Part shown: in pieces, positions 1-64,000 of the stretch
How positions within the stretch are numbered: position 1 is the first letter of the stretch
How the letters are laid out: each line of letters begins with the position of its first letter
Assembly: GCA_963552955.1 (NCBI GenBank)
Contig: CAUVLQ010000007.1
Location: forward strand, 1,200 to 65,199
DNA: 64,000 nt
Source of the DNA: an uncultured bacterium
GTDB taxonomy: Bacteria; Patescibacteriota; Gracilibacteria; Absconditabacterales; Absconditicoccaceae
Reading direction: 5' to 3'
Notes under the pieces: generated by a model
Database searches by the model: none
What the model saw: the letters and a program-made list of their open reading frames with translations, nothing else
Told to the model about the DNA's origin: nothing
Made by a program: the position numbers and the translations under genes

Positions 1-49
1 AAAATCATATTTTGAATTCGATACTTTTATATTCTCATGTATAATTATT

Positions 50-1714
50 ATGTCAGAAATGAAATTTAATGCGAATTTACCTTTGTGTGAACAAGAAAAA
101 CAAAATAATATTGTGAATAAAATTTCTGAAAATTCAGAGAGCACAGGAAGTGAGGTTTTTTTGATTTTATGATTTCTTGGAGCTGGGAAAACGACTTTGC
201 TCAAGGATTTGGCTGGATATTTGGCAAATCAGTGAGAGCAATTTAAAGTCATTGTAAATGATATTGGGAAATACAATATTGATGCTGAGAGATTGAAGGA
301 TTTTTCTCCGGTTGCTTTAACAGACTGATGTATTTGTTGTCAGGATTTAAGCTGATTGAAAAGTGCTTTGGAGGATTTGAAAGGTAGTAATGAAAAAATT
401 CTTATCGAACCTTCTGGAATCGCTGATGGGAAAGCTATCAAGAGAGTTATTGAGGAGTTAGGAATGCAGGGAAGAGTGATTACCCTAGTGAATGCTCAGT
501 CTTTCCCAACTATGTCGAAAGCTGAAGAACAGATTGCTTCTACACAGCTTTCTTTGGCGAATGTTATTGCGCTTACGCATCTTCCTACTGATAAAGAAAA
601 GAATCAAGAGTTAAGATCTCAGTTATCTCAGAAATATCCTCATCAGCCGGTTATTGAAGCGCCTTATACAACTAATAGTGAGGATTTTATGAAAGATGAT
701 AGTTCGTATGAAACTATTGTAAATCTTATGAGAAAACATTCTCAGCATAGTCATGCTGAGTGCGATCACGATCATGACCATGACCATCATGACCATCATC
801 ACGAGCATGACCACGAACATGACCACGAGCACAATCATCACGATGAACATGAACATAATCATCACCATCATCATGAACATTCAAAATTTTTTACAAAGAG
901 TATTGCTTTGTCGGAAGAGACTTCACTCGACCAGTTGAAGGGGCTTATTGCTCAGCTCGGTGAAGATGCGCTTCGTGTAAAGTGAGTTATTAAATACTGA
1001 CTTCAGGCTTTTGAATTTGATTATGTGAGAGGAGGTGAGTTAGAAATCTGAAATATGACGACACTTCAGCCTCATCTTAATGTTATTACTCAACGTTCTT
1101 TATCTCCAGAATTGATAGCTATGATTTCTTCGGGTTCAACTTCTTCTGAAAAACTTTCTTATGTTCCAGAAAAGAAAATTTACTCTCCAATAGAGGTTTC
1201 TGCAGCGGTTTCTGTTCTTTTGAACCAATATAAGGACTATATGAATATGTATAATGAAAAACTAGCTTTAGAGACTGAATATGCTAAAAATCAGGATTCT
1301 AAATTGGCTCAAGAGATTCAGCAGCTTGATATTGCTCTGGACAAGCTTTGAGATGATATGAAGTTTGATAATCCATTGATTTGGATTGGCTATAAGAGGC
1401 TTGCATATGCAAATAATTCTGAAAAAAAGGTAGAAACTATTTGAGAACTCAAAAAGCATTGTGAGAGAAAAACGGATATTTGCCACAAAAGATTAGATTT
1501 TTTGAATGAGCATCTCAAGTCAGACTTTTGAATTGATCTTTTTGATGAAAATCAGGTAAAAGCTGAGCAGTCTTTGGTTGATTTTATTAAGGAAAATGAG
1601 GCAATTAAAAAACTGAGTCAAGATGAGCAATTTATGACTCAGTGGCTTCAAAATGAGTATTTTCAGATTGATGGGAAAGTTGCAAAATGGCAGAACTATC
1701 AGTCTGTGCACTAA
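50..1714 (+). CDS. CobW/COG0523-type G3E P-loop GTPase (metallochaperone-like) with His-rich insert and long C-terminal extension
   Basis: With TGA=Gly, the unlisted N-terminal stretch 50-355 plus track ORFs 356-985 and 1055-1351 continue in one frame to TAA 1712-1714. Motifs: FLILGFLGAGKTTL (first G of GFLG is TGA 170-172), TDGCICCQ (G is TGA), IEPSGIADG. H/D/E-rich run about 755-880. Confidence 0.8.
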
Positions 1715-2463
1715 TAAGCTTCTACAAAGATATTTTTATATCCTCTTGCTCTTAAGTTTGTGAGGAATTCCTTGACCATAAGTGGTACTCAGCAGATATA
1801 AAATTCTGTTTCTGCTGGGAAATCAATATGATCGATGTTGATTCTTCCATATTCAAATCCCTCAACCTCTTCTCTAGAAATACTAATATGTGTTTCAGGA
1901 ATGTTGAGGTTTTTGATTTCTTCTACATAAAAAAGATCTTTTGCATAGGAAACTGAAAAGAAAAATCGTTTTTGGGATCAGCTTTTATCTTCTTTTGCCA
2001 TACGATAGCAAGGTGCTAATCCGCTTCCTGTTGAGAGGAATACTTTCGGATTTGTGGTATCTTTGAGGAGAAAGTGTCCTTTTCCTTCTTCGATTTGGAG
2101 TTCTGAGGCTTCTGGGAGCTGTTTTAGAATTTCTGATCCTTTCCCATTTTCAACGAGCTTGATCAAAAAAGTTAAAATGCTCACTTCTCCCTCAGTTTCT
2201 AGATTTGCCACAGAGTAGGCTCTTTTAATTGTTCCCTCATTGGTAGGGTAGTGGATAAATACTCGTGCTCAAGGTTGAAGTTCCATCTTGGAAGTTTGTA
2301 TTTTTAGTTCTATGATATGATCGTTTAGCATTTTTTTGCTGAGAATTTTTCCGTTTAGCATTTTTTTATTTGTATGAAATAAACGAGGATAATTGTAATT
2401 TTTTTTTGATTTTTTGCAAATGTTTGAGTGATAGATTATTTTGTAGTTTTTTATATTTGACAT
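1711..2463 (-). CDS. ferredoxin-NADP reductase-like FAD/NAD(P)-binding oxidoreductase
   Basis: ORFs 2269-2463 and 1978-2211 are in frame and join through TGA. Motifs: LQPG-ARVFIHYP, RAYSVA (RxYS FAD motif), FLSTGSGLAP (NAD-binding), YICGVPLMV (G is TGA). TAG stop 1711-1713 overlaps the convergent CobW stop. Confidence 0.7.
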
Positions 2464-2521
2464 TTCTTCATAAATGTGTATAATATATTTTATGCGGATT
2501 TATATTTTAATTATTAGAATA

Positions 2522-3499
2522 ATGAATATTAATCATTCTAGGGAATCTAAGAATACAATATCAGAGGTGCAGAATATTCCATTTAGCTCAATCGCTCTTT
2601 GACCTTCGGGGGAGAGAAACAGCCCTCAGGTTACAATTGATGAGCTTAAACAGGTCTACCTTGATTCAGTTGAAGCAAATATTCGTGTGATGGGGGTGAG
2701 AAATCCTGACTCTATACGTGTAAGTTTGTATCATGCTCAGAGTATTGAGAATATTTTTAGGATTGGAAGACAATACATTAGTCAGCCTGTTCATAAGGCT
2801 GAGTGAAGTTGTGGTATTAAACTTTCTAATTCTGGTAATTTTAAGTTTGATCCGGTTATTTCTTTTGATCCCCAAGCGTTCACAGATAAGCAAAGCCTTC
2901 TTGATGTTGTTTATCATGAAGCTTCTCATTTGGTGTTTCAGTGTGATTATCTTCTTAATAAAATTGATCAAGATTCATCTGGTCTTCCAGCGATCGAGAT
3001 CATTAATAATGCAATTAATCAGTATAATGGAGATGTTAATGCTAGATTTAAAACTGAGTTTTTTGCTCGTGTTGTTTCTGCTGATTATGTTCATAAGGAG
3101 GGGGAGAACTGAAGAAGAGTTTGGGAGGCAACGGGAACCTCACCTATTCAATGACAATCTACTGAATATAATGATTCAATCCTTTATGCTAAAGAGTTTA
3201 CTCATATGAAGATTCAGCTTTATAATCTTTTAGCTAGACAGTATGGAATGGATCCTAATAGGGAAAGAAATAGTCAATTGATTCCTGCTGCAGATCAGCT
3301 CTTTCAATCGTATCTTAGAGATCTTTTGCATATTTTTATGAGGGATGATTGTACCATGGAAAGGATCAAGGATCTTATAAATCATGCTTCTAGTATCTTG
3401 TCCCGTGTTGTGCAGAATCCTCACTGAACCTATGAGAAGTTTTATGCTGATTTTTCAGCTACTATAGGGTATTGAAATAGCTGAACTTTTAGCAGATAA
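2522..3499 (+). CDS. hypothetical protein with HExxH motif (possible zinc metallopeptidase)
   Basis: ATG 2522. One frame through ORFs 2930-3112 and 3206-3427 with several TGA=Gly, ending TAA 3497-3499. VVYHEASHLVF contains HExxH. No other recognisable family signature. Confidence 0.5.
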
Positions 3500-3680
3500 A
3501 AGGTAGTGTGCTCTTATATTATATGTATATTATCCGTTTCTATTCACTCGTTCCCTTGTATGTTTAATTCAGATTTCTTGAGAAAAATGCAATAAAAGAA
3601 AAAACTGAATATAAAAAAACGTTTGTTTTAGGGATAAAAATCGCTATAGATAATCAGAGTTTTTATTCTTTTGAAATGAG

Positions 3681-5126
3681 GTGATGGAGTATGTGATTAC
3701 GGTTGGGCTGGAGATTCATTTGAAACTAGCGACAGCGACCAAGATTTTTTGTCCCTGTAAAAATGAGCAAAATCTGGATGATAATCATCCAAATACAACA
3801 GTATGTCCAGTATGTACTGCGCAGCCTGGTGCTTTGCCGCAGTTGAGTGAAGAAGTTGTAAAAAAGGGATTGCTTTTAGGGAAAGCGCTCAAATGTGTGG
3901 TTCAAAATCCTTCATCATTTGATAGAAAGTCGTACTTTTATCCAGATTTGCCGATGGGATATCAGATTACGCAGTTTTATCGTCCGATCAATGTTAACGG
4001 TCAGCTTTCTTTTTTTTCTGAGACCTTTGATGAGGAGAGAACCGTAACGATTACTGACGCTCATCTGGAATGTGATACTGCTAAAGTATTGCATTATAAT
4101 GGTAAAATGTTGCTAGATTTTAACCGTGCAGGGACGCCATTGATAGAAATCGTAACGGGGCCAGATTTTCAGAGCGCTGATGAGGCTGTTGCTTTTGCAA
4201 AGGAGATTCAGAGGATCGCAAAATATAATCAGATTTCTGATGCAGATATGGAGAAGTGACAGATGAGAGTTGATGTAAATGTTTCGATTAGACCTTCACT
4301 TGATGCTCCGTTTGGAACGAGAGTTGAGCTGAAAAATATTAATTCATTTTCTGCGATCAAAAGAGCGATTGAAACTGAGGTAAAAAGACAGCTTGCATGC
4401 CGAGAAACAAATGAGCCAATCAATCAGGAGACAAGAAGACGAGATGATCTGAAAGGAATGTCCTTTACGATGAGGAGCAAGGAAGATGCGCTTGATTATA
4501 GATATTTTCCAGAGCCTGATTTGCCAGAGCTTCAGTTAAAAAAAGAGCTCTTGGATGAGGTGAATGCTAGTGATATCTTGCTTCCTTATGAAAAAATTAA
4601 AGAAATGAAATCTGATTTCGGTTTTCATAAGGAGTTTATCAATGTTTTGATCAATGATAAGGAAGTATTAGATTTTTTCTATGACTTGGTGAAAATGGGC
4701 TTTTGACCGAAGCTTGTAGCGAAGCGGATTGCAGGTCCGATCAGTGCCTATATGACTGCGAATGCAGTTGCGATCTCTGAATTAAAAATTGATAGGGAGC
4801 AGTTAATCAGCTTTTTTAAGCTTGCAGAAGAAGGTAAATTGATAGAAAATCAGTTGAAGATTTTGATGGATGAGTTGCTCAATCAGTGAGGTGATTTGCA
4901 GGAAATTATCAAGGAGAAAGGATTTGATGCTCCTCCTGTTAGTGAAGATGAGATTATTGAAGTTGCGAAGGGGGTTTTAGATGTGAATCCTCAGATTGTT
5001 GAGCAGTATAAAGGTGGAAAAGTTACAGTGATTGGGTTTTTTGTTGGGCAGGTGATGAAACAAACGCAATGAAAGGCGAATCCAAAGCAGATTCAGGAGA
5101 TTATGACAAGATTGTTGTCGGCTTAG
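3681..5126 (+). CDS. gatB: aspartyl/glutamyl-tRNA(Asn/Gln) amidotransferase subunit B
   Basis: VITVGLEIHLKL, CPVCTAQPGALP, FDRKSYFYPDLP, DMEK-G-QMRVDVNVS (G is TGA 4257-4259). C-terminal GatB/YqeY domain VIGFFVGQVMK. Four in-frame TGA. TAG stop 5124-5126. Start is GTG 3681 or ATG 3684. Confidence 0.95.
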
Positions 5127-5926
5127 TTATTTTGTTTTGTTTTTAGATAGTTGTCAGACTTGAGGAAGTCTGGCAATTTTTGTGTTGAGAGATATTCTTT
5201 TCAGATGGTTTTATCTCTGAAGGTTGCAGTTGAGAGAATTTTGATATTTTCTTGTGGGATCTTTTCTCAAGATGGGCAGATTTGTATTGTGGTTTGTCAG
5301 GTGTTTGAGAGAATGAAATAGCTATTGGTATTCGAGGTTTTTTCGCCTTCCCATTCTTTTAGTGTGAGGGTGTTATTTTGATCATAGGTTGCAATCGTCT
5401 TTTTTAGGCTATTGCTGTCTCATTCGATGGCGATGGTTGAAATTTTTACTTGTCCCATTTGATTTCATCATAATCATACCTTGTTTGCATAAAATGCGGG
5501 GATAATGATTGATTGTCCTCAGCTGAGTGTGATTAGCTTATCATTAGATGTGATTAGCTTATCATTAGAGCAGTTGTTTAGAGAATTTCAGAGTCAGATA
5601 ATCTTGAGATTAAGGCTAAAATCTGTACAAATTCAGTTTTCTTCTTTTTCTCTTTTACAGGTAAAGTTGTCTAGAATGCTCTTTTTATCTTCTTTCTCTA
5701 GAGTATAGTCAAAGTTTGCTTTTGTAGTGTTGATAAGGAGAAATCATACTTCAGCTCCAGCTTTTGCCAGATATGAGGCCTTTTGGTAGCTGGCGATATC
5801 TTCACTATATCTCAAAAAACCTCTCATTATCATACTGATCAAAAGCCCAATCAAGGAGCTTGCAAAGAGGACAAAAAGTGCGAGGAGAATGATATTACCT
5901 CTTGGATTAGTCAGTTGGTTTCTCAT
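5123..5926 (-). CDS. minor pilin/pseudopilin-like membrane protein, last gene of pilin operon
   Basis: ATG 5926 overlaps the end of the upstream pilin gene. N-terminal hydrophobic anchor RGNIILLALFVLFASSLIGLLISM (GspK/PilX style). Many in-frame TGA. Frame length checks out to TAA 5123-5125. Contains a perfect 2 x 21 bp tandem repeat at 5528-5569. Confidence 0.5.
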
Positions 5927-6656
5927 TTTTTACTGGAGAATAAATACTAGGAGTTGTTCACTGCAGTGAAACAAATGTTTGGAGTGGTAATACGACATTA
6001 TTGCTTCGTTGGCTCGGTGTATAATGTTTGCTCGTGAGTGTAATAAAGAGCCAAAAACCTGGTTTCCCTGCAGGTGGAAGTTTACTTATATTAGAATCTT
6101 GGTTTTCGATTTCATATATTTTCTGTAGATCTTGGTTAGAGATGAAAGGGATAATTTTAAACTGGGCTTGGCTAATATTGAATTTTTTGCTGTCTAGAAG
6201 CGTGATTGTCTCTCAGTTTTTTTTAAGTATGAGTTTGCAATTGGAATTTCTGATGGTTTTGAGTGTTTCTTCGTTTTCCACTGGGAGAAGTTCTGAAGAT
6301 AATCAGTTTTCTTTTTCCTTTCGGAGCTCAGAGGCTTGGAAACAAGTTCCGGTAGTGTTTATGGTTATTCCTTGATTTTTCTCATCTTTGAGGTGGAGTT
6401 CAGAGACGATTCCTCCTGATGATTGTAGATCAGAATAGCTATATTCTGGTTTTGAGTAATCGATTGTGTATGTCTGAGCGAGGTTTTCTAATACTTGTGT
6501 AAAAACAAGGGCTTCTTTTGCGATTTCTTTTTCCTGCTGGATACGATAGGAAATTCTAGAGATAGTGGTATAGGTTTGGAGAATAATCCCAGAAAGGAGT
6601 CAGAAAAGTCAGACTACAATCAGAATTTCAACGAGAGTAAATGCTTTATTTTTCAT
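5907..6656 (-). CDS. type IV pilin-like protein (prepilin-type N-terminal methylation motif)
   Basis: N-terminus MKNKAFTLVEILIVVGLFGLLSGIIL is the class III signal/methylation motif (the two G in VVGLFG are TGA). Frame is continuous 6656 to TAA 5907-5909. Confidence 0.75.
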
Positions 6657-6693
6657 AGGAATGTGAGGACTAAAGAAAATGGAAATCAGATTT

Positions 6694-7329
6694 TTATCTT
6701 TCTGAATCTCTAGGTCAGAGGAGGCTTTCTAGGATAACTTCTCCTGTGAAACTTCATCTTTTATAAATCACATGAGAACTGACTTTTAGAAGCTCTAAGT
6801 TTCCAATCTTGAGGGGAATAAATTCAATTCGTCTAGCATAGCCTTTGTTTGGAGTTTCGGTTGTTGCTTTATAGGTATAGGGAGTGAGGGTAATATTTTC
6901 TTGGGGTTTAAGTTTTGTGAGTTCAAGAGCAAAAGTTTTGAAATACTCATCAAAAGTATCAGCTGTGTATTCTCAGATTTCTGTCTTTTCTAGGAGATAA
7001 TAGGGATTTTGATCTTTATTGACTGAAAGTCCGATTTTGAAGGTGGTATTTCAGTCTTTTCAGAGAAACTCTTCTTTTCCTCACTCTTTATTTTGATTTT
7101 CAATTCGTGCGTAGTAGTCCCGAGGATAACCTTGTTCGAGATTACTATCTCTATGATGAAATGCAAGATCGATTCCTTCTTTTGCTAAAAGTGTAGCTCT
7201 TGTCTGCATATTGATGGTATCAAAGTTTTTGACGCTATTAGCCATGATCGAGAGAATCGCTAGGATTCCAACTCAGAAAATCACGATAACGATCAGAATT
7301 TCTATGAGGGTAAAAGCTTTTTTTCTCAT
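6694..7329 (-). CDS. type IV pilin-like protein (prepilin-type N-terminal methylation motif)
   Basis: N-terminus MRKKAFTLIEILIVIVIFGVGILAIL (G is TGA). 211 codons to TAA 6694-6696. Missing from the standard-code ORF track because of frequent TGA. Confidence 0.8.
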
Positions 7330-7536
7330 CAGAGGAATAGTTGTGTAAAATATAGATTATATATAGGTATTGTAAGCAAAAAATCAAATATATTATTGAT
7401 TGAATCAGATTTTCTCTTGATTTGTTGGTATGGTTTTATACCATTTCTTAGTAAGTCGATAGAAAAATAGGGAAAATCTGGATAAAATGGGAGTTTACCC
7501 TTTATAATAGTTCTTATTTCTAATATATCTTGTATC

Positions 7537-8259
7537 ATGAAGAAAATGCGTTCGCTAGCTGTGCTAGCACTCGTTATGGTAGCATTCTATTTCGTTGGAT
7601 GCAGTGCTTCAGATGAGCAAAATATTCAAGCTCCATCTAAGCCAATGGCTAGGTACAAAGCTCAGGAAGTGGTAAAGGAAACTTTGCCCCTCATTGATGC
7701 ATTTATAGATGCGCAATATCGCTATGCCTTGGGCAAAGATAGTATTCCCCTGTGGGATCAATATTTGATTAATCCCGAGCCAAATCTCAAGCAGAGAATA
7801 GACCATGCTGTCTATAACAGGAAAGGAGGTGCTGAAATACTCTCTTATTCTGGATATTTTAAAACGACTGAATATAGTAAAATATCATTTAAAAAAGATA
7901 GATGGGTACTCGATAATGTTGTTCTTTGGTATGAACTTCCTCAGGGAAAGCCGAGTAATCCAATTAGAGAGCAAGGTGGAATGAGCTATTGGTTTAGTGT
8001 CCAAAAAAATGCTCAAGGAGAATGGAAAATTCTCAGCTGGAGAGATGATGTGGATGTTTTGCCTGGCTCTGCGTGGGATTATCCAGAGATAGATGGAAAT
8101 GCTCCTAATGTTGATCGATCATCCTCGGCATCAGCAAGCTATTCTTCTTGATATGATTGTTATCTGGCTATTGAGAGTCCACTTTGGCACTGGAATAGCC
8201 AACGATTAGGTTTTGGTGTTGAGTGGAACTTGTTTTGATTTCCTTGAAGAATGTTTTAG
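7537..8259 (+). CDS. lipoprotein, copy 1 of tandem pair
   Basis: Signal peptide plus lipobox: MKKMRSLAVLALVMVAFYFVGC. The ORF continues past TGA 8149 to TAG 8257-8259. The extension is conserved in copy 2. Confidence 0.7.
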
Positions 8260-8382
8260 AAATCTTATTCTTCTCTTGAAGATATTGGGTAATTTTATTT
8301 CCTTATAAAAAGGTAGGGAAAATCTGCATAAAATGTGAGTTTACTGCTTGTAATAGTTCTTATCTCTAATATATTTTGTATC

Positions 8383-9108
8383 ATGATGAAAAAAGTGCGT
8401 TCGCTAGTAGTACTAGCACTCGTTATGGTAGCATCCTATTTCGTTGGATGTAGTGCTTCAGATGAGAAAAATCTCCAAGCTCCATCTAAGCCGATCGCTA
8501 AGTACACCTCTCAGGAGGTGATAAAGGAAACTTTGCCCCTTATTGATGCATTTGTAGAGGCTCAGTATAATTATGCCTTGGGCAAAGATAGTATTCCCCA
8601 GTGGGATCAGTATCTGGTCAGTCCCGAGCCAAACCTCAAGCAGAGAATAGATCGTGCCGTCTATCTCAGGAAAGGAGGTCCTGAAATGCTTTCTTATTCT
8701 GGACATTTCAAAGCTGTAGAGTATAGCAAGATTTTCTTTGAAAAGGATAGATGGATATTGGATGATGTTGTTCTTTGGTCTGAACTTCTTCAGGGAAATC
8801 CGAATAATCCCAGTAGGTCACAAGGCGGGATGAATTATTAGTTTAGTCTCAAAAAAAATGTTCAAGGGGAGTGGAAGATCCTTAGTTGGAGAGATGATGT
8901 TGATATCCTTCCTTATCCAAGATGGGACTATTGGGGAACAGATGAAAATGCACCCAAAGTTGAGCGATCATCCTCAGTATCTTCGAGAAATCTCTCTTGG
9001 TATGATCGTTATATGGTTATTGAGAGTTCGCGTTGGCACTGGAATAACCAACGATTAGGTTTTGGTATTGCGTGGAACTTGTTTTGATTCCCTTGAAGAA
9101 TATTTTAG
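8383..9108 (+). pseudogene. lipoprotein, copy 2 of tandem pair, interrupted by in-frame TAG (8839-8841)
   Basis: Collinear with 7537-8259 over the whole length. TAT-TAG-TTT aligns with TAT-TGG-TTT (Trp) of copy 1. The frame stays conserved for another 89 codons to TAG 9106-9108. Confidence 0.6.
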
Positions 9109-9168
9109 AAATCATATACTTGTATTCTGAATATGATTCTTTCTCTTTTATCTCAATCTAAAAAAAAG

Positions 9169-10500
9169 ATGAAAAATCTGATTTTTGTTTTATTTTTAGT
9201 CTTTGGGTTTACTTTTTCATTCACTTTTGCGCAATTTTCTGATAGTGAGCAGAGTCCCTATGCGAGTGCAATTGCTCAGTTGGCGAATCGTAATATTGTA
9301 AAGGGGTATCCAGATGGGACTTTTAAGCCTCAGCAGGCTATTACCCGTGCTGAGCTACTAAAGATTATTCTCTTGGCGGCGAATGTTGAGCTTTCAACTG
9401 GGCAAGAGAGTTGTTTCTCTGATGTTCCAAAGGAGGAGCGGTATGTAGATATCGTGTGTTCTGCAAAGGCGATGGGAATTGTGAAGTGATATGATGATTG
9501 AACCTTTAAGCCCAATCAGACAGTTACTTTTGTGGAAGGGCTGAAAATGGCGATTGAGGGATTTAAGGTGCAGACCAGAGATGTGAAATCAGATTTTTGG
9601 TATGCGAGGTATTTGGATTTTGTCCATCAGAACTGAATTTTCTCTCAATATGCTTATTATCCAGAGCAGAAGTTGACTCGTGAGATGATGGCGCATTTGG
9701 CGATCAAGCTTTTGGAGGGGCTTTCTGGCAGCTGGAATTATACTAGAAATGTGGAATCTCTTGGCTGTGGAAAATCTCAGCCTTCAACTCCTCCTTCTGC
9801 TGTTATGGTCAATGGAGTAGAGAGGCATTTTATCACTAGTGTTGGGAGAAGCTATTCCTCATCAAAACCCGCAAAGCTTGTATTTGCTTTTCATGGTCGC
9901 ACGAGTGATAATGCGAGTCTTGGATATTATGGGATAGAGGGGGCGTCTGATGGAAATGTGATTACGGTCTATCCTGCAGGTTTACCAGAAGAAGGACCTC
10001 AGAGAAATCGAAGAGATCCATGAGATAAAGTTTCAAATCTTAGGGATTATCAGCTTTTTGATGAGATAAGAAAACTGATTTCAGAGCAGTATTGTATTGA
10101 TCCAGGAGAAGTATATGTGGTTGGACATTCACTGGGAGGTTGGTTTACGAGTATGCTTGGATGTGCTAGGGCTGAGGCGATTCGCTGAGTTGGGATTGTA
10201 GCGGGAAGTCCAATGCGTTTTCCTACCTGTTTAGCTCCAACTCCTGCGATTATTTTTCATAATCCAAGTGATAATCTTGCCTCTTTTGCCTGAGGAGAGC
10301 AAATTCGTAATCAGTATCTCAAGCAGAACCAGTGTTGAGCTGATACGATAGTCTATGAGAATAGTTATGGGATGGAGTGTGTAAAGTATACAAGCTGTCT
10401 TCCAACTTCTCCTGTAGTGTTTTGCAAATATTCTGAGGGAAATCATATGCGGCCAAGTTGAGCAGAACAGTTGATGCGAAAATTTTGGAGTGAACAGTAA
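9169..10500 (+). CDS. secreted SLH-domain protein fused to PHB-depolymerase/LpqC-type esterase
   Basis: Signal peptide MKNLIFVLFLVFGFTFSFTFA. SLH-like repeats IVKGYPDGTFKP and VK-G-YDDGTFKP. Esterase part AFHGRT, VVGHSLGG (GxSxG nucleophile), EGNHM-CGG-PSG matching the GGGHtWPG motif. Alternative start 9133. Confidence 0.75.
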
Positions 10501-10612
10501 GATGATATCATGTGTATAAGGGAGAAAAAATCTGATTTTTCTCTCTTTTCTCTTGAAATAAAGCGGAATTCGGCTATAGTTTTGCTCACATTTTACTCAT
10601 GTAGAAAAGAGA

Positions 10613-11068
10613 ATGAACCATATAGGATGGCAGTTGAAAATTGCTGATATGCTCCAGACTAATGTTACTGATGAAATAGTAATTGAAAATGAGGATTTGG
10701 ATATGATAGCAGGGCTCTCAGAAGAGGGAATTTCAGCCAAAATTAGACTTCAATCTTTGTGAAAAGATGCTATTTTTGCTGTGATTGAGGAGCTTGAGTG
10801 TGAGATTACTGAGATTTGTGACAGTTGTGGAAAGGAATATCAGACAGCGGTAAGTGTTCAGGACTATAGTGCAAAATATGTCTTATCTGTTGATGAAGAT
10901 GAGCCTGAGGAAGAAGTGCTTTTGATTGATCAGAGAAATGGAATTATTGATCTTTGAGAGTTGGTGTATCATGCGATTAAAATGCAGGAGCCTTTTGTAA
11001 AGCTTTGTCCTGATTGTGAAAATAAGGAAATCTCTGATGATGATCAAGATTTGGAAGAACGGGAATAA
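10613..11068 (+). CDS. YceD/DUF177 family protein
   Basis: Acidic 151 aa protein with the paired Cys motifs CDSCGKEY ... LCPDCENKE and the IDL-G-ELVYHAI segment typical of DUF177. Two in-frame TGA. Confidence 0.7.
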
Positions 11069-11137
11069 AAATCTGATTTTTCTTTTTTGATATTAAAAAA
11101 TCCCTTATATAAGGGATTTTTTTCTGTTCTAAATTTA

Positions 11138-12691
11138 TTATTGAGTACAGAGTGACATGTTTTTAAGTTCTCTATAGATTTCAAATTTTTTGATCATCTG
11201 GTTGTAAGGAGAGAGTCTATCAAATTCTTCAATTTGAGATGTGAGAGAGTCTTTAAGTTCTAGAAGATTTGAAAGAAGTGCAACCTTACCGTCTGAAGTA
11301 TCAGTACTTGCTCCGATGATTTTCATCTTTTCATTTACCTTATCTAGAGCACCTTGTACTGTTAGGTCCGTAGAACTTCCGCTACCAAAGCATGCTTCCT
11401 TGAGTAGTGTTGAGATTTCAGTAGATTCTTCAGTAGAGATTCCTCTTCCATAGATGTTAAAGCTTACATTTCCTAGGTATTCACCATCATCAGCGAGTGA
11501 GAATCCTTGCGCCTTTGCTTTATCAAAGGTAAAAGACTGAATGGCGATCAATGGTGGTATTGAAGCATAAAAATCTTTGAGCAATGTTGCTTTATCTGCT
11601 GTTGATTCCACTCAAATCGAGTAGGCTAGTCCTGGAATAGTTCTATATTTGTCTCTAAATCTAAAGTAACATGTAGCTGAAGATTCTTTTTCTCCACAGA
11701 CGATACTTTGTTTGATGACCTTGTCTACGAGTGCGTTATCTATCAGGAGATTTACTTCATCAGATTTACTTTCTAGAAAGTTATAAAGATAATGTGCAAT
11801 AATCTGATTTTTGAATGTTTTTTCATCCATAGTATCGCTTTTTTTTGCACCATAGGTTTGAATCAGATTTTTGATTTCTTCTGCTTTTTCTTCTCTAATA
11901 GTGTCAAAGAGATGGTAGGTGAAATCATTTAAAAGTCAGATATTGTTGATGTTTGATGTGAGTGAGAGTTTGTCTACCAGTAGGAGAAAGGCTCTTTTTG
12001 AGTTTGATTTGAATGAGATGGAGATTGGTATGCTAAAAAATCAGTTTTCTCCTTCTTTGATCTCTCAGATTTGCATATTTACGACTTCATTGGTTCCGAT
12101 ATCCTTACCACTTTCTCTGATGATACTACTCCATTGAGAAAGGAGAGAGATGTCTTGGTATGGATTTTTTTGGAGATATTTTTTACCAAGAATACTTAGA
12201 TCAATTTGTTGAGTATATGGATCCTTCCAAATATTGAGTGATGGAAGGAGAAAATTTCTCAAAAAGTCTGAATATACACTTTTTTTGAAGTTGAGCTCTG
12301 CTTCAACTCTCTCTTTTGTAGTTTTTGTAGTAGTGTAGAGCTCCAGCATCTCATTGAAGTTGGTTGGAAGCTCGTCTTTAAGATCAGCCATAAGCTCATC
12401 GTTTTTGAAGGTGTTGAGTTGATAGTTTTTGAGTTGTTCAAGTTGAGAGAGTCTTTGATTGAGCGCATGGTTTCTATAAAATGCTAATCCGATAAAGATT
12501 AGTGTAGTCAGCAAAAGTGCTCCGAAGATTCCAAGCATAATAAGATAACTTTCTTTCTTCACTCAAAAGGCGAGTATTTCTCAGTTTTTTCACTTTTTTT
12601 TACCGCTTAGATTGAGCCAGAGATTTTTTGCCCATTCGATTATAGCTTTCATGTCAAATGTTCATTTTGTGCTTCCAATATTGAATTCCAT
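11138..12691 (-). CDS. hypothetical membrane-anchored protein (517 aa)
   Basis: Track ORFs 12065-12562, 11612-11830 and 11138-11611 are one frame joined by TGA. First ATG is 12691, after an upstream TAA. One TM helix, LIMLGIFGALLLTTLIFIGLAF. Confidence 0.6.
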
Positions 12692-12729
12692 TGTAAATAT
12701 GTAGATATAAAGCTGATTTTTGTTTTAGA

Positions 12730-14388
12730 TTATTGATTTTCTAGAGTAGCATTGTCTCCTGATTCTGTTTCAGAATCTGTTAGGAATCCTCAAATTTCAT
12801 TTTTATTTGTTTCCTCAGAGTTTGCTTGTTCTGATAGAGGCGTATTATTTGTTGGTAATTGATTTTCTGTTTCTTGTGTAGGCATAAGATTTGACTGATA
12901 CTTATCTACGTAGTCAAAGATTTCTCTTTCAGTATTTTTTTGGATTGGAAGAGTGAATGTTTTGACTGAATTGTTTACCATATATTTTGAACCTCAGATT
13001 GTGATAGGTTTTGAAGTTACTCTGATATCCTTTGCATCAATTGCTTTTCCCACAATGAAGGTACTTTGCTTGAGGAGTTGGATGAGCTCTGAAACGATGA
13101 AGATATGCGGACTCTTGATGCCTTGTTTGAGGAGTACGTATTCATCTTCTTTCAAGGTGTTTACCTCAACAGTAAATGCGATACTATTACTCTTTCCATC
13201 AAAGCTATTGAAGGTGATTGAGAAGCTTGGTACATTGCTGTATTCTAGTTTTTTATCAATATGCTCCATGAGTTTCTTGAAAAAGCTAGTATTAAACGGC
13301 TTTTCTCCAGTTGATTTTTCTCTGAGTTGATAATACTTATCGAAGTCTCAGATAATGTTACATTGCACTGGTTCGTATGGATTATTATAACAATAGTTAA
13401 GATAATTCTGAATATCGTTTTCACCTCTTTCAATAAGTTCATTCAGGATTTTTTTGATTTCTGATTGTTGGTATCCGAAGTCACTTACCATTGATGAGAG
13501 GAAGGTATCCATTAGAGAGAAAACCTTGATTGCACTTGAGAATTTTACTACTTCAAGTGAGAGGAGACTTCTTTGGATTGATCCAACAGCATTATCTTGC
13601 TTGAGGATTCATACGAGTTCTTCTGGGAAAAATCAATCTTTATTGAGAGCATTAGTATCTTGCTGGATCTTTCACTTGAGGTCAAGAATGCTTGTTCCAA
13701 TCTTGTTTGCAACAGATTGAAGGATATCTCTTTTCTGGACGTAATTTAGAGAGAAGTCTTTGATGATTTTAGTGATTTTTTCTTTTGCTCATTCATCAAC
13801 ATTCAGATTTTCGTATTTTTGGAGATCAAAAAGTCCGAGTGTTTGTCAGTATTCATCATAGTTTTCGGATGTTTTTTCCGTGATGGGTGAAAGATGGGAA
13901 ATATCTGTTTGAGATTTTTCTCCTAAATACTTCCAAAATGCAAATGAAGCAAATCCTAAAATCCCTAATATAATTGATCCTACGAGCAAAAGCAAAAATT
14001 TTTGATTGTAAGACACAATTTTTGTCGGATGAACTCCATGGGCTCCAAGTCCTGCGATATTATCATTTAGGAGATCAAGAGTTGTGCTCACTCCAGCTGC
14101 AGCAATGTGCATATTGCTATCATCTTCAGGATCAGCTTTTTGTTCTACTAGTTTCTCCTCGCTTTTGAGTTCTGGAGCTTTGTCAGTAGCAAGTTGAGCT
14201 TGAAGAGATTGTTGAGGCTTAGACTGAGGAGCTGGCACTGTTGGAATAGCTTCTCAGTCTTGAGCTTGCTTTACTCCTGCATCAGTTGGAACTGGGATCT
14301 CTTGCGGTGAATTTTTTGCGGCTTTTTCAAGCTGTGATGCTAGAGATTCCTCTAAAAGTGGATTTGTGCTATCTTCTGCAATTGCCAT
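12730..14388 (-). CDS. hypothetical membrane-anchored protein (552 aa)
   Basis: I translated 13270-13848 codon by codon and found only TGA, no TAA/TAG, joining ORFs 13846-14238, 12994-13269 and 12790-12981. Acidic/Pro-rich N-terminus, then TM helix FLLLLVGSIILGILGFASFAFW. Confidence 0.6.
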
Positions 14389-14600
14389 AAATGATGAGCA
14401 TTAAGGTATAAAAATGTTCTCTTAAGTATAGTTGATTTTTTTTAAAAGTCAAAAAAGTCAGATTTTTTTTGTTTTAGAAGTTTGCTTTTTTGCTTGAAAT
14501 TTTCAGTTGCATTTAGCTGTCAAAATTTTATACTTGAGTGCAAAAATGCGGAATTTTTTCGCTGAAATCAGAATTTTATGATCTTAAATATATATAAATA

Positions 14601-16106
14601 ATGCCACTACGAGGAGCAATCGTTTCGGCGGCTATTTCTTTAGCGATTGGAGGAGCTGCTGGTTTTTATGGATATAAAAAATCGCTTACAGAAAAACAGC
14701 TTCGTTACAAGAAGAAGATGGAAAGAGTAAAGGAAATTGAAGAGGAAATGCTTGATGAAGCAAAGAAGAAGGCTGAAGTTATCCTTGAACAGGCAGAGGT
14801 TAAAGCTCAGAAGATTGAGGATCAGAGGCTTGCTAAGATGGAAGAGATTCAAAACAGGCTCTTATTGAGAGAAGAAAAGATGGATCAAAAGCTTGAAAAG
14901 CTTGAAGAAGAAAAAATGAAAATTGTCGAGAAACAAAGAGAAGCTGATCAGTTGATTGACCAGCAAAAGATGAAACTCTCTGAAATTGCTGGAATTAAGC
15001 CGGAGGAAGCTAAACAGCAAATTATGGAAAGGATTGAGGCTGAGCATCAGGAAGAATTGATTAGGTATATTGAGAAGTTTAAGACAATTAAGGCTGAGGA
15101 AGCTAGAAAAGAAGCAGCAATTATTATTTCTCAGGCTTTGCCTAAGGTTGCTGCTGATACCGTGAGCGAATTTACCTCAAAGATGATTGACTTGCCAAGT
15201 GAGGAATTTAAGGGAAAGCTAATTGGAAGAGAGGGAAGAAATATTTCGCTCTTTGAAAAATTGACAGGAGTTGAATTATTAATTGATGATACGCCTCTTT
15301 CAGTCAGAATTTCATCTTTTGACTGTGAAAAGAGATTTGTTGCTGCAAAAACCCTTGAACTTTTGATCAAAGATGGAAGAATTAATCCTTTTTATATTGA
15401 AAAGGTCTTTAATCAGGTGACTGCTGACTTGCAGACTACTTTGATGGAAAAAGGAAAGGAGGCATTGACTGTTTTGAATATCCCCATGATGAAACCTGAA
15501 GTAGTAAGAGCTATTGGTCAGTTTTTTCTAAGGTATAGTTATGGACAAAATTTGTGGATTCATTCTCTAGAGGTGGCAAAAACTTCAGAGATGATTGCTA
15601 TTGATCTTGGATTGGATCCAGTTTTGGCAAAAAAAGCTGGTTTGCTTCATGATGTTGGAAAAGTACTGGCTGGAGCTGGGGAATCGCATACGAAAGTTTG
15701 AGCAGATATGTTGCGTAAATGGTGAATGGATCCTGTGATTGTTAATGCTGCAGAATCTCATCACTATGATGTAGAGATGACACATCCAATCTCATGGATT
15801 GTGGCCGCTGCAGATGCGATGTCGGCTTCTAGGCCTGGAGCTAGATTTGATACCAAGGAGTTCTTTATTGAAAAGATGGGAGAGCTTGAGAAGTTGATTC
15901 GTGAGGTTGAAGGTGTTGAGAAAGTGCATATTATGCAGGCGGGAAGAGAAATTATGGTCTTTGTAAACCCAAAGATGATCTCAGATTTGCAGGTTGAAGG
16001 ATTGCTCCAAACTGTTGGAAAGAAGATTGAGGAACAGCTTGACTATCCAGGAATTATTAGACTTACAGCGTTAAGAGAAACAAAACTCATACAATATCTA
16101 AGATAA
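14601..16106 (+). CDS. rny: ribonuclease Y
   Basis: N-terminal TM helix, Lys/Glu coiled coil, KH motif LIGREGRNI, HD domain LLHDVGKV ... ESHTKV-G-ADMLRKW-G-MDP ... AESHH (both G are TGA). Confidence 0.95.
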
Positions 16107-16131
16107 GTTGTTTATATCTTTTTTGATTTAC

Positions 16132-16899
16132 ATGTATCCATTTATTGAGGTATTTGGGACAAAGATGTATATGACAGGTGTGGGAATTGTTCTCTCCTGT
16201 ATTGTCTTTCTAGTGACAACCTATTATCTTTGTAAAAAATACAATCAGGATTTTATTAAGCTTTTCAACTGGTTGCCGTGGCTTATTATCCCAGCTTATG
16301 TTCTCGGGCTTTATGCGTCTGCGGTGCTAGATGGAGGCTCAATTATTCCTTCTTCACTAAAGTTTTTGAGTCCGTATGGCTATCGCTTTAGTATGATAGG
16401 AGTGCTTGTTGCAATTGTGTTTTCTATGGTTTTGTTTTTGAGAAACTTTAGAAGGAGTGAGACGAAAAAGGTCTGGGTTGATATTTTTTTCTTTGGATTT
16501 GTAAATGCTTTGACGGTTTTGGGAATTTTCCTTTTGCTCTGAGATAATTTTATAGGAAAGGAATATTCAGGTTTTTTGCATGTTACTGCATTGAGACCTG
16601 AGAGTGCGCTTGTAAAATTTGAAGGAGTGTATCCTATCGGTCTCTTCCTTTCAGTTTGAGCTGTAATTGTAAATGTAATTGTGAGTGTATGGAGATTTAT
16701 GACTAAGAAGGTTGGCCATTGAATTGTTTGATTTATTCTGCTTTTTGTGCTGTTTTTGGTCTTGTTATCATTTTGGAACTATCCTGCACATGGTGTAGTT
16801 GCCTTGGGAAGGTTTACACTTGATATTAACTATTTTGTGTTATTATTTTTGATTTTGTATTTTGGACTTATTCGAAGAAAACTGAGAAAACCGTATTAA
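16132..16899 (+). CDS. prolipoprotein diacylglyceryl transferase-like polytopic membrane protein
   Basis: Multiple TM helices. LLL-G-DNFIGKE resembles the Lgt RxGNFxNxE motif (G is TGA). Several further TGA=Gly inside TM segments. TAA 16897-16899. Confidence 0.5.
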
Positions 16900-16932
16900 C
16901 ATTTTATTTGGGTTTGATGTGAACTGTAGCTG

Positions 16933-18465
16933 ATGAAGTTCTATTTTGCCAAGACTGAGAGCTTATATAAAATATTCAAAACTCTTGAAAGAATCCCACC
17001 TCAAAAGGCTGCTGAGATCTTTATTGATCCCGAGCACTCTTTTTTTGAAAATCAGCGATGGGGAAAGGAAGCATTGAATATTATCAAGAATAGAAATCTG
17101 AATATTACTTTTTTGGCAGAGAAACCTTCGAGTAGAATTTATTTTCAGCAGATCGGAGCACAGGTTCAGTATAAGGAAGAAAGACTTATTCTGAAGGTGC
17201 TAAAAACAATTTCTCTTTTTTTGTTTGATATCAAAAAGTTTCACCTTCATACCTACAATAAGCAAAAGTATCTGTTTTATATGGTATTTTTCTTTGAGAT
17301 TTTAGCGGGGCTTGGTATTGTCTGGCTTTTATTTTTATTGATCTTACCAAGTGCGAGTATTACCTTAAAAGTATCTCAGCAGACTGAAAATATTATTTAT
17401 AACTTTCGTTATTATCCTGCGAGTGATCAACAGTATTTAGGGGCTATCAAGCAGCTGAGTATTCCTTATTATACAGGGAAGGTGGACTATGAGTATACGC
17501 TTTCTATTAGTACGGAAAATATCAAGCATATTATTAACCCTTCTGCTGGTAATGTAAAAATCTACAATAAAACGCCAAATGAGCTCAAACTTGTATCTAA
17601 TACCAGGTTTGTAACTGCTGATGGGTTAACATTTCTTACAAGAGAGCCTATTGTTATTCCTCCAGCAATTAATGGTAGTACCTCAGAACTTAAAGTGAAG
17701 CTTTATGCAGCTGAATATGATGAGTCTGAAAATATCATTTGAGTAAGAGGAAATATTCCAGCTAAGACACAGTTAACAATTAGAAATGTGAAGGATAGCT
17801 ATTATCTCAAGCAAATCTGGGCTGAGACGATGGAAAATTTTACTGGAGGTGCTATGAAATCACTTGGTATGGTCTCGGAAAAGGATCGTGAGCTTTTAGC
17901 AAAGAAGATAAAAGATGCTGTCTATAAAGATAAACTTAATATTGTAACGAGGCAGTTTTCTCAGAAAAATGCAATGGTGCTGCTCTTTGATCCGTTGATC
18001 AAAACAAAGTTTAATGCACTTTCAATAGATTGAAATATTTGAGATAAGACAACTTCTCTTAGAGGAATGGCTCAGGTTTCTTTTGATTTTTTGTATCTCA
18101 AATGGGATGATGTGGTCAGTGCGTTTAGCACCTATGTTAAGCAGAGGCAATCGGATAGTATTCAGCTTATTAGTCTCGATCCCAATACTTTTTGATTTGT
18201 TGGAGATCTTGGTCGAGTGATTCAAAATAAGGTTTTTATGCTGCCGACCAAAATTACTATTTTGCAAGGATATGATTTCTCCAGAGATACGAAGGGAATT
18301 CTTGGTCAGATTAAGACCAATATTGTTGGGAAGAGTATTGATGAGACAAGAAAAGAAATTCTGACATATCCAGAGATTTCTAGTGTGAAGATTGATCTTT
18401 GACTTTTGTGAGGTCAGACTTTGCCTGATATTCGCTCAAGAATCAAACTGAATGTTGAACTTTAA
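16933..18465 (+). CDS. hypothetical membrane protein (510 aa)
   Basis: ORFs 16933-17742, 17788-18033 and 18217-18402 share one frame joined by TGA. TM helix FYMVFFFEILAGLGIVWLLFLLIL. Followed by a canonical terminator. Confidence 0.6.
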
Positions 18466-18481
18466 AATAAATAAGAGAAAA

Positions 18482-18510
18482 ACTCCTGTAAAAAACAGGA
18501 GTTTTTTTAA
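18482..18510 (+). terminator. rho-independent terminator
   Basis: actcctgt / acaggagt stem followed by a T-run. A second hairpin (aggtagaac...gttctacct, about 18545-18572) serves the convergent gene. Confidence 0.8.
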
Positions 18511-18589
18511 AAAATGTGATATGCAAACTATGGGGATAGAAGAAAGGTAGAACGCTGATTTGTTCTACCTTATAATAATACATATAAAC

Positions 18590-19441
18590 TTAGTTTTCAT
18601 CTGTTAGGTTTTTGCAATTTTGTGCGAAGAAATTTGAATAGTTTTCATCACTAGGAATGGTTTCATCATAAGTATCATTTACGACATCATACTCTTTAAT
18701 CTCTCAGGTTTTTTTGTTTACTTGGAAACGATGATACTTTAGAACTCTATTTGGATATTCCTCGGCTAGGGCAACTCAATAGCCTTGATCATCAATCTGC
18801 TCCAGATCTAAATAGTATCCTAAGAGAGGCTCTCACTCGCTATTTGAAGTGTTGAGAGCTTTGTCGTATGCTGATTTTACTCCAGAGAACTGAGGAGACG
18901 CAAGGATTTGTTTTTCAATCTCTGCGAGGCAAAGCATTGTCTGATTTTCAGGTTTTTGATCTTTTTTGTCAGCTGTTGTTTGTGTTACTCATTTTTTTCC
19001 GCAAGTTAGGAGAAGGGTGTGCGGGATATCTTCAGGGAAATGAGCATCATCGTTGATTTGTTCAAGAGATGCTTGAATATGGCTCTCGCTCAAACAGATT
19101 ATCCCATCTTTTTCATATCCCATAAAGTTAACAGAGCCTCATCCTTGTGTGTTTTCTTCATTTTTTTCCCACTGCTGAAAGAAGCTTTCTACTGTGTCAT
19201 CAGGATTCTCTTGCAATCATGAAAGTGAGAGTCCTCGTCACTGGATAGTCAGTATTTTTTCTCCTTCTTGCCATTCAAATGAATGAGGTTTTATTTGTGG
19301 AGTTGTGAGTTGATTTTGTTTAGCGAAATCTTGGAGAATAGAAACTTCATACGGCTCTGTGTTTTCTACAGGTGTCTGTTTGCAAGCGATAAGCAGTGTA
19401 GACAGTCCTAAAATCATGATTCCTAATGTAAGTTTTTTCAT
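18590..19441 (-). CDS. lipoprotein
   Basis: MKKLTLGIMILGLSTLLIAC lipobox. Frame continues through 8 TGA to TAA 18590-18592 (852 nt). Confidence 0.65.
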
Positions 19442-19502
19442 ACTATTGTTTCTAAAAGATAAAACAATAATTCTGATTTTTCATTTTTTATTTTATATTG
19501 TT

Positions 19503-20678
19503 TTAGCCTCTTGGACAGCTATTGAAAATTCCAAAATCCATTAATCCAGGGACTTCCACATATTTTTCACAGGTATCGGCATCTACAGGGATTTCTCCTT
19601 GCCAATAGGTCTCTCGTCCATCATCAGTCTTTCCAAGGACGAGATATTCTGTATGTTCTTTACCTTTTTGCGTTAAGAAAATCTCTAGGAGATTTCCTTT
19701 TGTTTGAATTTCGCTATAGAAGGTAGTTTTTGTATCAAACTTCCCACGATAGTTGTTATAGTTAATCTTTTTGAAGAGATTTTCTGCTATTCCTTTTCTT
19801 CCTTCTACTAGAAAGTTATCTACTTTATCAGCGCAGCCCTCAAATATGGTAGCTCAGAAGCGAATCTTTGCTTTGTATTCATGTGTATTGCCGATTCCGT
19901 TATCAGTACAGGTTTCTTTGCTGATTTCTCCTTCGATTTCACCGAGATTGTATTTTTCTCCAGTGAAAATCAGATTTTCTCCTGATATTCCCCAAGACCA
20001 GATATAGGTACTATCAGTATCAAACTGATGAGTTTCATCGTTTAGAATCGTGTATGTCAGCGTACTCACTCTTAGTTCTGCATTCCAAAAAGGCTCCTCT
20101 CCGAATAGATCAAAACTAAATTCGAGTGGAGATGGATTTTTTTCATTAAATTCCGCACAGTGAATTTCAAAAGATTGAGTGTTTTCGGTGGAAATTTTCT
20201 CTAGTTCGTTGCTTGTTTCCTTTTTTTTATTAGAATCTTTTTCGTCTGAAGATGCAGTTTTTGTAGTTTCTTCTGGATTATAATTGACCTTTGAGTATAC
20301 AGAACAAATTAGGTTATCTTTTAAATACTCAACATAACCTTCTCCTATACCATCTCCTACGCTTTTTTCTACCCAGCCTTCAAATGCTTGATCGATTTTT
20401 TCTTGCATTCCGCTGTTTGATTTAATGTTGGTATTGCTAAGGAGGTAGCCAGAGAGTTCTCCATTGATTGATCCTCAACTGAAGGCTTGAGCAGTAATGT
20501 CTTTTGCTGTTTTTTCAAGTGTTGGTGCTAGAGTCTCTAGGAAGGCTTTTGCACTAATTAATCTCGTAGTCTCATTGTCTTCATTTGCTATTTTGGGACT
20601 TTTGATATTAGTGCATCCTGATAAGAATGCTACACATGGAATGAGTAGTATGAGACTTAGTTTTGATCGTTTTCACAT
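19503..20678 (-). CDS. lipoprotein
   Basis: M-G-KRSKLSLILLIPCVAFLSGC lipobox. In frame with ORF 19854-20408 on both sides via TGA. 1176 nt to TAA 19503-19505. Confidence 0.65.
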
Positions 20679-20942
20679 GAGTATGGGTATAAAAAAATAA
20701 AGAGTTATCTTCTATCGCATAATAGCCTTAAAGTAGTTAAAGTCAAGACTATATGAGATATTAAGTAGCAAGGAGAAAAATCAGATTTTTTATGTTTTTA
20801 AAGAGATAGCCTAGAGAGCTATCTGATTTTTTATCATCTATTCCCTTTTTGTTAATTTTTTTTAATCTAATTAGATATTTATAGATATTATACATATTAG
20901 AAATTATTTTTTACATGTGAGAAATACTATCTAAAATTTTAT

Positions 20943-22067
20943 TTATCTATTTATTATTTCTTTATTTGTTTTGAGCTTTATTTCGTTATAAATAGCTACA
21001 TCTTTGATTACAAGTTTCTGAATTGCTCATATAAATTTTTCCATAAGTTCATAGTCAGGTTTTCAATTTTTAATTGGAATACTAATATTTTGACTTTCAA
21101 TGATTTTTGTATTAAAGCTTGAATTTCACCAAGAAAAAGAAGAAAATATTTTTGTCATAGCCGTTATCAAGAACAGAGCATTGAATTTATTAAAACGATT
21201 GTTTTTAGGGCTCAAAATTTTTATTTTATCTCATGTAAAATATGACTCCTCTTGGTAAAACATTGTTGCTGTATCTTGTCAAAAAGAAATTGTATTTCAA
21301 TTATTCAAAAAATCTGTATTTTCATTAATAAGCCCACGGATTCAGTTATTTAAACTTGTTCTAACTATATAATTATGTCAATTTTCTCAAATGTTTACTT
21401 TATTTGCATCAAATTTCTTTTTTGAAGAATTTATGTTAAACAATCAATTTTCTCATCAAATTTGAAATTTTCACCACTCAATTTTTCAGTCTTTAAACTC
21501 TTTCAATAGTCCTAGTTCAGAACTGGTTAATTCATGATTTTCAAGTCAAGTCATCCTCAGATACGCTTCAAGCTCCGCTTGATGCGTAGCTTCAAGCTCC
21601 GCTATAAACCTATTAATAAATTCAAAATCGATATGTCAGTTTTTTATTGGCAATTTTATTATAGTATTATTCATCGTCTCACGATTAAATTTATTTCAGT
21701 AATCATACTGTTTATTTGATGTTGCTGTTCTACAAGCAGAAATAATGATTAATGCAAGCGCTTTATTGAAAGGAGTAATTTTAGGAACTAGATGTTGTAT
21801 GTGAGAATATCAAATAAAATCTTTTTCTTGGTAAAACATCGTATCACATCATATTGTGGTATCAGAACATGTTATTGAATTTCATCTGTTGTTTGGTTCT
21901 AAATTAGAGAATCCCATAACTCCGTTATTAATTGATCAATTAGAAATTAAAGGAGTTTTTCATCCTTCTGAAATTATTTCTTCATTTGATAATCTATAAT
22001 ATTTGGTTGGATTAATATCAAATAACTCTCAGAGCTTGAATTCGCCCCACTCAGTTTGCTCTAACAT
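20943..22067 (-). CDS. restriction-modification specificity (S) subunit with two target-recognition domains
   Basis: Absent from the ORF track (about 20 in-frame TGA). Two half-repeats each starting W-G-xFxL/I-G-ELF / GENGLF. Central helical spacer RFIAELEATHQAELEAYL. ATG 22067 overlaps the stop of the upstream methylase (ATGTTAG). Confidence 0.85.
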
Positions 22068-24127
22068 TTTTCTAAGTGGGGCTTCTCTTTTCCCAGGCAG
22101 TCATCCTCTCCTTTATTTTTTAAAAGATTAGAAACTTCCCAAGCAAGGTAATCTGCAACCGTCTTTTTGAAGTCTTTCAAAGTCGGTTTGGTATCTATTG
22201 GTGCGGTTTGATTCCAGTCAGCTCCATTATTGGGATCAATAGTTCCTTCATAATATTCTTGATCAGTAAAGATTTTTAGTTTAGACTTTCAAAATCTGAC
22301 TAAATTCACAAGTTCTTCATATCTTCATTTTGCATTGTCAGTATCTTTAAGGTTATTACTTGCTTTTTTACGAGCTGTTCTTGTATAACCATCATTTGAG
22401 AAATCAATAAATTTTACAATTTCATCTTTTTCATGCTTTTCATTGACCTTGAAAACATAAATATAAGTCTGAACACTTGATTTCCCTACAAAAAGATCAA
22501 GAGGCATCTTGATACTAGCAAGGAGTGTATGCTTTTTTAAGATTTTCTGATTATATTCTTTCGCTTTCCCATTTCATGCTGATCCTTGGATGATAATTGC
22601 AGCATACCCTTTGTTCATCATATTAAGTGCCTTTTCTACAAAGACCATTCAACATCCACTTGCAGAATAGGGCGGATTAAGTACGAAAGCATCTGCTGGA
22701 AACTCTTTATTTGTTTCTCAATATCAATATTTTCCATCAAAATCTAATAATGAATCTTTATTGAGAATATTTGAACTTCCATCTCCCATCAGAATCATAT
22801 TCAAAATAGCGAGCATATAGACACTAGGCAAGATTTCAATTCAAAGCAGTTGTTCAGCTTTTATTTTTAGTTCTTTTTGAAGTAATTTATCTGGAGAAGT
22901 TATAGTATTTTTTGCATCAATTAGCATTTCATTCATTGCAGATACCAGTAATCCGGCAGAACCGGTAGCAAAATCCCAGACATAAGAATCTTTATTTACC
23001 CTGGATAATTTTACTAGTAAATTTGCTACATATGAAGGCGTTAAAACAACATCATTAAGCTTATCTTGACTAAATCCAAGCCAACCATACATTTCATTAA
23101 AAAGTTTTCCTGTAAAATCAGTTGTTAAGCCGATTTTATAATAAATTCATAAATCATCTATAATTTTAGTAAAAACTCTTTTTAGCTGAGTCTCTCCATT
23201 ATGGACTCTATTTATATTGCTATTTTCAAGGGTGTTTTGTAAAGTTCTAATAATTAGGTTTTTCTTTTCCTCTGGTAAATCCTTTTCTTGCATAAATGCT
23301 TTAATTTTTCTGATAATAATTTCTCAGTCAGTATTTCATTTTTCATTAGAAGATTTTAAATCGGATTTTTCAAGTGGTGCAACCTTCCCATCAATTCAAA
23401 GAGTTGCAATAATTGATGATGCTACTAAATAAACACGATCATTTTCTCATAGTCATTTTTCATTTTGATAAATATCATTATTTAGCTTTACCAAGCTTGC
23501 ATCTATTTCTTTTTCTCTTTGTTCTTTGATCTGAGCAAGCTCTTCATCAGTTAAACTTAAACTTTTTACTTTTTCTATAAATTCATCAAAATGCTTTTTT
23601 GCTAAAAAAGAAAAATCTGAATACTCTCAAATTTTTTGTCCAATTCAGAGATTACTTTTGGAAACATAATATACACCAATTTTGTGATGAATATTTCAGA
23701 GTCCGTCTCTATGCCCAGTCATTCAGATAGCAATAATGTCTGAATAATTTGTGTAATGCAAAATTCCATTCGCATAATGTACTGCTCCATTTACCGCAAA
23801 AGAATTTATATTTTTAAAGTTCCATTCATTTTTTGCGTTTTTATTTTCTACTTGCCCATGAGTATCGAGTTTTATCAATTTGTCTTGATACCCCTTATAC
23901 TCTATCAAAATAGGCCAGTCTTTTTGATTTTTATCACGGAGAAGGAGTTTTACATCAGGACGATTTTTCCCATTTCCTCCATTTTTAGAAAAATAATCAG
24001 CAAGTGCTTTGTCTATATCAGTATTTAGGAACTCTTGCTCTAACTTATAATCTAAATGGTAAGATTTTAGCCAACTGTTCGCTAAATCAGCAATATTGGG
24101 TTCTATAGATTGAATTTTTTGAACCAT
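22061..24127 (-). CDS. fused PD-ExK endonuclease / N6-adenine DNA methyltransferase (BcgI-like type IIB/IIG RM subunit)
   Basis: I translated 22508-22843 and 23093-23725 codon by codon: no TAA/TAG, so ORFs 23723-24127, 22841-23092 and 22325-22507 form one 688 aa protein. N-terminus [11 protein letters not shown]...WPILIEYKG (PD...ExK). [12 protein letters not shown] (motif I). FVLNPPYS (motif IV). Confidence 0.8.
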
Positions 24128-24297
24128 TTTATGTTATATGACGAATAAAATTCGTATTATTGTAAAATACTTTTTTAGTTTCAAGTTTTTTTGTAATATT
24201 TAATTAATTTTATTCTCATTCTATGCTGTTGAGGTGTGTTCATAGAATCGGCTGGATTTTTTAATTTAGAACTGTGATTATGTTTGTTTTTTCTCTT

Positions 24298-25044
24298 TTA
24301 TGCTTTTTTTCACTGATTTGCAACTGCCTGAATAAGTGCTGCAATTTCTTCAGGATCTCCAAGAAAATAGTCTTTAATAAGGTTCATCTCATCATCAAAC
24401 TCAAATACATAGGGCACAGCAGTTGGAAGATTGAATTTAAGGATTTCTTCCTCAGAAAGGTTTTTGAGGATTTTGATTACTCCTCTGAGACTATTTCCAT
24501 GTGCAGCAACGAGAATTTCTCATTCCTGTTTGAGGGTTGGGAGTATTGTCTCCTCTAGATAAGGGAGTGTACGAGCAATACAATCCTTGAGCGATTCAGT
24601 AAGTGGGAGATCGGCTGGATTGATAAGTGCATAGCGAGGATCTAGTAGTGGTGAACGAGGATCCTGTGGATCAAGTGGATCTGTTGCAATATCATAGCTT
24701 CTTCTCCAGAGAAGTACTTGTTCTTCTCAGTATTTTTCCGCTGTTTCGGCTTTATTGAGTCCTTGGAGGGTTCCGTAATGTTTTTCATTGAGTCTTCGGC
24801 TCTTTTCAACTGGGATTCGGTCAAGATCCATTTGATCAAGAACAGTATTTAGTGTTTTTACAGCTCTTTTTAGATATGAGGTGAATGCTTTTTTGAAGAA
24901 GAAACCTTCCTTTTTTAGCGTTTGACCAGCTTTTATTGCTTCTTGCTGTCCTTTTTCAGTGAGGTCAACGTCTGTCCATCCAGTAAATCTATTTTCTTGA
25001 TTTCGGGTGCTTTCTCCGTGGCGGATCAAAACGAGTCTTTTCAT
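24298..25044 (-). CDS. gpmA: 2,3-bisphosphoglycerate-dependent phosphoglycerate mutase
   Basis: [18 protein letters not shown] catalytic His motif. [17 protein letters not shown]. Three in-frame TGA. ATG 25044, TAA 24298-24300. Confidence 0.9.
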
Positions 25045-25180
25045 ACTTTCTATTGTGTTAGTGGCTAAAACTTTGAAAAAGTATAGGAAAAAGCTTTTTG
25101 AGTTCAAGAGTTTATCAAAAAACCCTCTTGCAATTTCTCTTAAAAACCCTAGACTAAGGGCAGTTTATTCAACTATCAAG

Positions 25181-26788
25181 ATGAAAAAAATCTGATTAGA
25201 AGTCGCTCGTCCTTCGCAATCTTCTTCTCGTCGTTTATGGGTACTTCGTTGAATATTTGGAGTGCTGGTTTTTTTTGCATTTGTATTTTTTTCTCTCTAT
25301 GCAAGGTTGACTTGATGGTTCCTTTCTCCCAATAAAATTGATATTTTTAATGATTTGGATCAGATTTCTTTTTATTTTTGGGTCATTGATCCTGAAATCT
25401 CAAGGCAGTTATTGACCTTGGATGATGTGGTAAAGTCCTATCTGAGGGGAGAAAATGTGCTAAAAAGCAAGGAAGAAGAGCTTCTTCAGCTCTGGCAGTA
25501 TGCAAGGTCTCAGAAAACCTATCTTTCCAAGATGGGGTTCTCAAATTATGAGAGAATATTTCAAATGCTTGATGATGCTTGGCCTTTGAGAGAGGAGATT
25601 TTTCAGCTCTTGGGAAGAGATAAAAACTATAACTATCTGATTCCGCTCCAAAATAGTAATGAGGCTCGTCCAAATTGAGGTTTTTTTTGATCTTTTGCTT
25701 TTGTGAGTCTTTCTGGTGGACATATTGAGGATCTGCAAGTAGTGGATTCGTATTTGCCAGACTATATCTCTCCAAACTCTCGCGTGAATTTGCCAGGTTG
25801 GATAGTAGATATTCTCTGATCAAGGGCTGTTTGATTTATTGCTGGAAATAAGTTTGGATTTACAGATAAAGATGGTCAAAATCTGAAGTTATTGTATGAA
25901 AAAATCTTTCATACTGATTTTGACCCAGAGAAAAAAGCCAGACTTTTTAAACCTGATGAGCGAAATAAACTCTTTAAAAAGGATATTAAGGGGGTAGTGT
26001 TTTTGGATTCAGAGCTAATTACTTATTTGTTGCCATCGTTTCGTCAAAAGGCATGGGAGTGGCAGTTTGTAAATGCGAATATTGATCTGATTAGGGGAGC
26101 TGTTTTGAGCAATAAAAAGGATCTGTATATCAAAGATCTTAACTCCTATCTCAAACAGAATGCACTTCGTATGGCTTCAGCAGCGATCAATACTGTGCAG
26201 GAGCTTTTGCATAAGGGATATGTTAATGTGTATCTCTCAAATGTCTCTGCACAGATGTGGGGGTTTTTGCAGGCATATGATTTGACGACAGTATATCAGC
26301 CAGATATGCTCTATCTCTGGAATATCAATACGGCATTTAATAAATCAGATGGTTTTTTGAAAAAGCAGGTCGAGATTCAGGATTTGAATGGCGTGGTAGT
26401 TGCCTCTTCAGATCAAAAGAAGTTTTCTATCAAAAATATTGCCTCTGGGGAATATAAACTTGTGATTACCTATACTTTTGATCTTCCAAAGAGTTATCAG
26501 GATGAGATGTTAGCTTTGCAGGAGAAGTATCATATTAATATGACTGATAGGGAGAGATATATTTTGTCGTTGCAGGATTTTTCTGCCGATCCTAGTATGC
26601 CTCGTCACTGGCGAGAAACAAGGGAGATGATCTATTTTCCTCCAGAGTGGAAGATTTGAGCTATACATGGAGATTTCCGTGAATACGCTAGTTTTAATGC
26701 TGATTTTACTCATGGGGTGACGTATTTGACTGAGATTACTCAAAATCCTCATACTAATAGGGTAGAAATTCAGATTTCTGTTCCTTAA
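25181..26788 (+). CDS. DUF4012-like membrane-anchored protein
   Basis: N-terminal TM helix. Hallmark NEARPN-G-GFF-G-SFAFV (GGFxGS motif, both flanking G are TGA). ORFs 25355-25678 and 25892-26659 lie in the same frame. Confidence 0.6.
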
Positions 26789-26809
26789 TTTATATTTTTT
26801 GTGAGAAAG

Positions 26810-27514
26810 ATGCTTAGATTGATTCAGGGGTATTATCACTTTCTCATGCTGGGAAAGTTTATGGAGCAGCTCATGTTGACCAATGATTTGTCTGATTTGG
26901 CGATGGATTATCCTCTTAGAACTGGGAAAAATACCTCATTTATGCTCAAGGAACGTATGCTCAAGAGGCTCTTTACTTCTTTTTATGGGCATCAGGAGCA
27001 GAGGAATGTTTATGGCTATTTGACTGAGATTAGTGCATTTAGAGGGATTTTCTCAGTAATGAGGGAAATGATCGAAAATGATCCGAATTTTCGTGGATAT
27101 CTCAAGGATTTGCTCAAAGATCAGTATTTCCCATTTGAGCAGTTAATCAGGTTTTTGAGGAATGTACTGAATCATACTACTACCTCAAGTCTTAAGCTTA
27201 AACTTGAAGATTATGAGGTACAGAGGGATTTTATTCTCTCTCCCAAAGTGCAAAGAGTTCAAAAGCTGAATGGTTCAGCAAGGATAACCTTGAATTTTCA
27301 TTATTCAAAATATGTTGCTCAGCGAAAGGGGAGTCCAGAATACTGAATTCAGCTTTCTATTGATTTTAAAAAGTTAAAGCCTAATCTTCAGCTCGAGAAA
27401 TTGGTGAGTCGGCATCAGTTATATTTACTGTCTGAGCTCTGCTTTAATATTGCTCAGCTCGCGGATCAGCACTTTAAGCCTAAAAAACCAAAAACTAGAA
27501 CTAAAAAGTCCTAG
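26810..27514 (+). CDS. hypothetical protein
   Basis: ORF 26801-27346 continues through TGA to TAG 27512-27514. Basic C-terminus KPKKPKTRTKKS. Confidence 0.5.
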
Positions 27515-27540
27515 TTTAGATCAGATTTTTTATATGTTTT

Positions 27541-28248
27541 TTATTTTTCTTCTCGTTGAGCTTGTGTAGAGTCTAGAAGTGGATTGTATACTGAAAAGAG
27601 GAGCGAGATAACATCTTTGGTATTGAGCTGAGTAGTACGAATACCGAGTCCAGCAAGGCCCTCTTGGATGAGGGCGATTCTGGTATTGAGCATTTTTTGT
27701 CCTTTGACAAAGTTTCTGTATCTAGAAACGATAGTTTCTACATCATCTTTTGCATTGAGGGTATCCATGAATTTGCTTCGCCATGGTTTTTTGATTTGGT
27801 CAGTGTCCTGCTCGTTGACATAATAAGGCACAACAACATAAAATTCTTTGACGAAGATGAGCCCTTGTTTCATATTGATATCTTCCAAAAAGCTGAGATA
27901 AGATTGGCCTTGTTGTTTGAGTGCTCAGGGATCTAGCTGTTCAATATTCCTTGAAACATACTGGAGATATTCTCTGAGGTCTAGATAGGTGTTTCTTATT
28001 AGAAATTGTAGAGGAAACTCGAGTCCATTAAGAAATCTCTTGTATTGTTCTAGGATTGTTTGGATTTCATCAAAGTTTTTGAGGTCGAGATTGATACCAT
28101 CAGCTCTAAGAATTGCTCTGATTCCTCCGTCTTTGAGAATGCAGTAACCATCTTTGATTTCAGAAATAGGAAGCATTGTCTCAGTATTAAACTGAGATTC
28201 TTGTTTTCCTTTCTGGATTTGTTTATTTTGAAGGTTATCAAACAGCAT
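27541..28248 (-). CDS. hypothetical protein resembling the N-terminal domain of Gram-positive VirB4/TraE-type conjugation ATPases (no ATPase domain)
   Basis: ORFs 27925-28248 and 27541-27888 join through one TGA. Pattern ISEIKDGYCILKDGGIRAILRADGINLDLKNFDEIQTILEQYKRFLNGLEFPLQFLIR is typical of the VirB4 N-terminal region. No Walker motifs. Confidence 0.4.
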
Positions 28249-28294
28249 ATCTATGCATTAAACAAGAAGTAAAAGTCAGATTTTTTTGTTTTTT

Positions 28295-28822
28295 TTATGG
28301 ACGGGATTGAGTTTGAGAGGTTGGTGAGTCTTTTTGAGCTGGATTTTCATAGATCCAGAATAGTGCTGAGACAATAAGCCATGAGAGTGACATTGAGATG
28401 ATCGCGATTGCGATTCCTTTGAGGGTAGATTTGACTTTGTCTCGTCCCTTTTCTCCATCACCAATGAGCATCATATAGAATCCATACAAAAGTAGCATAA
28501 ATGCAATAAAACTCACAAAAGCTAATGCATAATTGAGAATACTCTTGATGTAGTAAAAAGCCTTTTGAGGACCTTTATATTTATTGTTGATATCAAGCTT
28601 GAGGACTTGCATAATTTTTGTAAGAAGTCCATCATCTTGTTTGACGGCATCGGTTGTGATGAGTGCTCAGTAGTTGGTATCTTGGGTACTCCCTACGATT
28701 CTTTCTGTATTTTCGTAGTAGAAAGGGTTTTGACTATTTGAAAAGTTTGAGTTTCCGAGACACATGCCTGATATTCCTGTTAGTCAAAGGAAGAGAACCA
28801 TTAGTTTCCATCAGCTTTTCAT
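28295..28822 (-). CDS. secreted protein with C-terminal two-helix hairpin (type IV secretion pilin-like, VirB2/TrbC style)
   Basis: Signal peptide MKS-G-WKLMVLFL-G-LTGISG. C-terminal AFVSFIAFMLLLYGFYMML-IGDGEKGRDK-LKGIAIAIISMSLSWLIV. Confidence 0.5.
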
Positions 28823-28850
28823 GTTTTTCTTTTAATAGGTAAAGATACTA

Positions 28851-29351
28851 TTATACATTTTTAGTAATGACTTCAATAATCCAGAAGATGAAGTTGATAA
28901 TCAGCCATGAAACTGCGATTCATCAGATGGCTCTTGCCACTTTGAGAAGAGAAGCTTTCCCAGCTCAAAATTTCTTGTCATCTCCAGCGGCTGTTGCCAT
29001 TTGAAATCCAGCGATGAGTAAGATAATTAACGCGATAAGAGATACTAATCCTAGTGCATAATTAATGAGTCTCTTGATGAGTTTGAATGTCTTTTTTTCT
29101 GCATCTTTTTGTGTCTTGATCTGATCATTGCTATTGATCAGGTTTTTTATCTTGTGATTGTCCGAGTGGATAGCATTGTAGGCTCATTCCCTCAGGGCAT
29201 CCTGATCTCAGATATCTTTAATAATTTCCTTTTGATCAGTAGTTAGGATTTGATTGAGCTTAGTGTCAGTTAGGAGGTTATTAGCAAAAGTGCTTACTGA
29301 GACTGAGCTGAGAAGTAGGAAAATACTGATTTGAAAAAGTCTTTTAAGCAT
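28851..29351 (-). CDS. secreted protein with C-terminal two-helix hairpin (type IV secretion pilin-like), paralog
   Basis: Not in the ORF track. MLKRLFQISIFLLLSSVSVSTFA signal. C-terminal GLVSLIALIILLIAGFQMATAAGDDKKF-G-AGK..IAVSWLIINFIFWII. 501 nt, frame checked. Confidence 0.5.
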
Positions 29352-29812
29352 TATGTTTTGTTTGATAGAATAAACTCACTCTAAGTATAGTCATAATGTG
29401 TTTTTTTGCAAATTTTTGGAGGTTATTTTGTGATTGTTAATGCTTTCTTGTCCTTGCCGTTTTGTGGATATCTCTTCGCTGATGGTCGTAATGATACTTG
29501 GTCATCGCGAAGCGAATGAAATGAGCTGTGATATCTAGTAGAAAGTAGATTTATTTATTGTAATAGGTATCTCTAAAAACTCTTCTCATTTCTATTCTAA
29601 ACGATGAGTCTGTTTTTACAGATAATTCAAAGTGGATGCATAAAGAAGAGAAGGAGTTAGATCTGCTGTTTATATTTATTATAGGAAAGTCTGATTTTCT
29701 TTGATGAAGTCAGTTTTTTCTTTTTTTTCTTCAAAAAAACTAAATCAGACTTGCATTTTTACTCAAAAACTATAAAACGGAGGCGACTTTTATTAGCCCA
29801 TAGATCGGGTAG

Positions 29813-30349
29813 ATGAATTTGGAAAAACTCTTTTGAAGCAAAACCAAGGTCGACATACTCAAATATCTGATTTTTAGGAGACAATGAGTATCTATGAGAG
29901 CATTAGAGACAGATCTCTGATGGACTTTCCCAGCGATTAAAAAACAGGTTGATGTTTTGGAGGAGGCTCAGTTGATTAGTATTCTTAAGGAGTCTACTGG
30001 ATGGTCAATTAGTCTAAGGAGCGAATTTTGATCTCTGCTTAAAGAGTTATTTTTTTTGGCATTAAAACAGCAGTTGATTGATAAGTTCCAACAGCAGGGA
30101 GAACGAATTTTGCAGTATTTTTGGGGAGATAAGTTTGGAAAGCCAATTGGGATGGATATTATCCTGATCTATGATGAGGAGAAAAAATGAAATATTGATG
30201 CCTTGAAAACGGCGATTAGTGAGATATTTAGAGAGTATCGAATAGAGTCAGTCTCGGTTGTATTTATGGGAGCTGATGAGCGAGAGAAGAGGTATAGATT
30301 AGCAGATAGGTTTGTACTTCAGGTAATGAGGCATTATAATACACATTAA
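29813..30349 (+). CDS. winged-helix (ArsR/MarR-like) DNA-binding protein
   Basis: SKTKVDILKYLIFRRQ-G-VSMRALETDL-G-WTFPAIKKQVDVLEEAQLI is an HTH plus wing. Five in-frame TGA. 537 nt to TAA 30347-30349. Confidence 0.55.
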
Positions 30350-30392
30350 AAAAACAAAAAACTTTTTTACATATCACAAGCTTGTATCTAGA

Positions 30393-31109
30393 ATGAATTA
30401 TGAACAGCTACTTGATGAAATTATGGTTAATACGGTTTCTGCACAGGAATTGATTTGATTGCCACAGAGGGATTTGCGTTATGGGGTGTGCCCTGGTGTG
30501 TTAGAATTTCATACTTCGCTTTTTTTGGCGAGTGCATTATTGGCTTTTGATCAGCATAAACCTATTATCTTTTTGGTGCAAGTGGAGGAGCTTCCTCATG
30601 ATGCTATGGTGTATACAGGTCAGATTTGACCTCATTTTGGTAGGGTGTGGAATCAAAATTCTGAAGATTTGTCTGCTGTTCGTAAACTTCAACTAGAGGA
30701 AACTAATCAGAATTTCTATCCTTATTTGGACAAGCTGTTTGCATATTTGGCAGTGATCAATATGCATCAGGAGCACGTAGTAATATTTGTAAAAACAGGA
30801 GCAAAAATCTGCTCTTTATTGGAACATATTAAGCCACTTTTGGAGCAGTGATATTCTCTGATGGTGATGAATGATTGTTATGCTGGTCTTTCTATGGAAT
30901 CTTGTAAGGAGAAGACGGCTCAGTTGATCGCTTCGTGTAAACATCAGTCGATGACTGAGGAACAGCAACATGATTATCCGGCTTTGGCATGTTTGAGTAA
31001 TTTACTAGCGCAGAGGCAAGATAGCCAGGAAATTGAACATTTGATCAATACTGGGGATCTTGGGCTTGATGAGGAGCGTTCGACTTCTCTTTGGTTTATG
31101 ATAGTGTAG
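30393..31109 (+). CDS. hypothetical protein
   Basis: ATG 30393 is in frame with ORFs 30645-30851 and 30861-31109 via TGA. Composition is richer in H/Q/C/A than the neighbouring genes. Confidence 0.45.
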
Positions 31110-31114
31110 TTGGA

Positions 31115-32047
31115 ATGAGGAGTTTTCTCGCGTTATATAAAAGTTCTCGTGCGTTTTTTCTCTTGATGGTAAGTGGATTGCTGATTGCGTTCAGCTTTTT
31201 TCTTTTGTTGAAATTTGAGATGAACTGAGGAAGCTGAGATGAGAATAATACAGATCAGAAGCTAGATTTCTCTGAAACGGATACATTGAGCTGAGGGCAG
31301 TTTTCTTGAGTGTATTTCCCTAGATTTGATGAAGCGAAACTTCAGATTACTCCTGAGATGAAAAAGATGAAATTCAGGATTCCGATTTTGATGTTTCATT
31401 ATATCAAAGATATTCCCTCAAATACTGATGATCAGCTTTGATACAAACTATCGTATGCTCCACAGAAACTTGAGGCGCTTTTTGAGTATTTAGATAAAAA
31501 TAATATAAAAACGCTGACGTTCTGGGATGTGAAGGCGATTTTGGAAGGGAAGATGTTGTTGCCAGAGAGGGCTGTGATACTGACTTTTGATGATGGACAT
31601 CGTGAGCATTATACTACGGTTTTGCCTCTTCTCAAAAAATATAATCTCAAAGCTGTATTTTTTATCATTTCAGGGAAGGCTGATACGGATCCGCTATTTG
31701 TGACTTTGGATGAGATTCGCAAAATAGCAGAACAAGGCTCAGAAATCTGATCACATTCTGTTAATCATTATGCAATTTCTACACTTTCTCTCTCTGGGGT
31801 TCGTCATGAAGTGATTGATTCAAAAAAACAACTTGAGGCTGGGCTTGGATTGCCGATTATTAGTTTTTGCTATCCGATGGGGAGGTATGATGCTCGTGTT
31901 TTGAGAGAGGTAGAGAAAGAGTATCTGTTTGCTCGTAGCACAAAATGAGGTGATCTCTTCCGTTTTGCAAGGAGGTTTGAGATTCCAACGATCCGTGTAT
32001 TCCCAACGACAAAGATTGGAGAATTAGCAAAGTATTGGTGATTATAG
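31115..32047 (+). CDS. polysaccharide deacetylase (NodB homology domain) with N-terminal membrane anchor
   Basis: AVILTFDDGH (motif 1), EI-G-SHSVNH (motif 2, G is TGA), ISFCYPMGRY. TM helix at the N-terminus. Confidence 0.85.
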
Positions 32048-32120
32048 AGGAAAGTTTCAGTTATCTAGGACTATTTAGATTACCTCACCGTGTTTGCAAT
32101 GATGAATTTTGTGGATAAAT

Positions 32121-32154
32121 AAAAAAAGAGTTAGCTTTATGCTGACTCTTTTTC
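32121..32154. terminator. bidirectional rho-independent terminator between convergent genes
   Basis: 11 bp stem aaagagttagc / gctgactcttt flanked by an A-run and a T-run. The TAA stop of the minus-strand gene (32137-32139) lies in the loop. Confidence 0.7.
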
Positions 32155-32541
32155 AATAGTTTCAAGATTGATAAGATCTCACTCCATTTCCAGTTGTTCA
32201 AATTTCTTTTCAATATTTTCTCAGAGGTAAAGCCAAGTATCCATCCCTCAAACTTCATCGAGTTCTAGGACATCCGCTGATTGAATGATTCAGAATTTTT
32301 TATTTTTTCATTGAATTAGATAATTAAGTTTATTATTTTTCCCTAGTACTGCTTTGATAAATCGTCATTTAACATCATACTCTCCTGGATAATCAATGAT
32401 AATGATTTCGGGTTCATTGTATCTCATGGCTTCGCCGAGTTCAGAAGAAAGGTTGATCAATCCTGTATGTGTATAGGTATATCAAAAGAAAAGTTCCTTC
32501 TCGATTTGATATCCTCCATCAATTCTGATTTGTACTCCCAT
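32137..32541 (-). CDS. hypothetical protein (134 aa)
   Basis: ATG 32541. Nine in-frame TGA. 405 nt to TAA, frame checked codon by codon. No family recognised. Confidence 0.45.
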
Positions 32542-32631
32542 AATTTACTAATTGTAAGATAAAAAAGTCTGATTTTTTTGTCGTTTTTACTTACGCTAGT
32601 ATAGGAGTTTGGTCGCTTATTGCAAGGACAA

Positions 32632-33231
32632 CTAAGTAAAAAAGTTTGGATTGATCAGTTTTAGGATAACTCCAGATGCTCCAAGAAGAGCGAGTCCAGT
32701 AGCAACTTTATTGATGAGATCAAGTCCCTTTTTATAGTTTCCTGAGTCGTATCCACTTGAGGTTACCATTACTCCTGCTATGATGATAATAATCAGTGAC
32801 ATAAGCATGATAACCGAGATAATCAGTTTCATTAAACTTTTTACCATTCTAGGAAAGACGTTAATTTGATTGGTTTTCCCTCACTCAAAACCGATGCAGC
32901 TTCCTACAAATGGAAAATTGGTGTTGAGTTTTATTCCATTGCAGATTGGCGCGTTTGGTTTTTTATTAAGTTCTTCTGTTTTTTTCTTACGTTCTTCTTC
33001 TTGTTTCCTGAGTTGGCATTCTAAATCGCAGGTTTTTATTCATGCTGTTTTTGCCTCTACTTTTTGTATACGTTCTCTTCCCGCTGGAGTTATTGGTCCG
33101 CAATTTTCTCCTCTTAACGTACAAGCAGTTGGTGGTAGATTATTTTTGAAATTATTCGCGCTAACGAACGGGATACTTCCTAGTACTCAAAGTGACAATA
33201 ATCAAATAGTCAGGATTTTTGTTTTTTTCAT
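32632..33231 (-). CDS. secreted Cys-rich protein with C-terminal pilin-like two-helix hairpin (third paralog)
   Basis: Signal peptide MKKTKILTI-G-LLSL-G-VLGSIPFVSA. Cys-rich middle region. C-terminal part equals ORF 32632-32847 (LIISVIMLMSLIIIIIAGVMV..GLALLGASGVIL). Confidence 0.5.
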
Positions 33232-33256
33232 CTTATATTTTTAGCTGGATAAAGGA

Positions 33257-33694
33257 TTAGAGCATTGTGTTGATAAGTGCGTTGAGGAGTGCTGGATCTA
33301 ATTCTGTTTTGTGCGTTGCCATAAGCTCTTTTATCAGTAGTCCTCTTTGAGTTTTGAGGTCCGTGATGTTCAGATTTCTAATTGCACTTTCTATAAGGGA
33401 TTTTGTTTGTTCCTCATTAAGAGTTGCTGGTAGATAGTGTTCAAGGACCAGTTTTTTCTCTTTTTCTTCCTGAAGTTCTTCAGGTTTGTTTGCCTTTTCT
33501 AAAAAACTGATTGCCTCATTTAGGGATTTGACCTCCTTTTTGATAATAGAAATGATCTCTTCATCATTAGGATCTCTCTGGAGTTCAATCTTTTTATTCT
33601 TAATCTGTGCGATCAAGTAGTTTAAAGCTGATTTTTTGAGTGTTTCTTTGTTTTTCATTGCTTGGATGTAGTCTTTTTGGATTTTTTCAAACAT
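33257..33694 (-). CDS. GatB/YqeY domain-containing protein
   Basis: MFEKIQKDYIQAMKNK..LKKSALNYLIAQIKNKKIE...LPATLNEEQ...G.LIKELM is the typical YqeY layout. No TGA. Confidence 0.8.
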   Translation of the reverse strand: MFEKIQKDYIQAMKNKETLKKSALNYLIAQIKNKKIELQRDPNDEEIISIIKKEVKSLNEAISFLEKANKPEELQEEKEKKLVLEHYLPATLNEEQTKSLIESAIRNLNITDLKTQRGLLIKELMATHKTELDPALLNALINTML

Positions 33695-33813
33695 GAGTAC
33701 GGTTTTCTATAGGATAAATCATATTTTGTGTTTGCTAGATATACCCAATCCTTTCAAAAATACAAATCTTTCTTGCAATTGATAAGCAAATCGCTATAGT
33801 GGTGATGTTATAT

Positions 33814-33894
33814 GCTGAGGTGATGGAATTGGTATACATGTACGCTTGAGGTGCGTATGCCTTTGGCTTGAGGGTTCGAGTCCCTTCCTCAGCA
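33814..33894 (+). tRNA. tRNA-Leu(GAG), class II
   Basis: Acceptor GCTGAGG/CCTCAGC, anticodon stem TACGC/GCGTA, loop TTGAGGT, long variable arm, T-arm GAGGG-TTCGAGT-CCCTT. CCA not encoded. Confidence 0.85.
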
Positions 33895-33966
33895 TTTTTT
33901 TGTATCTTAATTTTTTTAGGAGAGGAGTCCGGAGGTATCAAGTTTGTTGATATTCTCTAGTTCAAT

Positions 33967-34356
33967 TCAGGTTTTGTATTCTATTTTTTGTTTGGTATTT
34001 TGATGTTTAGATTTTTCTAGGAGGATTGCCATTTTATCATTTTTTGTATAATTAGCCTGATATTTTTGAGTGGTATCAAAAAACTGATTTTGAATAAACT
34101 TTACGATAAAGGCCAATAGATTGAGTTCTGAAATTTTGAAAAAAGCTATTACCGCAAAGAGAAGAAAGATCAAAACTGCAAAAAATATTCCAACAGCTTT
34201 ACTACTTTGTGCGAACTGATTAAATACGACAAAAGCTATGGCAATTCCGATTGCCAAGATAAAAAGCTGAAAGACCGATACCGTAAAAGGTCAGATGTTG
34301 AAGTTCATTCCCGCTAAGATTCCCTTTTGAATATTCTTTGGAAAGACGGCTTTCAT
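33967..34356 (-). CDS. small membrane protein, PrgI/VirB3-like
   Basis: MKAVFPKNIQKGILAGMNFNI-G-PFTVSVFQLFILAIGIAIAFVVF followed by a second TM helix. This layout is typical of the PrgI family. Confidence 0.4.
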
Positions 34357-34490
34357 CTCATTTGTCAGTAAATAAAAGATATTTAATTATAATTTAAACT
34401 CTAAAAAAAGCAAATTTTCTGAGGGAATGTTGCTTTGTTCAATAAAGAAAAAAGACTCTTCTCTGAGATTCAGAAAAGAGTCTGATTTGT

Positions 34491-35276
34491 TTAATGTTTT
34501 TGTATAAGATACTCGATTTCCATTTCTATTACCTCTTTTGTTAGTGCATTCCTTTCTAGTGTTCTAAGTATCCACTCGTAAAGCGAATCACTTGATATGA
34601 GGTTGATAGGGACATCTTCCCAGTCTGGAAGTGCTAGATATAGCTTATTGTTGCTGGATTGCGGGAGGAGTATTCCTCCATAATTGTTATGCTCTCTAAC
34701 CATAATTTCATCAGGTAAATATGATATCTTTTGCAATCCTGGTTCTAGTCTTATGGGAACTGTCTTGTAGAAAAAGAGTTTACGTCCTGAGTCGATTAAC
34801 TTCCAGTAGCAGTTTTGTTTGTGCATGAGTTCACAGAACTTTTGTTGATCGAGGATATCTTTCTTTTTCTCTTCGTAGATAAACTCAATGCTATTTAACT
34901 GTTCTCTTAGAAGTTGCTCTTCTTCTGCTTTTGCAACTTCAAATCTCTTGCTGAGTTGTTTGATTTTTGCAAAAAGTGCATCTCCCTCTTCATATTCTTC
35001 CTTTGTCGTTGGAACATGATTGATTTTACTCTCGAAGTAATCCTTTTTCTGGGTATATTTCATTTCTAGCAGACTAAGATACTGTTTCGAGTTTAGACGA
35101 TACTCTGTAACTAGTGCAATTTTGTTTAACCGTAGTTGGTAGAGTGCTTGCTCAAATTTACTTCGCATTTTCATCATGCTGATTGTTTCGAGCGGTGATT
35201 CTAGAAGTAACATTGCGACTTTTTTGTGAATATCATTTCCCCTCTCTTCTGTTTCCGTTTGTTTTTTTGTTTCCAT
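34491..35276 (-). CDS. hypothetical protein (261 aa)
   Basis: Uninterrupted ORF. Lys/Glu-rich helical N-terminal half. Followed by hairpin agactctt/aagagtct (34453-34483). Confidence 0.55.
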   Translation of the reverse strand: METKKQTETEERGNDIHKKVAMLLLESPLETISMMKMRSKFEQALYQLRLNKIALVTEYRLNSKQYLSLLEMKYTQKKDYFESKINHVPTTKEEYEEGDALFAKIKQLSKRFEVAKAEEEQLLREQLNSIEFIYEEKKKDILDQQKFCELMHKQNCYWKLIDSGRKLFFYKTVPIRLEPGLQKISYLPDEIMVREHNNYGGILLPQSSNNKLYLALPDWEDVPINLISSDSLYEWILRTLERNALTKEVIEMEIEYLIQKH

Positions 35277-35495
35277 GTTTTTCTATTTTTTTATTTTCTC
35301 GTATTTTATAATATTTTTTGAGGAAATGTCAATGTCTTCTTTTTTGAAAAAAGAAAAAAATCAGATTTCTTTCTTTTTTGCCTTTTCTTCTTTTTGCTTG
35401 ATTTTTAATACTGAATTCTTATATACCCATTAGTTAATGGGAAAATGGAGAAAGTTTTTACTTTCTCCATTTGTTTTATTCTTTTATCTTTATAT

Positions 35496-36113
35496 ATGCG
35501 AAAAATTTGCCTTGGAGTCGGTGGAATCTTAGCTATTGTTTTTTTTTCTTCTTTCTTCCCTTTGTTCAAAAAACACCAATCAGACCTTAGAATTTGAAGT
35601 TTTTCTGAATATGCAGTCGAAAATCCTCTTGTTATATTATGGAATAATTATTTTATTGAGCTCGATTCTCCAGTAGTTAAGGTTTCAGATTTTTTTTCTT
35701 TTGAGCTCCCTCGTGAACTAAAAGATGTGAAATTTTCAGATTATGGCGAAAGCTTTTCATTGCGTTTTTTTAGCTTAGATGATCAAAAGGGGATCACACT
35801 CAGAAATGAAATCTGACAGGACTTATCTGTTCTACAGCAGCTTGAAACAGTATGTAAAACGGGAATAATCCCTTGATCTGCTCGTATTGAGCAGGTTTTT
35901 ACAGGGGAAAGAATAATTGATAATAAACTCGTTCCTTATTTTATATTTCTGCAGGATACTATAGATGCAAAGCAGGAACTCATTAAGAAATCTGATCAAA
36001 ATGCTCATTATTATTTCTGTTTTTGGAATGTGAAAGGAGTGCTATATCTCCAATTTGATGGTTATGCGAGTGGAGTAATAGAAAATATTATAGATACGAT
36101 TAGCTTTTTATAG
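35496..36113 (+). CDS. hypothetical secreted/membrane protein
   Basis: N-terminal hydrophobic ICLGVGGILAIVFFSSFF. Three in-frame TGA. 618 nt to TAG 36111-36113. Confidence 0.45.
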
Positions 36114-36193
36114 TTTTTCTTTGATTAGTCCTTGAAAAAATAGAGAAAATAGCTAAGCTCAGATTTAGGATTTTTACTAATAATTGTAATGAT

Positions 36194-37837
36194 ATGAGCC
36201 AAATAACTTTGTCAGAAAAGGAAGTGAGAACACAAAAAACTCATAAAATGAAAAAGATGGGGATTCATCCCTATGCTCAGAGTTTCCAGAAGAAGGATCT
36301 TATTAGCGATATTATTGCACAGTATGAGGGGCAGACACTTCGTGATAGTGAGGAGGTGGTTTTGAATCCTCAGGTGCAAGTTCAGACTGCCGGTAGAGTA
36401 ATGCTTTATCGTTCTCATGGGAAGCTTGCGTTTGCTAAAATTTTGGATAGTAGTGATCAGATTCAGTTAATGTTTCACAGAGATCACTGTAAGATTCTTA
36501 AGACGATTACCAATTCTAATGGGAAAAGTGAGGATGTTGCTGTTGATGTGCTTGAAAATGCTGATACTGAATCAGGAGAACTTTCTGCATATAAATTCAT
36601 GGAGAAGATGGTTGATCTTTGAGATTTTATCGGAGTAAAGGGAGAGGTTTTTAAGACACATAAGGGAGAACTTACGATTTTTGTTTCAGAATTCAAATTT
36701 TTGTCTAAGGCGATCAGACCCTTGCCTGAAAAGTTTCATGGACTCAATGATCAGGAGGAGCTTTATAGAAAGAGGTATCTAGATATGACGATGAATCCTG
36801 AAACCTATCAGAGATTTTTGTTTAAGTCAAAGTTTTATCAGGTTTTGAGAGATTTTTATAGATCTAGAGGATTTACTGAGATTCAAACTCCAATCTTAGA
36901 TAATGCAGCTTCTGGAGCTGCAGCAAGGCCTTTTATTACGCATCATAATGATTTTAATACTGATGTATATTTGAGGATTGCCTTTGAAACTTCTCTTAAA
37001 AAAGCAACGGTTGGTAGGTTTGAAAAGGTTTTTGAGATAGGTCAGGATTTTAGAAATGAAGGATCGGATCCTTCTCATGTTCAGGAATTTACTCAGGTAG
37101 AGCATTATGCTGTGTACTGGAATTATGAGGATAATATGAAGTTTACTGAGGAGATGTTTGATTATCTTTTTGAGCATCTTGGGCTAGAAAAGAAGCTTAA
37201 GGTAAAAGATAAAGACTGAATTGAGAAAACGGTTGATTTTACAACTCCTTGGAAGAAAATTGATTATACTCAAGGGGTAAATAAGGCTAGTGGACTTAAT
37301 ATCTCTAAGTATGGGATTGATGATGCAGATAGACTTAGAGCAGACATTCAGGCAAAGGGAATTACTTTTGAGGGCATGGAAAATATGGGAACCACTACGC
37401 TTATTGACTATTTGTACAAAAAGGTGTTGAGACCAAAGATTGTAGGTCCAGCATTCATCTATAATTACCCAGTGATTATGCAGCCTTTGGCGAGAGTTTC
37501 AGATGCTGATGAGCAGATTGTTGAGCAATTTCAGCTTTTGGTGAATGGATGGGAAATCTGTAAGGCATATTCTGAACTTGTAGATCCAATTTTGCAGCAG
37601 GAGAACTTTGATCTTCAGGCTGAGGCAAGTAAAAAATGAGATGATGAAGCTACAAGTGGAGATGACGCATTTGTTGAGGCGATGGAATATGGAATGCCTC
37701 CTCAGTCAGGATTTGGTATGGGACTTGAGAGGATTTTAGCGATTTTGACAGAACAGGAAAACCTCAGAGATGTTGTGATGTTCCCACTTATGAAGGCTAG
37801 AAATCAAGATATTACCTCAGAAGATGAAGAAAAATAG
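36194..37837 (+). CDS. lysS: lysine--tRNA ligase (class II)
   Basis: OB-fold N-domain. KRYLDMTMNPE, FTEIQTPIL (motif 1), FRNEG (motif 2), FGMGLERI (motif 3). Three track ORFs in one frame joined by TGA. Confidence 0.95.
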
Positions 37838-37971
37838 CTTTAAAACAACAAAAAGAAGTCTGAAGTCAGATTTCTTTTTTTATTATTCTACATAGTCTTG
37901 TTTTTTATTTTCTCTTGACTCTTTCTTTTAGATATGTATTATCTGTTTTGTGGAAATAAAAAATTAATCAT

Positions 37972-38634
37972 ATGAAATATAAAAAATTACCAATTGGGAA
38001 AAAAAAGAAGCGTTCTTTTCTTAAAAGACTCTTGGATCCAGAGAGATTTCAGGATTTTAAGTTTATTATTCAAGAAAAGTCCTCCTATTTTCTTCGTAGG
38101 CATTCGTTAAAACAATGTCTCAGAAGAGATCTTGCAAAGGTTAGAATGATGCGGGATCAAGATCGAGCTATCTTTGGAATGTATGCAATGTTTAGAAAGT
38201 CTCCTTTTTTTCAGGAGTTTGAGAACTATTTCGTCGTTATGAGAAATGTTAAGGAATGGTCTCTTCCCAAAAAGTATCAGACTAAAATTGAGCAGTTAGA
38301 TCTTGAGTTTCAGAGAAAGTTGCAGGTGTATCGTATAGCTTGTACTTGGAAAAAGACTGAAAAGGGATTTGTTTATTATCAAGCTTCTTTCTACGATCAA
38401 AAGGATGTTTCTGTTGAGCCTCGTGGCAAGTGGTATCAGCTTGCACAAGACAAGTTTCTTTATCTTGTAGAGATTCATTGCATATTTTTGGATGAGGAGT
38501 GTGAACCTATACATGATGAGACGCGTTTTTGGAATGCTTTGAAGAAGGAAAATGAAGTTGTTGCTTTGTTAGTAAAAGCAGAGCGTTGATGGAGAAATTG
38601 CTCCTGTCTGATGTGGACAGGAGTTTTTTTATAA
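37972..38634 (+). CDS. hypothetical basic protein
   Basis: ORF 37972-38589. Under TGA=Gly it runs 15 more codons through the terminator hairpin to TAA 38632-38634. Confidence 0.45.
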
Positions 38635-38687
38635 AAAAAGGAGAAAAGCCAGATTTTCTCTTTTAGAAAAACTCTACCATAAGATGC

Positions 38688-38966
38688 TTAGGTAGAGTGT
38701 TTGTTTTTGCTCTTTTGGTGAATGTCGGGAGCTACTTTGATGTTTGCCAGATAGAGCACTAATAATAGTGCAGAAAGTCCTATCAGAACCAGAAGTTCTA
38801 TTGTATGGTTGCTCATGTGGGACCAGAGCTTATTTTCAAAGCTTATTGCCCAAAGGTCATAGATGAGATAGGTCAAGTACATATTGGTGATAAAGAGCGC
38901 GGTATCTAATTGCTCATACCAAAATAGTGCAATAAGCACAATACCTATAATAATGATAAATATCAT
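38688..38966 (-). CDS. small integral membrane protein
   Basis: Three predicted TM helices. Ends at a genuine TAA. Confidence 0.45.
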   Translation of the reverse strand: MIFIIIIGIVLIALFWYEQLDTALFITNMYLTYLIYDLWAISFENKLWSHMSNHTIELLVLIGLSALLLVLYLANIKVAPDIHQKSKNKHST

Positions 38967-39040
38967 AGCTAAATTATTTTTTGTTTGTTGTTTTTTACTA
39001 TATCTAAATGTTTTAAAAAGTCAAATAAGAATTTGCACTT

Positions 39041-40027
39041 TTATACATAATCAAAGAGGATCTCTTGATCTGGGAGTTCTTCTCTAAAGATTTTGAGGAA
39101 GTGTTCTCGAGTTGATGTAGGGATCTTGATAAGTCAGTTTTCTTGAGGACTGATAAGTGGTCGTAGGTCAGAATTTGGATTCTTTTTCTGCATAATTTTG
39201 AAATCTCAAGGATTGTAGATGAGAGACGCGATAAAAATCGAAGAAATCTGATTAAAATTGAGTTCAGATTTTAATTTTTTTAGCAGTTCACGATAAAGAA
39301 AATCATAATTTTCAACGGGTAAAAGAGGAAGAAATCTGAGTCAGACTCTGTAGCCTTTTTCTATAAGCGTTTTGATGGCAGAGATTCTCGCCTCTAGAGT
39401 TGCGGTTCCTTTCTCATATTTTTTGATAATGGATTCTGGATTGAGAGAGAATGAGAATTCTGTATTTTTAGGAGGAATCCCATTATTGCAGCTGAGAATT
39501 GAGGAAATATTCGGAGACTTAGTTCTAGTCTCCATCAGTACGTTCTCAAATTGCTCAAAGAATGAGATAAAAGTCTGATTGAAATCAGTTAAGCTATCGA
39601 CTCCTTGGATATCTGAATAATTGCTTGCATAAAAACTTATTGGTCATTGGTATTTTTCCTTTTCTCTGAGAAAGTTGATTTTTTCACTAATCGCTGATTT
39701 TATCTCTTCATAATTGACAAAAAGTACGGAATACTTTGTTTTGAAGTTCCCTTTGAGGTAGCAGTATTCGCAGTCATAAACGCAGTTAAGGCTTGTTTTA
39801 AAGAAGAAGGATTTCCCTGTTCGTCCGTAGTTTTCTGGGACTGGTAAAAGTGGGATATGCTCTTGTTTTGCAATGATAAAGGCTGGAGCGAGGTTTTGAT
39901 CTCAGATATTTTTATCAAAAATATTTTTGTAGTGGTCGATTTCTAGGATTTGAGCATTGGGGAATTTGCTCAGGATTCTTTGAGTTTGTGGATAGGATTT
40001 TGCTTTTTTTTCAAGATAGATAAGCAT
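39041..40027 (-). CDS. spore-photoproduct-lyase-family radical SAM protein (SplB/COG1533-like)
   Basis: LNCVYDCEYCYLKG is a CxxxCxxC radical-SAM cluster motif. N-terminus MLIYLEKKAKSYPQTQRILSKFP is typical of the family. ORFs 39902-40159 and 39341-39535 are in frame via TGA. 987 nt, frame checked. Confidence 0.8.
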
Positions 40028-40174
40028 GAGAGTGTATACAAAAGGAGATGAAAAGTCAGATTTTTTGATTGTTATTAGGATAGTGATTTGCTTTATTGAA
40101 TGCAAGAAGAAAAGTCTTGACATTTCTCTTAAAAGAACTATATTGAGTGGGTTAAACATAAAAAACTAAAAATC

Positions 40175-40429
40175 ATGATCCAACAAGGTGCAATTCCGTC
40201 TGTGTTTGACCCAGTTCTGGGGCAAACGTTTATTTTTGGAGCGCGAGGAAAGGTCTCCTCCGATCAGCAAATTATTAGACAGAAAAAACAGATTCCTGAT
40301 GGAGTCGCTGTATTGAGGAATCAGCTTCGAGTTGAATCTCTTAAGGCGATTGAACTTCAAAAAAGAATGAAGTTTCTTCCTAAAGGCATTCGTAAATCGC
40401 AAACAATGCGAAATTCAAGGAGAGGTTAG
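40175..40429 (+). other. 84-codon ORF of atypical composition, or a structured RNA; unresolved
   Basis: Locally GC-richer. Open in frames on both strands. Several hairpins (tttgaccca/tggggcaaa, gattcct/aggaatc, tcgca/tgcga). Ends in a strong terminator with the TAG in the loop. Confidence 0.3.
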
Positions 40430-40443
40430 CCTCTCCTTTTTTT
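40419..40443 (+). terminator. rho-independent terminator
   Basis: ggagagg-ttag-cctctcc followed by T7. Confidence 0.8.
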
Positions 40444-40483
40444 GATCGGTTTTCCTCTTGTATTAGGCATCGAGTTTTGTAGA

Positions 40484-41005
40484 ATGAGGAAGGTTTTATT
40501 TAAGTATAAAAGTTTGATGCAGTCTATTATTATTTGTGTTTCTGCTGAGGAATTGATCCCTGAAAAAAAGTCTCCTGAAGCGATGTGTTGGGATATTAAA
40601 GCAGATGAGACGTTTACTCTGCAGCCTGGAGATGTTAAATTAGTAAAAAGCTGAATTAAGACCTTTATTCCTACGGGATGGTGTGCTAAGATGTATGCGA
40701 GGAGTTCTCTTCCGCTTAAGAATGGACTGTTGCTAGCAAATAGTGTTTGATTGATTGATTCGGACTATAGAGGAGAGTATTTGATGCAGTTGTATAATTT
40801 TACTCAAAATCCAGTAACTATTCAACAATATACTAGGCTTTGTCAACTAGAATTTGCCCCGCATTATTGGTGAGTAGCACAGTATGGAACTGCTGAGATT
40901 CCTCAGGTAGAGATCAAGGTTGATAGTCAGCTTTTTGATATTTTTGATCAAGTATATAGTTCTGAGAGATGAACTGGTGGGTTTGGTTCTACAGGTTCTC
41001 ATTAG
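40484..41005 (+). CDS. dut: dUTP diphosphatase
   Basis: ARSSL, -G-LIDSDYRGE (motif 3, G is TGA), RLCQLEF, GGFGSTG (motif 5). Alternative start 40517. Confidence 0.9.
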
Positions 41006-41050
41006 TGCTATTCCCTAATTTTTAGTGTGTTTATTTTTGTGTTTTAAAAA

Positions 41051-41827
41051 ATGATAAAAAATCTGATCAAAACTCCTGAACAAATCAGGAATATCACTGA
41101 TTCTTGTAAATATCTCAATGAGCATCTCTACTATCTTAAGGACCATACTAAGGCTGGAATGACGCTTTTGGAACTTGAGGAGTTGGCTCAGGCTTGGCTT
41201 GATGAGAGGAATTTGATTTGAGCATTTAAGGGATATGAAGGCTTCCCTGCGAATCTTTGCTTATCTGTAAATGACTGTGTAGTACATGGGATCCCTGATC
41301 ATACTATCTTGAAGAATGGAGATTTGCTTAAAATTGATGCTGGGATTATTTATAAAAAGTGAGTTTCTGATTCTGCTATTAGCTTGATTGTTGGTGATGC
41401 AAGTGCAAATCCTTTGGGAGCTCAGTTGATTAAGGTTACTAAAGAAGCACTAGATCGTTGAGTTGCGACTATCAAGACTGGAGGTTTCGCGTACGATTAT
41501 TCTAAAGCAGTCTATAATCATATTACTAATGAAGGATTTAGCGTCTTGAAAAGCTTGAGTGGACATGGGGTGTGAACAGATGTTCATGAGATGCCGTATT
41601 TTATGAATCATCCTACTGCTGCTATGAAAAAAATCCAGTGGAAACCTGGTATGGTGGTGGCTTTAGAGCCTATTACAGCGGTAGAGTCTGATGATGTGGT
41701 TTATCATGAAAGTGATTGGAATCTTTATTGTAAAAAGGGAGATTTAGGAGCTCAGTGGGAATATACGGTTTTGATTACTGAGAATGGACCTGAGATTTTG
41801 GCAGGAATTCAGGAAGATTGGTATTAA
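41051..41827 (+). CDS. map: methionine aminopeptidase type I
   Basis: [43 protein letters not shown] metal-ligand motifs. Five in-frame TGA. Confidence 0.95.
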
Positions 41828-41845
41828 TTTATTTTGTCTTGTGGA

Positions 41846-42637
41846 ATGAAAATTATTTCTCGAAATGTTAATGGGATTAGAGCTGTGCTTCAAAAGGGCT
41901 TTCTTGATTTTATAAAGCAGGAGAACCCTGATATTCTCTGTCTGCAGGAGGTAAAAGCCTTTGAACATCAACTGCCAACTGAGGTGAGGTTTGCTATGCA
42001 AGAGTATGAGTATATTTGGCATCGTTCAGACAGGCCTGGGTATGCGTGAACTGCTATCTTTTATAAAAAGTCGCTTCCAATTTCAGTAAAGCATAATGCT
42101 TTTCAAAATCCTGCATGTTTTAACGATGATGGGAGAGTAACTGCCGTTGAATGGTCAGATTTTTTGCTTTTGAATATTTATTTTCCCAATGGAGGAGATA
42201 GAGCGGATGGAACAGAAATGCTTAGCTATAAGCTCGATTTTTATAAACAGTATCAAGGGTTTGTTGCTCAGAAAGTTAAAGAATGAAAAAAGGTAATCAC
42301 AACCGGTGATTTTAATATCTGTCATCGTCCGATTGATATTGCGAGACCAAAGGAAAATGAGAATTCAATTTGATTTCTACCAATTGAGAGAGTTGAGATG
42401 GACAAAATGGAAGAAAGCTGACTTATTGATGTTTTTAGGCTTCAGAATCCTGATTTAGGAGAGAAGTATACTTGGTGGAGTTATAGGGCTGGAGCGAGAC
42501 CAAGAAATGTTTGATGGAGATTGGATTATTTTTGGGTAAGTGAAAATTGTTTAGATCAGATCTGAAAAATGGTGCATTACGATCAAGTTTTGGGTTCTGA
42601 TCACTGTCCCATCGGAATTGAGATAGGGTACTCCTAG
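41846..42637 (+). CDS. xth: exodeoxyribonuclease III
   Basis: [51 protein letters not shown]. Confidence 0.9.
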
Positions 42638-42687
42638 TTCTGATCTTTTTTTCAAGCGATAGAAAGGATAGTGGTGTTTTTCTAGAT

Positions 42688-42714
42688 AAAAATCCCTCAT
42701 TTGTGGGATTTTTT
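42688..42714. terminator. bidirectional A/T-flanked hairpin terminator
   Basis: aaaaatccc / gggattttt 9 bp stem between convergent xth and tmk. Confidence 0.7.
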
Positions 42715-42715
42715 A

Positions 42716-43306
42716 TTACAGGTATTTTTCTGAGATGATTTTTTGCAGCTGGGATTGAATTTCTTCGATGGAAAGATTTGCATTGATTGGTTCTCGAGAG
42801 AACTTTTGAGCGAGGTTTTGATGAACAAATCTTACTTTATTCATTAGCTCGTTATTTTGTTCATGTTGGTGAACTTTTTCAATTCCAGAGCTGAAGCGTT
42901 CTCCATCAAAGAAGAATGCAAGGTCTTCTTTGTGTAAGTGAGAGTTGATTTTTTCGAGGAAAGCTTGGTCTCATCAGGCTCCAGTTCCTCGTGCGATACC
43001 AGTTCAAGTATAGTCTTCTGCGATGATCCAAATTCAGTTTTCTAGCTTATTTTTTACTGTAGAATCGTATTGTGTGCGGTTGATGACTTGTAAAAGTTGA
43101 AATTCTGATGAAGAAAGCTGGTTTGGATTTCCTTCTCTGAGATAGGCGTTGAGTAATGGTCAAGAGGGAGCTAAGTCATAAATCGGGTATTTAAGATATT
43201 CGGCTTGAAGTCCTTTTTCTCTTAATCGGTCGATGAGGAGGTGGGCTTGTGTTGTTTTTCAGAGGTTATTGATACCGTAGAGGACGATGAGTTTTCCCTT
43301 TTCCAT
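42716..43306 (-). CDS. tmk: dTMP (thymidylate) kinase
   Basis: LIVLYGINNL-G-KTTQ P-loop (G is TGA). Layout and size (196 aa) fit Tmk. Not in the ORF track. Confidence 0.8.
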
Positions 43307-43387
43307 ATTGTGGTTTTTGATATAAACTATTATAGTATACCATACTGATCTCTATGCGAAAAACAATCAAAAAAAATCAGATTTTTT

Positions 43388-45250
43388 TTAATTTTTCATT
43401 TCATCAAACCCTCTCTCAAAAGAGTGAAAAACTGTGAGTTTTTTCTCTTTGATGACTCGGAGGAGATCTGAGGTCGCTTCTAGAAAATCTCTATCATGGG
43501 AAACGATCAAGCTCACTCCATTAAAATCTGCAAGCATTGTTTTTATTGCTTCTTTTGAGCCGAGATCCAGGTGGTTGGTTGGTTCATCCATTACAACGAT
43601 ATCTGGGTGTGCAAGCAGCATTTTTGCTAGTGCCACTTTTGATTTTTCTCCTCCTGAGAGACTTCAGATTTTTTGCTCAGCTTTTTCTGGATCGAGGAGT
43701 AAGGCTCAGAGGAAGCTCATTGCTTCTTTGAATGAAACCCCAGGTCAGACAAGTTCTTCTGTGACGGTTGCGTTAAAGTCTAGATCATCTGCGATCTGGG
43801 AGTAAAATCAGATTTTTACTTTTTCATGGATCCAGATATCTCAGTATTGGGGTTTTAATGCTCATAAAATTGTCTTTAAAAGCGTTGTTTTTCAGGCACC
43901 ATTTTTTCCAATGATTCAGATCTTCATCGTTTTTGTAATTTCAAGGTTTTTTGGTAAAGAGACGAGTGTGTTTTCTCAGTATCCAACTTGAAGCTCAGAA
44001 ATTCTGATCAATGTTTCTGGGAGTCTTCGTGTGACCTGAAGTTTTGGTTTATGGACTGATGATTCTAGTTCTGGAGCCTCGATTTTATCCATTTTATCAA
44101 GCATTTTGATTCTGCTCTGGACTTGCGAGGCTTTACTGGATTTGTAGCGGAATCTTTCGATAAATCTTTCTTGCTGAGCGAGGTATTTTTGTTGGGCAGT
44201 ATAGTTTTTGAGTTGAATTTCTTCTCTTTTTTCTTTTTCTAGTAGAAAATCTTCATATCAACAAAAATAGAGATTCAGTTTTTTATTTTTTATTTCTACA
44301 GTTTTATTGAAGGTAGAACCTAGGAATTTTCTATCATGAGAAATACAGATTAGTGCCTTATTTCGCATTTTACAGAAAGCTTCAATAAAGAGAATTCCCT
44401 CAATGTCTAGATGGTTTGTTGGTTCATCAAGAATTAAGAGATCGACGTCCTGGAGCAAAAATTTGGCGATTTGGACTTTTGTTTGTTCTCCTCAGGAGAG
44501 TTGCGAAATTTTGAAACTCAATTGTTCTTTGCTGAATCCGAAATATTTGAGAATCTCTTGCTGTAGATCATATTTTTGATAGGCTTCATTGATGAGCATT
44601 CGCTCGATAATTTCATTTTGTACCTCAATGAGTTCGATTGAGTTTTCTGGATTTTCGTCCAAAAGTCTTTTGATTTCCTCGAGCCTTTGGACTTTTTTTG
44701 TGATCTCTGGGAATGTTGTTAGCATCTCGTCTGCTACTGTTCTTTCTCTGGATTCTCGAAATAAATCTTGTGAGAGAAATCAGATTTTTGTATCCTTTAA
44801 AATGTCAATGTCTCCGTGATCAGCCAGTTCTGGATTGAGAAGTATTTTGAGAAAAGTTGATTTTCCTGCGCCGTTTTTCCCTACAAGTGCGATTTTATCT
44901 TCAGGTTTAATTCTTAGCTCGGCGTCTTCAAAGAGGATTGTTGAGCCAAGCTGTTTGCAGAGCCCTTTGATGGTTATGAGATAATCAGCAGATTTTTTGT
45001 TGGTGTAATTGAAAAGGTGTCTTGGGATAGAGGAGAATGAGTTTAGTTTTTCAGCATTTTTTTCTGGTAAACCTTCTCGCTGAACTCAAAATTCTCTTGT
45101 AAGATATTTTTTGAGGCTTTTTTCTTTCGTTTCTTCCTTGGTCTTTTCTGAAAATTGTGCGAGATATTCATAGCAAACTTCTGCAATTTCATCAAAAGAA
45201 AAATCTGAATGAAGCTCCTGAACTTTATTGATGATTGCTGATAAATCCAT
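43388..45250 (-). CDS. ABC-F family ATPase (two ABC domains, no TM domain)
   Basis: Walker A GKNGAGKST and GKNGAGKTT. Signatures LS-G-GEQTKV (TGA 44492-44494) and LSGGEKSKV. LLILDEPTNHLD and VVMDEPTNHLD. Four track ORFs in one frame. Confidence 0.9.
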
Positions 45251-45390
45251 TGAAAATAGTCTAAAGTTAAACAATAGTGCTCAATAGTGTAGTGATTGAC
45301 TAGGGATTTACAAGGGGAATAAAAAAACTATCACTTCCTCTTGAAAATCAAAGTGAAAAAGATATAAAGCAAATCGTCATCATATATGGA

Positions 45391-45461
45391 TGGGGAATCG
45401 TCTAATGGTAGGACACCGGACTTTGACTCCGTTTGTCCAGGTTCGAATCCTGGTTCCCCAG
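45391..45461 (+). tRNA. tRNA-Gln(UUG)
   Basis: U1-A72 acceptor TGGGGAA/TTCCCCA, anticodon loop CTTTGAC, T-loop GGTTCGAATCC. CCA not encoded. Confidence 0.85.
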
Positions 45462-45471
45462 GGAGTGTGAT

Positions 45472-45546
45472 TGCGGAGTAGAGAAACGGTATCTCGTCGG
45501 GCTCATAACCCGAAGATAGGTGGTTCAATTCCATCCTCCGCAACCA
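45472..45546 (+). tRNA. tRNA-Met(CAU), initiator-like
   Basis: Acceptor TGCGGAG/CTCCGCA. Anticodon stem TCGGG/CCCGA carries three consecutive G-C pairs. Loop CTCATAA. CCA encoded. Confidence 0.8.
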
Positions 45547-45552
45547 AATTAA

Positions 45553-45625
45553 TCGGGAGTAGCTTAATTGGTAGAGCATCAGACTCTGAATCTGAGGGTT
45601 ATAGGTTCGAGTCCTATCTCCCGAG
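45553..45625 (+). tRNA. tRNA-Gln(CUG)
   Basis: U1-A72 acceptor TCGGGAG/CTCCCGA, anticodon stem TCAGA/TCTGA, loop CTCTGAA. Confidence 0.8.
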
Positions 45626-45659
45626 TATCTTGATTTTTATGTATAAGGTAGTCAGTTAT

Positions 45660-45741
45660 GCCGGGATGGTGGAACTGGTAGACACGCTTGGCTTAGAACC
45701 AAGTGCCTTACGGTGTGCAGGTTCAAGTCCTGTTCCCGGTA
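45660..45741 (+). tRNA. tRNA-Leu(UAG), class II
   Basis: Acceptor GCCGGGA/TCCCGGT, anticodon stem CTTGG/CCAAG, loop CTTAGAA, long variable arm. Confidence 0.85.
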
Positions 45742-45891
45742 TTTGATTATCTTATGAGTATAAAAATCTGAACTTCGTAGTTTGGTAGACTCAGACTTTG
45801 GAAACTCGACATTGAATGAAAAAAGTCGTATAAAAAGTAAAAAATCTCTTGAAAATGGGTCTGATTTCAGTATAGTAATCACCATCGCCAA

Positions 45892-45964
45892 TCCGAGATA
45901 GCTCAGTCGGTAGAGCAAGTGGCTGTTAACCACTGGGTCGTGGGTTCGAGTCCCACTCTCGGAG
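45892..45964 (+). tRNA. tRNA-Asn(GUU)
   Basis: Acceptor TCCGAGA/TCTCGGA, anticodon stem AGTGG/CCACT, loop CTGTTAA. Confidence 0.85.
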
Positions 45965-45997
45965 AGTTGATACTCTTTATATTTGATAATTTTTTCA

Positions 45998-46261
45998 ATG
46001 CCAATTAAGAAGTCAGCAATCAAAGCTATGAATAGATCTCAAACTCTTGCTAAGAGAAACTATGATTTCAAACTTAGAATGAAGATGGCTATGAAAAAAT
46101 TCCTTAAGGGAGTTGAAGCTAAAGAGGCTTTGACTGTTGAGGATCTAGCAAATGTTTACAAGGCTATTGATAAGGCTGCAAAGGTTGGTGTTATCAAGAA
46201 GAGAAATGCCTCAAGAAAAAAGTCTAGAATTTCAAAAGCATTTGATACTTTGAAGAAATAG
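45998..46261 (+). CDS. rpsT: 30S ribosomal protein S20
   Basis: MPIKKSAIKAMNRSQTLAKRN...KAIDKAAKVGVIKKRNASRKKSR is typical bS20. Embedded in the tRNA array. Confidence 0.9.
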   Translation: MPIKKSAIKAMNRSQTLAKRNYDFKLRMKMAMKKFLKGVEAKEALTVEDLANVYKAIDKAAKVGVIKKRNASRKKSRISKAFDTLKK

Positions 46262-46288
46262 AGATCTAAGTCCAGTATTGGACTTTGT

Positions 46289-46364
46289 GCCAGCTTAGCT
46301 CAATAGGTAGAGCAACCGCCTTGTAAGCGGTAGGTTGTCGGTTCAATTCCGACAGCTGGCTCCA
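46289..46364 (+). tRNA. tRNA-Thr(UGU)
   Basis: Acceptor GCCAGCT/AGCTGGC, anticodon stem ACCGC/GCGGT, loop CTTGTAA. CCA encoded. Confidence 0.9.
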
Positions 46365-46396
46365 TTTGTACTTTAAGTTAGATGATAGTTATAGTT

Positions 46397-46473
46397 GGGG
46401 TGGTAGTTCAGCCGGCTAGAACGCCTGCCTGTCACGCAGGAGGTCGAGGGTTCGAGTCCCTTCCATCCCGCCA
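46397..46473 (+). tRNA. tRNA-Asp(GUC)
   Basis: Acceptor GGGGTGG/CCATCCC, anticodon stem CCTGC/GCAGG, loop CTGTCAC. CCA encoded. Confidence 0.9.
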
Positions 46474-46487
46474 CTTCTAACTTTAGT

Positions 46488-46562
46488 GGTCTTATCGTCT
46501 AACGGCTAGGACAGGAGACTTTCAATCTTCTAATCGGGGTTCGATTCCCCGTAAGACCGCCA
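46488..46562 (+). tRNA. tRNA-Glu(UUC)
   Basis: Acceptor GGTCTTA/TAAGACC, anticodon loop CTTTCAA. CCA encoded. Confidence 0.9.
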
Positions 46563-46569
46563 TTTTAAT

Positions 46570-46646
46570 GGGTGATTAGCTCAGTTGGCTAGAGCATCTG
46601 CCTTACAAGCAGGGGGTCATAGGTTCGAGTCCTATATCACCCACCA
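46570..46646 (+). tRNA. tRNA-Val(UAC)
   Basis: Acceptor GGGTGAT/ATCACCC, anticodon stem TCTGC/GCAGG, loop CTTACAA. CCA encoded. Last host feature before the phage-like element. Confidence 0.9.
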
Positions 46647-46676
46647 TTTAAGACTGTTGACTTCTTAAAATAGAAG

Positions 46677-46707
46677 GTCGTACGAATTGTTTCGTGCGGC
46701 TTTTTTT
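46677..46707 (+). terminator. rho-independent terminator of the tRNA array
   Basis: 10 bp stem gtcgtacgaa / ttcgtgcggc followed by T7. Confidence 0.75.
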
Positions 46708-46851
46708 GTGTACAACGAATAGAGCTCTCCGCATAGTATTGAATCTTACCAGTGCTACACAATGCAGAGAATCTGCACCCTAAAGGTCTTATTAAATTGC
46801 ATTGTGGTGAGAGGTAGCACCTCATCGCTATGCAATCTAATAAGACTTTTT
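46708..46851 (+). other. candidate structured non-coding RNA ending in a long terminator-like hairpin
   Basis: tgtgta...tacaca enclosure. gcaga-gaa-tctgc hairpin. Then a 9+7 bp helix gtcttatta-a-attgcat ... atgcaat-c-taataagac (46786-46845) followed by T6. No credible ORF. Confidence 0.3.
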
Positions 46852-47291
46852 TCAAATTTGCAATCTCAAAGACTTTGTCGCCTCCAATAAGGAGATAAGA
46901 GAGAGCATCACAGTTAAAAGAGTTGTTAGGTTGCGACTCTTTATATCTGCTTAGGCTAATACTGATGGTTAAGTACACAATTTTCTTAGTAGTAAAAATT
47001 CTGAGTGCAGTAATGATTGTACTTTGGATCCGGTTTAATCTTTCTGTGCTCCTACTGATTGGTGTGCCTTGTATCATTAGTATTGCTTGATCAGAATGAT
47101 GGTTGCCTCAACCAAAAAAGAGGCAGAGAACTTTATTTGTTAAGAATTACCTATGCAAATAAAGTTCATGTATAGAACTGAAGATTGAGATTATATCTTC
47201 AAGTTCTCAGGAGAATATGTGGGGTGCGTATTTGTACCGCCCCACAGAGTACAGAAATTCATCAAACTTTTAGGTCAATACTTGGTATAAG

Positions 47292-48314
47292 ATGAGAAAA
47301 CTCAAGGGACAAAAAGACCTTGTGAATTACTCAGCCAAGATAGCCTTAGAGTTTGGGAATGTAGCTCGTGCAATTCTCTACTCGCAGATTATCTATCGGC
47401 GAGATATTAAGCAAAGGTCTGAATTTTATAAGACAGACAAAGAACGATCTTTAGAGTTATGATTATGATTATCAGAAATCAAATATACAAAAAAACGGCT
47501 GAAAGATAACTGATATATCATAACTCAGCATAAAAGATTAGATCATTCCACAAGTTATATTGTGGAAGAAAATCAGCTCAATACCTTATTGATAAAGCTG
47601 TATTGAGAAACTTATCAGAACAGGGAGCATTGTCAAAATTGACTATCGGTAAAGTCAGAATTGGCTATCGGTAAAGTTAAATCTGACGATAGCGAAAGTC
47701 AAAATTGACTATCGGTAAAGTCAGAATTGACGTTCGATATAAGAACAGAAACTACAACAGAGATTACAACAGAGAGTGTAGAGAGAGTAGAGCAACCTCC
47801 ACCCACACAATTTGATAAAATCGAATTTGTTGGGAAAATGAGAGATGCAGAAAAAAGAGGAAGTGTTTATCTCTCGACCTGGAACAAAATCACTGGTAGA
47901 AATGATTTCCTTACTGAGGAGATTAAAAAGAAACTTTTCAATTTTTCAAATCTGAGTTTGCAAGATTTCGCTCTCAGAGCAGAAAAATTTGAAGTTATTA
48001 AATCGCTTATTCTAGCGAAAAAAATGGAAAAATATTTCTTCAGCAGGATTCGAGAGCGAGATTTTGGACAGTTTCTAGCAAAGTTTAACGACTTTTGAGG
48101 AACTGACGAGGAAATTGTTTCCAAACTCGCAATCTTTACTGAGGTTAAGAAAGCTTTGAGAATCCTTGCTACTCCTGAAGCTTCGCCAGTCCCAGAGCAA
48201 AAACCGCTGAGCGAAGAAGAGAAACAAGAACAAAAAGCAAAGCTAGAACAAGCAAAACAGCAACTTTTATCCAAGTTATCCATTTCTTATGACAACAACA
48301 CAATTAGCCACTAG
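47292..48314 (+). CDS. phage replication initiator / replisome-organizer-like protein containing internal iterons
   Basis: ATG 47292 is in frame with ORF 47727-48098 (only TGA between them) and ends at TAG 48312-48314, overlapping the recT start. N-terminal HTH-like NYSAKIALEFGNVARAILYSQIIY. Internal DNA repeats encode QN-G-LSVKSEL twice. Confidence 0.55.
47632..47729. repeat. iteron-like repeats (candidate replication origin) inside the initiator gene
   Basis: Perfect 32 bp direct repeat gtcaaaattgactatcggtaaagtcagaattg at 47632-47663 and 47698-47729. A third ctatcggtaaagt copy at 47665-47677. Inverted repeat gctatcg/cgatagc at 47664-47670 and 47687-47693. Confidence 0.7.
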
Positions 48315-49107
48315 AGACTTCTTTCAGAGGGAAGATGTCGTGCAGAAATTCCAAGAATTGCTTGGGAAAAGAGCAAGTTCGTTTTTAACCTCAGTTTTGT
48401 CAGTAGTAAGTCAGAACGATTCGCTCGCTAAAGCAGATCCAAAAACAGTATATATGGCTGCACTTACCTCAGCTACGCTTGATTTACCTATCAATCAGAA
48501 CTTAGGTTTTGCCTATATCGTACCATACAATGGGCAAGCACAATTCCAGATGGGGTATAAGGGGTTTATCCAGCTTGCATTGAGGTCAGGACAATTCCTC
48601 ACAATCTCAGCAGCTCCAGTGTATGAGGGGCAATTGATTGAGGAGAATCCTCTTACTTGATTTGTTTTTGATTGGAAGGCAAAAAAATCTGAAGTCGTGA
48701 TTGGATATGCTTCTTATTTCAAGCTTCTAAACTGATTTGAGAAGACTTTCTACATGACCAAAGCCGAAATTGAGAAGCATGCAAACAATTATTCAGCACA
48801 ATTCAGGAAGAGCCAAAGCGGACTTTGGAAAGATAAGTTTGACGAAATGGCGACAAAGACCGTGATTAAGCTTCTGCTTTCTAAATTTGCTCCACTTTCG
48901 GTTGAGATGCAAAAAGCAGTGATTGCAGACCAGGGGGTGTTGCAAGATGAGAATTTTGATAGCGTAGAATACCCAGACAACGATCAAAATGAGATCATTT
49001 CTGTTGATCTTGATGAACAGATGAGGGGAATGACCGCTACGAATGAAGTGAATAAAAATACCGTCACTGAGGAACAATCAGAAGCCGAAAAATCAAAATC
49101 ATTTTAA
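48289..49107 (+). CDS. recT: RecT-family single-strand annealing recombinase
   Basis: SFLTSVLSVVSQN, LDLPINQNLGFAYIVPY, FQMGYKGFIQLALRSGQ, IGYASYFKL, KTVIKLLLSKFAP. Two ORFs joined by TGA. Confidence 0.85.
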
Positions 49108-49126
49108 CCTTTAAGCACTAAAAATC

Positions 49127-50032
49127 ATGTGATACGTTGAAGATAACAGAGGCTACATTACCGCCTCGAAAATTAAGCTCTTCATGAAATCAAAGGAAGC
49201 TTATAAAAAAGTTTATGTAGATGAGGTAGATACCTCGTTTATCAAAGAATCTAAGAGCCTAGAGAATGGAACAATCGTTGATAGCTATATTCTCACTCCT
49301 CAGCAATTTGTTCAAGATTATGCAATCCTTGAGGGGACAAAAAAAGATGATCTTATCAGACAGTGCCTTGAACAGAATATCCCTGTAGAGAAATCTGATA
49401 AGGTTGATGATCTCAAGGCAAAACTCGTAGGGAATAAGCAAGTTTTGACTGATGGAGAAGTTGATATGGTGAAAGGCATTGAAGCTGAACTCAAGAGACA
49501 ACCACTCTTTGATTTCTTCGGAAGAACTGAGAATCAAAAAGAAATCATCGTTGAATACAAAGGCTTCAAACTCAAGGCAAAGATGGACCGCTTAGATCTT
49601 GAGAACAAAAAAATCAGAGACCTCAAGACAAGTAAAGATATTGAATACCGCCCAATGATTGATATGTCGCAGATGGAGTATAGCTTAATCAATTCAGACG
49701 AGTATCAGTATGGATTCCAGCTCTCATTCTATGCAGTCTTGTGTTATATTCAGTATTGAGAGTGGTTTGATGGAATTTTGGATTGTGTAAAGACGAGTGG
49801 AAACTATGCTTACGAGGCTTATTTTTACCACAAAGATACCCTCAAAAGAATTGCCAGCTCAATACTTTTCCCAGCTCTTGATGCGTTGATTACTTGCCAT
49901 CAGAAGAATAATTTTGAAGACTCTGAGGAAAGAAATTCTAGAGGGGAACTATTGAATGAGAGATACTATCCAATTCTGGACTCAGCAATCCAAAAGGACT
50001 TTAGAATCATAGAACCAGCTTTTATTTGCTAA
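49127..50032 (+). CDS. PD-(D/E)xK exonuclease (phage recombination exonuclease)
   Basis: Directly follows recT. KAKMDRLD ... IRDLKTSK forms a D...D/ExK motif. ATG 49127 is in frame with ORFs 49184-49759 and 49778-50032. Confidence 0.65.
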
Positions 50033-50044
50033 TTTTACAAGAAA

Positions 50045-51370
50045 ATGAGCCAAAAAATTGAATATATTGCTGTAAAAAACTTCAAGTGAATAAAAGAACT
50101 TGAAGTCAGCAACCTTTCTCGCTTCGTAGCTGTTTTCGGAAAAAACGGAGCTGGGAAAACCAGCTTTATCGAAGCCATCAAGTCAGCAATCAAAGCTGAT
50201 AAGTGAGTCAATTCTAAGGTTAGAATTGGAGAGGCGAAAGGCGAGATTGAGGTTAAATTTGAAGATTTCGTGATTAAGAGGATTGTTTGAGAGAATGGGA
50301 AACTTATTGTAGAGCATAATGGAGAACTCGTAGCTAAACCTCAAGCTTGGTTAGACTGAGTTTTTAAGGGGACGATTGGTGATCCGCAGAAGTTTATCAA
50401 CCTCCACAACAAGGAGAAAATCAAATATCTCCTTGAGACGCAAGGTAAAAAGCTCGAGTATGATGCTTTAGAAAAGCAAAGAGAAGTAAAATTTGAGGAG
50501 AGAACTAATCTTCATAGAACCTACCTCGCAAAAAAAGAAGAGGTAGATAAAACTGATACTTCTGCTTTTGAAGTCCTCGAGAATGCTATGGTTGATCCTA
50601 CCGCTCTCCAGAATCAACTTAAAGAAGCCGAGACCCACAACTCAGGTTGGCATGAACTCAAGGCAAGAGTAGAGAAGTGAGAAACGGTAATTGATCAGAC
50701 CAATTCGGAGATTAAGGCGATGATTGATGGTATTGAGAGCATAGATCGTCAGATCGAAATGCTCCAAAAAAAGAAAGCAGAAGCAGAAAAAAATCTGACT
50801 ACAAAGCAAGAGTTCCTTGATAACGCTTCTTGTCAATTGGCTGATTTGAGAGACAAATACGAGAATTTTGACAAGATTGATACAACCGAAATTCTTGCTC
50901 AGCTTGAAGCTCACAATCAATCGCTTGCAAAAAATGCAGAGATTAAAGCCAAAAAAGAGCTTTATACTCAGCAAGTGCAGGCGAGGAATGATTTACAGGC
51001 TCAGTGGAAAGAGCTTGATAATATGGTCAAGGAGATCGAACAAAAACAGAATGATCTCATCAAAGACCTTAATTTGAGCTATCAGCTCAAGTTGGAAGAG
51101 GGGATCATGTATGTATTTGTCCATGATAGCCGAATCCCACTTGATGAACTCAATACTGCTCAGCAGTTAGAAATCGGCGTTGATATTTGCCTCTCTTGAC
51201 CTAATGAGATCAAAATCATCACAATAGAGAATGCTAATGCTCTTGACCCCAATACTCTTGAGAGAGTAAGGGAAAAGATAGAATCCAACCAAGCACAATG
51301 CTTCTTAGAGACGGTATATAGCACAGGGTATGATGAGATAACTATTGAGGATTGAGAACTCAAGAACTAA
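50045..51370 (+). CDS. SMC/SbcC/RecF-like AAA ATPase with central coiled coil
   Basis: N-terminus IEYIAVKNFK-G-IKELEV...VAVFGKNGAGKTSFIEAI (Walker A). Long coiled coil. C-terminal ITIENANALD (Walker B-like). Confidence 0.7.
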
Positions 51371-51501
51371 TTCAGAATTTTATTCTTATTCAAAAGAATG
51401 ACCCACTGAATGATTATAACCTTAGTATTCTTGGTTATTTACATATATCTCATTCGGAAAATTCTCGATGAGAAGTAAAATTTTATTTATTATGTATTGA
51501 A

Positions 51502-52623
51502 ATGAAACTAAGCATAAAAAGAAAGGAGCTCCTCACTATGTTAGAGTTCGCAAAAAGATTTATTGAAAAACAATGAACATTGCCAGTCCTCAAGAATGTC
51601 TGTCTTAGAGCTAGTGAAGAGTGACTGAGATTGAGGACATCAGATATGGAGAAAGATTTTTCTGCTATTCTCAGAGAGGCAAAAGTCTCTGAAGAATGAG
51701 CGATTACGGTCAATGTAAACCAGCTCTACAACCTTCTCAAGAAAGACAAGAGTTATATGCTCCAACTAAGCAATAACGATGATGGTCTCGTAGTCCAATG
51801 AGACGAGCTCAAAAGCGTCCTCTATGGTATCCCTGCTGGAGAATATATCGCAGAGATTGATAGACCTGACTGTACGATCTCTTGTAGCACTTCACTACTC
51901 TTGGAGGCTATAGAGAAAGTGAGCTATGTGATCACGGAGAAAAGTTTCTCGCCTGTTCTTACAGGAATGTTGATCAAGCAAATAGATAACCTTGTGCATT
52001 TCGTTGGAACAGATAGTTTTAGGCTCGTGAGATATACCGCAAAAGCTGATCTTGGAGAGATTGAGGCAATTGTTCCAGTAGATGCACTCAAAGCCATAGC
52101 TCCTATTCTAAAATATGCGATCAGCATTGGAGCTACAAAAATAATGCTTTGAATAGATTATCAGAAGCTTTCAATCAGTATCTCAGGGGGAGATCAGGAG
52201 ATTGTAGTCACTACATTGCTGATTCAAGGGAATTATCCTAACTATGATAGAGAGGAGATTATTCCTACTAGTTATAGTGGATATATGACTGTTGATAGAC
52301 AAGAATTTTTGCAGAAATTACCTCAGATTATGGCTCTTACAACACCTTATCTCAACTATCCAGTAAAGCTTGAGGTAACGGATAATCAGCTTACACTATC
52401 AAGTGGAAAGACAGACAATGGAGAGCTGAATGCTACCTTATCTTGTCATTGTTTTGGACGGGTTGGGAACTTTTCAGTCAATGGTAGATACCTACTAGAC
52501 TTTATAAAAAATGACTCTTCTCCTCAGATTAAAATTGAGATAGTAGGAGGCGAAAAGCCGATCAGAATAACAGGTATGAATGACAATAATGTAGAGTATA
52601 TTGTCAGACCGCTTGTAAACTAA
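51502..52623 (+). CDS. DNA polymerase III beta sliding clamp-like protein (phage-encoded)
   Basis: 373 aa. LPVLKNVCLRA, SFSPVLTGMLI, FVGTDSFRL, LIQGNYPNY, FSVNGRYLLDF follow the DnaN domain pattern. Three frame-consistent ORF pieces. Confidence 0.8.
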
Positions 52624-52729
52624 TCTTGATCTATCAGGGCAACTCACCTAGCAGTTATGAAGTTCTGCTGGGTAAGATGCCCTTGATGGGCGGTATTAAA
52701 CTTTATTTTTATTTCTTATTTGTATTGAG

Positions 52730-52930
52730 ATGGAAACTTTTGAGACAAAAGAGATTCATGAGGATGATATTCCATACACTAGTGGTTGGGGATATGACTT
52801 ATTTGAATGAGGGTATTTAAAACCTGAGAATATTCTAAAGAACCAAGAGGATATTGATGAAGTCAATAATGCGATAAAGGTTCTTGAAAAATACAAGGCT
52901 ATATGGGATAAAAACAATTGGTATTTATAA
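52730..52930 (+). CDS. small hypothetical phage protein (66 aa)
   Basis: ATG 52730. One TGA. Acidic. Ends at TAA 52928-52930, just before the hairpin tctcccc/ggggaga. Confidence 0.35.
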
Positions 52931-52958
52931 TCAGCTTTCTCCCCTGATGGGGAGATAT

Positions 52959-53066
52959 GCAGAGGTGGCGGAATAGGTAGACGCTTTTGGGTAACGCATA
53001 ACTACAAGGGGAGATAGTGCCTGAGGAATCAGCCCCTATGCGAGGTGCAAATCCTCGCCCTCTGCT
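52959..53066 (+). ncRNA. aberrant 108-nt tRNA-like gene (Leu-type D-arm, oversized central region)
   Basis: Perfect acceptor GCAGAGG/CCTCTGC. D-arm GCGGAATAGGTAGACGC (Leu-like). T-arm (G)CGAGG-TGCAAAT-CCTCG(C). 56 nt in between do not fold into a normal anticodon arm plus variable arm. Confidence 0.5.
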
Positions 53067-53129
53067 CAATTTTGATTTCTACTTTTGTAGATTTGTATTA
53101 TTTTTACCTAGTCCTTTTAGACTAGGTGT

Positions 53130-53187
53130 GCAACAGTAGCTCATTGGTAGGGCGCTAGAGGTGTTGGTTCGATTCCAACCTGTTGCA
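53130..53187 (+). ncRNA. 58-nt tRNA-like gene lacking an anticodon arm
   Basis: Acceptor GCAACAG/CTGTTGC. D-arm GCTC-ATTGGTA-GGGC. T-arm GTTGG-TTCGATT-CCAAC. Only 9 nt (GCTAGAGGT) lie where the anticodon arm and variable loop should be. Confidence 0.5.
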
Positions 53188-53340
53188 ATTGATGATCGAC
53201 ACTAGTGTTATGTGGCGTGCACACTACATAATACTAAGGTTGTTCATTTTCGGAGGGGACGCCCTCCTGTATACAGAGGACGGCTAAGCCAAGAGAGCGA
53301 GTAAGCTCTCCCTCTGGAGATTTTAGATGAAAGTATCAGA

Positions 53341-53832
53341 ATGAAAAAAATACTAGACGTCTGCTGTGGTGGCCGCACCTTTCGGCGAGATAAGAATAAT
53401 CCACTAGCTGAGTATATGGACATAAGAAGAGAAGAAGCCTGATTTATCACTGCGAGACCTAACTTTGTTGTGGATCCAGACTTTGTGGCCGACTTCCGTG
53501 CTATCCCAAGACCCGACAATTCTTATAAGCTCGTAGTATTTGACCCTCCGCATTTAATTCATGCAGGAGAAAAATCTTGGCTGAAAGGTAAGTATGGTAA
53601 GCTTACCAAGGAGAGCTGGCCAGCCGATCTTAAGCAGTGATTCAGAGAGTGTATGAGAGTATTAGAGCCGTATGGAACTCTCGTATTCAAGTGGAACGAG
53701 AATCAAGTTAAGCTCCATGAAGTCCTCAGGGCTATAGACTATACTCCACTCTTCGGAACGAGGAGCGGTAGGAATGGAACGACAATACGACTAGTTTTTA
53801 TGAAGATACCAAAAGAAGAATGCAACCAATAA
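53341..53832 (+). CDS. small SAM-dependent DNA methyltransferase (DPPH motif)
   Basis: ILDVCCGG (motif I), LVVFDPPH (motif IV, DPPY-type). One TGA. Segment TF-CGG-CGA-DKNNP. GC-richer than its surroundings. Confidence 0.7.
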
Positions 53833-54839
53833 CAGTTCTCTCCCTCTTCGATGGGATGAGTTGTGGTAGATTAGCTCTAGAGAGAGCTGGAATACCTGTT
53901 GAGAATTATTGGGCTTGTGAGATTGATAAATATGCAGCCCAAGTAAGTCGTAATAATCGAGATGATGTGTTCCACCTATGAGACGTGAGCGATCTCAGCT
54001 GATGGGACTTCTCAGAGGATGTCTGTTGAGAACCAATTGATCTTCTCATCGGAGGAAGTCCTTGCCAGTGATTCAGCAATGCAGGTAAAGGGCTGAATTT
54101 TGAGGATTCTCGCTCAAAACTCTTCTTTGAGTTTGTTCGCATTCTTAATGAGGCGAAGCCGAGATGTTTCCTATTGGAGAATGTAAAAATGAAGAAGGAA
54201 TGGCAGAATATCATCTCAGAGAATCTATTCTGAATACAGCCAGTGGAGATTGATTCTGCTCTCGTCTCAGCTCAAAGGAGAAAAAGACTCTATCGAGTAG
54301 GGAAAAGGAATGAAGACTGATCATATTCTCAGGTTGTAGTTAATCAGCCAGAAGATAAAGGGATTTTGCTTAAAGATATTCTAGAGGACAAAGTTGAGGA
54401 ATCGTACTATATCAACCAAGAAAAAGTCCAGAATACGGATACTAAGCAGTCAAACTTTCTTAAGAAAATTTTGTTCAATATAAACCCTAGTGGTAAAGGT
54501 ATGAATGGCAATGTTTATAATCCTGAGCATAAAAGCCCAACGCTTACTACGAACAAAGGAGAATGAATTAAAATAATTCAGCTTCCTAGAGGCAAGAATA
54601 TCTGAGGGATTATAGACAGAAAAACACCTACTTTGTCAGCGAATTTGTGGCAACATAACAATCTACTACAGGAATGATACAGAGTAAGGAGACTCACGCC
54701 GATAGAATGCGAGAGGTTGCAGACATTGCCTGATGATTATACCACAGGAGTCAGCAACTCTCAGCGTTATAAGATGCTAGGGAATGGATGGACGATTGAT
54801 ATAATTGCCCATATCTTTAGGGAGATGTTCCACGATTAG
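53820..54839 (+). CDS. dcm: DNA (cytosine-5)-methyltransferase
   Basis: LSLFDGMSCG (I), GGSPCQ-G-FS (IV), LLENV (VI), QRRKR (VIII), TPIECERLQTLPDDYT, GNGWTI (X). Overlaps the upstream gene by 13 nt. Confidence 0.9.
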
Positions 54840-54922
54840 CTTTTCGGTATTACCGAAAAGGTCAGAGATGTACGAGAATTTCGTACAGCTGAAATCAGAT
54901 TTATTTATTATTATTTTTACAA

Positions 54923-55192
54923 ATGACAAGAGAAGAGAAGTTAGAAGCCATATACGATGAAATTGATAGAACTATTGTATTTTTTAATCAGTTTTGAGGT
55001 ATAGAATTTGATTGAGAATGAGATGATTATACATTCCTCCCAATTGTGATTGGTGATATTATGGAATACTTCAAAAATTCACGATGATATGTTGACTGTA
55101 TTATTGGGCTTTGGAATGATTACGCAAATCCCCTATATCTACAATCAGATGAGTGTATAGACTATGTTTATTCACTGATACCGAAATCATAA
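54923..55192 (+). CDS. hypothetical phage protein
   Basis: 89 codons, four TGA, frame checked to TAA 55190-55192. Confidence 0.4.
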
Positions 55193-55225
55193 GTCAGATT
55201 TTTTATCTTTTTTTTACGAAAGCAG

Positions 55226-55501
55226 ATGAATATAGAAGTAAAAACTCTCCCAAATGGACTAAGATACATACCAATGACAATGGTTGAAGCAATGAAAATT
55301 TTTTGATGATTGTGAATTTGTGATAATTGTAATTCAGGGAATTTTGGAAAATGAAACGCTTATATACCAGTTCTTAATAAATGGTATTGTAAAAAATGCT
55401 TTGAAGGATGGAAAAAAAGAGCAAAATTTTATCCTGATGATGTCAAATTTGAGGAAAACAACATTCAGTATGTCATTTCTGTAACTCAAAATAAATCTTA
55501 G
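55226..55501 (+). CDS. hypothetical phage protein with CxxC...CxxC (zinc-ribbon-like)
   Basis: ICDNCNSGN...WYCKKCFEG. 91 codons to TAG 55499-55501. Confidence 0.4.
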
Positions 55502-55550
55502 AGTAAACAAAAACGATAAATCAGAATTTTATTTCTTTATTAACTATAAG

Positions 55551-55943
55551 ATGAATGAAAATTTATTACAAAAACTAACTGAGGTAGGAGATAAGATTGT
55601 CACAGCTATTCAAACAGGACTCGACCAAGCGCCAGCGTATATTCAAGACTTAGCTCATAGGCGAGTATCTTTACAGTTATGGAAGAAATCTGTATCCTTG
55701 TTTATTTTGTTTGTTATATTCTGTCTTATTATATGGCGAGCCGTATACCTAATCAAGGCAGGAAGAGAAGAAAAGTGTGACTACGGAGACCCATCTGGAT
55801 ATTATGTAGGGGCATTCTTTGTTTTATTGATTCCTGGTACTATTCTTCTTATTTGTATCTATAGTGACATCTCTACTATCCTTTGATATTCTATGGTCCC
55901 AGAACTATATATTCTGCAGGATATTAAGCAGTTCTTGCAGTAG
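55551..55943 (+). CDS. hypothetical phage membrane protein (two TM helices)
   Basis: ORF 55551-55886 extended through TGA to TAG 55941-55943. TM helices SVSLFILFVIFCLII and VGAFFVLLIPGTILLICIY. Confidence 0.45.
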
Positions 55944-55975
55944 ATGATTTATTTTATCCTTTATGTAATTTAACA

Positions 55976-56344
55976 ATGCAAGAACTAGAAACCTTACTTA
56001 ACTCTCTTATACAGAGAGGGTGGAAACCGTTTAACTACATTTGAACAACTGAGAAAATAGAGGTAGGCGATAATTTTGAGATTGCTATAGTCTTTATAAC
56101 TTGAGAATTCTCCTATCATACCCTCCGTGATTTGGTAGTTCTCGAGAGCTGATTCTGGCAGTTTATATGTAGGAACAAACTATATAAAAATAACAAAGAA
56201 AAATTTTGGCAGAACGTGTCTAAGGTATCAGTCAATATCTGATGGTTTCCTCGTAATTATGAATACCGACTCCTAGAATCAGCACTGATTCCTGAGGAGG
56301 AACTGGGACAGTTTTTAGTTGATAATATTAAAATACAATGATAG
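55976..56344 (+). CDS. hypothetical phage protein
   Basis: 122 codons, five TGA, frame checked to TAG 56342-56344. Confidence 0.4.
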
Positions 56345-56479
56345 CAAACCAAATACTATGAACATTTGTATGAGTTACATTATGCTTATTTATGTATTCA
56401 CTAGCAACAGAAGATAGGGCTTGAATATTTGCAACTACAATTGCCTTGGTTGTACTTATAATTACTTACATTATTGTCA

Positions 56480-56695
56480 ATGGCAATGGAGGAATTTAAG
56501 GTATGAGATAAGGTAAGATACACTCAAGACTACCTCGATCAGCGAGAGCTTGTAGTTGGGATACCCTATCCGTTTCAGGATACCTATACCATCAAGGAGC
56601 AGCTTACAGCAATCTCCTACTTGGCAGACTGAGAGAAGCCTGAGCATAGGGGGAGAATAGTCCATCCTCGAGGGATGGAGAAAATAGAAGAATAA
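56480..56695 (+). CDS. hypothetical phage protein
   Basis: 71 codons, two TGA, two CGA, frame checked to TAA 56693-56695. Confidence 0.35.
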
Positions 56696-56726
56696 TTCTG
56701 ACTTTTATTTACTTTCTATACTTAGA

Positions 56727-56954
56727 ATGAAATTAAGAATTGTCCAACTTCCCACTGGAGAATACGAAGTTCAGAAATTCTATGATAACAAAAAAGATTC
56801 TCCTTATTGGGCTCACTACTACCATAAAGAACCTTGATGACCTTTCCCGATGCCTGACCCAAATCAATCAAGATTTTTTACTCTAAAAGCAGCAGAAGCG
56901 TTTATTAAAATGCTTTTAGAAAAACTGAAGATTGTAAAGGAATTTGAAATTTAA
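56727..56954 (+). CDS. hypothetical phage protein
   Basis: 75 codons, MKLRIVQLPTGEYEVQKFYD..., two adjacent TGA (KEP-GG-PFP). Confidence 0.4.
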
Positions 56955-57080
56955 AAAATCTGATTTGTCGCCTTCAAGTATCTAAAAACTCTTAAGGGTT
57001 GACTTTCTAAAAGATAAGAGTATAAGAAAACCACTATATTGATTTTCCAGTGGTTTTTTATTTTTATTTTCAAAATACTC

Positions 57081-58112
57081 ATGAAAAGATTTCTAACACT
57101 CCTTCTTGTAGGGATTTTTAGCTTTGGGATGCTTAGCTTTGCTCAGACCCCAGTAGAGCAAAAGGCTGACGAGTTAAGAGCTGTTGTAAAACTCATACTT
57201 AATCAATCAAAAGATAAACAAAAAGATACTCAATTCGTAAAAGCTCTTTTTGCATGATGCGAACAAACTTGCTCTGATTCTACAATTAAAGAAGCGGCAA
57301 AACTTATAAATACTACCTTTGATAAGGATTTTTGACTTACAGCTACTGAGGCAAAAAATCAGACTTATAAACTTATTGAGGTTGTGGATTGAGACACTGT
57401 AAAAATCGAGAAAGATGGACAAGTAGTATCTGTTCGTATGATTGGGCTTGATGCTCCAGAAAGCACAACTATGAGATATGGTCATATGGAGTGTTTTGGT
57501 AAAGAAGCAGCAGCTCATCTTACTCAGCTCCTAAGTTGAGTTTCTCAGGTTGAACTAGAGGTTGATCCTACTCAGACAGCAACTGACAAGTACTGAAGGC
57601 TTCTTGGGTATGTAATAGCAAACGGAGTAAATCTGAATCAGAAGATGATTGAAGATGGATATGGATTTGAATACACCTACAATCTCCCTTATAAATATCA
57701 ATCTGAATTTAAATCTGCTCAAAAAATAGCTTCAGAAAAGAAATTTGGACTTTGGGCTGATGTAGCATGTAAAGGCGAAAGAAAAGCTATTGAAGAGGAA
57801 TCTAAAAAAGAGACTGAAAAACCATGAAGCTCTGAAGATAACATTTCAAAAGAGGAATATTTTTCATACAAAACATACTACACTTGACCAAAATGAGGTT
57901 GCTATTATTGGAATGGAAATGATAAAGTTTATGTAGATAGGAGTTACTGTTGAAGAAGCACAAGTACTACGACAAGTTCCTCATATAATTATTCATCTAG
58001 CTCCTCATACAGCTCTTACTCAGATTCTTCATCAGGGAGAATTTGCTATACTGGACCAAGAGGAGGACGCTATTACTATAATAGTAAAGGGAAAAAAGTT
58101 TATGGGTGCTAA
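57081..58112 (+). CDS. secreted thermonuclease (SNase-like) with C-terminal Ser-rich linker and two YTGP(K/R)GG repeats
   Basis: Signal peptide MKRFLTLLLVGIFSFGMLSFA. SNase motifs VVD-G-DTVKI, VRMIGLDAPES, DKY-G-RLLGYV, EDGYG. C-terminal YT-G-PK-G-GCYYWNGNDKVY and CYTGPRGGRYYYNSKGKKVYGC. Confidence 0.85.
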
Positions 58113-58123
58113 GTAAATTCAAT

Positions 58124-58163
58124 AAAAAAAGAAGTCGGATACCAGACTTCTTTTTCTTTTTTT
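58124..58163. terminator. bidirectional terminator between the + and - strand modules of the element
   Basis: A-run, then stem gaagtc/gacttc with an 8-nt loop, then a long T-run. Confidence 0.75.
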
Positions 58164-58171
58164 ATTCAACT

Positions 58172-60121
58172 TTATTCAATCAATGGAATCATATCGCATC
58201 TACAGTTTGGATGGAGAGGACTACCAATCACATTTTCATAATCTAGTCTTAATCTTCCTCAGTTATTACCACTCATAATAGATCATTGTTTGAAAAACTC
58301 CTCTTGCAGTCAGATTTTCTTTCAGTGCATCTTACCGCAATACTCACAAACCCTCTCATCTATTGCTGTTCGCCACTGTTTAGATTTAACAACTCAAGAC
58401 TGCTCTCGTGCTGATTGCTCAGCATAAGTCCCAAATCTGATTGCCTCCGTTCTGACGATGGTTTCTAACCTGCGACCTTGGAGTTCATCAAAGACTTTTA
58501 TGAGCTCTTGCTTGATCTCTTCAGGTTGCATATTTCCAGCAAGCCCCATCTCTACGACCTTTCCGATTTTCTCATCAGTTATTGTATCAACATTTTTTGC
58601 GATGAGCTGGATTTTTTGCTTCAGTTCTTTTTTGATTTTGTCTGTATTAAGATTGAACTCAATATCTACATTTAATTCGCTCATTGCTCTTACTCATTCC
58701 TCACTAATAAGCGTCTCCAATTCTGGTCTAAGATAAATATGATAGAGAGCATAGTATTTGAGTAAAAGTTGATAATCATATTTTTTGAATCCTTTTTTAT
58801 GCTCTTGCTCAAATTTTTTCAATATATCTTGCTTTTGCTTTTCAAAAATTTTCATAAATCAGACTTTTAGTCTTTTTTCGTATTCATCATTTTTTTTCTG
58901 TTTTTGTATCCATCTTTTCTGCATCCATTCTTCAGATCGCTTAATATTCTCCTTTACAATCGTCTGAAAATCTACCGATTTCATACTTATTCAGATGCTT
59001 TCTTTTTGTACTTCTTGTACTATTTCTGCATCTGTTCCGTCCACAAAGACATCTCCTCATTTGATAGGCTTATATCAAAGTTCTTGCCTGTACTCATTTC
59101 TTGTTATTCATCCTGCAAAATAATGATTCCTGATTTCCTCCTCGTCGGTTGGCAATACATTCACAAATTCAAAATTTCCGATCCCTTGGAATAACTGGTC
59201 ATTGAATACACGAGCAATCTTTTTCGCTAACGGCTCAATGCAACGAGATGCAAAAACCTGATTGAAAGCTTTTACGTTACCAACATTTACTCCTTCTCCG
59301 ATACCCAAAACTGCTTTTGGGACTTTATAAATTGCGAGAATTTTATCTCTATCTCGAGATTGCTGAGCAATAAATTCCATCTCCTTTGGTGAAGATTGGA
59401 GATTTGCTGGTTTGATACCAAATGGTAAAATTGCCAGCTTTCCAGCATTATCAGCTCAACTATGACGAGCTTCTCGGGAACTTCTAACTTTTTCTATTTG
59501 CTCCTTACTCATTGCCTGTTCTGTTGTGAGTATCATACCTGGAGGAGTGTCATGATTAAGGAGTGCGTAATTCCATTTTTCAATCTCTTTTTCCCCCCTG
59601 ATTGTCATTGCAATCGCTTGAATCGGACTATAACCTCTTGTGATATACGGATACCTTTGACTAGGATTAAACTCAGCAAAGACCATAACTTCTTCCGGTT
59701 GGAGGATGATTTTATTACTTCACTCTCGATAAATCCAATTTTTTAAGTATCAGTTACTATCTATTTGAGGGCTGATATTCCATGGCAAAAGCATACTCAA
59801 ACCAAGCACTTTTCTGTTATTCATCACCTTCCAAACATAAGCAGTTCCCGTCATCTTCATAAAGATTGCAATATTTTGCAAAAGCTCAGGAGTGATAAAG
59901 TCTGAATATTCGTGCTTAATCTCTTTATCTTGTTTGTCTGCAATTCTCCAATTTAAGCCTGAAAGACTATCGGAAATTGCTGTAATTGCTGCATATTGCC
60001 AACCGACGAAAAAATTTACATACTCATGATTCTTAATTGCTTTGTCTCAACCAAAACCTCAAAAAAGGGTTAAAAAACCTGTTTCAGATTTCTTAAAAAT
60101 ATTTTTTAGTCGAGCAAACAT
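58172..60121 (-). CDS. phage portal protein (HK97 family) fused to a Mu-F/SPP1-gp7-like head morphogenesis domain
   Basis: I translated 58685-59110 codon by codon with no TAA/TAG. ORFs 59456-59686, 59108-59380 and 58394-58684 are one 649 aa frame from ATG 60121. Portal-like IAQQSRDRDKILAIYKVPKAVLG. C-terminal RRLETIVRTEAIRF ... ERVCEYCG ... PLHPNCRCD. Confidence 0.75.
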
Positions 60122-60125
60122 TTTT

Positions 60126-60536
60126 TTACATTGAAAGAATAAAATCAGTATGGATTGCCAGTAAAACAATTGCATGGAGTGTTGGTCCACTTTCAGTCTC
60201 TACACTCTGAATATCTCAACCGACCGCATCAATTTTTAATGCCAATCAGTCTAAATCTGAACGATCAAATCTTTCTATTACTTCATCCAAAATGTCACAA
60301 AGATTCAACTCTGATTCCCTATTTCCAAGAGTTGTTGTCTCTTGAAAAATATTGATCTGGAAAAAATATTGTCTCTGATGATGGTTGCTATCCAGATTCT
60401 GGCTTTCCACTCTATCAAAATTAAAAAAGATTGACGGAAACCCTCCGAATTTTTTTGGTATCCCATCAAAAATTCCTGCAACTCATTCAATCTTTTGTAA
60501 TTCTAAAAGAATTTTTGCTCTCAATTCGTTTATCAT
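60126..60536 (-). CDS. phage head-tail joining / neck protein (DUF3168-like)
   Basis: 136 codons. Start overlaps the upstream stop (ATGATAA). The position after the gp10-like gene and its size fit neck/tail-terminator proteins. Weak motif support. Confidence 0.4.
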
Positions 60537-60979
60537 GAGAATCTATTATTGGCTAAAGTATCAATAATTTCTGAAAACCTCTTTTGGATCCTACTTTGAG
60601 AATTTTCCAGAGCCCTAGTAAAAAATGGATTTGCCTTAGTTCAAGGATGTCTGACTGATTTGACAGGGTGGTTTGCACCGTTCCAAAAAAGTCCTTTTTT
60701 CTCCTTTGGTTTAATGAGATGAGTCTTTGTTCCCTCATGGACATAGAGAGCATAAGCGATATTATTATAAATCATAGCATAGTCTGTATAGACTTTACTT
60801 CTGATATATTTTCTCAGTATTCATTTATCTACAGGGGCCTCCTTTTTTGCCTCTCACTCAATGAATATTGCAGATTCTTTAAGCCACTTTTCTCTTGCAT
60901 TTTTTAAATCAAGTTCTCCAAAAGTCTGAAGTTTTTTTGCTACTTCTTCAGCTCAAACAATTTTTAGTGTTATATTCAT
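60530..60979 (-). CDS. HK97 gp10-family head-tail connector protein
   Basis: EAPVDK-G-ILRKYI ... YALYVHEGT ... ANPFFTRAL matches the gp10 family pattern (ap.dtG.Lr.si ... Ya..vE.Gt ... a.pFl). Confidence 0.65.
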
Positions 60980-61269
60980 TTCTCCAAAATTACTGTTGTT
61001 AAAGCCAAGTTTCAGCCTCTCCTCTGTGCGACTCCTTGCACAGAATATTCTTGTCCATCAATTACGATAGTATCGGATTCTCTAACATCTACCCAAGCAG
61101 TAATGCTCAGCTTATACATTTTCCCAAATTTCCCAGCTTCCATCAAGCGGGAGTTCTCACTTACTGCGGTCAGGTAGGCAGGATGTGTAGCAATGGTTTG
61201 TTTCTCTCTCGCTATCTTCCCCTCATAGACAAGCCTTTTTACCTCAGCGTTGCAATTAAATAACATCAA
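60970..61269 (-). CDS. phage head-tail adaptor (head closure) protein
   Basis: ORF 61012-61269 extended through TGA to TAA 60970-60972. Size and position between the gp6-like and gp10-like genes. SDTIVIDGQEYSVQGV motif. Confidence 0.5.
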
Positions 61270-61576
61270 TAACTCTATATCTATCTAAAAGCACTTTTAC
61301 TGCATTTGGCACTTCTTCATTACTGAATGTGATTGAATAATCACTTAATCTTTCCGAACTAATACCGAGTTTTTGTGTCGCTTTAATCTTTACGAGATCA
61401 ATTACTGCAAAAAAGATATCTTGAGGAATTTTATCAGCTTTATCTAAGGAATAGTCTTGGAAAGTGTAGGAATTAACAAATGCAAAAGCTGACTGAACTA
61501 AAAGTTCAATCGTTGCTTTGTCTCGTCCACCTCCCAAGACCGTAATACAATTTTGTATCAACTGCTCCTTATTCAT
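61256..61576 (-). CDS. phage gp6-like head-tail connector protein
   Basis: About 106 aa helical protein directly downstream of the capsid block. Start ATG 61576 overlaps the upstream TAA. Confidence 0.45.
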   Translation of the reverse strand: MNKEQLIQNCITVLGGGRDKATIELLVQSAFAFVNSYTFQDYSLDKADKIPQDIFFAVIDLVKIKATQKLGISSERLSDYSITFSNEEVPNAVKVLLDRYRVIDVI

Positions 61577-61778
61577 CCTTAGTTTCTGCATCTTCAGAAG
61601 TTAAAGCCTTATTCTTTGCTTTTTTAACAGTCTTAGTTTCTGCATCTTCAGAAGTTTCCTCTTCTTCAATGAGTTTAACATATTCCTCTCCATAGCTTTC
61701 AGCGACTTCTTGTTCAAGTTCTACAACTTCTCCAGCCACTTTACCATCAATTCTACCTTTAATTACTTCGTATTTCAT
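61569..61778 (-). CDS. small acidic phage protein with internal 24-bp repeat
   Basis: MKYEVIKGRIDGKVAGEVVELEQE... The C-terminal TSEDAETK duplication corresponds to the direct DNA repeat cttagtttctgcatcttcagaagt (two copies, about 61578-61601 and 61633-61656). Confidence 0.45.
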   Translation of the reverse strand: MKYEVIKGRIDGKVAGEVVELEQEVAESYGEEYVKLIEEEETSEDAETKTVKKAKNKALTSEDAETKDE

Positions 61779-61848
61779 GATATTTCTTATATTAAGAATA
61801 AAAAAGAAGGGAGAAATCAGAATTTTATACCTCATTCTCCCAAAAAGA

Positions 61849-62997
61849 CTAAGCGTGAGTCTTGATTACAGCGAACGCTTCATCAGCAAGAGAAATTCCG
61901 CATACTCTAGCAGATCCCTTGATTGATTGAATATCTTTCTCCCACTCTCCAGACTTATATCCAACTTCAAAGCTGAGTCCCTTTCTGATTCCAAGAGCAA
62001 AATGCTTCAATGCTCCAAATGCGATGAATGGAGTATTAACTGCGATTGATCCACTAGGCATCACATCTGTCAGCTTTACAGGATATCCGAGCAAGAATCC
62101 TCTTTCTCCGTTATCAAGTGTTCTATAAAGAGGTCTACCATCACTATCTTTAAGCTTCTCAATAATAGCAATTGCATCTTGGCTAAGGTACCAAGCAGGC
62201 TTTGCATTCTCCTTATACTTAAGAGGAACTTTTCTCACTGCATCAATCAAGTTGTCTGCTGTTAATGTTGCAGCATTACCAGTAGTCGTGATCACATTTA
62301 CATTTTGGAGATTACAAATTCCTTTGATTTTAGAATTTCCACTAGCTGTTCCAGTCAATACTTCTTTATCCAAGAAAGCAGCAAAAGCTTCAGCAAATTC
62401 TTCTTGAGCCTTATTCCAAATCTCATCTGCTTCTGCACTATCAGCAATGAGTTCATAGGTTGCTGAGAGAATTGCACCGATCTTTTTAGCTGTCAATTCT
62501 TTTCTCTCGTAGTCCATTTTAGTATCTTGGTATGCACCAGCTTCATCTACATAGAATACTTTGAGTCCTGTTTTTCTGAGAATAAAGTATTTTGTGTTAG
62601 AGTTCATTTTAGAGATATTACAATCTTTCCAGATTCCGTAGTTTTCCATAAATCTCAATACTCCTTTTTCAAACTCAGGATGAACAAGATATCCACCATC
62701 TCCATCAGTGCCAGTATTCATTGCCTTCATTACTGAATCATCTCCACTTCTGAGAGCAACTAATGCACCAATAAAGTCTTTTTTGGTCTGCTCAAGATTT
62801 TCTTCAGCATTACCAAATTTTGACTTTTCTACCAAGGTTTTAATCTGTTCCTTGATTTCTTTGATGTCAGTATTTTCTGACAAGTTTAATTCTTTGAGTT
62901 TTGCATCTACTGCCGCTTCTACTGCAGCAGGAACTGAATCCTCTAAAGATTTTGCCAACACTTCAGCGATTTGTTTCATTTGTGCTTCGTTCAACAT
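61849..62997 (-). CDS. HK97-family major capsid protein
   Basis: 382 aa uninterrupted ORF. N-terminal helical delta-like region, DGDGGYLVHPEF, and the typical length and position after the protease. Contains no TGA codon at all. Confidence 0.85.
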   Translation of the reverse strand: MLNEAQMKQIAEVLAKSLEDSVPAAVEAAVDAKLKELNLSENTDIKEIKEQIKTLVEKSKFGNAEENLEQTKKDFIGALVALRSGDDSVMKAMNTGTDGDGGYLVHPEFEKGVLRFMENYGIWKDCNISKMNSNTKYFILRKTGLKVFYVDEAGAYQDTKMDYERKELTAKKIGAILSATYELIADSAEADEIWNKAQEEFAEAFAAFLDKEVLTGTASGNSKIKGICNLQNVNVITTTGNAATLTADNLIDAVRKVPLKYKENAKPAWYLSQDAIAIIEKLKDSDGRPLYRTLDNGERGFLLGYPVKLTDVMPSGSIAVNTPFIAFGALKHFALGIRKGLSFEVGYKSGEWEKDIQSIKGSARVCGISLADEAFAVIKTHA

Positions 62998-63032
62998 GTT
63001 TTTTTACAAAATAAGAATAAAAATCAGATTTT

Positions 63033-63764
63033 TTAGCCTCTTACGGCTTTTTTGAACATTGAAATCCCCTCGTTAGCGGCTTTTGCAATGTTCTGTAGGG
63101 TTTCTTTTGCGATGTAATTTGCCTCGTCTGCCCCTTTGCTCTTTCCATCGAGCAAAGCTTTCAGAAGATTCTTTACCTCAGCTACTTCCCCCAATATCTC
63201 AGCTTTAAAAGCTTCTAATTCAGGTATTTCTTCCTGTAAGATTCCAGCCTCGATCCCCTTTTTCATAAGCTGTTTTTGATCAAGACTAAGAGCATTCGGA
63301 TTGCATGGAACTGCCACAAATGAGAGCTCCAAGAGTTCTGCACTTGTGATAATTCTGCGATTGTCCTCTTGTCTCTGCTTAGGTATAAAACCTACAGAAA
63401 CCGTTTTTACCATCCCTTCATCATAGAGATCAGCCAACAATACTCCGAGTGGATTGCTCTTACTGAATACTCATTCAATAATCAATTTTCCATCTTCTAC
63501 TCAAATTTTTGTAGCTTTACCTACGATATTTTCTATTTGATAATCGTGATTTGCGATTATGACAGGATTTTTCATATAATTTTCCCAGTCCCATCCAGCA
63601 ACTTTGATTACTTCTCAGCTTCTATCAGTATCCTCAGTCGAAGCGACAACTCTGAATTTTCTATCAGAATTTTCCTCTTTTATTTCAAGAGAAGCAATCT
63701 GATCCTTGATTGATTTTGCCTGTTCCTCACTAATAGAGAGGAACTTTGCTTGCAATTCATTCAT
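63033..63764 (-). CDS. HK97-family prohead protease (S78/U35) with C-terminal helical (scaffold-like) tail
   Basis: VVASTEDTDRS-G-EVI, NPVIIANHD, VSVGFIP. ATG 63764 is in frame with ORF 63033-63440 through TGA. Confidence 0.8.
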
Positions 63765-63787
63765 TTTTTGATAGCCAGAATATAAAA

Positions 63788-64000
63788 TTAGTAGTTCTTT
63801 TGAGTATTTTTAAGTAAGATTTCAATTGCCTTTCTGGTCTTTACATCGTAATGACCTTTGAATTTGACTGATTGCTTGGTAAAGTCATCTACCGTATATG
63901 CAGGTGTCCAGTCTGTAATCTGAATCTTACTCAAATCGAGTTGGAAAGTATTGTTGTGACTCGCATTGATAGGATGCTTTGTGTCTTCAGCCAGCATTCT
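63788..64000 (-). CDS. hypothetical phage protein, possibly 5'-truncated by the window edge
   Basis: ORF 63788-63997. The frame stays open to position 64000. Confidence 0.35.
   Translation of the reverse strand, partial: RMLAEDTKHPINASHNNTFQLDLSKIQITDWTPAYTVDDFTKQSVKFKGHYDVKTRKAIEILLKNTQKNY

Follow-up and report, generated by a model that had tools for sequence, protein, structure and literature searches.

The Locus and Its Features

Within the window, i.e., the whole stretch of 64,000 nt of DNA from an uncultured bacterium that was analysed, two tRNA-like RNA genes, here termed element 1 (E1) and element 2 (E2), are located in an intergenic stretch of about 400 nt (52931–53340) and on the same strand as the flanking genes. 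The gene order is clamp gene, small ORF, E1 and E2, and methylase genes, all on one strand. It is nearly certain that both elements are RNA genes of tRNA-like form which are under selection, do not decode and belong to a prophage, whose host is of the SR1/Absconditabacteria type and reads TGA as glycine (code 25). The features are the following:

52938–52955, plus strand: hairpin 1, TCTCCCC-TGAT-GGGGAGA (sequence and fold)
52959–53066, plus strand: E1, an anticodon-less, Leu-derived tRNA-like RNA gene (fold, family alignment and covariation, model R1)
52959–52965, plus strand: E1 acceptor stem, 5' strand
52968–52984, plus strand: E1 D-arm
52985–53039, plus strand: E1 insert, 55 nt, between D-arm and T-arm
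53007–53037, plus strand: structured arm in the E1 insert, "allele A" (MFE and centroid fold)
53040–53058, plus strand: E1 T-arm, 6-bp stem, loop TGCAAAT
53059–53065, plus strand: E1 acceptor stem, 3' strand
53066, plus strand: E1 discriminator, T
53067–53106, plus strand: spacer from E1 to hairpin 2, with a small hairpin (TCTAC/GTAGA) and, after it, a T-rich run
53107–53126, plus strand: hairpin 2, CCTAGTC-CTTTTA-GACTAGG (sequence and fold)
53130–53187, plus strand: E2, a 58-nt tRNA-like gene without anticodon arm (Rfam tRNA, 50.8 bits, arm deleted)
53130–53136, plus strand: E2 acceptor stem, 5' strand
53139–53153, plus strand: E2 D-arm
53154–53162, plus strand: E2 linker, 9 nt
53163–53179, plus strand: E2 T-arm, loop TTCGATT
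53180–53186, plus strand: E2 acceptor stem, 3' strand
53187, plus strand: E2 discriminator, A
53252–53320, plus strand: 3' context block before the methyltransferase gene (start 53341)
53252–53267, plus strand: hairpin GGAGGG-GACG-CCCTCC
53293–53310, plus strand: hairpin GAGAGC-GAGTAA-GCTCTC
53307–53320, plus strand: terminator-like TCTCC-CTCT-GGAGA with T-run

The 7-bp hairpin that the preliminary description of this DNA had placed before each element is present in both cases, within 1 nt of the positions given there. Hairpin 1 starts 8 nt past the stop codon (52928–52930) of a 66-codon ORF (52730–52930) and ends 3 nt (TAT) 5' of the +1 base of E1; in the loci L004, L005, L058 and L148, it shows a compensatory C-G to T-A change (CCCC/GGGG to CCTC/GAGG). 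Hairpin 2, which reaches 9 bp in the fold (z = −3.0 for hairpin 2 together with E2), likewise ends 3 nt (TGT) 5' of the +1 base of E2; it is found in L001, L004, L039 and L058, and as the variant GCCTAGC-TAA-GCTAGGC in L005 and L148. An upstream hairpin is not a family-wide trait of E1-type elements, given a mean upstream folding energy of −8.7 kcal/mol versus −7.3 kcal/mol in control windows. The spacer between E1 and hairpin 2 is conserved in L001, L004, L039 and L058 and contains a promoter-like TTGATT-18-TATTAT, obtained in a consensus scan whose number of hits is no higher than in shuffles. The block preceding the methyltransferase gene is conserved in L004, L005, L039, L058 and L148.

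Element 1

The acceptor stem of E1, GCAGAGG/CCTCTGC, is paired at seven of seven positions, its tRNA-Leu-type D-arm reads GGCGGAATAGGTAGACGC, and its T-arm, GCGAGG-TGCAAAT-CCTCGC, forms six pairs (in RNA form, AU-GCGAGG-UGCAAAU-CCUCGC), all of which agrees with what had been proposed from inspection, namely a 7-bp acceptor stem, a Leu-type D-arm and a T stem extending to 6 bp. The anticodon and variable arms are replaced by 55 nt, one fewer than the earlier count of 56, and no normal anticodon arm is found between D-arm and T-arm. The MFE fold recovers the acceptor, D and T helices together with the long AGGGG..CUGA-GGAA-UCAG..CCCCU arm that had been drawn by hand; the weak stem TTTTG/CATAA with loop GGTAACG, which had been offered alongside, is neither contained in this fold nor conserved and is not supported. 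The arm in the insert occupies the position of a class II variable arm and is composed of AGGGG, a 9-nt bulge, CUGA-GGAA-UCAG with a GNRA loop, and CCCCU; in L004, a C-to-T change retains the pair as G.U. E1 carries A3-U70 and U73 and is followed by TCAA, not by CCA. For the insert, no antisense target was found within the window, the longest match of 12 nt being at chance level.

E1 receives no ARAGORN call and has no Rfam match up to E = 10, the tRNA-Sec model included; the canonical 7/5 stack and the U54-U55-C56 T-loop are absent from it (7/6, UGCAAAU). Neither covariance models nor ARAGORN recovered a standard cloverleaf. On the family model R1, E1 attains 89.8 bits, a score to be read with the presence of E1 and two of its closest relatives in the seed alignment; membership of a covarying family, along with this score, supports the view that E1 is more than a chance arrangement. 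A TGA-suppressor tRNA was considered, given that the genome recodes TGA, and was rejected for both elements, neither of which has an anticodon loop.

The E1-Type Family

More than 100 distinct copies of E1-type elements are contained in metagenomes, IMG/VR and cultured phages. Cultured carriers are phi3T and other SPbeta-like phages, SPO1-like phages, the Listeria phages PSA and LP-114, and the Enterococcus phage phiFL3B; SBSphiJ and Goe3 also carry such elements. The exact 20-mer of the E1 T-arm occurs in at least 120 metagenome stretches and in five phage-like GTDB loci (Bacillus, Paenibacillus, a Clostridiales MAG, Levilactobacillus and SR1 HOT-345). The family surfaced only with short conserved arms as queries; blastn of the window region versus GenBank phages returned nothing at E ≤ 1e-5.

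The near-invariant Leu-type D-arm has the family consensus UGGCGGAAUAGGUAGACGC (3 bp plus G.A), to which E1 is identical. In 57 distinct elements sharing this D-arm, the acceptor stems pair at seven of seven positions while their sequences are unrelated; family-wide, 99.2% of acceptor cells pair, with 5–6 pair types at pairs 1–6 of the seven. In an alignment of 37 sequences, 99.7% of the cells pair, versus 37–53% in slid controls, and the covariation score of 0.514 compares with 0.09 in shuffles, none of 500 reaching the observed value. An independent IMG/VR sample, picked by the D-arm alone, added 55 further elements; there, the T-loop UGCAAAU, which has a G at the U55 position of tRNAs, is present in 47/55 and an "AU" 5' of the T stem in 50/55. 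In the same sample, the 6-bp T stem covaries at pairs 2–4; its sixth pair is conserved across the family, and the T-arm abuts the 3' strand of the acceptor stem. Host tRNA-Leu genes reach only about 28 bits on model R1.

It is nearly certain that E1 is a member of a large phage-borne family which is derived from tRNA-Leu and keeps the "top half plus elbow" of a tRNA. The covariation of acceptor and T stems among homologues, for which the preliminary description had called, is evident, and randomly degraded helices were not seen. The argument made there, that helices maintained around an absent or replaced anticodon region speak against simple decay, is thus borne out for E1 by covariation and cross-phylum conservation; these exclude that E1 is a decayed tRNA.

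Variation of the Insert

Between D-arm and T-arm, E1-type elements accommodate hypervariable, lineage-specific structured RNA whose length ranges from nil to more than 200 nt. These inserts fall into 45 unrelated families that share no core motif—the commonest 6-mers occur in only 5 of the 45—and no conserved reading frame. Inside subfamilies, insert stems covary by eye (L034 versus L021, L031 versus L053). In close relatives of E1, the entire insert is replaced by alleles B and C, and among near-identical SR1 prophages the three insert alleles assort independently of the flanks. Insert-free members of 54–68 nt exist; therefore, it is the chassis that constitutes the conserved unit. In some relatives, relics of a Leu anticodon loop are retained (CUUAAGA in L138, CUUAGGG in L072).

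These relics, together with the UAA of E1 in a loop-like context, are the main points for an interrupted or split tRNA, a possibility raised in the preliminary description, in which the insert would be an intron or E1 and E2 would be halves, and splicing or joining would give a decoder, e.g., tRNA-Leu(UAA), the classic host of group I introns. However, no group I or group II intron match was obtained, the inserts are too short and mutually unrelated, the anticodon stem lacks its 3' strand, and insert-free members contain nothing to splice. E1 and E2, moreover, each have a complete acceptor stem and assort independently. That either matures into a decoding tRNA is hardly conceivable.

Element 2 and Other Arm-Less tRNA-like Genes

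E2 matches the Rfam tRNA model RF00005 with 50.8 bits (gathering score 29) and, with an E-value of 6e-8 for the window, is beyond chance. The alignment covers all 71 positions of the model and leaves the 13 inner anticodon-arm positions without a counterpart; the reading of E2 as acceptor stem, D-arm and T-arm with 9 nt for an anticodon arm thereby stands. ARAGORN makes no call, and the element fits the canonical 7/5 acceptor/T stack with the loop UUCGAUU. It is an accessory cassette, being present, replaced or absent among close relatives, and has one close homologue only; the L058 homologue departs from it at 3 positions, in each case with the structure preserved. In a neighbouring allele, E2b, the anticodon loop is defective and the T stem imperfectly paired. 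The clean arm-less architecture is found again in unrelated phages, with up to three copies per contig. Arm-less elements are about 15 times denser beside E1-type genes than elsewhere, and ordinary tRNAs are likewise 3.4 times denser near E1-type elements. In IMG/VR, shortened arms grade almost continuously into one another, the gap between D-arm and T-arm measuring 11–23 nt; on 12 IMG/VR contigs found via arm-less tRNAs, model R1 detected no E1-type elements.

Decaying tRNA pseudogenes, i.e., functionless phage tRNA remnants without anticodon arms, have to be weighed here, as E2 resembles its neighbouring allele E2b minus the anticodon arm and E2b itself has the damaged loop and stem. The near-continuum of shortened arms and the dispensability of E2 among relatives point in the same direction, and so do the tRNA-Leu relics, i.e., the D-arm of E1 and the anticodon-type loops of its relatives. 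Against this stand, for E1, the more than 100 distinct copies across phyla with covarying helices, a derived G55 T-loop and a sixth T-stem pair; for E2, the perfect acceptor, D and T helices and the three of three structure-preserving differences in L058; and, for the arm-less class as a whole, its recurrence in unrelated phages, its density beside E1-type genes and its avoidance of an encoded CCA. We consider decay very improbable.

Position in Other Phages

E1-type elements occur in lytic and temperate phages. In phi3T and SPbetaL1, the element directly follows yonN; the phi3T copy is located 5' of the sequence matched by the forward primer with which the YonO late start site of SPbeta was mapped. 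An identity of the E1-type element with the "unannotated non-coding RNA" described at this SPbeta start site (PMC5467207) was considered and rejected, since the primer mapping in phi3T puts the element upstream. In PSA, the element is located between a putative late activator and HNH/terminase; in L121 and L042, an ORF resembling a terminase large subunit by eye is found 1–2 kb downstream. In siphophages, many copies are no farther than about 1 kb from the genome end or the terminase region, an integrase adjoins the element in L090, L034 and L138, and in lytic myoviruses the same chassis is contained within tRNA islands. Clustering 652 flanking ORFs all-against-all revealed no conserved neighbour protein but only generic phage proteins, the best clusters being YopX-like (by eye) in 6 loci and integrases in 4. 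That the elements lie at early/late boundaries and in tRNA islands may be no more than a legacy of their descent from tRNA genes.

An element acting at the DNA level, whose conserved halves would form a recombination, attachment or packaging-related site, would account for the exchange of inserts exactly between these halves, for the adjoining integrases and for the siphophage copies near genome ends or terminase regions. It does not fit the pairing-preserving compensatory changes in acceptor and T stems, which indicate selection on the RNA, the match in orientation with the flanking genes, or the presence of the chassis inside the tRNA islands of lytic myoviruses, and is highly improbable.

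Termini and Discriminator

An encoded CCA is an anti-determinant for RNase Z. It is encoded in 2/101 E1-type and 1/20 arm-less elements, whereas the ordinary tRNAs on the same contigs carry it in 90/247 cases (p = 1e-13 for the E1-type and p = 0.003 for the arm-less elements). From this scarcity, we favour a bias of both classes toward endonucleolytic 3' processing, as far as can be judged from gene sequences. The discriminator in the 55-element IMG/VR sample is A in 27, U in 13, C in 8 and G in 7 cases, and 46% of copies have U at −1. Considering that the discriminator varies and the anticodon arm is missing, E1-type elements are therefore not tied to one synthetase.

This bears on an aminoacylated non-ribosomal or rescue tRNA, which would be charged without anticodon reading, in the manner of AlaRS, LeuRS or SerRS, and would then give up its amino acid outside normal decoding or behave like the tRNA-like domain of tmRNA. 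The topology is indeed that of tmRNA (acceptor, D region, large insert, T-arm, acceptor), and LeuRS reads the Leu-type D-arm, which is present. G3.U70 is contained in the E1 of L005, L039 and L053, the E2b of L004 and the arm-less elements of L008 and L017. LeuRS, however, requires A73, which only about half of the copies have, and near-identical copies alternate between G3.U70 and A3-U70. ARAGORN finds no tmRNA, the inserts lack a conserved frame, G55 and the 13-bp stack would probably be unfavourable for EF-Tu and the ribosome, and CCA is almost never encoded. This explanation deserves very little credence.

A Proposed Processing Model and Its Rivals

RNase P, RNase Z and the CCA-adding enzyme recognise the very tRNA parts that are retained here. 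The parts serving translation appear lost or spoiled, with no anticodon, G in place of U55, a stack of 13 bp rather than 12 bp, and an unfixed discriminator. On the grounds of retained processing determinants and lost translation parts, we therefore propose that host tRNA end-processing enzymes would excise E1 and E2 from a polycistronic phage transcript, and, among the functions suggested in the preliminary description (decoy, substrate of CCA-adding or other tRNA enzymes, anti-defence RNA), we favour that of substrates of these end-processing enzymes, as far as form permits. Excision would sever the message where two modules meet. Upstream of the cut, the mRNA would be left with hairpin 1 or hairpin 2 as its terminus, 3 nt 5' of the RNase P site, and its 3' end would thereby be protected; the cuts would uncouple the downstream RNA from it. 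Cleavage by RNase P at +1 and by RNase Z after the discriminator would define these ends; indirect pointers to it are the scarcity of an encoded CCA, the U at −1 in 46% of copies and, in the SR1 group, the hairpin 3 nt upstream. The same cuts could release stable, tRNA-framed small RNAs, the frame of E1 displaying a swappable cargo domain. This account of translation-inert RNase P and RNase Z substrates that cut phage transcripts, and thus serve for processing, insulation and as scaffolds, is our tentative preference, although we hold it to be somewhat short of probable.

Punctuation alone explains neither the long, structured, diversified inserts nor the side-by-side arrangement of tRNA-like genes. 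RNase P and RNase Z require neither a near-invariant D-arm and T-loop nor G55 or a 13-bp stack; conservation to this degree suggests an additional specific partner. A broader formulation, which we see as possible but doubtful, is that E1-type elements represent a widespread, hitherto unrecognised phage RNA class in which a host-matured, translation-inert tRNA chassis would stabilise interchangeable, fast-evolving cargo, with E2-like elements as cargo-free relatives, and which would act in the phage–host conflict. Binding or neutralisation of host factors by cargo and chassis, for instance, would account for the allele swapping and the 45 or more unrelated inserts.

The foremost alternative is that the elements are decoys, sponges or anti-defence RNAs, whose chassis would titrate a host factor reading the tRNA elbow and acceptor. 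Candidates for this factor are toxins or defence nucleases directed at tRNA, nucleotidyltransferases that act on the 3' ends of tRNAs, and enzymes that modify or process tRNA. Being non-decoding, such an RNA would leave translation undisturbed, and the insert of E1 would add lineage-specific binding specificity. Several observations are in keeping with such titration. D-arm and T-loop are near-invariant in sequence beyond the needs of folding, with the acceptor stem free to vary, pointing to a specific elbow-binding partner, and the 45 unrelated insert families on one chassis, together with the three alleles swapped among near-identical prophages, look like diversification of the arms-race type. 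E2 is present, replaced or absent among relatives, as is often the case with anti-defence genes; both lytic and temperate phages carry the family; and the lack of a conserved phage protein partner among the flanking ORFs would leave a host factor in that role. However, no defence system or toxin is linked by context, and the range of hosts from Bacillota to CPR demands a very widely conserved target. The best-known tRNA-directed defences cleave anticodon loops, and it is precisely this loop that is absent from the RNAs discussed here. All in all, a decoy function in any of these forms, while a realistic prospect, appears unlikely.

Comparison with Known Systems

Plant mitochondrial t-elements are located at mRNA ends, where they direct RNase P and/or RNase Z in cis (PMC5499578). 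Their anatomy is that of E2 and their mechanism the one proposed here; t-elements, however, are organellar, single, degenerate copies, whereas E1-type elements are conserved in sequence as a phage family, in which the T-loop is derived, the T stem has 6 bp and the cargo varies. Cleavage has been demonstrated for t-elements, while for E1 and E2 it is proposed. In MALAT1-type transcripts, the RNase P cut forms the 3' end of the upstream RNA, which is protected by a structure just upstream. The mascRNA of MALAT1, and likewise MEN-beta, provides a small tRNA-like RNA that is excised by RNase P (PMC11693755). The succession of hairpin, 3 nt and tRNA-like element at E1 and E2 is analogous, and the anatomy common to t-elements and mascRNA—acceptor stem and T-arm kept, with or without the D-arm, and no functional anticodon arm—is found in both E1 and E2, which lie on the same strand as the flanking genes. 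In contrast, mascRNA stems from a eukaryotic nuclear lncRNA, is preceded by a protective triple helix and has retained a short stem of anticodon type; in sequence, it is unrelated to E1 and E2.

Among phages, the T4 species 1 and 2 RNAs (rnaC, rnaD) are small stable RNAs beside tRNA genes, to which the annotation assigns no function, and are an earlier example of tRNA-framed RNAs that do not decode and are located in the tRNA islands of phages. T4 rnaC terminates in a canonical T-arm plus a closing helix that resembles an acceptor stem, and a large insert lies in between. Model R1 matches neither rnaC nor rnaD, and these RNAs differ from the E1-type in lacking a Leu-type D-arm, in their canonical T-loop UUCGAAU and in host range.

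Like E1, tmRNA has ends that form an acceptor stem, a T-arm and a large insert for the anticodon arm; E1-type elements, however, have neither a conserved G3.U70 with A73 nor a tag frame, but a true D stem and G55, and no tmRNA was called by ARAGORN. YrlA, an ncRNA that is widespread in bacteria and phages, contains a module mimicking a tRNA (PMC4201824). It was not matched in any Rfam search, and no Ro60 (Rsr) gene was noticed among the neighbours inspected. Its ends reportedly form the Ro60-binding helix with the tRNA-like part internal, i.e., a permuted topology, whereas the ends of E1 and E2 form the acceptor stem. With tRNA-Sec, E1 shares a 13-bp acceptor and T stack (7/6 in E1 versus the canonical 7/5) and a long variable-arm region; tRNA-Sec differs in its 8/5 or 9/4 partition, its anticodon arm and its 6-bp D stem. 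In the engineered "tRNA scaffold", which serves to express recombinant RNA, an RNA of interest replaces the anticodon arm, and the cell processes and stabilises the chimera. By form alone, E1-type elements look like a natural counterpart of this laboratory construct.

Implications and Annotation Status

Phage tRNA genes are usually treated as decoders only, and the large conserved set described here cannot decode. Should the elements be processing or insulator modules, they would bring RNA processing of the tRNA-punctuation type into phage gene expression; should they be scaffolds or decoys, they would add an RNA-based layer to the phage–host conflict and offer a natural, portable RNA-display chassis for biotechnology. 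Their presence in model phages—phi3T and other SPbeta-like phages, SBSphiJ, Goe3 and Listeria PSA—makes the function directly testable, and the shared RNA gene links phages of CPR (SR1) bacteria with those of Bacillota.

A search of the literature yielded no description of the E1-type family; phage tRNA-like candidates are mentioned only generically in PMC10690425. Existing resources pass the elements over, this being true of ARAGORN, of Rfam, whose release 15 gave no match for the E1-type elements of the window, its relatives, the bacterial loci, phi3T and Goe3, and of the six GenBank records opened, all of which leave the element without RNA annotation. In several of these six records, small "hypothetical protein" ORFs are annotated across the element.

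Genomic Context of E1 and E2

On its left side, the window covers host chromosome, with nine tRNAs and lysS-like, ABC-F-like and S20-like ORFs (junction region, 33813-46646); the closest genome match is SR1 bacterium HOT-345. A prophage starts after tRNA-Val, at ~46.65 kb, and continues with phage replication, recombination and structural genes. Only one prophage end falls within the window, and no att repeat was identified. Elements 1 and 2 (E1 and E2), two tRNA-like genes without an anticodon arm, are intergenic at 52931-53340, with a 66-codon ORF (after dnaN) upstream and two methylase genes downstream, all on the same strand.

Host-side genes and the E1/E2 site
36104-37837, lysyl-tRNA-synthetase-like (lysS-like) ORF, recognised by eye from its translation
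43388-45307, ABC-F-like ORF, recognised by eye from its translation
45999-46261, S20-like ORF, host side
46570-46646, tRNA-Val, last host-side gene before the prophage
52938-52955, 7-bp hairpin ending exactly 3 nt (UAU) before +1 of E1
52959-53066, forward strand, E1: acceptor stem GCAGAGG/CCTCTGC; UG, then D-arm GGCGGAAUAGGUAGACGC; middle of 55 nt between D-arm and T-arm, forming no anticodon arm; T-arm GCGAGG-UGCAAAU-CCUCGC; discriminator U
53107-53126, 7-bp hairpin ending exactly 3 nt (UGU) before +1 of E2
53130-53187, forward strand, E2

The preliminary description of 52938-53187, including a 7-bp hairpin before each element, agrees with the sequence, 55 nt being counted between the D-arm and T-arm of E1. 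RNAfold recovered the acceptor, D and T helices of E1 together with the long arm AGGGG..CUGA-GGAA-UCAG..CCCCU that had been proposed for its middle; the weak stem TTTTG/CATAA, proposed for the same region, was not recovered. ARAGORN did not call E1, and no Rfam match was obtained for it up to E = 10. E2 aligns with the Rfam tRNA model over the model's full length, scoring 50.8 bits against a gathering score of 29; only the 13 inner anticodon-arm positions are absent from it.

Throughout the window, ORFs stay open only if TGA is translated, so that with table 11 almost all genes are broken up. TGA coincides with canonical glycines, as in the cytosine methylase motifs PCQ-G-FS and HL-G-DV, and reading it as glycine yields full-length Pfam matches in the neighbouring genes (all three DnaN domains, C-5 methylase, RecT, an AAA/SMC-type ATPase, and portal plus Mu-F). 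On sequence grounds, TGA is to be read as glycine here, which is code 25, the one used by Absconditabacteria and Gracilibacteria. Among the tRNAs found in the window, none has a UCA anticodon.

Within ORF 47274-48314, an iteron-like 22-nt repeat (GTCAAAATTGACTATCGGTAAA and variants) occurs four times in tandem (47632-47739), likely marking a phage replication origin inside an initiator gene. Between E2 and the methyltransferase gene (53252-53320) lie a pair of conserved hairpins and a third, terminator-like one that includes a T-run; relatives keep them even without E2. No Pfam family matches the methyltransferase-like ORF (53341-53832).

The E1-Type Family of Phage tRNA-like RNAs

Prophage relatives from IMG/VR keep both ends of E1 exactly, one of them with a different, 107-nt middle. 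A search with the 20-nt T-arm matched at least 120 metagenome stretches and, in GTDB, five phage-like loci (Bacillus glycinifermentans, Paenibacillus, a Clostridiales MAG, Levilactobacillus acidifarinae and SR1 HOT-345); the remaining six GTDB matches are chance hits in GC-rich coding DNA. In 57 distinct elements, a 7-nt acceptor strand is followed by GUGGCGGAAUAGGUAGACGC, then by an insert that measures 15 to ~500 nt, by (A)U-GCGAGGUGCAAAUCCUCGC and finally by the complementary 7-nt strand. A second IMG/VR sample, selected on the D-arm alone, added 55 elements, with the T-loop UGCAAAU in 47 and a 6-bp T stem in all 55; ordinary 81-91-nt tRNA-Leu-like genes made up only ~10 of the D-arm matches. 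All element counts are lower bounds from pattern-selected sequences rather than unbiased frequencies. The detectors for E1-type and arm-less genes are strict heuristics written in Python.

Members in cultured phages were located by BLAST and by R1, the covariance model of the family.

E1-type elements in cultured phages
phi3T and SPbetaL1: directly after yonN
SPO1-like Goe3: within a tRNA island that precedes the portal gene; SBSphiJ and BSP phages also give BLAST matches
Listeria PSA: between a putative late activator and HNH/terminase
Listeria LP-114: in an intergenic gap
Enterococcus phiFL3B: 54-nt element without insert

E1-type elements are phage-borne and lie in tRNA islands or at module boundaries. 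The six GenBank records examined annotate no RNA feature at the element, and several have small "hypothetical protein" ORFs annotated across it. None of the Rfam 15 families matches.

A Covarying Chassis Derived from tRNA-Leu

Across the three helices of a 37-sequence alignment, 99.7% of cells are paired, and acceptor pairs 1-6 show 5-6 pair types each. The covariation score is 0.514 vs. 0.09 in shuffles (0 of 500 reach 0.514), and sliding the partner columns as a control lowers pairing to 37-53%. Among the 55 D-arm-selected elements, T-stem pairs 2-4 covary (pair 2: UA 34, CG 15, UG 5, AU 1), and "AU" directly precedes the T stem in 50. The sixth T-stem pair is G-C in 51 of the 55 and A-U (2), C-G (1) or U.G (1) in the other four, so that pairing is maintained. 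Covarying stems and the retained sixth pair define a 7/6 chassis with a 13-bp acceptor/T stack. In tRNAs, this stack measures 12 bp and U55 is universal; the E1-type chassis differs in its 13-bp stack and in a G at the U55 position, and has a Leu-type D-arm.

The preliminary description had argued against simple decay of the two genes. With the family helices covarying, pseudogene decay is excluded for E1. It is unlikely for E2, whose one close homologue, at the relative locus L058, differs in three places, all structure-preserving (G10-C25 to G.U, U12.G23 to U-A, G57 to A57). Both genes are maintained and non-decoding.

Leu anticodon-loop relics survive in some members (CUUAAGA in L138, CUUAGGG in L072), and the family therefore descends from tRNA-Leu. 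R1, with E1 and two of its closest relatives in the seed, gives E1 89.8 bits and host tRNA-Leu genes only ~28 (E-values are rough). A tRNA-Leu(GAG) at 33813-33895, called by ARAGORN but below the Rfam tRNA gathering score, obtains 28.6 bits.

The discriminator is unconserved (A 27, U 13, C 8, G 7 in the D-arm-selected sample), and the elements are therefore not tied to one aminoacylation identity. This variability, the switching between G3.U70 and A3-U70, and the lack of a reading frame and of a tmRNA call disfavour a function by charging or by tmRNA-like action. Only 2 of 101 E1-type copies encode CCA, compared with 90 of 247 ordinary tRNAs on the same contigs (p = 1e-13).

Variable Inserts and the E2 Slot

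The 57 elements and two copies added by hand comprise 45 insert families without a shared motif. Members without insert exist (54-68 nt), which makes the chassis the conserved unit; together with the complete lack of intron matches, they disfavour an intron or the split tRNA that had been considered at first. Compared by eye, insert stems appear to covary within subfamilies, indicating that the inserts are not junk: between L034 and L021, GUCAGAU/AUCUGAC becomes GUCAGAG/CUCUGAU while an internal hairpin keeps its shape and changes its sequence, and between L031 and L053, AGCAG/CUGCU becomes AAUAG/CUAUU. phi3T and Goe3 have a common insert despite differing acceptor, D and T stems.

Insert alleles and E2-slot states in the SR1 prophage group (L numbers are relative loci)
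Insert allele A: window, L004, L005
Insert allele B: L001, L039, L058
Insert allele C: L031, L053, L148
E2 slot, arm-less E2: window, L058
E2 slot, 73-75-nt allele with the same acceptor stem and a non-canonical anticodon loop (5 nt or CCUGUUA): L004, L039
E2 slot, empty: L001, L005, L148

The three insert alleles combine freely with the E2-slot state; L058 has the host tRNA cluster and E2 of the window, yet insert allele B. The main rival to the processing role proposed below, a decoy or anti-defence RNA, draws on these patterns, i.e., on diversified inserts, swapped insert alleles and the accessory behaviour of E2.

In L031 and L053, a conserved, GC-richer non-coding stretch of ~300 nt (GTCCAATCCTGTAATGAC...), partly common to L001, lies downstream of E1 allele C and matched no Rfam family. 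Some E1-type inserts contain nested tRNA-like units: that of L099 (909-1071) includes a complete cloverleaf-like sequence, and the inserts of L112 and L092 contain GGTTCGA-type T-arms.

Arm-less tRNA-like Genes

A degenerate pattern retrieved 12 IMG/VR loci (11 distinct sequences) with D-arm-to-T-arm gaps of 11-16 nt; by hand, the 7-bp acceptor stem is complete in 8 and has at least one mismatch in 4. About 35 further distinct elements show wider gaps, of 18-23 nt; in many, a 3-5-nt loop caps an anticodon stem. In all fetched DNA except sequence selected for arm-less elements, 13 arm-less genes lie in the 0.42 Mb near E1-type genes (within ~1.5 kb) vs. 7 in the remaining 3.42 Mb, a ~15-fold higher density; relative to normal tRNAs, the odds ratio near E1-type genes is 4.4 (p = 0.002). 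The pairing of an E1-type with an arm-less gene recurs in prophages of SR1, Bacillus (L138, L231) and Levilactobacillus (L144, in which the Rfam search itself detects the arm-less tRNA), in L126 and in the L232/L248/L274/L283 group. CCA is rarely encoded in arm-less elements as well (1 of 20; p = 0.003 against the ordinary tRNAs).

On the 180 kb viral contig IMGVR_UViG_2529292852_000001, a 3.3-kb stretch holds three arm-less genes (54, 60 and 61 nt) whose acceptor stems are related. Upstream of E1, SR1 phage contigs have a third odd tRNA-like gene of 73 nt (L001 5378-5450, L058 792-864, L053 9169-9241; absent from the window), with the loop CUCAUAA. The only match of this gene is to the tRNA-Sec model, at a sub-threshold 34-38 bits, and ARAGORN, run on L001 of the three loci, did not call it. 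One phage lineage, of ~45-kb contigs from IMG/VR sample 3300045988 (L151, L158, L159, L181, L184, L187, L191, L198, L199 and others), conserves a tRNA-like gene with the acceptor GGAATG/CATTCC, whose anticodon arm is an unpaired ~12-nt stub.

Proposed Processing at Module Boundaries

RNase P, RNase Z and the CCA-adding enzyme recognise their substrates by the acceptor helix, T-arm and D/T elbow. E1 and E2 retain these parts and would be substrates of all three, while features needed for translation (anticodon, U55, 12-bp stack, fixed discriminator) appear removed or altered. The rarity of an encoded CCA fits a need for endonucleolytic RNase Z cleavage, since CCA is an RNase Z anti-determinant. 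In the window, an RNase P cut at +1 would leave upstream RNA ending 3 nt past a stable, covarying hairpin; together with the retained substrate parts, this would favour a t-element- or mascRNA-like processing role for both elements. The upstream hairpin is not general across the E1-type family. Excision would cut the polycistronic transcript at a module boundary, set and protect the upstream 3' end, uncouple the downstream RNA, and free stable tRNA-framed small RNAs, that of E1 carrying a swappable cargo domain. The invariance of the elbow sequence, G55 and the 13-bp stack exceed the needs of RNase P and RNase Z and hint at another specific partner.

In phi3T (L149), the element lies at 3000-3135, upstream of the site (3266-3289) matching the forward primer with which the YonO late start site had been mapped in SPbeta; it thus closes the yonO-yonN unit and does not lead the late operon. 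In PSA, the element is found just upstream of the first late genes.

Plant mitochondrial t-elements are tRNA-like processing signals without an anticodon arm (PMC5499578). Judged by their shape, E1 and E2 would be of the same kind, which also includes mascRNA and the T4 species 1 and 2 RNAs, known for 50 years, which lie beside T4 tRNA genes. While the kind is known, the specific family, present both in Bacillota phages and in those of a CPR bacterium, appears undescribed in its combination of Leu-type D-arm, 7/6 stack, UGCAAAU loop, absent CCA and variable cargo. The literature searched, also with the motif sequence, yielded no description of it; paywalled reports or the 10,006 unnamed candidates of PMC10690425 may include one.

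Non-coding stretches of 0.9-1.1 kb in Levilactobacillus acidifarinae (L144 6474-7351) and Goe3 (L150 2560-3700) are packed with tRNA-like modules: E1-type elements (one or two), T-arm hairpins standing alone, an arm-less tRNA and unusual cloverleafs. Their sequence points to composite islands of tRNA-like RNAs in Bacillota phages. Goe3 further contains a skipping-rope RNA among tRNAs (RF02924, 50.9 bits; L150 4086-4156), and phi3T a DUF3800-VIII RNA upstream of yonK (RF03075, 44.7 bits; L149 4363-4428). The latter may be the "unannotated non-coding RNA" included in the SPbeta late transcript (PMC5467207).
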